Below are positions 1 through 19,177 of a DNA stretch of 19,177 bases, piece after piece. The first letter of the stretch is position 1. The number at the start of each line of letters is the position of its first letter. The stretch is from Candidatus Hodarchaeota archaeon (GTDB taxonomy: Archaea; Asgardarchaeota; Heimdallarchaeia; Hodarchaeales; Hodarchaeaceae). The position numbers were made by a program, and so were the translations under genes. The stretch spans positions 1-19,177 of the forward strand of contig JAEOTC010000056.1 of the NCBI GenBank assembly GCA_016840035.1. The letters are read 5' to 3'. A model generated the notes under the pieces. That model was given only the letters and a program-made list of their open reading frames with translations, was not told where the DNA came from and searched no databases.

Positions 1-2
1 AT

Positions 3-281
3 GCTACTCATACTAACTTTGTTGAATCTACACGATTTGCCTTTGGCGCGTGGGTTGGTGATTCACAGGTTGATAATTTTGCTGTCTGGAATGAAGTTGT
101 CCCTCCTCTAACTGATCCGACTACTACTACGACTACTACTACTACTCTGGTCACTACGACCACAGATGACCCAGATTCGACTACCACAACGACTGCTGCT
201 GGTGGACCTGGCTTTGAGATAGAGCTCTTAGTTCTCAGTTTGTCTCTTCTCTTTGTCTTTTCTCGTAAGCGAAGACCCTAG
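3..281 (+). CDS. 5'-truncated secreted surface protein (C-terminal 92 aa), paralog of 7294..8202; ConA/LamG-like domain end, Thr linker and PGF-CTERM-like anchor
   Basis: Not in the ORF track. Manual translation from base 3 gives ATHTNFVESTRFAFGAWVGDSQVDNFAVWNEVVPPLTDPTTTT...AAGGPGFEIELLVLSLSLLFVFSRKRRP*, closely matching the C-terminus of 7294..8202 (FAFGSWVGDSQIDNFFVWDEVVPPLTD...AAGGPGFE...RKRRP). Confidence 0.9.
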   Translation, partial: ATHTNFVESTRFAFGAWVGDSQVDNFAVWNEVVPPLTDPTTTTTTTTTLVTTTTDDPDSTTTTTAAGGPGFEIELLVLSLSLLFVFSRKRRP

Positions 282-303
282 GTCTTCTTTCCTCCCTTTT
301 TTT
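271..303 (+). terminator. Stop-overlapping hairpin plus pyrimidine/T tract
   Basis: GAAGACC-CTA-GGTCTTC (271-287) followed by a T/C tract. The same element occurs at 8192-8208 and 12452-12468. Confidence 0.55.
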
Positions 304-340
304 CTGATTTCGATTAGTAATGATATTCTTCTGATTTTGC

Positions 341-439
341 TGAATGGCCAATGCTCTTGCGATTTACAAGCAAAAAGAGCATATTGTGAAAGATGTTCTA
401 AGACTATTTTTCTTATCAATCGTGTTTGGGTGTAATTTC
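341..439. repeat. Dispersed direct repeat of about 100 bp, copy 1
   Basis: 341-410 aligns ungapped to 6973-7042 (about 57/70 identical by manual count). Both copies contain a GCTCTT...AAGAGC inverted repeat and end in TGTAATTTC. Confidence 0.75.
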
Positions 440-473
440 ACTTTTTTGTGCAATGTTTTCTTCATTGATTCGG

Positions 474-2210
474 TCATTCTTGCTTTGTTTTCCCCCTGTT
501 CCTCTTTCTTATCAGTACTCCAACAGCAATAACAGAGATAACCACACTGGCAAAACTTGCATTCCCATCAGTTGTAATTGTTGTTACCCCTTCTGAAGTA
601 GAAGATATGGTAGTGGTTATAGTAGTAGTGGTCGGTGGAAAAATAGTTTCCACACTACAATTGAATTGACTTACAAATACATCAGAATTTCCATTCCATG
701 AGTTATCTAGGGCGTTAGCCGTTACTGGCAGATTATAGGAACGAGTTGAGCCAATGATGACTGCTATATCATCTGAATTCAATACCAGATCGCCTGCATC
801 GTGTCCTTCAGTCCCGATAACCCCTGCATCCTCTGTACTGGTTCCTCCAAAATATGTGGAGTAGTTCACCTGCTCGAGATCAGGAGTCAATTTGCTAAGG
901 AAAAAGTCGGTTGATCCGTGTATTTCTGTCTGATAAGCATTCGGTGAGGTGGGAAAGGTAGGTTTGTCTGTATATCCTAAAACGTAAAGATTTCCGTATG
1001 AACCCATCTTCATTGTGCCAGGAACCCCTCCCCCTAAGAATGTGGAAGCTATTATGGTTGTCCCATCAGAGGAAATTTTAGTGACAAATGCATCGCTTCC
1101 CCCATTACTCTCCTTAAACACTCCTGTTGTTGTCGGGAAAGTGGAGGACCATGTCTTTCCAAAGCAATAAATTGTGTTGTTTTCATCGACTATGAAGTTA
1201 ACGAGATAATCCCAGTCATTTCCCCCTAGAAACGTTGAAAACAGTAGCGTAGTCCCATTCGTAGCGAATTTTGTAATGAATGCCTCTTGTGCTTGATAAG
1301 TTTTATCAAGAGCCGAGGAGGTTATAGGGTAATCGGGGGAATTTGTGTATCCACCCATGAGAATATTCTGTTGATTATCCAGGGCGAGAGTTAATGCATA
1401 ATCTTTTGCACTTCCTCCGAAATACGAGGAATACAGAAGTAATGACCCATTTGAGGATAATTTACTGATGAAGATATCAAATGTTCCCGAAAGCGTATTT
1501 TGATACGCATCTCCGCTTAGTGGAAAATCACTTGAGTTTGTATATCCTGTTATGTATATGGTATCGTTTTCATCGAGTATTAGCTGGTTATTTCCAATAA
1601 ATGCCTGGCTTTCCCTTGCTATTCCGCCCAAGAAAGTTGAAAAGAGAAGAGTGGATCCATTTGCAGCCAATTTACTTACATAGAGGTCTTGTCCCCCATT
1701 ATACGTTGTATCATAAGCGTCGGGTGTTACCGGAAAGTCACTGGATTGTGTAGTTCCAAATATTATAATATTGTCCTTACTATCAACAGCCATCTCCATT
1801 GTATGGAAGGTTACATTCCAGGGAGGTGTTCCTTGCCAGGTATCTAGCGCGCTTCCTCCTAGATAAGTTGAAAATATTAGTTCTGTCCCATCAGACGTCC
1901 ATTTACTTATGAAAATATCTAGATTACCATTATAAGTTGTATCATACGCACCTGGTGTAGTTGGAAAATCATCTGAAAAAGTTAAGCCTGCAATAATGAT
2001 ATTTCCCTGACTGTCATATTCGATACAATGTCCAAGATCATCCTCAGTACCCCCAAAATACGAGGAATAGAGTAAACTCTCTGTGTTTACTATGGAATTA
2101 GGAGAAAATGAAGGGGATTTTACAGATGATCTGTCTCCTAGTAGGATTATTGATACGGTTATTAAAATCAATATGCCACTTATCTGTTTTTTCTTGTTAT
2201 CTTCTTTCAT
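474..2210 (-). CDS. SBBP-repeat beta-propeller cell-surface protein with C-terminal Thr linker and TM anchor
   Basis: N-terminal signal/TM. About 7 repeats of the type STYLGG..D.....D..NI.I.G.T.S.DFP.T..AYD.TYNG..D.FISK, typical of SBBP repeats. C-terminal T-rich linker, ASF motif, hydrophobic helix and RKRNR tail. Confidence 0.85.
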   Translation of the reverse strand: MKEDNKKKQISGILILITVSIILLGDRSSVKSPSFSPNSIVNTESLLYSSYFGGTEDDLGHCIEYDSQGNIIIAGLTFSDDFPTTPGAYDTTYNGNLDIFISKWTSDGTELIFSTYLGGSALDTWQGTPPWNVTFHTMEMAVDSKDNIIIFGTTQSSDFPVTPDAYDTTYNGGQDLYVSKLAANGSTLLFSTFLGGIARESQAFIGNNQLILDENDTIYITGYTNSSDFPLSGDAYQNTLSGTFDIFISKLSSNGSLLLYSSYFGGSAKDYALTLALDNQQNILMGGYTNSPDYPITSSALDKTYQAQEAFITKFATNGTTLLFSTFLGGNDWDYLVNFIVDENNTIYCFGKTWSSTFPTTTGVFKESNGGSDAFVTKISSDGTTIIASTFLGGGVPGTMKMGSYGNLYVLGYTDKPTFPTSPNAYQTEIHGSTDFFLSKLTPDLEQVNYSTYFGGTSTEDAGVIGTEGHDAGDLVLNSDDIAVIIGSTRSYNLPVTANALDNSWNGNSDVFVSQFNCSVETIFPPTTTTITTTISSTSEGVTTITTDGNASFASVVISVIAVGVLIRKRNRGKTKQE

Positions 2211-2211
2211 C

Positions 2212-3636
2212 TTACTCCGCCTTTTTCTTTCTTCGATAAGTGATCCAGGTGGTTAAGCTTAGTGTCAAGATAATTATCCCTGCAAACGACGAGTCCTTAT
2301 CAGTTGTAGTTGGAAGCGTGCTGGTATCTGAGGTAGTGGTGGATGTTGATGTTATGGGGTCACTGATTTCATCGGCTTTAGGGAATTTACCCAGCCAAAA
2401 ATCACGGTATTCTGGACTACTGCCTCCATTTTCCACAGATGCCAGTGCTACTATGTCCATACTTGAGTCAGATCCCTCTATTAGAACCATATCAACGATT
2501 TTTTCTCCCCGAGTCACTTCCCCATAAGTAATGAATCCTAAGATGTCTCCGGTATCACTCACTCGCACAATGCACATATCACCTTTATCCTCGCTTCCAC
2601 TTATCGAACCATACGCTCCTCCGATATAGTACTCGCCTGAAGTACTTTGAAGACAAACGCTTGGGGTATCATAATTATTACTTCCAAAGGTTGTGTTCCA
2701 TTCCACATTTCCATTTGAATCACATTTTATTATCCAATAATCTTTTCCTATTCCGTATGTGTCTCCAAATGGGTAACACGTGAGCAAGAACCCGCCATCT
2801 GCAGTTTCTAGTATATTCCTCTCCCATGCCCCATACCAATCTGTACCATCATCATATGCTTGGTCCCAGACAATATTCCCATTTTCAGTAATTTTTATTA
2901 CCCATATCGAGAATGCGCTATTAGATTCGCTTGATTGCTTTGATAATCCACTCAATAGATAATTTCCATCATCTAAAGGAATTAAAGCGCTTGCCTGATC
3001 AGATCCTACTCTATGATATGTTTTATTCCATTCTTCGTTCCCATCTACGTCAGTTTTAATTAACCAATAATCCGTATTCCATGTTTCTCCAGGTAATGCA
3101 AATTCTGATTGAGTAGCTCCAGCCACCAGGAATCCTCCATCAGATGCTACTACAATTTGCGATCCGTAATCTGGCCCATCTTCTTTGCCATTATATGTTC
3201 GGTTCCATTCTTCTGTTCCATTTTCATCAATCTTGAGAATCCAGAGATCCCATGTGGAATACTCTGTGCCGAATCCGAACCCGTTTACTACATATCCTCC
3301 GTCAGATGTAGGAGCTACGCTTCGTATATGGCATTGAGGTTTTGTGGGATGGGAATAACTCTGATTCCACTCTTCTTTCCCCTCGGAATCGACTTTCAGT
3401 ATCCAAGAGGTTTGATCTGTACCCCCTATGAGATATGACCCTACAAGAATATACCCTCCATCCGAAGCACTCACTAATTGCATTGGTCTTTCCTCATTTG
3501 GAGTTTCATAAACTTCTTCCCATATAGGTGTGGCCTTTATATTCACATATCCACTATTAGAAGTTAATGCGATTACCATAAGGCTTAAACTACAGATAAA
3601 CATGCTTACCGTATATTTTCGTTTATTTTTCATCAA
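2212..3636 (-). CDS. Secreted beta-propeller repeat surface protein with C-terminal anchor
   Basis: Signal peptide. Repeats DGG[YF].V.G....D.W..K.D..G.EEWN.TY. T/S-rich linker, SSF motif, TM and RRKKK tail. GAGGTGA SD lies just upstream (ATG at 3633 or TTG at 3636). The 1-bp gap to the next gene suggests an operon with 474..2210. Confidence 0.85.
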   Translation of the reverse strand: MMKNKRKYTVSMFICSLSLMVIALTSNSGYVNIKATPIWEEVYETPNEERPMQLVSASDGGYILVGSYLIGGTDQTSWILKVDSEGKEEWNQSYSHPTKPQCHIRSVAPTSDGGYVVNGFGFGTEYSTWDLWILKIDENGTEEWNRTYNGKEDGPDYGSQIVVASDGGFLVAGATQSEFALPGETWNTDYWLIKTDVDGNEEWNKTYHRVGSDQASALIPLDDGNYLLSGLSKQSSESNSAFSIWVIKITENGNIVWDQAYDDGTDWYGAWERNILETADGGFLLTCYPFGDTYGIGKDYWIIKCDSNGNVEWNTTFGSNNYDTPSVCLQSTSGEYYIGGAYGSISGSEDKGDMCIVRVSDTGDILGFITYGEVTRGEKIVDMVLIEGSDSSMDIVALASVENGGSSPEYRDFWLGKFPKADEISDPITSTSTTTSDTSTLPTTTDKDSSFAGIIILTLSLTTWITYRRKKKAE

Positions 3637-3684
3637 TCTTCACCTCTTAATCAATATTTACCTTTTTTAATTGGAATTTGATCA

Positions 3685-3700
3685 TTTTTAAACGTTTCTG
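3685..3700 (-). promoter_or_regulatory. BRE-TATA promoter for the propeller operon
   Basis: Minus strand reads CAGAAAcgTTTAAAAA, about 50 bp upstream of the start codon. Confidence 0.65.
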
Positions 3701-3712
3701 CGCTTGTCTGGT

Positions 3713-3751
3713 GTTCTAACCCTTTGTACGATCTGTTCTGTCGATTAGAAC
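3713..3751. promoter_or_regulatory. Tandem palindromic operator boxes (GTTCT-N7-TGTAC and GTTCT-N7-AGAAC)
   Basis: Boxes at 3713-3729 and 3735-3751, 22 bp apart. The proximal edge (3713) is 21 bp from the first T of the TATA box (3692). Confidence 0.65.
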
Positions 3752-3916
3752 TAGGGCCTCCTTTTCCAATTTATGGGTTCTTTGACCTTTACCTTCTCCA
3801 AGGTAAATTTAGCGCTAATATTTAATCATAAAATTAATTTAACTAAAAATACTAGGGAATTAGGAGGCGATTTTAGGTTCAAATTATCATTTCTAGTATT
3901 AAAAATAATAGTATCG

Positions 3917-4483
3917 TTATGGTTTCATTTTCCAAATCTTTAATGATTCATACATGAAAACCATGGTTCCAAATACGAGAACAAACAGAAAAACCCAGTT
4001 ACTTGGATCAAGGATATATCTATCTCCTCGTGTTAACAGAAAACCCAGAAATACAATTAGACAGAGAATAAACACCCCCAAATAGATTGTAAAACGAGGA
4101 ATCACGTGATATCCGAGACGAAAATAGAACCCATAGATTCCTGATTTGATTTCTTCTTTTACATAATACTTCTCATTTTCCTCATTTTTGGCTACAATTC
4201 CCACAGAAATCAAATTATTAATATGATACGAGACGAGGCCTGGAGAGGATAATTTCAATCCCTTTTGTATTTCCCTGATCCCTGCAAAACCTTCTGGATG
4301 AGTTAGAAGAAACCAATAAATGTTGAGTGTGGTTCCTTGAAGGAGTTTCTCTAGTTTTTCTTTAGGCGGGTCTGGGTGCATGGTTTCTCTCACGTATTTA
4401 AGAGAGTAGGATTTTGAGAGTAGGGGGATTTTTCGTTTTAAACGAGAGAGATTGATATTCTCTAATTCTTTAAAACGATCCAT
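3917..4483 (-). CDS. Membrane-tethered winged-HTH transcriptional regulator (wHTH + 2 TM), copy 1
   Basis: LQGTTLNIYWFLLTH...GIREIQKGLKLSSPGLVSYHINNLISVGIVAK...KY is a wHTH pattern, followed by two C-terminal hydrophobic helices. The start overlaps the SBP stop (TAATG). Paralogous to 9913..10437 and 17112..17630. Confidence 0.85.
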   Translation of the reverse strand: MDRFKELENINLSRLKRKIPLLSKSYSLKYVRETMHPDPPKEKLEKLLQGTTLNIYWFLLTHPEGFAGIREIQKGLKLSSPGLVSYHINNLISVGIVAKNEENEKYYVKEEIKSGIYGFYFRLGYHVIPRFTIYLGVFILCLIVFLGFLLTRGDRYILDPSNWVFLFVLVFGTMVFMYESLKIWKMKP

Positions 4484-6678
4484 TATTTTAGAATCCTCCC
4501 TCTAATATACTTTGCCTTCCTATAATTATAGATGACTATTGAAACCGCACAAACCACCAACCCACCAATCGCTATTGCGAAGAATGGGACCAATTTGTAC
4601 GTTTTGAGAAAATTTGGGATATTAAACTGGATTAAATTCCTCTTACCACTTAATTCCACTTCTAAATAGCGAAATGTCGAATTGCTAGCTTGAATTTTAA
4701 GCTCCTCCCATTCTCCCCTTTCCTCATTATAAAGAAAGAGAGCTAACTGATCATGAGGAATTTCATTGACTTCTTCAATATCATAATAGCATCTAAGCAG
4801 ATAGTTCTTATTTTCTTGATCACTTGTTGCTAATATGAACTTACCGTCTTCAATTTCAGAAGGTAGAAAGACCTTTAATTCCTTACTCATGGTTATATTC
4901 ACGTGATACTTCTGTTCCTGAAGAGGAGTTAGGACACAATCTGCCCATGGAAAATAAATGGGGTAGTCCGTAACCTCTATGTTATTATATTGGAACTTTT
5001 CAGGGTAAAGACTCTGTTTATGACTATTTGAAGCTTCTACTTGCTGTTGACTTAGTTTGAAGTTTCCTAATAGCTGATTATCTTGAGTGGAATAATTAAA
5101 GTAAATTTGTTCTATTGTATTCACGAATACAAATGGATTTAAGTCTTTGATTAGTGCATAAATATTCTTATTGAAAGTTAAATAGATATACGGGGCTTTT
5201 TGTTGAATTACTGGTTGAACTCGATAATAAAAATATTCTCGTTCTTGTCGTACGGGTGTTTTGGCTCCCTTTAATACTAATTCGTCAATAAGCGGTTCTT
5301 CAAATCCACCTGTATTAAAAGGGCTTGAAGAATGCAGATATAATCGAGTTAAGTCTGGATCATTGTACGAACTTGATCCAAAGAGAATAAGATCGTAGTC
5401 TCCCTCCCTCCAATATTCAGCCCAGTCGCTAGGGATGTTGGGTGGTGCCCAAATTCCTATTGCTTCTAAATATTCTTCAATAATCTCTGGGTGACGACTT
5501 TCGTCTCCTACTAAATTGAGAGCAAAGCGAAAGTTGTCTTTCCCACGTAGATAACCCGCCTTATCCAATAACTCATTTGCTAATGCCACATCAAACGGAT
5601 ACCCTGTCACCGACTGATTATAATATGGAACGTCTGGAGGGATTAAATTCGTCATTGGAATTGAAAAATCACTCCAGTTCATCTGATTTATGTATTCTTG
5701 CCTATCAATGGCATAATTAATGGCTAGTCGGACTCTGGGATCACTTAAATATTGATTATTGTGGTTAATATACATGAGTTCAAACCGAGTCATTTTTTCG
5801 CTAATATACACCTCCCAATTGATGCTATTTAACAACTGTTCCTCGATAGTGTTGTGCATAAAAACCATATCGACTGTTTGATCCCTAATCTCGTCAGCAA
5901 ATTCTTCCTGAGCAAGATAATGAATTTGTTCAAAAGGAGCCAATCCTTGATGGTAATTATTGAATCTAGTAAATGTAAAATTTTGAAAATTATCATTGTA
6001 AGTTGAGGAAGTTAATTCATATGGACCTGTGCCAATGGGATGTGAAATATTTGGTCCAATAAAGCTAGTTGGGGCTGCTATGTGCAGATATGCACACTCA
6101 TGAATAAAAGCAGCAAACGGGTCAGTTAAATGGACGGTAACTTGAAATTCGTTTTCTATTTCGACAAAATCAAAAGGTATTGTGTGAAAACTAATATATG
6201 GTGCTGGTTTGACATAGGCGGAATGAGTGGGATTAATCAGTCGATCATAATTCCATTTTACTGTACTCGCATTAAACTTTGACCCATCATGAAAAATAAT
6301 ATCATCCCGGAGATAAAATGTCCAGTGTTTACTGTCCTTGGATACGACCCATTGTTCAGCTAGCATAGGCTGTAATCCTCCAGAATAAGGATCATAATGC
6401 ACTAAAGCCTCATATACTAGTGAATTACGACGTAAATCAGCATTCCAACCTATTGCTATCGGATCAAAAAAAGGGTCATAAGGCCCGAGTATATATTTAG
6501 GTGTCATTACCCCAATTCGCAAAATGGAGGGAATTGAATCAACTGATTCTTGATTGAACAGAGGTATCTTTGACTTGGGTAAATCATTTGTCTCGAAATT
6601 ATCATAGGAGTTTCTGTTCGTAATCCATGAGGAAAATAGAATTAGGGACACGATTGTTACAATTAGCCTCATTTTCAA
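4483..6678 (-). CDS. Family-5 (peptide/nickel-type) solute-binding protein with an extra C-terminal beta-rich domain and single TM anchor; putative sensor 1
   Basis: SBP family-5 motifs: VYEALV, PMLAEQW, WTFYLRDDIIFHDGSKFNA, PIGTGPY, DPRVRLAINYAIDR, ANELLDKAGY. An extra domain of about 150 aa (LRCYYD...LALFLYNEERGEWEEL...YLEVEL) precedes the TM helix and basic tail. No permease or ATPase is adjacent. Confidence 0.85.
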   Translation of the reverse strand: MKMRLIVTIVSLILFSSWITNRNSYDNFETNDLPKSKIPLFNQESVDSIPSILRIGVMTPKYILGPYDPFFDPIAIGWNADLRRNSLVYEALVHYDPYSGGLQPMLAEQWVVSKDSKHWTFYLRDDIIFHDGSKFNASTVKWNYDRLINPTHSAYVKPAPYISFHTIPFDFVEIENEFQVTVHLTDPFAAFIHECAYLHIAAPTSFIGPNISHPIGTGPYELTSSTYNDNFQNFTFTRFNNYHQGLAPFEQIHYLAQEEFADEIRDQTVDMVFMHNTIEEQLLNSINWEVYISEKMTRFELMYINHNNQYLSDPRVRLAINYAIDRQEYINQMNWSDFSIPMTNLIPPDVPYYNQSVTGYPFDVALANELLDKAGYLRGKDNFRFALNLVGDESRHPEIIEEYLEAIGIWAPPNIPSDWAEYWREGDYDLILFGSSSYNDPDLTRLYLHSSSPFNTGGFEEPLIDELVLKGAKTPVRQEREYFYYRVQPVIQQKAPYIYLTFNKNIYALIKDLNPFVFVNTIEQIYFNYSTQDNQLLGNFKLSQQQVEASNSHKQSLYPEKFQYNNIEVTDYPIYFPWADCVLTPLQEQKYHVNITMSKELKVFLPSEIEDGKFILATSDQENKNYLLRCYYDIEEVNEIPHDQLALFLYNEERGEWEELKIQASNSTFRYLEVELSGKRNLIQFNIPNFLKTYKLVPFFAIAIGGLVVCAVSIVIYNYRKAKYIRGRILK

Positions 6679-6822
6679 GTTTCCAACTCCTCGAGATTTA
6701 TCTAGAATGGTTTATTATATTCAATCTTAGCTTTAATTCATTTTTAAACATGATAGAAATAATATGTTGGTTTATTGATAGCTTTGGAACGATTAAACTT
6801 ACTTATTCTCCCCAGAAAAGCA

Positions 6823-6867
6823 TATTTAAACCTTTCTAACCGTTCTAGATGTTCTAGATGTTAGAAC
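6823..6867 (-). promoter_or_regulatory. BRE-TATA promoter plus upstream GTTCT-N7-AGAAC operator for the SBP1-wHTH1 operon
   Basis: Minus strand reads AGAAAggTTTAAATA (TATA 6830-6823). The box GTTCT-AGATGTT-AGAAC is at 6851-6867, with its edge 21 bp from the TATA. Confidence 0.65.
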
Positions 6868-6972
6868 ATGCATTTTTCATTTCTTTTACAATCTCTATAA
6901 TCACATCCCTCTACCCCACGATCATCTCCAAGCTTCCATTTATTTTTTTTAAAAAGAACAAGCTCCAGTTTT

Positions 6973-7073
6973 TGAATAGCCTTTGCTCTTGCGATTTGTA
7001 TACAAAAAGAGCTTATTGTGAATGAGATTCTAAGCCGATTTTTTTCCTTCTGACGACAGTCTTCTGTAATTTC
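6973..7073. repeat. Dispersed direct repeat of about 100 bp, copy 2
   Basis: Homologous to 341-439 in the same orientation. Confidence 0.75.
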
Positions 7074-7178
7074 TTGTACTCTTGAAATCCTTGGATTCCT
7101 CCCATCCTTTCATTGTTTTTAGTTTTTCTGCCCTTCCTAATTGATCTTCTTCCCTTTCTTAGGGGTTTCATATCTGCC

Positions 7179-7222
7179 GTACAAATATTTGTACAACTAT
7201 TTTCCGAGGAAATGTTTAAATA
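7179..7222 (+). promoter_or_regulatory. Perfect palindrome GTACA-AATATT-TGTAC plus BRE-TATA for 7294..8202
   Basis: Box at 7179-7194, then GAGGAAAtgTTTAAATA with the TATA starting at 7215, 21 bp after the box edge. Confidence 0.7.
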
Positions 7223-7293
7223 ACCGTTTTTTCACCTTTTCTGCTTAGTTATCCAAGAATATTAACCCAACTTGGTTAAAGAGGTTTTTAAAA

Positions 7294-8202
7294 TTGATTG
7301 ATAACGGAATAAAGTTTTTTCGTGTATATTGCATCCTTCTTTTGGGTGTCATCTTTCTGTTTCCCCTTACGCAGGTGTCTGCTGAGGTGGTTTGGGTAGA
7401 GGATTGGGAAAACGGGTCTTCTGACTGGATTTTCCACAGTTATAACTATAGTGATGTTACTGGTTCCTGGTCTTTTCAACCTGATGCCATTGCTACACCT
7501 TCTGTGGCCAATGGAGTCTTTCAGACTAATTCTCCGAGTGATTTCTTTGGCGATTATTGGAGTGGCGCGATTCGAAATAGCACGACAGCGTATGGTTCCT
7601 GGAGTTTCGATGTGATTATTGGGTCAGGAGTCGCACATGAATCCTATCTTATTTTCTTCTTTGCTGTTGCTGGAATGCCTGATGATCTTACTGGATTATC
7701 TTTAGGTGATAACAATATTACAGGGTATTTCTTAGTAATTCAGTCAGGAGATAAAGGAGCTTTTGGTAATCCACTCATTCAGTTAGCGACCCTTAATTAC
7801 GTTTTGGCTGACTATCATCCTGCTACCCCGATTGAAGGAACACTTCATTTCCATATTACTCGGAATACCACAGGTTACTTTGAAGTCTTTTTTGATCCTA
7901 CGAATGACTCCTCGCCTCCTATTCTTACTGGTACTAATACTACTTTTACTACTTGTTCTAAATTTGCCTTTGGTTCCTGGGTTGGGGATTCGCAGATTGA
8001 TAATTTTTTTGTCTGGGATGAAGTCGTTCCCCCTCTAACTGATCTCCCTACAACTACTACGACTACTCCGATCACTACGACCACAGACAACCCAGAGTCG
8101 ACGACAACTACGACTGCTGCTGGGGGGCCTGGCTTTGAGCTACAAGTGTTAGTTCTTGGACTGTCCGCTCTATTCCTCTATCTTCGCAAACGAAGACCCT
8201 AG
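7294..8202 (+). CDS. Secreted surface protein, putative ConA/LamG-like beta-sandwich with Thr linker and PGF-CTERM-like anchor
   Basis: Signal peptide FPLTQVSA|EVVW. Family motifs AYGSWSFD, HITR...G.F.V.F and DS.IDN. Many N-x-S/T sequons. GGPGFE-TM-RKRRP C-terminus. The fold assignment is inference. Confidence 0.85.
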   Translation: MIDNGIKFFRVYCILLLGVIFLFPLTQVSAEVVWVEDWENGSSDWIFHSYNYSDVTGSWSFQPDAIATPSVANGVFQTNSPSDFFGDYWSGAIRNSTTAYGSWSFDVIIGSGVAHESYLIFFFAVAGMPDDLTGLSLGDNNITGYFLVIQSGDKGAFGNPLIQLATLNYVLADYHPATPIEGTLHFHITRNTTGYFEVFFDPTNDSSPPILTGTNTTFTTCSKFAFGSWVGDSQIDNFFVWDEVVPPLTDLPTTTTTTPITTTTDNPESTTTTTAAGGPGFELQVLVLGLSALFLYLRKRRP

Positions 8203-8224
8203 GTCTTCCCACTCCCATTTTTTT
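8192..8224 (+). terminator. Stop-overlapping hairpin plus T tract
   Basis: GAAGACC-CTA-GGTCTTC followed by a C/T tract. Confidence 0.5.
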
Positions 8225-8269
8225 GGATGATTGGGGATGAAATTTTACTCGTCTACTCTAATGAACAGG

Positions 8270-8289
8270 GTGTACAGTCCGCTGTACAC
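8270..8289. promoter_or_regulatory. Palindromic box GTACA-GTCCGC-TGTAC upstream of SBP2
   Basis: GTGTACAG-TCCG-CTGTACAC, core 8272-8287, with the same half-sites and N6 spacer as 7179 and 14750. The TATA box here is unclear (possibly ATATAGA at 8321). Confidence 0.6.
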
Positions 8290-8347
8290 CAAAACACCCA
8301 AAAACTGATCCAAGAACACGATATAGAGTCTCATTTACGAATAAACC

Positions 8348-9916
8348 ATGGTTTACAGCATGTTTCGGGAATTAAAAACATCTTCAAGGTGTATCCAGAG
8401 TTATTTTCTCTTTTTCTTGTTTTTTACTCTAGTTCTTGTTCCTGCCGTGAGGGGTCTCTCCTTAAATTCTAGGGGTGGTGCTGAGTCTTCCAGTATTTCA
8501 TTTGTTGTGATTGAACCTCTTGGTTCTCATCCAGCTTTTCAACAGCTCATTACTCAATTTAACCAGCACCCTGATTTTGACTTTACTGTTGAGGTTGAGT
8601 TACTTGAGGGAAGTAACAAGGATTGGTATGACCAATTAGTTCACCGATTTTTAGCTCAAGACAGTTCTTTTGATCTTGTCTCGACTGACATTATCTGGAT
8701 TCCTGATTTTGCCTTTGAAGAGTTTTTAACCCCTTTGGATGATATTCTGCCTCCTAAGGAGCAGAATTACTTTCTTACTCCCCCCATTGAAGCTTCCATT
8801 TACGATGGTCACATCTATGCGGTTCCTTGGTTTCATGCTTCTGGTCTTTTCTTTTATCGTACTGACATTCTCGAATATGCGGCTTCTATTGGTTTAATCC
8901 CTGCTAATCGTCCTCCCTCGACTTGGGATGAGTTATATGATTGGACACTTATCATGCTTGCCAACCAAACCCTTGTTGATCAGTTTAAGAGTTCTGATGG
9001 AGTTTTAGAGGGATTTATCTGGCAAGCTTCTTCTGGAGAAGATTTGATGTGTAATTTTTTGGAATTTCTTGGTGGGACGGGTATCTTCTCCTTTCTTTCT
9101 GAAGAACAATCTTTTGCTCTATTAGATTCTCCTCCAATCCAAGAAGTTCTTTCTTTCATGAAAAGCCTCATCACTAGCGGTATTTCTCCAGAGGAGGTTC
9201 TTACTTATTGGTCTGGTTCCAGTGGTGATATCTGGTTAGCAGGGAATGCGATTTTTCATCGCAATTGGCCATATTATTATTCATTCAGTTATGATTCTCC
9301 GAATTTACTGAACCTTACAACTTCGGAACCAGTTTTTGCTGTGACTACTATGCCTCATAAAGTGGGCACCTCTTCTCCTCGTACTTCCACCCTTGGTGGT
9401 TGGCAGCTTGGTCTTAATCGCTATTCCTTGTATCCTGAAAAGACCAAACAATTTATGACCTGGCTTACGTCATCCGACCAGCAGAAGGTTTTTCTTCTTT
9501 CTGGCGGTTTTCTTCCTTCGCGTCTTTCTCTTTATTCTGATCTGGATATTGCTTCTAGTGATTATGCTTATATTCAGGATTTTTTACCTATCTTTCAAAC
9601 CGCCATTTCGCGTCCCCGTCCGACTCATCCTCGCTATTCCGAAATGAGTGTGGTCCTTCAATCTCAAATCCATCAATTCCTTTCTGGGACCACTTCGTAT
9701 GAGCAATTCGCTCTCACCAGTAATGGGGAAATAGATCTTATCCTGAAGCAGTTTGAACTGGATTTATTGGCCAAATTGGAGGAATTGAGTCGCAAGACCT
9801 TTCATCTTCTTCCTCTCATCGCCTTAATCTCTGTTGGGGTAGGCCTTCCGGTTATCAGGGTAATCGTTCAGAATTTTCGCACTTATCGATCATTAAGGAG
9901 GCAACTCAAGCTATGA
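8348..9916 (+). CDS. Sugar-type (trehalose/maltose-binding-like) solute-binding protein with C-terminal TM anchor; putative sensor 2
   Basis: Motifs FDLVSTDIIWIPDFA, YDGHIYAVPWF..GLFFYRTDIL, PPSTWDEL, IFHRNWPY, STLGGWQLGLN and RPTHPRYSEMS are typical of cluster-B/D sugar SBPs. N-terminal signal and C-terminal TM. ATGA overlap with the next gene. The start may be ATG 8360. Confidence 0.85.
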   Translation: MVYSMFRELKTSSRCIQSYFLFFLFFTLVLVPAVRGLSLNSRGGAESSSISFVVIEPLGSHPAFQQLITQFNQHPDFDFTVEVELLEGSNKDWYDQLVHRFLAQDSSFDLVSTDIIWIPDFAFEEFLTPLDDILPPKEQNYFLTPPIEASIYDGHIYAVPWFHASGLFFYRTDILEYAASIGLIPANRPPSTWDELYDWTLIMLANQTLVDQFKSSDGVLEGFIWQASSGEDLMCNFLEFLGGTGIFSFLSEEQSFALLDSPPIQEVLSFMKSLITSGISPEEVLTYWSGSSGDIWLAGNAIFHRNWPYYYSFSYDSPNLLNLTTSEPVFAVTTMPHKVGTSSPRTSTLGGWQLGLNRYSLYPEKTKQFMTWLTSSDQQKVFLLSGGFLPSRLSLYSDLDIASSDYAYIQDFLPIFQTAISRPRPTHPRYSEMSVVLQSQIHQFLSGTTSYEQFALTSNGEIDLILKQFELDLLAKLEELSRKTFHLLPLIALISVGVGLPVIRVIVQNFRTYRSLRRQLKL

Positions 9917-10437
9917 AATCTATTTATACTCTTCTTCTTGAGCTCTTTGACTATTTTATTCCTTCGAGTCATACTCCGTTGGATCGCCCTATGAATGAAG
10001 ATTTAATTCGGGGGAAATCTCTCCAAATCTACTGGCACTTGCTGACCGCGGGTCCTAAAGGAGTTCGTGAAATTCAACGAGATCTTAATCTCACTTCTCC
10101 CTCTTCTGTCTCCTTTCAACTTGATCGATTGATGAAAGCGGGTATTGTTTCGAAAGATGAGAGTACTGACAAATATTTTGTGTCTGAAGAGGTTAAAACT
10201 GGTATCTTGGGTTTCTATGTCCGTTTCGGTTATCGCATGATTCCCCGTCTTACCCTGTTTCTTCTCTTTCAGTTGACTGGTATTGTCGTTTTTCTCATTC
10301 TTTTCCTTCTTGAGGGAGATCAATTTGCTTTAAATCCCTTTAACCTTCTTGCTTTCATCTATTTAATTCTTAGTAGTCTGTGGTTAATGTATGAGTCTAC
10401 TAAAATCAATAAACTAAAACCTAAAGAACTAAAATGA
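9913..10437 (+). CDS. Membrane-tethered winged-HTH transcriptional regulator (wHTH + 2 TM), copy 2
   Basis: IRGKSLQIYWHLLT..GVREIQRDLNLTSPSSVSFQLDRLMKAGIVSK..KY, linker GILGFYVRFGYRMIPR, then 2 TM. 4-nt overlap with SBP2. Confidence 0.85.
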   Translation: MKSIYTLLLELFDYFIPSSHTPLDRPMNEDLIRGKSLQIYWHLLTAGPKGVREIQRDLNLTSPSSVSFQLDRLMKAGIVSKDESTDKYFVSEEVKTGILGFYVRFGYRMIPRLTLFLLFQLTGIVVFLILFLLEGDQFALNPFNLLAFIYLILSSLWLMYESTKINKLKPKELK

Positions 10438-10476
10438 TAGAATAAACATAATTAAATGAAATGAGAGTATTACAAG

Positions 10477-11349
10477 ATGTTTGAGAATTTATTACTTAAC
10501 TGTCGTCTTCAGACCCTTCTTTTTTTGGGTATGATGCTTTTGTTTCCCCTCACGCAGGTATCTGCTGAGGTGGTTTGGGAAGAGGATTTTAATTCTGGAA
10601 TCTCAGAGAAATTGACATTCTTCGCATGGACCAGTGATAATGGCATTTTTCGTACAAATACTACCGCGCAACCCACTGTCGAAAATGCTGCTCTTCAAAT
10701 GCCTAATAATCGTGTTGCGAGTACTTGGAGTGGTGCTCAGCGGAACACGACTTTAGCTTATGGTTCCTGGAGTTTTGATTATACTGTAAAAGAAGGTGAA
10801 GATCATACTTCGTGTGATACGATTTTTTTCGTCAGTAATTTTCCATGGGATCTTGATGGACGTCCACTTCTTCCTAGCAACTTGAATGCATACTATATTG
10901 CGATTAAATCGGGGTCTACTGATAATTGCTGGCCGGATGAACCGGATCATGGATTAAACTTCGGACGAATATATCAAGGAAATGCTGTTAACTTAGTAAA
11001 ATATGTGTTTCCTGCTGACCTTGTGGGATCCTACAACATAGATATTTTAAGAAAACCGAATGGAGAATTTAATATCTATTGGGACTCTGAATTAATCATT
11101 AACAAAACTGACATTCTTGTTACATCAGCTGAAGTGTTTGTAGTTGGTTCTTGGACTGGAGATTCTACTTTTGACAACTTTGTTGTTGAAGAGTTTACCG
11201 ATACAACTTCAGATGGTTTACCAACTGATTCAGATAGTTCAACGAGTGCAGATGATCCATCGACTACTGATTCAAGCTCAGATTTTAATGTGGACTTATT
11301 ATTCCTAGCTCTCATTGCGGTTATGGTAGTTACCAAGAAACGTAAATAG
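10477..11349 (+). CDS. Secreted surface protein, divergent paralog of 7294..8202
   Basis: FPLTQVSAEVVWEEDF, AYGSWSFD, GSWTGDSTFDN. Acidic S/T linker, SDF motif, TM and KKRK tail. Confidence 0.85.
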   Translation: MFENLLLNCRLQTLLFLGMMLLFPLTQVSAEVVWEEDFNSGISEKLTFFAWTSDNGIFRTNTTAQPTVENAALQMPNNRVASTWSGAQRNTTLAYGSWSFDYTVKEGEDHTSCDTIFFVSNFPWDLDGRPLLPSNLNAYYIAIKSGSTDNCWPDEPDHGLNFGRIYQGNAVNLVKYVFPADLVGSYNIDILRKPNGEFNIYWDSELIINKTDILVTSAEVFVVGSWTGDSTFDNFVVEEFTDTTSDGLPTDSDSSTSADDPSTTDSSSDFNVDLLFLALIAVMVVTKKRK

Positions 11350-11357
11350 TTAAGCTT

Positions 11358-11404
11358 GAAGGAGTAACTTTGTAAATGGAATATTACTCCTTCGTCCTTT
11401 TTTT
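11358..11404 (+). terminator. Hairpin plus T tract; distant variant of the GAAAGAGT..ACTTCTTTC repeat
   Basis: GAAGGAGTAA-N16-TTACTCCTTC (11358-11393) followed by T7, just after the stop codon. Confidence 0.55.
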
Positions 11405-11574
11405 ATCTTGTTTTCTCATCAGGCACTTAAATGAGCAAGTATACACTCAACCTGAGCTGTTTAATGAGATTAGTTAATTTTCGTTGTTTCCTTGATTTTT
11501 TACACATCATTCTCTATTTAGAGAATGCTATCGCTCTTTAAGTCCCTGAGTTTCCTTCATACATTTCGTAAATT

Positions 11575-12462
11575 TTGAGGTTACTGAACATGTCTAACAA
11601 AGTACTTACTAACCTTCGCCTACCTTTCGTTCTGATTTTAGGTATCATGGTATTGTTTCCCCTCACGCAGGTCTCTGCCGAGGTGGTTTGGGAAGAGGAC
11701 TGGGAAAAACCCCCTTTTGATGAATGGATAATTCAAGCGTATTCTTATAGTGGTGATACTGGTTTTCAACCCGATGCTGCTGCCAATCCCCCCGTTGTTG
11801 CTGGTGTATTTGAAACCAATGCTCCTTCCGATATTTTTGGTGATTATTGGAGTGGTGCAGTCCGTAATAGTTCTGTGGCGTATGGTTCTTGGAGTTTTGA
11901 CTGGATAGTTGGTTCTGGGTCGGTTCATGAATCATATGTCAATGTCTTCTTCATTTTACCCGAGTACCAAAATAATCTAACAGGAAGAGATATGAGTGGT
12001 AATTATTCAGGGTATATGCTGAATCTTCAATCAGGTGTGAAAGGTCCTCATCCTCATAACTCGATTTATCTATCACGTTTTGATGGAGGAATAATTGGCA
12101 TGACAGCTTTTGATTCTGCTATCGAAGGATCTCATCACATTGAAGTGACTCGGTTCGAAGATGGAGAGTTCAATGTTTACTTCGACCATAATTCTACTCC
12201 AATCATTACTGGAATTGATACTACACACACGAACTCTACTAAATTTGCCTTTGGTGCGTGGATTGGCGATTCAGGTATAGATAATATTGTTGTTGCAGAT
12301 CTGACTGAAACAACGACTACTACAACTTCTACGACTACTACCGATGATACTACTACTGATTCTCCTACAACAACTGAGACTGGAAGTCCAAGCTTTGAAT
12401 TTCAGGTGATAGTACTTGGAGTGGCGTTCCTTTTCATCTTTTCCCGCAAGCGAAGACTCTAG
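11575..12462 (+). CDS. Secreted surface protein, close paralog of 7294..8202 (probable start ATG 11590)
   Basis: FPLTQVSAEVVWEEDWE, SDIFGDYWSGAVRNSSVAYGSWSFD, KFAFGAWIGDSGIDN. Thr linker and GSPSFE-TM-RKRRL C-terminus. Confidence 0.85.
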   Translation: MRLLNMSNKVLTNLRLPFVLILGIMVLFPLTQVSAEVVWEEDWEKPPFDEWIIQAYSYSGDTGFQPDAAANPPVVAGVFETNAPSDIFGDYWSGAVRNSSVAYGSWSFDWIVGSGSVHESYVNVFFILPEYQNNLTGRDMSGNYSGYMLNLQSGVKGPHPHNSIYLSRFDGGIIGMTAFDSAIEGSHHIEVTRFEDGEFNVYFDHNSTPIITGIDTTHTNSTKFAFGAWIGDSGIDNIVVADLTETTTTTTSTTTTDDTTTDSPTTTETGSPSFEFQVIVLGVAFLFIFSRKRRL

Positions 12463-12490
12463 GTCTTCTTTTTTACCTTTTTTTCCTTCC
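12452..12490 (+). terminator. Stop-overlapping hairpin plus T tracts
   Basis: GAAGAC-TCTAG-GTCTTC followed by long T runs. Confidence 0.55.
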
Positions 12491-12520
12491 TTATGGTTAT
12501 TATCCATTTTCGTGTAGTTA

Positions 12521-12559
12521 GAAAGAGTGACGCATTCCTGAGGGGGCGTTACTTCTTTC
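12521..12559. repeat. Intergenic hairpin repeat, copy A
   Basis: GAAAGAGTGACGC-ATTCCTGAGGGG-GCGTTACTTCTTTC, homologous to 17643-17680 and 18839-18878. Confidence 0.65.
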
Positions 12560-12837
12560 TTTCCTTCTGATTCAGTTTCTTGCCAATCGATTTTTTTCTT
12601 CAACTGGGGAGTATTACTCTCAATGGTTATGGTTTTCTCATCTCGCAAGAAGTGGGATTGCTGGTCCTAACAACTTATTTCATCAGTTTGTTTGCATTTG
12701 CATTTTATAAATTTAAATTTAAGAAACAGAAGGAGACATACCGTTGATGAATCTAAGAAATAAAATTCTAATTTCTTCTTTGTCCTATTTTGTTTCCACA
12801 TTGTCTGAGAAGTATCGTTCTTTGAGGTTTTAGGTCA

Positions 12838-13926
12838 TTATATTTTCCGTCTTTTCCGCGAGGAGATTATTAGTATACTAAGCACTAGTGGTACACTCAT
12901 CATTTCGAATCCTGGTATTCCACTTCCAGGTATAACGATTGTCAAGATCATTGTATCTAATACCGTGGTGGCATTTTTCAGTTGAATACTGATATCATAT
13001 GTTCCTGACTTAACCGATGCCTCTGTTCGAATTTTCAATGGTATTTCGTCTGTTTCATCCTTGAAAATATTCTTGATCAAGGACGAACCAAATGGTTCTA
13101 CTGTGATTCCACTTGGTTGAGTTCCGATGACTACAGTTCCATATCCTGTGGCTTCTCCTTCATTTTTTACCGTTATTGTGACGGTTGCTATTTCTTCTTT
13201 CCCTACTTCTTTGAGCATGCTTCTCTCTGTAAACTGTAGATTGGCTCGTTCTAGGGATGGTGGTTTGATTATTACCTCATTATTTACAGTAATGTTATCT
13301 AACCCGTGTCCTCCTTGTGAATCAAATCCAAAATAGTTTCCTACTGTATATTCAGTATCCATTGCTTCTATTATCAAAGTTCCATCCACGTACACATTAA
13401 AATGGCCATTTAGATCTCTTGTTATATCTATGTACAAATATTCAGGCAGTTTTCCAGTATATCCCCATACTCCCAATACTTTTGACGGAAATCCTTCTCG
13501 ACTTCCTAATATTAAGCTACTTGGGGTTACCATCCAACTTGAATCTGGAATTAATGTTAGATAATACCCTTTTTCTTCCCCAAGGTTTCCAAATGCTTCT
13601 GTACAGAAGTAAACGTACATATGTTCTCCGCTTATTAGTCCAGTTTGATTTATGTATACATCAAAGCTCCATGTGCCGTATGCAATATTACTGTCATGTT
13701 TTAGTCTGTGGTGATCTGTTTTTTCTCCTGCCGCAATTAACAATCCTGTTGTAGCGGAATAATTTCCGTCTATTATGGTCCATCCATCGTAATTCCCGTC
13801 CTCGAAATCATCACTCCAGATTTCTGTAGCAATACTTGGAGATGCTTGCAGAACGATTAAAATTAGGAAAATAAAACTTCCAGAAGTTAAATTTTTAGAT
13901 ATTTTTTCTTTTCTCATCTGATTCAT
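12838..13926 (-). CDS. Secreted surface protein: distant member of the same ConA/LamG-like family plus a C-terminal Ig-like domain and PGF-CTERM-like anchor
   Basis: EIWSDDFEDG, AYGTWSFD, IDITRDLNGHFNVYVDG and LDNITV match the family motifs. An Ig-like segment follows (VTITVKNEG...PSGITV...SGTYDISI), then IPGFE-TM-RKRRKI. GGTGA SD upstream. Confidence 0.85.
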   Translation of the reverse strand: MNQMRKEKISKNLTSGSFIFLILIVLQASPSIATEIWSDDFEDGNYDGWTIIDGNYSATTGLLIAAGEKTDHHRLKHDSNIAYGTWSFDVYINQTGLISGEHMYVYFCTEAFGNLGEEKGYYLTLIPDSSWMVTPSSLILGSREGFPSKVLGVWGYTGKLPEYLYIDITRDLNGHFNVYVDGTLIIEAMDTEYTVGNYFGFDSQGGHGLDNITVNNEVIIKPPSLERANLQFTERSMLKEVGKEEIATVTITVKNEGEATGYGTVVIGTQPSGITVEPFGSSLIKNIFKDETDEIPLKIRTEASVKSGTYDISIQLKNATTVLDTMILTIVIPGSGIPGFEMMSVPLVLSILIISSRKRRKI

Positions 13927-14096
13927 CTTTCACCCACCTAATCTGAGACCATGCTCATAGCGTTTTCCCCTATATTAACTTATAGTTCTATCTGTCTTCT
14001 CACCAAATTGGATAATTAACTCAAGAAAACACACATGACCGTATTAATAAAAGAAAATGAACTCCTTCCCTCATATTTAGGAATTTGTTGTGGCTT

Positions 14097-14285
14097 CTAC
14101 TGTTTTTTTCGCTTTCTCCGCTTTCTACTGAAGATTCCAACTCCGAAGACGATAATAAGTAGTTCTACAAAGGCAGTACTATCATCAGTTATGTTCGGTG
14201 ATGTTTCTGTAATTCTAGTTGTTGTTTTAGTCGTTGTGGTAGTTGTTATGGTAGTTGGTGGAGTAGTGGTAGTTGTCTCATTCAC
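14097..14285 (-). pseudogene. Orphan C-terminal fragment of a surface protein (Thr linker, TAF motif, TM, basic tail)
   Basis: Encodes only TTTTTPPTT...DDSTAFVELLIIVFGVGIFSRKRRKRKKQ. No signal peptide or globular domain. The upstream frame is closed by a stop about 25 codons earlier, with no ATG. Confidence 0.55.
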
Positions 14286-14360
14286 CTCTTTCTTAGCCGT
14301 ACTGAGTATTAAAAAGACAATATTTCGATAAAGTAGTGATGAGTCTCCCTCCTTTCCATT

Positions 14361-14483
14361 TTATTTCTTCTTTTTCACTTTTGGTCCGAGTGGGTACGAA
14401 TAAACGAGTCGATTATCGATTTCCTCTTTGGTTTTTTTCTTTTTTTTCTCGTCCTTGTTCTTTGGTTTTTGGTCTTCACTCAT
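14361..14483 (-). CDS. Small Lys-rich protein, copy 1 (40 aa: MSEDQKPKNKDEKKKKKTKEEIDNRLVYSYPLGPKVKKKK)
   Basis: Below the ORF-track cutoff. ATG preceded by a GTGAT SD-like motif. The paralog at 18566..18685 has an identical 15-aa core encoded with only synonymous differences. Confidence 0.75.
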   Translation of the reverse strand: MSEDQKPKNKDEKKKKKTKEEIDNRLVYSYPLGPKVKKKK

Positions 14484-14749
14484 GTTAATCACAGACTCTT
14501 CCTAGACTTTCTTGAGTTGTGTCTTGTATGTTTATTTATTAATTCAATGCTAAGGTTTGCAAAGTCATTTCTTTTAGACGTGTCTAACACTATTAAACTT
14601 TGAGGAACTAAAATTTTACTTCTTCTTTTTTCCAATTAAAATATATAGTCGTGTCTAATTCTTATCGGCCTGCCTATTATTTATTCAAGGAGGATTGAAG
14701 TATTTGCTTTAGTGTAAAAAGATCAAGTACTAAAACTCTGTTATTCGTT

Positions 14750-14813
14750 GTACAAACTTTTGTACAGTGAGTACAAGGTTTTATACTTCCCCTACCGTGG
14801 AAACCTTTAAGTA
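14750..14813 (+). promoter_or_regulatory. Tandem GTACA-N6-T[GA]TAC boxes plus BRE-TATA for SBP3-wHTH3
   Basis: GTACA-AACTTT-TGTAC at 14750-14765 and GTACA-AGGTTT-TATAC at 14771-14786 (21-bp period). GGAAAccTTTAAGTA has its TATA at 14806, 20 bp after the proximal box. Confidence 0.65.
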
Positions 14814-14889
14814 AGGGGAAATTCCTATCTATTTGAAAGGTTTCACTCGAATTAATTAGAAAAAATCCTGTTAGAGAGCTGTTAAACGT

Positions 14890-17055
14890 ATGAAACTCCG
14901 ATATTATCATGTTTTCTTACTAATCAGCATTTTTATCCTTACAGGTATCTTTATTCCTGTTTCAACCCATACAGTATCTTCATTCTCCTCAATTGTACAT
15001 ACTGATATTGTAAATACCCCTACTAATGGAGCAGAGGATTCTTCCTTACGCATCCTCTCCTATGGTTATCGTAATAGTGACCCTTTCCAAGAATTTAACG
15101 ATCTTGCCTCTTATTCTTATCTTATTACACTTGTATTTGATTCTCTTGTTCATTATTCTTTTGAAACGAATGAAATAATCCCCTCTCTTGCCAGATCTTG
15201 GCTTGTGAGTTTAGATAGCCGTCACTGGACTTTCTTCCTTCGGCAAGATGTTTTATTTCATGATGGTTCTGAATTTAACGCTTCAGCTGTCAAATTTTCT
15301 TATGATCGACTTATTGATCCTTCCCATCCTGCTTATATTGATCCGACACACAGAACACTTCTCTTTCAAGGCCCTCTTGAATCCGTGACTGTAGTAGACA
15401 CGTATATTGTGTCTTTTCACTTTTCTGAACCCTATGCTTCATTTTTGTATACAGACGCAGCCACAATGAGTATATATTCTCCTAGAAGTTTTATAGGTTC
15501 GAATATTTCTACTCCTATTGGTACAGGTCCTTATGCATATGCGTTTCATCAATCCAGAGAAAATGATACATTGCTCCACCTTACAAGAAATCCAGATTAT
15601 CATTTAGGCTACCCTCCTTTTGAGAACGTTTCCTATCGGACTTTTAATGAGACAGAACAGAGTTGGTTTTCTTATGAAGAGGCAATACACAACCGAGAAG
15701 GAGACTTGGCAACTTACCCCATTTCTAGTCTTCCAGATACGGATGAGTATTGGGATCTTTCTCTTTCTTTTCATGGTATTGAGGTAGGTTACTTTAACCA
15801 TTCTAATCCCTATTTGTCCAATTCTTTAGTGCGTTCAGCCATCAACTATGGCATCGATAAGGTTGATTTCTGCACTACTTTTCCCAATAGTACTATTCGT
15901 TACTCTAGATCTTCTCTTAAGAGCATCATCCATTCTGATATCGATTTTCACGATTCAACTATTCCAGGATATCCCTTTGATCCGCAATACGCAAACTTCT
16001 TACTTGATGCAGCAGGTTATCCACGAAACACTGATGGATATCGTTTCAGTCTTCAGCTCTCGGGAGACGATTATAGATGGGATAAACTGATTTATATTCA
16101 GGATCAGCTCCGAGATATTGGAATCAATTCGACAATAGATATTTTGGACCATAATGATTTCTCAACGGGCCTGTTTCCTTTTGATCTTTATATAGTGGGG
16201 TGGGGTGGACTGATGGATCCAAGTTATGTCTGGTGGTTTCTTCATTCAGATGGTGATATCAATGTTGGGGGTTTTCATAATTCTACTATTGATCAACTCG
16301 TTCTAAATGGGCAATATACTCCTGTCGTACAAGAACGTGAGTATTACTACAAGAAACTCCAGTGGTTAGTACAAGATGCTGTACCTTACTTATTACTGAG
16401 TGAGGGATATAAACCCTACATAAGGGCTACTTCTGTTTCATCATTGGTTAAAATGAATATTATTGGGAAATTTGCATTTAATTTTCCAACTGTCCAAGAT
16501 CCTCTATTTTCTCTCTCCGAAATTCCTCTTTCTGTCAACCCTCTCTATTGTCCACAAGCAGACATTGTGATCTCTCCCGAATCAGTTATTCACGATTCTT
16601 ATGTTAATCTCGATTTTTCAACTGATTCATCTCAGTTCTTCCCAGATCAAATAGGGGCGGGAAAATTTTACCAGCTTTCGAATGATGATCAGGAACCAGT
16701 GGAGTATTCTCTCCGTTTCTATTATGATGAAAGCGATTTTAATGAGAGTATTGATCCTGAGTCGCTAGCTCTCTTTGTTTGGAACCCAGTTCAACAATCT
16801 TGGGATGAACTAGAGTTAATTTCTGTAGATAATGATTTTCGCTATCTTGAGGTTCAGTTAACTCTTTCTACTGATCCTCTCATTCTTGCTTTTGGCGTAA
16901 GAAAGGTGTTTTTGGAGGAAGTTATTCGCTCCTTTAAACTTCTTTTTCCTTATCTTATATTACTGGGGGGAATTATTTCATTTGGTGCTGCAATTATCTT
17001 ACTTAATAGAATGTTCTTGAAAAATCTTCAGGAGGAGTTTTTATCACAATTATAA
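14890..17055 (+). CDS. Family-5 solute-binding protein with an extra C-terminal domain and single TM anchor; putative sensor 3 (paralog of 4483..6678)
   Basis: VFDSLVHY, PSLARSW, WTFFLRQDVLFHDGSEFNA, PIGTGPY, VRSAINYGIDK, ANFLLDAAGY and TPVVQEREYYY. Same extra domain as SBP1 (LRFYYDE...LALFVWNP...WDEL...FRYLEVQL), followed by a TM helix. Confidence 0.85.
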   Translation: MKLRYYHVFLLISIFILTGIFIPVSTHTVSSFSSIVHTDIVNTPTNGAEDSSLRILSYGYRNSDPFQEFNDLASYSYLITLVFDSLVHYSFETNEIIPSLARSWLVSLDSRHWTFFLRQDVLFHDGSEFNASAVKFSYDRLIDPSHPAYIDPTHRTLLFQGPLESVTVVDTYIVSFHFSEPYASFLYTDAATMSIYSPRSFIGSNISTPIGTGPYAYAFHQSRENDTLLHLTRNPDYHLGYPPFENVSYRTFNETEQSWFSYEEAIHNREGDLATYPISSLPDTDEYWDLSLSFHGIEVGYFNHSNPYLSNSLVRSAINYGIDKVDFCTTFPNSTIRYSRSSLKSIIHSDIDFHDSTIPGYPFDPQYANFLLDAAGYPRNTDGYRFSLQLSGDDYRWDKLIYIQDQLRDIGINSTIDILDHNDFSTGLFPFDLYIVGWGGLMDPSYVWWFLHSDGDINVGGFHNSTIDQLVLNGQYTPVVQEREYYYKKLQWLVQDAVPYLLLSEGYKPYIRATSVSSLVKMNIIGKFAFNFPTVQDPLFSLSEIPLSVNPLYCPQADIVISPESVIHDSYVNLDFSTDSSQFFPDQIGAGKFYQLSNDDQEPVEYSLRFYYDESDFNESIDPESLALFVWNPVQQSWDELELISVDNDFRYLEVQLTLSTDPLILAFGVRKVFLEEVIRSFKLLFPYLILLGGIISFGAAIILLNRMFLKNLQEEFLSQL

Positions 17056-17111
17056 TTAAGGATCCTTCCCATGAGATTGCGGAGGTTAAAGCTTCCGAGG
17101 ATTCCGAAACG

Positions 17112-17630
17112 ATGACTGAACGAAAATCGCTTGTTTCTCGGTTTTTTTCTACCCTTCGTCTTCGTATTAAATCGATTGGTATATCCCAGACTCCCATCGA
17201 CAAAGAAATTTTACAGGGAAAAACTATTCAAGTTTACTGGTTCCTTCTTACTCATGAAGATGCTAGCATTCGTGAAATTCAGCGTGCTTTACATTATGCG
17301 TCACCAGGGACTGTTACTTATCAACTTTCTAAGTTAGAAACAGCTGGTGTTGTGACTAAAGATCTTGAAAATGATAAGTATCGGATCAAATCAGAAATTA
17401 AATCAGGAATCTTGGGTTTTTATGTCCGGATTGGTTATCGAATGATTCCTCGGTTTTCTTTATACCTTATTTTGTTCCTTTTTGGGATTATTTGCTTCGC
17501 TTTTGTGGCAATTGATCGTGGTGACACCTTTATTTCGGATCCTTTCAATTGGATCATCCTATTTATTTTGATCTCGGGTATTTTTGCCTTTATCTTTGAA
17601 TCCATCCGTATTTGGAGAATGAGACCATAG
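17112..17630 (+). CDS. Membrane-tethered winged-HTH transcriptional regulator (wHTH + 2 TM), copy 3
   Basis: LQGKTIQVYWFLLTH..SIREIQRALHYASPGTVTYQLSKLETAGVVTK..KY, linker EIKSGILGFYVRIGYRMIPRF, then 2 TM. Lies 56 bp after SBP3. Confidence 0.85.
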   Translation: MTERKSLVSRFFSTLRLRIKSIGISQTPIDKEILQGKTIQVYWFLLTHEDASIREIQRALHYASPGTVTYQLSKLETAGVVTKDLENDKYRIKSEIKSGILGFYVRIGYRMIPRFSLYLILFLFGIICFAFVAIDRGDTFISDPFNWIILFILISGIFAFIFESIRIWRMRP

Positions 17631-17642
17631 GGATATATGTTG

Positions 17643-17680
17643 GAAAGAGTAATGGTTCAATGAGGGGTATTACTTCTTTC
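17643..17680. repeat. Intergenic hairpin repeat, copy B
   Basis: GAAAGAGTAAT-GGTTCAATGAGGGGT-ATTACTTCTTTC. The flanks ATATGT...ACATAT allow a longer alternative stem. Confidence 0.65.
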
Positions 17681-17794
17681 CTCTTCTTTCGACATATTCA
17701 TGGTTTCTTTGGATGTAAATCTTTAAATAGCCGTATGTTCTGTAAACTGGTATTACAGGATAGTGCATTCTATTCTTGTTGAGAGGATGAGCGA

Positions 17795-18511
17795 ATGAAA
17801 AGAAAATTTAATAAAACTGGATTTCTGTGTGTTACAGTCTTATTTTTCCTGTTTAGTCATGTTTATCTTTCTTCTGGTATTTCTGATGACTTGGAATGGA
17901 AAGTAAAGGTGGGAGATAAAAAAAATTACGAATTCAGCAAGGTTTATGAATTTAATCTCACGGATTCCACTACTAAGTCCGTAGGTTACATGATGGGTCA
18001 AGCTCTGAATGGATCTGGTATAATAGTGACTTATTCCAGTGGTACTACTTTTACAGTAGAAATTTCTCACTTTGAGGATCAACGTGCTGTCCCTCAGATC
18101 ACCATGGAAGGGGTTGTCTTCATCCCCCATCCAAGACATGGTAGTTATGTTTCAAGAACAACCGATAATCGAACCTATTGGGAAGCACAGGTAGGTGAAT
18201 ATACCTCTGGATCGCTTTCTTTGAATATCTCGATGGACGGGGATGAATTTATTCGCAGAGAATCTAATTTAATTCCTTATTACAATCAATCCTTATTTAC
18301 TACCCGTAAAACTAATTGGAAAACAGGTTGGCTTACTTATTCTTATGTTGCTATATATCAGAACGTTTCAGGAGATCGTGTGCTTCGTTATGAGCTTGAG
18401 CTCAAAGCCAGTTCTAATGGAAGTGTTCCTGGTTTTTCTGTATTCTCGGTTTTGATTTGTTTACCAGTAATTTTTCTCATTCCGCGCATGGGAAGAGAGA
18501 AGGATTCCTAG
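17795..18511 (+). CDS. Secreted protein of unknown function with PGF-CTERM-like anchor
   Basis: Signal peptide, LEWKVKVGD N-terminal motif, several sequons and a SVPGFS-TM-basic C-terminus. TTTAAATA box at 17722. Confidence 0.8.
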   Translation: MKRKFNKTGFLCVTVLFFLFSHVYLSSGISDDLEWKVKVGDKKNYEFSKVYEFNLTDSTTKSVGYMMGQALNGSGIIVTYSSGTTFTVEISHFEDQRAVPQITMEGVVFIPHPRHGSYVSRTTDNRTYWEAQVGEYTSGSLSLNISMDGDEFIRRESNLIPYYNQSLFTTRKTNWKTGWLTYSYVAIYQNVSGDRVLRYELELKASSNGSVPGFSVFSVLICLPVIFLIPRMGREKDS

Positions 18512-18565
18512 AGGAAGAAGTGTTCATTGATTTGTAAGCTAAAAAAATGGAAATTGGTAAGACTA

Positions 18566-18685
18566 CTACTTCTTTTTTATTTTTGGTCCTAAGGGGTATG
18601 AGTAAACAAGTCGATTATCGATTTCCTTTTTCTCTCCCTTTTTTTTCTTCTTCTCATCGTCTTTTGGAGTTGTATCTTCACTCAA
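18566..18685 (-). CDS. Small Lys-rich protein, copy 2 (39 aa: MSEDTTPKDDEKKKKKGEKKEIDNRLVYSYPLGPKIKKK)
   Basis: TTG start preceded by GTGAT at the same spacing as copy 1. Double TAG stop. CAGAAAA-TTTATA BRE-TATA about 35 bp upstream. Confidence 0.75.
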   Translation of the reverse strand: MSEDTTPKDDEKKKKKGEKKEIDNRLVYSYPLGPKIKKK

Positions 18686-18838
18686 AATAATCACTTGTAG
18701 AAAGTTTTGTGGACTAGATGTATAAATTTTCTGTCATTCAAAATAGTAGGGACTTGTTTTTATTCTTACTATTGGGAAGTTTGTGTTTATCTTTGAATCA
18801 TTATGAATCGGAAGCTGATGGTCTGATTGAGGAATGAA

Positions 18839-18878
18839 GAGAGAGTGATGATTAGATGAGGGGTATACCTCTATCCTC
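18839..18878. repeat. Intergenic hairpin repeat, copy C (degenerate)
   Basis: GAGAGAGTGATGATTAGATGAGGGGTATACCTCTATCCTC aligns to 17643-17683. Confidence 0.55.
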
Positions 18879-19177
18879 TAATATCCCATAAACCAGTTTG
18901 TTACTTTTTGATGGCCTCTACTTGCATATTTGTATGGATGTTTCACCTGATCTAGTTTACGTAACACTTGATCCCGATTCACAGGCTTATAGATCCCATT
19001 GACATGATACCGAAATGGAACAATACGTTCAACGGTAAGAGTTTCAGGGGATACTAATTCCTCACGATACCGATTAGTGAGGATTTTTAATTCTTTAGAA
19101 CGAACTCTAACAATATGGGCATAGAGGGTTACATACCCGTGGGTATTACCTTTTGCAAAAAAAGAAGTACACCATCC
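18878..19177 (-). CDS. 3' end (99 aa) of a soluble protein of unknown function, truncated by the window edge
   Basis: Open frame from the window end: GWCTSFFAKGNTHGYVTLYAHIVRVRSKELKILTNRYREELVSPETLTVERIVPFRYHVNGIYKPVNRDQVLRKLDQVKHPYKYASRGHQKVTNWFMGY*. Confidence 0.6.
   Translation of the reverse strand, partial: GWCTSFFAKGNTHGYVTLYAHIVRVRSKELKILTNRYREELVSPETLTVERIVPFRYHVNGIYKPVNRDQVLRKLDQVKHPYKYASRGHQKVTNWFMGY

Follow-up and report, generated by a model that had tools for sequence, protein, structure and literature searches.

The nearest known system to the one analysed here is ArnR of Sulfolobus. In Sulfolobus acidocaldarius, ArnR and ArnR1 are membrane-bound one-component activators of the archaellum promoter, and both combine an HTH with two C-terminal TM helices (PMC6396743). 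The ArnR boxes are two tandem 15-bp inverted repeats of the form TCGAC-N5-GTCGA at -43 to -84, upstream of BRE/TATA, and both repeats are required for binding and activation (PMC6396743). EarA has repeated TACATA sites upstream of BRE/TATA and is thought to aid the recruitment of TBP/TFB. Repeated sites in the same position are also used by Ptr2, for which the same role in recruitment is considered.

In this study, we have analysed a 19,177-nt stretch of DNA (the window; 0.45% of a genome of 4.3 Mb) from a Candidatus Hodarchaeota archaeon. Like the ArnR promoter, it carries tandem inverted-repeat boxes upstream of BRE/TATA. With a probability of roughly 0.65, we propose that these palindromes (GTWC-N8/9-GWAC) would be operators of membrane-anchored ArsR-like wHTH proteins (wHTH-2TM proteins) encoded by the second gene of the same operons.

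Palindromic boxes and core promoters in the window

Exact searches of the window located GTTCT-N7-AGAAC at 3735-3751 and 6851-6867 (0.03 copies expected; two copies were reached in 0 of 200 shuffles) and GTACA-N6-TGTAC at 7179-7194, 8272-8287, 14750-14765 and 16369-16384 (0.01 expected). Each palindrome has 7 exact copies genome-wide, two and four of which, respectively, are inside the window; a fifth copy of the N6 form, C273:7280, lies at a paralogous promoter. All palindromes listed in a preliminary description of this DNA are present, including variants at 3713-3729 (GTTCTAACCCTTTGTAC) and 14771-14786 (GTACAAGGTTTTATAC), and its three exact N6 boxes stand; it had missed the fourth, at 16369-16384.

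The locus of copy 1 (wH1) comprises the SBP1-wH1 operon and a beta-propeller operon:

474-3636, minus strand: beta-propeller gene pair downstream of wH1 (2212-3636 and 474-2210)
3685-3699, minus strand: BRE/TATA of the propeller operon, AGAAACG TTTAAAAA
3713-3729, minus strand: proximal box GTTCTAACCCTTTGTAC, 17 bp, of the propeller-operon promoter
3735-3751, minus strand: distal box GTTCTGTCGATTAGAAC, 17 bp, of the propeller operon, starting 22 bp from the proximal box start
3917-4483, minus strand: wH1, ArsR-like wHTH with two C-terminal TM helices; one-base overlap with the SBP1 gene
4483-6678, minus strand: SBP1 (SBP_bac_5), likely start at the ATG at 6672
6823-6837, minus strand: BRE/TATA of the SBP1 operon, AGAAAGG TTTAAATA, columns invariant in the promoter alignment
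6842-6850: overlapping direct repeat GTTCTAGAT
6851-6867, minus strand: box GTTCTAGATGTTAGAAC, arms GTTCTA/TAGAAC, 17 bp, candidate proximal operator of the SBP1-wH1 operon

The gene order SBP-wHTH-propeller is kept across the genus. Box 6851 has counterparts in L029, L024 and L026 (GTTCAAGATGTTAGAAC, GTTCTACGTGTTAGAAC and GTTCTATGAGTTAGAAC) with diverging flanks, and the right half of box 3713, GTTAGAAC, aligns with the boxes of SBP promoters. The suggestion that copy 1 would read the N7 box agrees with its pairing with the 17-bp GTTC box, which is kept in orthologues.

The surface gene and copy 2 (wH2) follow on the opposite strand:

7179-7194, plus strand: perfect palindrome GTACAAATATTTGTAC, 16 bp, upstream of surface gene 7294
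7208-7222, plus strand: BRE/TATA of gene 7294, GGAAATG TTTAAATA
7294-8202, plus strand: secreted surface protein gene 7294, driven by the 7179 promoter
8272-8287, plus strand: palindrome GTACAGTCCGCTGTAC between gene 7294 and SBP2
8348-9916, plus strand: SBP2 (SBP_bac_1)
9913-10437, plus strand: wH2, wHTH-2TM paralogue overlapping the SBP2 stop codon

A divergent basic ORF of 52 aa has its ATG 8 nt from box 7179. The half-site of this box, GTACAAA, is of the wH3 type, and its promoter has paralogues at C273:7280 and C10:7615. At box 8272, no TATA-like element was found at the phased distance, and the box with its flanks forms a hairpin with a 9-bp stem (-14.4 kcal/mol, z = -4.1). No orthologous cassette was found for footprinting of copy 2, and wH2 has no demonstrable operator. 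A C28 paralogue has the Q-L recognition helix of wH2 and wH3, yet a hybrid GTTC/GTAC operator.

Copy 3 (wH3) belongs to the SBP3-wH3 operon:

14750-14765, plus strand: distal box GTACAAACTTTTGTAC, 16 bp
14771-14786, plus strand: proximal box GTACAAGGTTTTATAC, degenerate, at 21 bp from the distal one
14799-14813, plus strand: BRE/TATA of the SBP3 operon, GGAAACC TTTAAGTA, 19 nt from the proximal box
14890-17055, plus strand: SBP3 (SBP_bac_5)
16369-16384, plus strand: palindrome GTACAAGATGCTGTAC within the SBP3 ORF, codons V-Q-D-A-V-P
17112-17630, plus strand: wH3, wHTH-2TM paralogue

Box 14750 is invariant save for one central base in three orthologous promoters. Box 16369 has no conservation in orthologues and is probably coincidental. 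Copies 2 and 3 had both been assigned to the N6 box; the assignment is supported for copy 3, whose pairing with a 16-bp GTAC box is kept in orthologues, and not for copy 2, which has neither an orthologous cassette nor, at 8272, a phased TATA.

All four proximal boxes precede a GAAAnn-TTTAAATA core promoter, TATA and BRE being assigned from sequence only. The interval is 20 nt for box 6851 (TATA 6823-6830, minus strand), box 3713 (TATA 3685-3692, minus strand) and box 7179 (TATA 7215-7222), and 19 nt for box 14771 (TATA 14806-14813); counted to the first T, these are the 21, 21, 21 and 20 bp originally reported. The starts of tandem boxes are 22 bp apart at 3713/3735 and 21 bp apart at 14750/14771, which bears out the reported spacing of 21-22 bp. 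The boxed promoters share their GAAAnnTTTAAA-type BRE/TATA with many other genes, and of the genome's 50 intergenic GAAAnnTTTAAA promoter-like sites only 8 have a box, all eight at these gene families; the genome-wide position profile of TTTAAA is broad. The palindromes hold up as cis elements that are linked to promoters and phased with the helix, in a local regulon that comprises the SBP-wHTH operons and the propeller and surface genes.

Conservation of the boxes across related genomes

The genus-wide comparison covered 20 related genomes with 42 evaluable wHTH-2TM operons. An exact GTWC-N8/9-GWAC box lies at most 300 nt upstream of 33 of the 42, as compared to 43 of 3212 (1.3%) 250-nt upstream windows of this genome used as control, and the distances from box to TATA group in bands near 20, 41 and 64 nt, with 34 of 39 at 19-20, 39-43 or 61-64 nt; these counts overstate independence, since operator and regulator of orthologous cassettes share descent and are inherited jointly. 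The pattern of the window thus extends to related genomes. The boxes track the wHTH-2TM gene whether its partner is an SBP of family 5, a DUF3160 protein or a 230-aa protein, and the co-occurrence spans four kinds of partner gene in the 20 genomes. The last box of the DUF3160 and 230-aa groups directly adjoins or overlaps BRE/TATA.

A footprint alignment of six promoters, drawn from four genomes and 34% identical on average, has the box ends and BRE/TATA as its invariant columns; the SBPs of the aligned cassettes are only 30-35% identical. Every regulator clade has retained a box variant of its own, in the wH1 clade with the 17-bp spacing, and the variant recurs at non-homologous neighbouring promoters of a beta-propeller or surface gene. 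In L029, for example, the 17-mers of the two promoters are identical, and the pattern is the same in L021, L023, L027, L028, L039 and C28. The outer GTWC/GWAC tetramers are common to all variants, whereas the inner bases and the spacing of 16 versus 17 bp differ by clade. With at least seven operator variants within the genus, the two spacer specificities first described are too few. Sister clades differ in a helix residue (A versus Y, wH3 position 69) alongside operator base 3 (T versus A; GTTCTAACGTTAGAAC versus GTACTAACGTTAGTAC); this covariation, with two to three independent contrasts and not significant, is suggestive. It is most likely that the 16-17 bp palindromes are the wHTH-2TM protein's own operators, in an arrangement kept across the genus.

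The wHTH-2TM proteins and their proposed mode of action

The AF2 model of wH3 places the wHTH at residues 37-92, the recognition helix at 65-77 and TM helices at 112-140 and 144-169, and the predicted order alpha1-alpha2-alpha3-alphaR-wing(beta1-beta2)-alpha5 fits the ArsR/SmtB fold, with a TM hairpin added after alpha5. Only about 15 residues (alpha5) separate wing and TM1, and the hydrophobic segments are conserved in the family alignment. As in ArnR, the HTH of the model is N-terminal and two TM helices follow at the C-terminus; no match to HAMP was found in Pfam or NCBIfam. The top Foldseek matches are the dimeric ArsR/SmtB proteins CadC, HlyU and CzrA (target TM-score 0.60-0.68, weak E of about 5e-3). 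Matches to HTH_5, HTH_20 and NF033788 are weak: wH2 scores 23.1 bits with HTH_5 (cut-off 22) and 24.9 with LexA_DNA_bind (cut-off 23.7), and wH1 and wH3 stay under the family cut-offs; NF033788 reaches 24 bits versus a cut-off of 55. Homologues bear Heimdallarchaeota or Hodarchaeales names. A TBP gene on C112, with two PF00352 repeats above cut-off, indicates transcription of the TBP/TFB type.

From what is directly seen, namely the boxes, their phasing, conservation and clade-specific variants and their linkage to the wHTH-2TM gene, we infer the identity of the binder, the direction of regulation and a signal input from the partner protein. The N-terminus and DNA-binding domain are predicted to be cytoplasmic, followed by the two-helix TM hairpin with a short conserved outside loop. 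A wHTH-2TM dimer would bind the clade-specific palindrome, with one to four boxes per promoter, 21 bp (two helical turns) apart, and the proximal box edge 20 nt from TATA (about 32 bp, or three turns, from centre to centre). With this 21-bp and ~32-bp phasing, the dimers and the TBP/TFB complex would share one DNA face, as a protein array fixed in the plane of the membrane would require. Binding would control the operon that encodes the extracytoplasmic partner and the regulator itself, and also one or two neighbouring promoters of secreted beta-propeller or surface proteins.

The same proteins on the same boxes could instead be autorepressors, the tethered dimer array keeping the operon silent until a signal from the extracytoplasmic partner releases it, like typical bacterial ArsR/SmtB repressors. 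The ArsR/SmtB-like fold would suit such a role, and the GAAAnnTTTAAA elements are near-consensus, as at other genes, so that basal strength may be high; good BRE/TATA elements fit repression as well as activation. The last box of the DUF3160 and 230-aa groups is in a repressor-like position, and box 7179 would fall where the divergent small-ORF transcript begins. At promoters of SBP family 5, however, the boxes are 20-60 nt upstream of TATA and leave BRE, TATA and TSS free, which is the position used by the archaeal activators ArnR and EarA. We consider autorepression rather unlikely. Activation seems somewhat more likely than repression, because the boxes, at about -50 to -90, do not touch BRE/TATA at the SBP promoters, and because of the ArnR precedent. 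The wHTH-2TM proteins had been described as autoregulating activators. As putative binders they are by far the best candidates, given 20 genomes and four kinds of partner, and the regulator's place inside the boxed operon implies autoregulation; the activator role is suggested by box position, and the good BRE/TATA gives no case for needing activation.

That a soluble, global protein binds GTWC-N8-GWAC and controls secreted-protein genes, the wHTH-2TM proteins having a different target or role, appears improbable. The outer tetramers common to all variants would fit it, as would the boxed promoters C10, C176 and C273, whose short contigs lack a regulator gene, and the case for wHTH-2TM binding is itself one of sequence comparison. 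Against this, inner bases and spacing are kept by clade, the wHTH-2TM gene is the only one invariably linked to the boxes across four partner types, and a profile search of the window found no other HTH gene. Across the genome, the degenerate tandem pattern does not exceed background, which argues against a large regulon. Even less probable are palindromes without operator function, as leftovers of promoter duplication or as RNA hairpins for termination or processing. The 7179 promoter does lie within a repeated segment of ~250 nt, also on C273 and C10, the palindrome at 8272 has a folding energy of -14.4 kcal/mol (z = -4.1), and the copy at 16369 results from the codons there; but the boxes are invariant while flanks fall to ~34% identity and SBPs to 30-35%, they are upstream of TATA and would not be transcribed, they form only weak stems of -5 to -7 kcal/mol and lack a T-run, and strict 21-bp phasing is unexpected for relics.

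Returning to operators of the wHTH-2TM proteins, a broader picture is more tentative, at somewhat less than an even chance. Hodarchaeales may have expanded kinase-free transmembrane signalling modules (an extracytoplasmic SBP, DUF3160 or other protein that signals to a minimal ArsR-like wHTH with a TM hairpin as its anchor), in which phased dimer arrays on clade-specific 16/17-bp operators would hold secreted-protein promoters at the membrane, the paralogues being insulated by a code of helix residue 69 with operator base 3 and of dimer geometry with 16 versus 17 bp.

Comparison with known systems

The wHTH-2TM proteins resemble ArnR in their modelled architecture, with the HTH at the N-terminus and two TM helices at the C-terminus, in existing as paralogues and in having putative surface-structure targets. 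There are clear differences: ArnR has HAMP and sensor domains between HTH and TM helices and is under kinase control, whereas the wHTH-2TM proteins come from Asgard archaea, measure 150-190 aa and are nearly linker-free, share their operon with the gene of an extracytoplasmic SBP or DUF3160 protein, and occur as at least eight paralogues per genome with diversified 16/17-bp GTWC operators. ArsR/SmtB proteins (CadC, CzrA, HlyU, BigR) share the predicted fold and palindromic operators that fit a dimer. Unlike them, the wHTH-2TM proteins have no evident metal or thiol sensor sites, carry a TM hairpin after alpha5, score under the family cut-offs (HTH_5 on wH2 excepted), and have operators upstream of an archaeal BRE/TATA, not over a bacterial -35/-10 promoter.

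ToxR-like regulators (ToxR/ToxS, CadC/LysP, TcpP/TcpH) are likewise membrane-anchored wHTH proteins that bind promoter DNA directly (here predicted), are modulated by a co-encoded membrane or periplasmic partner (here proposed), need no kinase and target envelope proteins. Their wHTH is of the OmpR type, they have one TM helix and a sensor domain in the periplasm, and their sites are direct repeats, in contrast to the ArsR-type wHTH, two-TM hairpin, outside loop of only ~12 aa and inverted repeats found here. Ptr2 and EarA share the repeated sites upstream of BRE/TATA, but they are soluble, belong to other families (Ptr2 being Lrp-type), use other motifs, and compensate for weak core promoters, a weakness that is not evident at the boxed promoters of this archaeon.

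Putative operators and core promoters in the window

The window is the complete contig C282 (19,177 bp) of a draft genome (4.3 Mb, 36% GC). This genome encodes at least eight wHTH-2TM paralogues, and three of them lie in the window as the second genes of gene pairs. Pfam assigns SBP_bac_5, SBP_bac_1 and SBP_bac_5 to the first genes of these pairs (SBP1, SBP2 and SBP3), each followed by a protein of 172-188 aa (wH1, wH2 and wH3) with a weak ArsR/MarR/TrmB-type winged helix and a hydrophobic C-terminus. Pair 1 is followed downstream by two beta-propeller genes, and the window also encodes several secreted surface proteins. Because the genome encodes a TBP and the homologues of the regulators come from Heimdallarchaeota/Hodarchaeales MAGs, archaeal BRE/TATA logic can be applied here. 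In genome G000, the ends of contigs C16 and C191 overlap inside a wHTH-2TM gene with identical MKSDESVADELLKGKTMKIYWYLLSHGQAGIREIQ, so that the two contigs join there.

Every element listed in the preliminary description was recovered by exact search, including the variant boxes at 3713 and 14771. GTTCT-N7-AGAAC is present at 3735 and 6851 (0.03 expected in the window), and GTACA-N6-TGTAC at 7179, 8272 and 14750 and at a further position, 16369, which that description had not listed (0.01 expected). The genome holds seven copies of each exact pattern, and the window, with 0.45% of the sequence, accounts for two of the seven N7 and four of the seven N6 copies; a fifth N6 copy (C273:7280) is located within a paralogous promoter. 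Four proposed core promoters are phased with these boxes:

6823-6830 (-): TATA TTTAAATA of the SBP1 operon, 20 nt from the edge of box 6851
3685-3692 (-): TATA TTTAAAAA of the propeller operon, 20 nt from the proximal box 3713
7215-7222 (+): TATA TTTAAATA of gene 7294, a surface protein gene, 20 nt from box 7179
14806-14813 (+): TATA TTTAAGTA of the SBP3 operon, 19 nt from the proximal box 14771

A purine-rich, BRE-like GAAAnn element directly precedes each of the four TATAs, and the tandem boxes start 22 bp (3713/3735) and 21 bp (14750/14771) apart. Further features were observed around these promoters:

6842-6867: GTTCTAGAT as a direct repeat, twice, ahead of GTTAGAAC, so that the left half of the putative SBP1 operator occurs a second time, shifted and overlapping the operator
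7013-7171 (-): 52-aa Lys/Arg-rich ORF divergent to gene 7294, with its ATG 8 nt from the 7179 box
8219-8225: T7 run right behind the stop of gene 7294
8264-8296 (+): GGTGTACAG-TCCG-CTGTACACC hairpin with a 9-bp stem (-14.4 kcal/mol, z = -4.1), 60 nt ahead of the SBP2 start
16369-16384 (+): exact GTACA-N6-TGTAC within the SBP3 gene, with ATATAAA 21 nt downstream

Copies of the segment of about 250 nt that contains the 52-aa ORF precede boxed promoters on C273 and C10 and in L033, and TTTAAATA at 7215 could serve as TATA for both this ORF and gene 7294. We rejected a hairpin or terminator reading of the promoter boxes, as their stems are weak except at 8272, and an Rfam scan of the window returned no family. 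The 8272 box has no TATA-like element at the phased distance, and this palindrome may be an RNA element instead of an operator. For footprinting of the 8272 box, the SBP2 homologues of three genomes (G015, G001 and G008) were examined; they have neither an adjoining wHTH gene nor boxes. An internal promoter at 16369 was likewise rejected, since the box occurs in no SBP3 orthologue and is produced by V-Q-x-x-V-P codons; this copy looks like a codon by-product. In L028 and L033, the homologous codons likewise yield GTWC...GTAC.

Conservation across the genus and size of the proposed regulon

Of the 21 genomes of the genus, 20 encode the wHTH-2TM family, and 40 loci were taken for comparison. The order SBP family 5, wHTH-2TM, beta-propeller is widely kept; in other clades, a DUF3160 protein or a protein of about 230 aa precedes the regulator instead. 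An exact GTWC-N8/9-GWAC lies no more than 300 nt from the operon start in 33 of the 42 operons with sufficient upstream sequence, and most of the others have a box with one mismatch. By comparison, only 43 of 3212 upstream windows of this genome (1.3%) contain the pattern, whose density is equal in genic and intergenic DNA. The distances from box to TATA-like element (n=39) fall at 19-20 nt (11 cases), 39-43 nt (17) and 61-64 nt (6), which is a 21-bp ladder, and where the partner is a DUF3160 or 230-aa protein, three or four boxes with a 21-bp period reach the TATA. An alignment of six promoters from four genomes (four SBP and two propeller) has a mean identity of 34%, but shows no variation at the box ends or in GAAA..TTTAAA. 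In the SBP3 promoter, GTACAAA(C/G)TTTTGTAC is kept in four genomes.

A second type of cassette (partner gene plus wHTH-2TM gene), found in L043, L037, L053 and six further loci, combines the regulator with a DUF3160 protein of about 730 aa and has four tandem boxes, the last reaching the TATA. Beta-propeller proteins from different families recur as regulon members, and at L022:7372-10480 (+) two Kelch-repeat plus FN3 proteins with a divergent boxed promoter adjoin an SBP3-type cassette.

A genome-wide regulon was considered and rejected. The exact patterns are rare (seven each), and in three closed genomes the degenerate tandem pattern did not exceed its reversed control (21 vs 31, 10 vs 18 and 7 vs 11), so that the regulons are small and local rather than global. 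Only eight of the 50 GAAAnnTTTAAA-type intergenic sites of the genome have boxes, all eight at cassettes, propeller or surface genes. The genome-wide position profile of TTTAAA, based on crude gene starts, was too diffuse for the TATA assignment to be confirmed from it; the more specific GAAAnnTTTAAA sites do lie 25-75 nt ahead of many genes.

Variants and specificity of the putative operators

The proposal of two spacer specificities gave way to many, each box variant being particular to one regulator clade:

wH1 clade: 17-bp GTTCTA-N5-TAGAAC, in sequence form GTTCTAGATGTTAGAAC
wH3 clade: 16-bp GTACAAACTTTTGTAC
Other clades: GTACTAACGTTAGTAC, GTTCTAACGTTAGAAC, GTTCTAAAGTTAGTAC (a hybrid), GTACGAAATTTCGTAC and GTTCAGCTATCTGAAC

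The N6 box had been ascribed to copies 2 and 3; this stands for the wH3 clade, whereas wH2 has no assignable operator. The half-site of 7179 is of the wH3 type. The variant of a clade reappears at non-homologous promoters of neighbouring genes: one identical 17-mer precedes both the SBP and the propeller gene in L029, and the wH3-type box is repeated at a second promoter in L021 and L023. The divergent boxed promoter of the two Kelch-propeller genes in L022 is a further case. Two sister clades of the protein tree differ in the recognition helix (A vs Y at the position equivalent to wH3 T69) and at operator base 3 (T vs A). GTAC accompanies T or Y, GTTC accompanies A, and S occurs with either GTTC or hybrids; a paralogue on C28 is an exception to a simple helix rule. 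As a tree-aware test left two to three phylogenetically independent pairs, all in one direction, significance was out of reach and the covariation between helix residue and operator base is suggestive.

A predicted membrane-bound regulator and its archaeal precedents

The AF2 model (pLDDT 79) comprises alpha1, alpha2, alpha3, a recognition helix (65-77), a beta wing and alpha5, followed by two long helices (112-140 and 144-169). In fold it is closest to CadC, HlyU and CzrA, all dimeric ArsR/SmtB proteins, though the E-values are weak; the family profile gave chance matches only against PDB sequences. In the sequence, Arg residues flank the N-terminal side of TM1, the tail behind TM2 is basic, and the 12-residue loop between them is acidic with invariant G137, D138 and P144, from which the DNA-binding domain is predicted to lie in the cytoplasm, tight against the membrane. 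Two proteins of about 550 aa (L065:2764-4416 and L066:1950-3611), without a Pfam domain, have a distantly wHTH-TM-like N-terminal region and may be the module in fused form.

Dimers held in the membrane plane would co-occupy only sites that share one face of the DNA, which would explain both the 21-bp period and the distance of about 32 bp (three turns) between the centres of box and TATA. As the regulator gene overlaps or closely trails its partner gene, a regulator bound at the promoter of the operon would control its own operon, which amounts to autoregulation. At SBP family 5 promoters, the box leaves BRE, TATA and TSS free, and the activator ArnR combines an HTH-plus-2TM layout with two inverted repeats at -43 to -84 (PMC6396743); on these two grounds activation is somewhat favoured. 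Repression at the same boxes is a serious rival: the core promoters have a strong appearance, as GAAAnnTTTAAA is also found ahead of many unrelated genes, and the last box of other clades directly adjoins the TATA.

In the paper library that we searched, we found no description of the wHTH-2TM family, of Asgard operators or of Asgard regulator-operator pairs. The predicted pairs in Hodarchaeales come with clear, testable sequence rules, and their diverged paralogues offer a natural series for studying the evolution of operator specificity. The phasing, strictly two turns, points to a rule of geometry for transcription factors unable to leave the membrane. Membrane-bound archaeal regulators are already known (ArnR/ArnR1, PMC6396743; arCOG00381), and our analysis would extend such one-component regulation to a minimal version whose partners are extracellular binding proteins. 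Judged by its described layout, ArnR has the HTH-plus-2TM arrangement and the two inverted repeats in common with the wHTH-2TM proteins; the latter differ in being minimal, ArsR-like, coupled to a partner and present as multiple paralogues with diversified operators.

Follow-up and report, generated by a model that had tools for sequence, protein, structure and literature searches.

Candidate kinase-free receptor and transcription activator modules in an Asgard archaeon: solute-binding proteins paired with membrane-bound wHTH regulators

To our knowledge, almost nothing is known of how Asgard archaea sense their surroundings. In bacteria, ToxR/ToxS, TcpP/TcpH, VtrA/VtrC and CadC/LysP each combine a membrane-bound wHTH protein with a separate sensing partner. 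In Vibrio cholerae, the periplasmic binding protein CBP, an SBP5-type protein, controls ChiS, a membrane-embedded regulator to which it remains bound and which binds promoter DNA from the membrane. BceS-type intramembrane-sensing kinases, with two transmembrane (TM) helices and a very short outside loop, cannot sense alone and need an accessory membrane protein. Membrane-bound regulators are already known in archaea as well: ArnR and ArnR1 of Sulfolobus acidocaldarius are one-component activators that sit in the membrane by two C-terminal TM helices, have their HTH at the N-terminus, bind boxes upstream of their target promoter and regulate surface structures (PMC6396743), and transmembrane transcription regulators (TTRs) are common in archaea according to the survey of Demey et al. 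2023 (PMC10269533). The text of that survey makes no mention of Asgard archaea or of solute-binding partners, and the cassette, operator and fusions described below are absent from it.

The window, that is, the whole stretch of 19,177 nucleotides analysed here, comes from an Asgard (Hodarchaeales-type) archaeon and holds three pairs of genes in which a secreted solute-binding protein (SBP) with a C-terminal TM helix is followed by a paralogous wHTH-2TM protein (Table 1). An earlier note on this DNA had proposed these pairs, and we found the ORFs where it had placed them. Its further readings of the window also held: two pairs overlap, the junctions TAATG (SBP5a/regulator a) and ATGA (SBP1/regulator b) being read directly; the input domain varies between copies, SBP_bac_5 in two and SBP_bac_1 in one (Pfam); the paralogue alignment shows the short loop GD-x-[FY]-x-x-[DN]-P-x-N in each of the three regulators; and a search of the window ORFs revealed neither a permease or ABC ATPase nor a kinase or receiver. 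The third pair, SBP5b and regulator c, is without overlap, with a gap of 56 nt.

Table 1. Features of the three pairs and their upstream regions in the window
Feature	Position	Strand	Basis or remark
wHTH-2TM regulator a, 188 aa	3917..4483	-	translation, paralogue alignment, weak HTH_20 match
SBP5a, family-5 SBP with extra beta domain and C-terminal TM, 731 aa	4483..6678	-	Pfam SBP_bac_5 E 3e-61
SBP5a C-terminal cassette: TYKLVP, 20-residue TM, Asn, basic tail	4483..4608	-	alignment
Perfect 16-bp palindrome GTACAAATATTTGTAC	7179..7194	.	115 nt before gene 7294, ~500 nt before SBP5a
Surface protein, Thr-rich linker and PGF/Heimdall-CTERM-like anchor; candidate target gene	7294..8202	+	weak NCBIfam Heimdall-CTERM match, palindrome upstream
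Palindrome GTACAGTCCGCTGTAC	8272..8287	.	76 nt before SBP1 start
SBP1-type (sugar-type) SBP with C-terminal TM, 522 aa	8348..9916	+	Pfam SBP_bac_1 E 3e-22
SBP1 C-terminal cassette: TFHLLP, 20-residue TM, Asn, basic tail	9791..9916	+	alignment; matches cassette of SBP5 partners
wHTH-2TM regulator b, 174 aa	9913..10437	+	translation, profile matches, paralogue alignment
Palindrome GTACAAACTTTTGTAC and third half-site GTACAA 5 nt downstream	14750..14776	.	140 nt before SBP5b
BRE/TATA-like element GAAACCTTTAAGTA	14800..14813	+	between palindrome and SBP5b start; related 7-mers enriched across loci
SBP5b, 721 aa	14890..17055	+	Pfam SBP_bac_5 E 5e-53, AF2, Foldseek
SBP5b C-terminal cassette: SFKLLFP, TM, invariant Asn706, tail QEEFLSQL	16927..17055	+	alignment
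wHTH-2TM regulator c, 172 aa	17112..17630	+	translation, profiles, alignment, AF2, Foldseek

In each of the three SBPs, a signal-like segment stands at the N-terminus and a hydrophobic helix at the C-terminus. By fold and signature as well as by Pfam, SBP5a and SBP5b are SBP_bac_5 proteins (cluster C), and SBP1 belongs to the SBP_bac_1 family, with a further match to SBP_bac_8 (E 1e-15). Weak SgrR matches were also obtained from the module SBPs. The AF2 model of SBP5b (pLDDT 84) comprises the SBP5 fold, a beta-sandwich at residues 540-670 and a TM helix at 685-718; in Foldseek, this model matched NikZ, DppA and NikA (E 8e-36, TM-score 0.8 on target). The FHDG and PIGTGPY motifs are invariant, and the SBP5 fold and signature motifs are kept across 25 module proteins, which suggests that the binding site is under selection.

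The regulators themselves (41-50% identity among a, b and c) have weak Pfam matches to wHTH domains of the ArsR, TrmB, MarR and LexA types. In the AF2 model of regulator c (pLDDT 90.6), the wHTH occupies residues 37-92 and the TM helices residues 114-136 and 144-169; only ~20 residues, with a beta-hairpin at 104-113, separate the wHTH from TM1, and the part of the TM hairpin that lies outside is ~10 residues long, with no ectodomain. Foldseek matched this model to the DNA-binding domains of CadC, CzrA, MarR and LexA. The GD..DP.N loop and the TM boundaries hold Gly, Asp and Pro, and the sequence IPR before TM1 is invariant. Based on the wHTH matches and the AF2 model, the regulators combine a DNA-binding domain with at least one TM in one protein, which is the definition of a TTR.

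The last ~40 residues of the SBP5, SBP1, NosD and SBBP partners of such regulators can be aligned with one another. In this cassette, a juxtamembrane [T/S][F/L]x[Y/L]xP motif is followed by a TM of 20 residues, then by an Asn that is invariant and stands at a fixed spacing from the Pro, and then by a short tail. Module SBPs end in an extra beta-sandwich, the TM and a tail of 10-18 residues, whereas the C-terminus of the genome's canonical, transporter-linked SBP5 proteins is formed by a Thr-rich linker with a PGF/Heimdall-CTERM-like signal; canonical SBP1 relatives have a PGF-like anchor at their end and permeases adjoining. The tails of SBP5a and SBP1 are basic, without the EE[FL]D-like acidic motif that many other cassettes have. 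Where partner and regulator are fused, the cassette is degenerate and a covalent link takes its place. In the subfamilies linked to DUF3160 and to small secreted proteins, the partner has no C-terminal TM, and thus TM-to-TM coupling is not the universal mechanism of the regulator family.

Two further SBP/wHTH-2TM pairs occur in the same genome (contigs C28 and C284), five in all. Among the closest regulator homologues in the genus, drawn from 20 related genomes, 25 of 25 directly follow an SBP5-TM gene; this pairing is far beyond chance, with the enrichment statistics overstated because the loci of related genomes are not independent. The junctions of these 25 pairs are mostly -4, -1 or +2 nt, and over 23 pairs the pairwise distances of SBPs and regulators are correlated (r = 0.84; Mantel 0/5000). 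Another Asgard family also carries an SBP/wHTH-2TM pair (L103, L110), and in independently annotated Thor- and Odin-labelled MAGs the pair appears as SBP_bac_5 with a 4-nt overlap. The neighborhood survey that the earlier note had called for therefore upholds the link to an upstream SBP5-TM gene among the closest homologues but not its specificity for SBPs: more distant regulators follow a NosD beta-helix, an SBBP or Kelch propeller, DUF3160 or small secreted proteins. The regulator is the last gene in every module operon. NosD, TM and wHTH-2TM can also form a single polypeptide (L103:5552-8419, 955 aa; P0157, P0158 and P0190), and the P0158 fusion is 46% identical to regulator c. Overall, 120 of the 201 genomes sampled from the phylum encode the regulator family, and several copies in one genome are frequent. 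Strict synteny, stop/start overlaps, co-divergence, the lack of local transporter genes and the special TM cassette support the view that the SBP and the wHTH-2TM protein constitute one conserved functional unit.

Upstream of these operons, a 16-bp palindrome, GTWC-N8-GWAC, precedes the BRE/TATA element, at -75 to -140, in 28 of 48 cases (background, 1.1-1.3%), and it was found again in all four loci kept out of its discovery. The BRE/TATA-like element downstream of it reads GAAAnnTTTAAAT across loci. The window palindromes stand before two modules (SBP1 and SBP5b) and before surface gene 7294, where the BRE/TATA-like sequence GGAAATGTTTAAAT follows. The site before SBP5b has an identical copy in the orthologous loci L031 and L034. 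No strict palindrome lies within 250 nt of the SBP5a operon, and 20 of the 48 operons are without one. The inner bases vary between paralogue groups, and additional palindromes are found at C28:42518 and, in 7 of 45 loci, before the gene that follows the module. A conserved palindrome in this position is consistent with an autoregulating activator. The idea that the modules control flanking surface-protein genes, also put forward in the earlier note, gains from the palindrome before gene 7294 but shrinks to that gene, the only flanking surface gene that carries one. In total, these comparisons across related genomes suggest that the three pairs belong to a widespread, undescribed sensor-plus-regulator family that would activate its own promoters.

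We posit, with slightly more confidence than doubt, that each pair makes up one module, a receptor and transcription activator that is split between two proteins and works without a kinase. In this model, the first gene would encode an extracytoplasmic ligand-binding protein (SBP5 or SBP1) held in the membrane by its dedicated C-terminal cassette, and the second a transmembrane regulator whose ArsR/MarR-like wHTH lies in the cytoplasm and is followed by a beta-hairpin and a TM hairpin. The two proteins would be made together from one mRNA and would associate in the membrane via the cassette and the TM hairpin, such that ligand-induced closure of the SBP could reach the regulator by way of the cassette. 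The regulator, acting as a dimer or a larger oligomer, would then bind GTWC-N8-GWAC and the third half-site ~25-45 bp upstream of the BRE/TATA element and activate the operon that encodes it, together with a small number of other promoters, in the window that of surface gene 7294; here, we infer both DNA binding and the sign of regulation (activation) from position and conservation. This is largely the receptor analogue envisaged in the earlier note, which is favored by the conserved SBP/wHTH-2TM unit, the cassette and the palindrome, but its restriction to SBPs does not stand, given that other ectodomains and fusions occur. We speculate, and here we lean slightly toward doubt, that the modules represent a phylum-wide Asgard "plug-in receptor" in which interchangeable ectodomains (SBP5, SBP1, beta-helix, beta-propeller) would dock through a common cassette on a wHTH-2TM activator, split or fused and free of kinase and second messenger, with each paralogue having its own operator variant and a small surface-protein regulon.

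Could the module SBPs instead be ordinary transport proteins that serve distant ABC permeases, with the wHTH-2TM protein a TrmB-like transcription factor of the operon that responds to some other signal? Orphan SBPs that share permeases are known. Canonical SBP5-permease operons exist in this genome, where SBP5-type permease sets number at least five and an orphan module SBP could dock on one of several sets of the Opp/Dpp type, and the canonical SBP1 operons of relatives have a TrmB-like regulator adjoining the SBP. However, no permease was found in any of the more than 25 SBP5 module loci, and neither the 60 fetched related loci nor contigs C282 and C284 contain permease-like or ABC-ATPase-like ORFs; contig C28 has no permease or ABC-ATPase match but does have an 891-aa, possibly FtsX-type permease-like ORF ~6 kb from the module. 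The hallmark of an ABC importer operon, BPD_transp_1 and an ATPase adjoining the SBP, is found neither in the window nor in the 60 related loci. Furthermore, every transporter-linked SBP5 protein in the genome carries a PGF/Heimdall-CTERM anchor that the module SBPs lack, the cassette of the latter is common to non-SBP partners, they pair one-to-one and co-diverge with regulators, and partner-regulator fusions exist; we consider a pure transport role distinctly unlikely. The cassette might also, rather than serve as a contact surface, be recognized by an unknown archaeosortase-like enzyme for sorting or processing and have no mechanistic relation to the adjacent regulator, as its CTERM-like layout (short Pro motif, TM, basic residues) and very weak Loki-CTERM matches in two members could indicate. 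Yet none of the curated PGF-, Heimdall- and Loki-CTERM signals in NCBIfam significantly matched the 17 cassettes compared (best, Loki-CTERM, E 0.07), the tail, which in many cases has an acidic motif, differs from known CTERM signals in continuing for 10-18 residues after the basic cluster, and the cassette goes one-to-one with the regulator gene and decays in fusions, all of which makes a sorting signal extremely improbable.

Most steps of the receptor-activator model are shared by a reading in which the signal alone differs: the regulator would sense the amount, membrane insertion or folding of the co-encoded exported protein, serving surface-protein homeostasis, and the SBP would bind, scavenge or adhere. 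The great diversity of the partners (SBP5, SBP1, NosD, SBBP, Kelch, DUF3160 and small secreted proteins), several of which are not classical ligand sensors, would suit such feedback, as would the constant last place of the regulator and a palindrome at the operon's own promoter. Given the selected binding site suggested by the 25 conserved SBPs, and the resemblance of the fusions to classical receptors, we think feedback of this type unlikely. What if, alternatively, the regulator is kept inactive at the membrane until, on a signal from the partner, an intramembrane protease cuts it within or before TM1 and so frees a soluble wHTH to act on DNA? The Gly, Asp and Pro at the loop and TM boundaries are helix breaking, and these residues and the invariant IPR would fit a cleavage site; in bacteria, TcpP and CadC are controlled by regulated proteolysis, according to two papers (PMC11323476, PMC11484849). 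No conserved protease gene was found in the neighborhoods examined, however, and the precedents ArnR (archaeal) and ChiS (bacterial) work from the membrane. Proteolytic release, which would be compatible with the receptor-activator model as a downstream step, thus seems to us very unlikely.

If the receptor-activator model is correct, Asgard archaea use a simple modular signaling device in which one TM cassette links a binding domain outside the cell to a transcription activator in the membrane. Such a device would be an archaeal, kinase-free counterpart to bacterial ToxR/ToxS and CBP/ChiS, and it would mean that SBPs have been reused as receptors through exchange of their anchor. It also offers experimental handles: a 16-bp candidate operator, a cassette whose Asn is invariant, modules that occur in nature both fused and split, and soluble SBP domains for ligand screening.

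The earlier note regarded the pairing as undescribed, and the literature searched contained no description of it. How, then, do the modules relate to what has been described? Like ToxR/ToxS, TcpP/TcpH, VtrA/VtrC and CadC/LysP, they have a membrane-tethered DNA-binding domain, a separate co-encoded partner in the membrane or outside the cytoplasm that would supply or modulate the signal, and no phosphorelay. ToxR-like proteins, in contrast, combine an OmpR/PhoB-type wHTH and a single TM with their own periplasmic domain, and their partners are not SBPs; the regulators here, with an ArsR/MarR-like wHTH, two TMs, a ~10-residue loop and no ectodomain, have no match to Trans_reg_C (OmpR/PhoB-type wHTH) and fall outside that class, and their module partners are SBPs. 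In ChiS, a hybrid histidine kinase, the periplasmic domain is large and the HTH cryptic, whereas no histidine kinase or receiver match (Pfam) was found on the main ORFs of the window, which separates the modules from two-component systems; CBP, a soluble protein, works for a transporter as well, whereas the module SBP is TM anchored with no linked transporter. BceS likewise has two TMs with a very short loop and depends on a partner for sensing, as the module regulators would, but it is a kinase that works with a response regulator and the accessory ABC transporter BceAB, in place of which the modules would have direct DNA binding (predicted) and an anchored SBP or other ectodomain. SgrR of E. 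coli joins a wHTH with an SBP5-type domain in one cytoplasmic protein, and TrmB of Thermococcales, which the module regulators weakly match, regulates an archaeal SBP operon as its local wHTH protein; both are soluble and cytoplasmic and sense inside the cell, while the module SBP is outside and its regulator is embedded in the membrane. ArnR and ArnR1 share the N-terminal HTH and two C-terminal TMs, but ArnR has a HAMP-like and a sensor domain between HTH and TMs and no co-encoded ectodomain partner, where the modules have only the ~20-residue beta-hairpin stretch; the description of ArnR sets its family architecture apart from theirs (PMC6396743). Among the membrane-bound regulators of archaea, the modules are TTRs with a putative co-sensor.

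The pairing of an SBP with a membrane-tethered regulator is real and far above chance. In the window (19,177 bases, ~38% GC), all six open reading frames of the three pairs proposed in the earlier note were recovered at their proposed positions, and Pfam, used to assign protein families, matched the input domains that it had named, SBP_bac_5 in two pairs and SBP_bac_1 in one. All three SBPs have a signal-like N-terminal hydrophobic segment, a terminal hydrophobic helix, and a short charged tail, in keeping with the claim of secretion and a C-terminal helix. Translational coupling, claimed for two pairs, is seen directly in the sequence as TAATG (SBP5a/regulator a) and ATGA (SBP1/regulator b); in the third pair, a 56-nt gap separates SBP5b from regulator c. 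As the note also had it, the window lacks genes for a permease, an ABC ATPase, a kinase, or a receiver, and the regulators, wHTH-2TM proteins that consist of a cytoplasmic winged HTH and a TM hairpin, are paralogous (41-50% identity among the three copies).

Module genes, predicted palindromes, and surface-protein genes of the window
Feature	Position	Strand	Remarks
SBP5a	4483-6678	-	SBP_bac_5, Pfam E 3e-61
Regulator a	3917-4483	-	188 aa
SBP1	8348-9916	+	SBP_bac_1, Pfam E 3e-22
Regulator b	9913-10437	+	174 aa
SBP5b	14890-17055	+	SBP_bac_5, Pfam E 5e-53
Regulator c	17112-17630	+	172 aa
Palindrome	14750		140 nt upstream of SBP5b
Palindrome	8272		76 nt upstream of SBP1
Perfect palindrome	7179		115 nt upstream of surface gene 7294; ~500 nt from SBP5a start
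Palindrome	16369		within SBP5b coding sequence
Surface paralogue	3-281		partial
Surface paralogue	7294-8202		
Surface paralogue	10477-11349		
Surface paralogue	11575-12462		
Surface paralogue	12838-13926	-	
Anchored surface protein	474-2210	-	SBBP beta-propeller repeats, E 8e-14
Anchored surface protein	2212-3636	-	
62-aa ORF	14097-14285	-	Thr-rich stretch and CTERM-type anchor

The comparison set comprised 40 relatives, among which the regulator family occurs in 20 of the 21 genomes of the genus, mostly in multiple copies, and 60 regulator neighborhoods were retrieved. The neighborhood survey that had been suggested gave a uniform answer for the closest regulator homologues: 25/25 lie directly 3' of an SBP5 gene, whose product has a hydrophobic segment at both the N and the C terminus, with junctions mostly of -4, -1, or +2 nt. 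No permease-like or ABC-ATPase-like ORF was found in the 60 loci. Pairwise distances between SBPs correlate strongly with those between regulators (r = 0.84; Mantel, 0 of 5000), so the two genes have been inherited as a unit. The SBP5-regulator pair is also present in another family of the phylum (loci L103 and L110), and in independently annotated MAGs labeled Thorarchaeota and Odinarchaeota, a called SBP_bac_5 gene shares 4 nt with the regulator gene. The MAGs that supplied the related loci are labeled Heimdallarchaeota and Hodarchaeota. DNA of the locus is present in marine-sediment metagenomes; all runs listed for it are DNA runs from marine sediment, with none of RNA among them.

The source genome (4.3 Mb, 293 contigs, 87% complete) holds nine matches to the regulator family, three of them in the window. 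Those on contigs C28 and C284 each have an SBP5-TM gene directly upstream, with a 4-nt overlap on C28; the copy on C191 is interrupted by the contig end, and the divergent copies on C277 and C104 have no SBP upstream. The C277 copy (C277:1571-2626), a 147-aa family member, stands directly 3' of an Arf/Rab-like small GTPase gene rather than a gene for an exported protein. The same genome has ordinary SBP5-permease operons (C86, C227, C98, C238, and C2), where each SBP terminates in a PGF/Heimdall-CTERM-type anchor behind a Thr-rich linker. The module SBPs close differently: they gain a beta-sandwich, which spans residues 540-670 of the AF2 model (pLDDT, 84), followed by a TM helix and a tail of 10-18 residues; their fold is otherwise ordinary, with NikZ, DppA, GsiB, and NikA as the closest structures.

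This C-terminal end is shared by partners with unrelated ectodomains: the last ~40 residues align among SBP5, SBP1, NosD, and SBBP proteins. The cassette, as we call it, consists of [T/S][F/L]x[Y/L]xP at the outer boundary, a TM of exactly 20 residues, an invariant Asn, and basic residues, often with an acidic E-E/D-[FL]-D/E motif near its end. Window SBP1 has it as well, and since its nearest relatives elsewhere have a PGF-like anchor and adjoin permeases and a TrmB-like regulator, the SBP1 module looks like a local ectodomain swap, a graft onto the cassette. We rejected the SBP1 module as a conserved pair, as SBP1 homologues in relatives are mostly canonical permease-linked transporter SBPs. 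At the locus of the nearest homologue (L095; 46% identical, PGF-like anchor), a divergently transcribed 157-aa protein encoded beside it (3031-3504, +) has an HTH-like N-terminal part, one TM, and the C terminus RRLKP of the window regulators; it scores below the family HMM threshold.

Natural fusions join the two partners in one chain. The 955-aa protein at L103:5552-8419 comprises a signal, a NosD beta-helix, one TM, a wHTH, and two TMs, and similar proteins occur in public records (P0158, 953 aa; P0157 and P0190, both partial); residues 788-951 of P0158 are 46% identical to regulator c, GD-x-F loop included. The order NosD-TM-wHTH-2TM fixes the topology, with the ectodomain outside and the wHTH inside. 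Cassette motifs are degenerate in the fusion, as expected if a covalent link replaces contact. Such fusions are a classical sign of split partners that work together.

Regulators a, b, and c give weak Pfam matches to wHTH domains of the ArsR, TrmB, MarR, and LexA types. The AlphaFold2 model of regulator c (pLDDT, 90.6) has an N-terminal helix, a wHTH (37-92), a beta-hairpin (104-113), and TM helices at 114-136 and 144-169 that are connected by GD-x-F-x-x-DP-x-N, the short loop claimed earlier. Foldseek matched the wHTH part alone to the DNA-binding domains of CadC, CzrA, MarR, and LexA and, with the whole regulator, returned no solved membrane-tethered homologue. The GD-x-F loop was rejected as a feature specific to SBP partners; NosD-fused regulators have it too.

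The family is large: a library of 1.8 billion proteins contains 575 clusters of it at E <= 1e-10, and 120 of the 201 genomes sampled from the phylum have members, which are publicly annotated as "hypothetical" or "winged helix-turn-helix domain-containing protein." Distant relatives follow DUF3160 proteins, small secreted proteins without a Pfam match, NosD-type beta-helix proteins, and SBBP or Kelch propellers. In the DUF3160-linked subfamily (L055, L056, L058, L059, L061-L063, L071, L072, L084, and L118), the partner is a secreted protein of ~730 aa without a C-terminal TM, encoded 40-190 nt ahead of a regulator whose outside loop differs; most loci have the operator variant GTTC-N8-GAAC, and the strict motif is absent in L071, L072, and L084. 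A four-TM variant from another Asgard family (L109, L112, L113, L115, L116, and L117; 229-261 aa), with an extra N-terminal TM hairpin, has no codirectional upstream partner and mostly adjoins genes for multi-TM membrane proteins; its own palindrome lies ~80-110 nt upstream in 5/6 loci, with none found in L109. Outside the Asgard phylum, a Nitrososphaerota-labeled MAG (L093) has a 33%-identical homologue, and a 650-aa protein with an N-terminal TM stands after it, not before.

Based on inverted repeats 5' of SBP5b and on k-mers compared across 27 regions upstream of SBP genes, we predict a 16-bp operator, GTWC-N8-GWAC; an exact 10-mer search of the window's intergenic regions gave no shared operator. 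Between -250 and +60 relative to the first gene, 28 of 48 operons have the palindrome, usually between -75 and -140; its background frequency in the source genome is 1.1% for upstream regions and 1.3% for random windows. It is also present in 4/4 loci that were retrieved after motif discovery and kept out of it. Its inner bases vary by paralogue group (e.g., GTACAAACTTTTGTAC, GTTCTAAAGTTAGTAC, GTACTAACGTTAGTAC, and GTTCAAAAAGACGAAC). Downstream of it, after 4-5 nt, comes a third half-site, and a BRE/TATA-like GAAAnnTTTAAAT lies ~25-45 nt beyond that; this placement is that of an archaeal upstream activating site. An extra palindrome just 3' of the regulator, ahead of the next gene, occurs in 7/45 loci and likewise at C28:42518, where the next gene encodes a secreted 169-aa protein.

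The window has four palindromes where 0.6 are expected. The earlier proposal that the flanking surface genes are targets holds, as a prediction, for gene 7294; as a claim about all of them it is unsupported, since even a relaxed search allowing one core mismatch found no convincing operator before 10477, 11575, 12838(-), 17795, or 2212(-). A near-copy of the perfect palindrome, GTACAAATATCTGTAC, occurs at C273:7280 of the source genome, where no ORF of >=100 aa starts within 400 nt. The surface paralogues all start with an N-terminal motif, FPLTQVSAEVVWEEDWE, and have a jelly-roll-like body that matches nothing in Pfam, then a Thr-rich linker that leads to a PGF/Heimdall-CTERM-like anchor; among them, gene 7294 alone has the operator upstream. 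The two other anchored surface proteins are encoded side by side, and SBBP propellers like that of the first (474-2210) also serve as regulator partners in a different Asgard family. The 62-aa ORF, whose anchor is a TM plus RKRRKRKK, is possibly a remnant, or else a minimal anchored peptide.

In total, these observations support the idea that the anchored ectodomain protein works as one unit, split or fused, with the membrane-tethered wHTH regulator, which would control the promoter of its own operon and a small number of others via the 16-bp palindrome. How might such a unit work? In the most economical reading, to which we give moderate credence, the SBP would sense a ligand and pass the signal through the cassette to the TM hairpin of the regulator. 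Several observations count against it: DUF3160 and small secreted partners lack a C-terminal TM, and the strict motif is absent from several operons, that of SBP5a included. The regulator might instead monitor the partner protein itself, a minor but appreciable possibility.

Also counting against ligand sensing, the genome encodes permeases with which an orphan SBP could work. An ordinary transport role for the module SBPs, with the regulator a local one, seems improbable to us. Release of the regulator by proteolysis is more doubtful still, and it is very unlikely that the cassette is a sorting signal; curated sorting-signal models gave no match to it. The interpretation given in the earlier note is partly supported, and we would widen it from an SBP and its regulator to a cassette-bearing ectodomain and a wHTH-2TM regulator.

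We found no description of an Asgard module of this kind, a cassette ectodomain with a wHTH-2TM protein, in the literature searched. Under the published definition (PMC10269533), the regulator counts as a transmembrane transcription regulator. It differs from ToxR-like proteins in its wHTH type, its two TMs, and its lack of an ectodomain, and from the ArnR architecture in having neither a HAMP nor a sensor domain. In its proposed working, the module most resembles two systems: CBP/ChiS, in which the regulator, under the control of a binding protein, contacts DNA while in the membrane, and the intramembrane-sensing kinases, which borrow a sensor.

Follow-up and report, generated by a model that had tools for sequence, protein, structure and literature searches.

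In regulators of the SgrR type, a winged helix-turn-helix (wHTH) is fused to an SBP_bac_5 domain within a single cytoplasmic polypeptide. In Vibrio cholerae, CBP, a periplasmic protein of the solute-binding type, controls the membrane-embedded, promoter-binding regulator ChiS and stays on it with and without ligand (bioRxiv 10.1101/2020.01.10.902320). In the pairs LysP-CadC, ToxS-ToxR and TcpH-TcpP, a membrane transcription factor is controlled by a second membrane protein that contacts it both within the membrane and in the periplasm (PMC6320335). Among archaea, ArnR/ArnR1 of Sulfolobus acidocaldarius are one-component regulators with an N-terminal HTH and two C-terminal transmembrane (TM) helices (PMC6396743). 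Transmembrane signalling in archaea is poorly understood, and that of the Asgard archaea almost unexplored. The window analysed here, a stretch of 19,177 nucleotides from a Candidatus Hodarchaeota archaeon (contig JAEOTC010000056.1), holds three loci in which a solute-binding-type protein with a conserved C-terminal module adjoins a wHTH-2TM gene:

3917..4483, reverse strand: regulator 1 (P0006), wHTH-2TM, 188 aa, with 1 nt in common with the end of SBP1
4483..6678, reverse strand: SBP1, putative SBP_bac_5 sensor of 731 aa with signal peptide, extra C-terminal domain, TM and tail
4486..4605, reverse strand: module of SBP1, KTYKLVP...N718...RILK, 61.2 bits with the family-5 profile
8348..9916, forward strand: SBP2, putative SBP_bac_1/8 sensor of 522 aa
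9794..9913, forward strand: module of SBP2, KTFHLLP...N509...QLKL, with an Arg inside the TM that is unique to SBP2
9913..10437, forward strand: regulator 2 (P0007), wHTH-2TM, 174 aa, overlapping SBP2 by 4 nt
14890..17055, forward strand: SBP3, putative SBP_bac_5 sensor of 721 aa
16927..17052, forward strand: module of SBP3, RSFKLLFP...N706...FLSQL, 59.9 bits with the family-5 profile
17112..17630, forward strand: regulator 3 (P0008), wHTH-2TM, 172 aa, 3' of SBP3

In Pfam searches, SBP1 (207.9 bits, E 3e-61) and SBP3 (181 bits, E 5e-53) exceed the gathering score of SBP_bac_5 (PF00496; cut-off 32.4), and SBP2 exceeds those of SBP_bac_1 (PF01547) and SBP_bac_8 (80.4 and 58.5 bits; cut-offs 26 and 27; E 3e-22), in agreement with the first-pass annotation of this DNA, which had placed SBP2 in a different family from the other two. 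Matches of SBP1 and SBP3 to SgrR in NCBIfam are weak. SBP2 is 42–48% identical to sugar-type SBPs of Asgard archaea, with family-1 homology up to residue 466, followed by a connector of 15 aa and then the module. The three C-termini that had been aligned in that annotation occur exactly in the translations and are in register, with [KR][ST][FY]xL, Gly15 and Asn27 in all three (counting [KR] as position 1), and with Pro at position 7 in SBP1 and SBP2 and at position 8 in SBP3; after the Asn there are 13, 13 and 15 residues in SBP1, SBP2 and SBP3, respectively. The range of 4483 to 4605 given there for the SBP1 module takes in the stop codon. The neighbouring surface proteins end differently, as had also been remarked, with a Thr-rich linker, a PGF-like motif and a short RKRR anchor.

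In a larger alignment of 43 tails, the Asn at position 27 is invariant (43/43), Ser or Thr occurs at position 2 in 40 and Pro at position 7 in 38, with four more in which the Pro is displaced by one, and the segment from Pro to Asn is free of indels. The proposed conservation of Gly15 has to be abandoned, as Gly is found there in only 9 of the 43 tails. The module thus consists of an outer juxtamembrane motif [ST][FY]x[FYL]xP, a TM helix of fixed length, the invariant Asn and a basic tail of 13–16 residues. The SBP2 tail is only 19–32% identical to the others but keeps the register, with the same spacing of 26 residues from Ser/Thr to Asn. Its relation to them was examined with an HMM of 26 family-5 tails, SBP2 excluded, by scoring the C-terminal 60 residues of each of the 3926 open reading frames in this genome that encode 100 aa or more. 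Four family-5 module proteins ranked first (56–62 bits) and the SBP2 tail fifth (24.9 bits, E 2.5e-6), whereas the best match thereafter reached 11.3 bits (E 0.04); in a separate genome search the SBP2 module scored 51.2 bits. Family-1 relatives with 42–48% identity to SBP2 carry generic TM anchors with RKKRK, and the 27 family-1 relatives score at most 3.7 bits. The similarity between SBP2 and the family-5 tails is therefore not due to chance, and generic anchors are not what the profile detects. With Asn27 invariant as well, the two outcomes that the first-pass annotation had named as refuting did not occur. The specificity of the module is further evident from a search of 1.84 billion proteins, which gave only 42 matches, every one at the extreme C-terminus and with SBP2 as the sole family-1 protein among them.

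The module is also portable, as the first-pass annotation had suggested. In a module-first search over 400 Asgard genomes it was detected in two lineages, the genus of the window's organism and a family designated f20, joined to SBP_bac_5, right-handed beta-helix/NosD and SBBP beta-propeller domains, which with the SBP_bac_1 domain of SBP2 makes four unrelated classes of ectodomain. Pairing with one particular clade of wHTH-2TM regulators is almost universal. A regulator gene lies 3' of the module at all three loci of the window and at 49 of the 51 judgeable loci of the module-first search; in this genome the module occurs exactly five times, always accompanied by a regulator. Matches to module and regulator coincide in 30/30 cases in the organism's own genus (this genome included), and f20 has the regulator at 19 of 21 judgeable module loci. 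At L081, no regulator follows a beta-helix protein whose module is weak (24 bits), and at L085 the regulator is reduced to a remnant of 86 aa. The genes of a pair overlap or are at most 7 nt apart in 42 of 49 cases. A conserved module on varied ectodomains, with a regulator gene next door, points to kinase-free signalling from outside the cell to the gene.

The regulators combine an ArsR/MarR-like winged helix, recognizable both by fold and by profile, with a TM hairpin. P0007 matches HTH_5 (23.1 bits, cut-off 22) and LexA_DNA_bind (24.9 bits, cut-off 23.7) in Pfam, and the wHTH matches of P0006 and P0008 fall just under the cut-offs. In the AF2 model of P0008 (pLDDT 80.5, hairpin 96), the wHTH spans residues 37–92, TM1 lies within a helix of residues 100–136 and TM2 covers 144–170, with a linker helix of only about 20 residues between the wing (residue 92) and TM1. 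The best Foldseek matches of the model are CadC/ArsR, MarR and HxlR proteins; against the PDB only generic wHTH proteins were found and nothing that resembled the whole architecture, and NCBIfam has no family for these regulators. Since the two-helix hairpin has an outer loop of only about 10 residues, the regulator itself lacks a sensor domain. Residues G137, D138, E163, S164, P113 and R114 are invariant in 43 pairs. The GDxF loop is invariant in the module-paired regulators and absent from a sister subfamily without module partners, whereas the Glu of TM2 occurs also in subfamilies without such partners and is thus not specific to the sensor-regulator interaction. In a quick IQ-TREE run with SH-aLRT support, the module-paired regulators form one clade (aLRT 90). 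Those paired with beta-helix and propeller proteins (aLRT 100) are nested within the SBP5-paired clade of f20 (99), which implies that ectodomains were swapped on a conserved unit of tail and regulator; tail similarity likewise goes with lineage and not with ectodomain class. The regulator of SBP2 diverges basally in the paired clade, on a long branch, so the family-1 fusion may be old and divergent.

The reading that we prefer, with a probability of roughly 0.6, is that each locus is a two-gene signalling cassette in which a module-bearing sensor, with the wHTH-2TM regulator docked onto it, controls a promoter without a kinase. The first gene would encode a secreted, single-pass (type I) sensor with an interchangeable ectodomain, which may be an SBP of family 5 or 1 or, in another Asgard lineage, a beta-helix or beta-propeller. 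The second gene, overlapping or abutting the first, would encode a minimal membrane-bound transcription factor, with its ArsR/MarR-like winged helix in the cytoplasm followed by the TM hairpin. The module helix and the hairpin may then pack as a three-helix bundle, with the outer motif of the sensor opposite the GDxF loop, and with its invariant Asn, at the cytoplasmic face, level with the invariant Glu-Ser pair at the cytoplasmic end of TM2. Binding of a ligand to the ectodomain would alter the packing of the helices and, through it, how the regulator binds DNA. Which way control runs, which ligands are bound and what the regulon of the cassettes comprises are matters that we infer rather than observe.

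Docking of the module helix on the regulator hairpin is the most likely arrangement to judge from gene linkage, gene overlap and weak co-variation in the alignments. In a partial Mantel test, tail similarity follows that of the regulator TM region when the wHTH is accounted for (r 0.52, p 5e-4), a correlation that is confounded by shared descent. For charge complementarity of the sensor tail with the N-terminal extension of the regulator, uncorrected for relatedness, rho was −0.44 when all of the extension was taken but −0.10 for the last 25 residues of the extension. Complex prediction with the SBP3 tail alignment and the regulator alignment gave a score of 0.10, the mark being 0.32, and counts neither for nor against contact. 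A few anecdotal co-variations between tail and regulator, also confounded by shared descent, were seen as well.

Compared to the known systems, the proposed cassette is like CBP-ChiS in joining a binding protein to a regulator that acts on DNA from the membrane. However, CBP is a soluble protein that makes contact with a large domain of ChiS in the periplasm, and ChiS is a hybrid histidine kinase with an enzymatic layer of its own, whereas in the Asgard pair the sensor is anchored in the membrane, the regulator lacks an outer domain and a kinase is absent. An OmpR-type wHTH, a single TM and a sensor domain in the periplasm characterize CadC and ToxR, which pair with either a transporter or a small membrane protein; the Asgard regulators have two TMs and no OmpR-type match, and the partners in LysP-CadC, ToxS-ToxR and TcpH-TcpP do not form a family of single-pass sensors with a common portable anchor. 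The N-terminal HTH and two C-terminal TM helices of ArnR recur in the Asgard regulators as a likeness of architecture, but the cytoplasmic HAMP-like and sensing domains that ArnR has between HTH and TMs are replaced by the short linker helix, and no partner sensor is described for ArnR. A family-5 binding fold in transcriptional control is shared with SgrR, although the Asgard binding domain is extracellular and on a separate chain.

An alternative that we consider unlikely is that the module serves as a signal for sorting, insertion or processing, read for example by a sortase-like enzyme that has gone unrecognised, by an intramembrane protease or by a factor for targeting to membrane domains, while the regulator only controls the operon and the two products are co-expressed without contact. 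PGF-CTERM signals, recognized by archaeosortases, consist of a C-terminal motif, a TM and basic residues on secreted archaeal proteins, and the module resembles such tripartite signals, with its Pro-containing motif at the place where they are cut; moreover, the operon looks autoregulated, which would account for the linkage. On the other hand, the module lacks the PGF before the TM and the short basic end, has a tail that is conserved past the basic cluster and an invariant Asn, and is strictly linked to a regulator gene, whereas PGF-type ends are present in the same genome on window neighbours and on transporter SBPs. The module occurs without the regulator clade in none of five cases in this genome and at 2 of 51 loci elsewhere, and a regulator without a sensor domain of its own, with an outer-face loop that is invariant only in module-paired members, also argues against mere co-expression. 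A low-sensitivity search for archaeosortase (PF09721), with a control that was positive only in M. jannaschii, gave no match in the 87%-complete genome. The earlier suggestion that the module is probably not removed by an archaeosortase would fit the missing PGF and the conserved tail of 13–16 residues.

Somewhat less probable still is that the module SBPs serve ABC importers encoded elsewhere, with the TM as an alternative anchor and a regulator that reads occupancy indirectly. The SBP ectodomains are complete examples of their families, archaeal SBPs with a C-terminal TM as anchor are known, and bacteria have SBPs with dual roles in transport and signalling. Nevertheless, BPD_transp_1 permeases are absent from the contigs with module SBPs (C282, C28 and C284, of 19, 147 and 15 kb), where adjoining permease and ATPase genes would mark an importer component, whereas permeases are encoded 2–6 kb from five SBP5 genes whose anchors are of the PGF type, and the module also anchors beta-helix and propeller domains, neither of which belongs to a transporter. 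On the docking model, the annotation 'ABC transporter substrate-binding protein' is wrong for a defined subset in these genomes. The idea that only the family-5 tails are related and that the likeness of SBP2 is a composition artefact is very improbable, since low-complexity TM segments and a low identity do not explain its score margin over about 3900 other C-termini and 27 relatives, the identical register, the overlapping gene for a paired-clade regulator, or the module on two further ectodomain classes.

If the docking model is true, the cassettes are a compact, kinase-free path from extracellular ligand to promoter, and the anchor is a standard connector, reused in the course of evolution by SBPs, beta-helices and propellers alike. 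A wider reading, tentative and given slightly less than an even chance, holds that they belong to an undescribed kinase-free Asgard system and a general modular class that pairs one-pass sensors with membrane transcription factors, with swappable ectodomains on a docking module that forms a three-helix bundle with a minimal wHTH-2TM regulator acting on DNA from the membrane, and with a mirror-image counterpart, which would be a sister regulator subfamily with a conserved N-terminal TM module on DUF3160 and another ectodomain. No description of this sensor-regulator pair was found in the literature, most subscription journals being outside the coverage, so that novelty is not proven. The module would be a natural scaffold for chimeric sensors, and the invariant Asn of the sensor, the GDxF loop and Glu-Ser pair of the regulator, and a palindromic candidate operator offer handles for experiments.

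DNA binding by the regulators is predicted from the near-cut-off wHTH matches together with palindromes, and the regulator probably acts on those of the form TGT[AT]C-N8-G[AT]ACA upstream of its own operon. Candidate operators in the window are:

6849..6869, no strand: ATGTTCTA-N5-TAGAACAT palindrome with other spacing, 171–191 nt upstream of SBP1
8271..8288, no strand: TGTACA-N6-TGTACA palindrome, 60–77 nt upstream of SBP2
14749..14766, no strand: TGTACA-N6-TGTACA palindrome, 124–141 nt upstream of SBP3

The site of SBP3 recurs at the same distance at loci L031 and L051, and L052 has a second exact TGTACA-N6-TGTACA site 216 nt upstream. With at most two mismatches, this sequence is found in 16 of 44 upstream regions, compared to 1 of 44 coding controls.

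The window corresponds to contig C282, from an Asgard genome that is 87% complete and has a GC content of 36%. It carries genes for three long secreted SBPs, each with a signal-like hydrophobic N-terminal segment and a single C-terminal TM helix.

Sensor genes of the window (families from Pfam, proteins from translation)
4483-6678, minus strand: SBP1, 731 aa, SBP_bac_5
8348-9916, plus strand: SBP2, 522 aa, SBP_bac_1/8
14890-17055, plus strand: SBP3, 721 aa, SBP_bac_5

Downstream of each lies a gene for a regulator of 172-188 aa with a winged helix and two TM helices (wHTH-2TM; P0006, P0007 and P0008, respectively), which overlaps the sensor gene by 1 nt for SBP1 and by 4 nt for SBP2, and follows SBP3 after a 56-nt spacer. 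The first-pass annotation had proposed that the three sensors share, in register, a portable module of about 40 residues consisting of the C-terminal TM helix and a cytoplasmic tail. The quoted C-termini were reproduced exactly by translation and align without gaps, and [KR][ST][FY]xL (with [KR] as position 1), Pro7/8, Gly15 and Asn27 all occur in the three tails.

The likeness of SBP2 to the family-5 tails was evaluated with an HMM of 26 such tails from the window's genome and genus, with SBP2 excluded, run on the C-terminal 60 residues encoded by every ORF of 100 aa or longer in the genome (3926 in total). Four family-5 module proteins scored 56-62 bits, SBP2 ranked directly below them with 24.9 bits (E 2.5e-6), and the top remaining C-terminus of the genome reached 11.3 bits. 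The 27 nearest family-1 relatives of SBP2 are Asgard proteins (42-48% identity for the top ones); their C-termini score at most 3.7 bits with this HMM, and most carry a simple TM segment followed by RKKRK as their anchor. In SBP2, family-1 homology stops at residue 466, and 15 connecting residues lead from there to the module. SBP2 is thus the only member of its family to have swapped its anchor.

When 1.84 billion representative proteins were searched with a 43-tail profile (E ≤ 0.001), just 42 matches were obtained, all at the extreme C-terminus. Since these were restricted to SBP5, beta-helix or SBBP proteins and short fragments, plus SBP2, the profile is specific and does not collect generic anchors; SBP2 is the sole family-1 fusion on record. 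The window's genome has exactly five copies of the module (three in the window and one each on contigs C284 and C28), and a wHTH-2TM gene is found downstream of all five. A tail-alignment search covering 400 genomes of the phylum detected the module in 39 genomes, with 12 of 21 positive in the window's own genus and 23 of 135 in one other family, f20, and so far it is confined to these two Asgard lineages. Three weak matches fell outside them, and both of the two that were fetched were false positives.

Within the genus, 100% of the module matches coincide with those of an independent regulator search. The strong matches in f20 are SBP_bac_5 proteins. A second f20 set, with open frames of about 400-670 codons, comprises right-handed beta-helix/NosD and SBBP beta-propeller proteins with C-termini of the form ...LNYFPIILIIS...IYKNRKRFRKPQEDLEFL, each gene overlapping by 4 nt that of a 187-aa wHTH-2TM protein. 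The proposed portability is thus supported, with four ectodomain classes (SBP_bac_5, SBP_bac_1, beta-helix/NosD and SBBP). The suspected link to wHTH-2TM genes also held: when every module-first locus above about 23 bits with downstream sequence is counted, 49 of 51 have the regulator, and 42 of these 49 pairs overlap or lie at most 7 nt apart. Both exceptions, from f20, may be decaying cassettes: locus L081, which lacks the regulator, encodes a beta-helix protein whose module is weak and whose tail is short, and in L085 a beta-helix sensor is followed only by an 86-aa regulator remnant. The window itself encodes an SBBP beta-propeller protein (474-2210, minus strand), a type of ectodomain that bears the module in f20; here it has a Thr-rich linker and a basic anchor of the ordinary kind.

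A quick maximum-likelihood tree built from 64 regulators places those paired with the module in a single clade (SH-aLRT 90), with P0007, the partner of SBP2, as a long branch at its base. Regulators of beta-helix and propeller sensors (support 100) are nested inside the SBP5-paired regulators of f20 (support 99), and those of the two sensor types are interleaved. The beta-helix tails of f20 are 34% identical to SBP5 tails of f20 as against 20% to those of the window's genus. The simplest reading of these sequence relationships is that TM-tail and regulator were passed on as one unit, and that ectodomains were swapped several times upstream of the juxtamembrane motif. P0041 (JGI, 284 aa), whose annotation reads parallel beta-helix repeat protein, matches P0008 across 93% of its length and may represent either two genes fused by gene calling or a genuine sensor-regulator fusion.

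Conservation was examined in 43 tails from the four ectodomain classes and their 43 partner regulators. Asn27 is present in all 43 tails, 40 have Ser or Thr at position 2, Pro occupies position 7 in 38 and the next position in 4 more, and the stretch from Pro to Asn is free of indels. Gly15, in contrast to Asn27, did not survive as a general feature (9 of 43 tails). Invariant in these 43 regulators are P113-R114 at the start of TM1, G137-D138 in the GDxF outer loop, which is found only in module-paired regulators, and E163-S164 at the cytoplasmic end of TM2. The AF2 model of P0008 (pLDDT 80.5 overall, 96 in the hairpin) shows an N-terminal helix, the wHTH (37-92), a long helix (100-136) containing TM1, a short loop helix and TM2 (144-170). 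Because it has no domain outside the membrane, the regulator is unable to detect extracellular ligands by itself.

Docking of sensor and regulator is plausible in view of the strict linkage, the gene overlap, the regulator's lack of a sensor domain and the restriction of GDxF. The module helix would pack onto the TM hairpin of the regulator, with [ST][FY]x[FYL]xP of the sensor opposite GDxF on the outside and the sensor Asn opposite Glu-Ser at the cytoplasmic boundary. With the wHTH signal removed, tail similarity tracks the regulator TM region (partial Mantel, r 0.52, p 5e-4), a correlation that is confounded by shared descent. Three co-variations are anecdotal. Among the 43 tails, SBP2 alone has a charged residue within the TM segment, Arg503 (9857-9859), and P0007 has Gln in TM1; at that column beta-helix-paired regulators have Asn and others F, I or Y. 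At the position of a TM2 Gly in the others, beta-helix-paired regulators contain Cys or Ser, and their partner tails show a shifted Gly.

Module-bearing SBPs are not transport proteins: permease genes were sought on their contigs (19, 147 and 15 kb) and none was found. Of about 15 SBP_bac_5 genes in the genome, five encode anchors of the Thr-rich PGF type, and BPD_transp_1 permease genes are located 2-6 kb away from them. The cassette belongs to the theme of a membrane-bound transcription factor with a co-sensor. By analogy it would work most like CBP-ChiS, in which a regulator that acts on DNA while embedded in the membrane is under the control of a binding protein (bioRxiv 10.1101/2020.01.10.902320), LysP-CadC, in which the co-sensor acts via intramembrane contacts (PMC6320335), and ArnR, an archaeal HTH protein with two C-terminal TM helices (PMC6396743). 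The cassette is a member of none of these systems; the Asgard regulators lack the domains that define ChiS, CadC and ArnR. A description of this sensor-regulator pair was not found in the searchable literature.

TGTACA-N6-TGTACA occurs at 8271-8288, 60-77 nt upstream of SBP2, and at 14749-14766, 124-141 nt upstream of SBP3; the fetched loci contain 12 copies against about 0.05 expected by chance, as estimated from base composition. Related palindromes, TGT[AT]C-N8-G[AT]ACA, are found in both lineages, for the most part 105-141 nt ahead of sensor genes. TGTACA-N6-TGTACA with at most two mismatches occurs in 16/44 upstream regions versus 1/44 coding controls. SBP1 has a palindrome with different spacing (6849-6869). 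TGTACA-N6-TGTACA and the related palindromes probably serve as operators for the wHTH-2TM family, and this pattern fits autoregulation by a dimeric wHTH. TGTACA-N6-TGTACA or related palindromes also precede sensor genes in relatives' loci L031, L051, L052, L075 and L085, and one half-site (7190-7195) precedes the lectin-like gene at 7294.

A sister wHTH-2TM subfamily (L042-L050, L061-L070) of 145-155 aa lacks the GDxF loop and is preceded by type-II membrane proteins with their own conserved N-terminal module, M-x-[IL]-N-G-x-[ILF]-x-K-x-G plus TM, which is common to DUF3160 proteins (about 730 aa) and an unrelated protein of about 235 aa. In the window's genome this motif occurs in exactly one ORF (C16:16989-17684), followed by a regulator fragment. 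Interleaved with the sensor cassettes of the window is a local secreted family without Pfam matches (3-281, 7294-8202, 10477-11349, 11575-12462 and 12838-13926); its members resemble one another in their signal peptides (FPLTQVSAEVVWEEDW), have C-terminal anchors that are Thr-rich and PGF-like, and may be part of the regulon.
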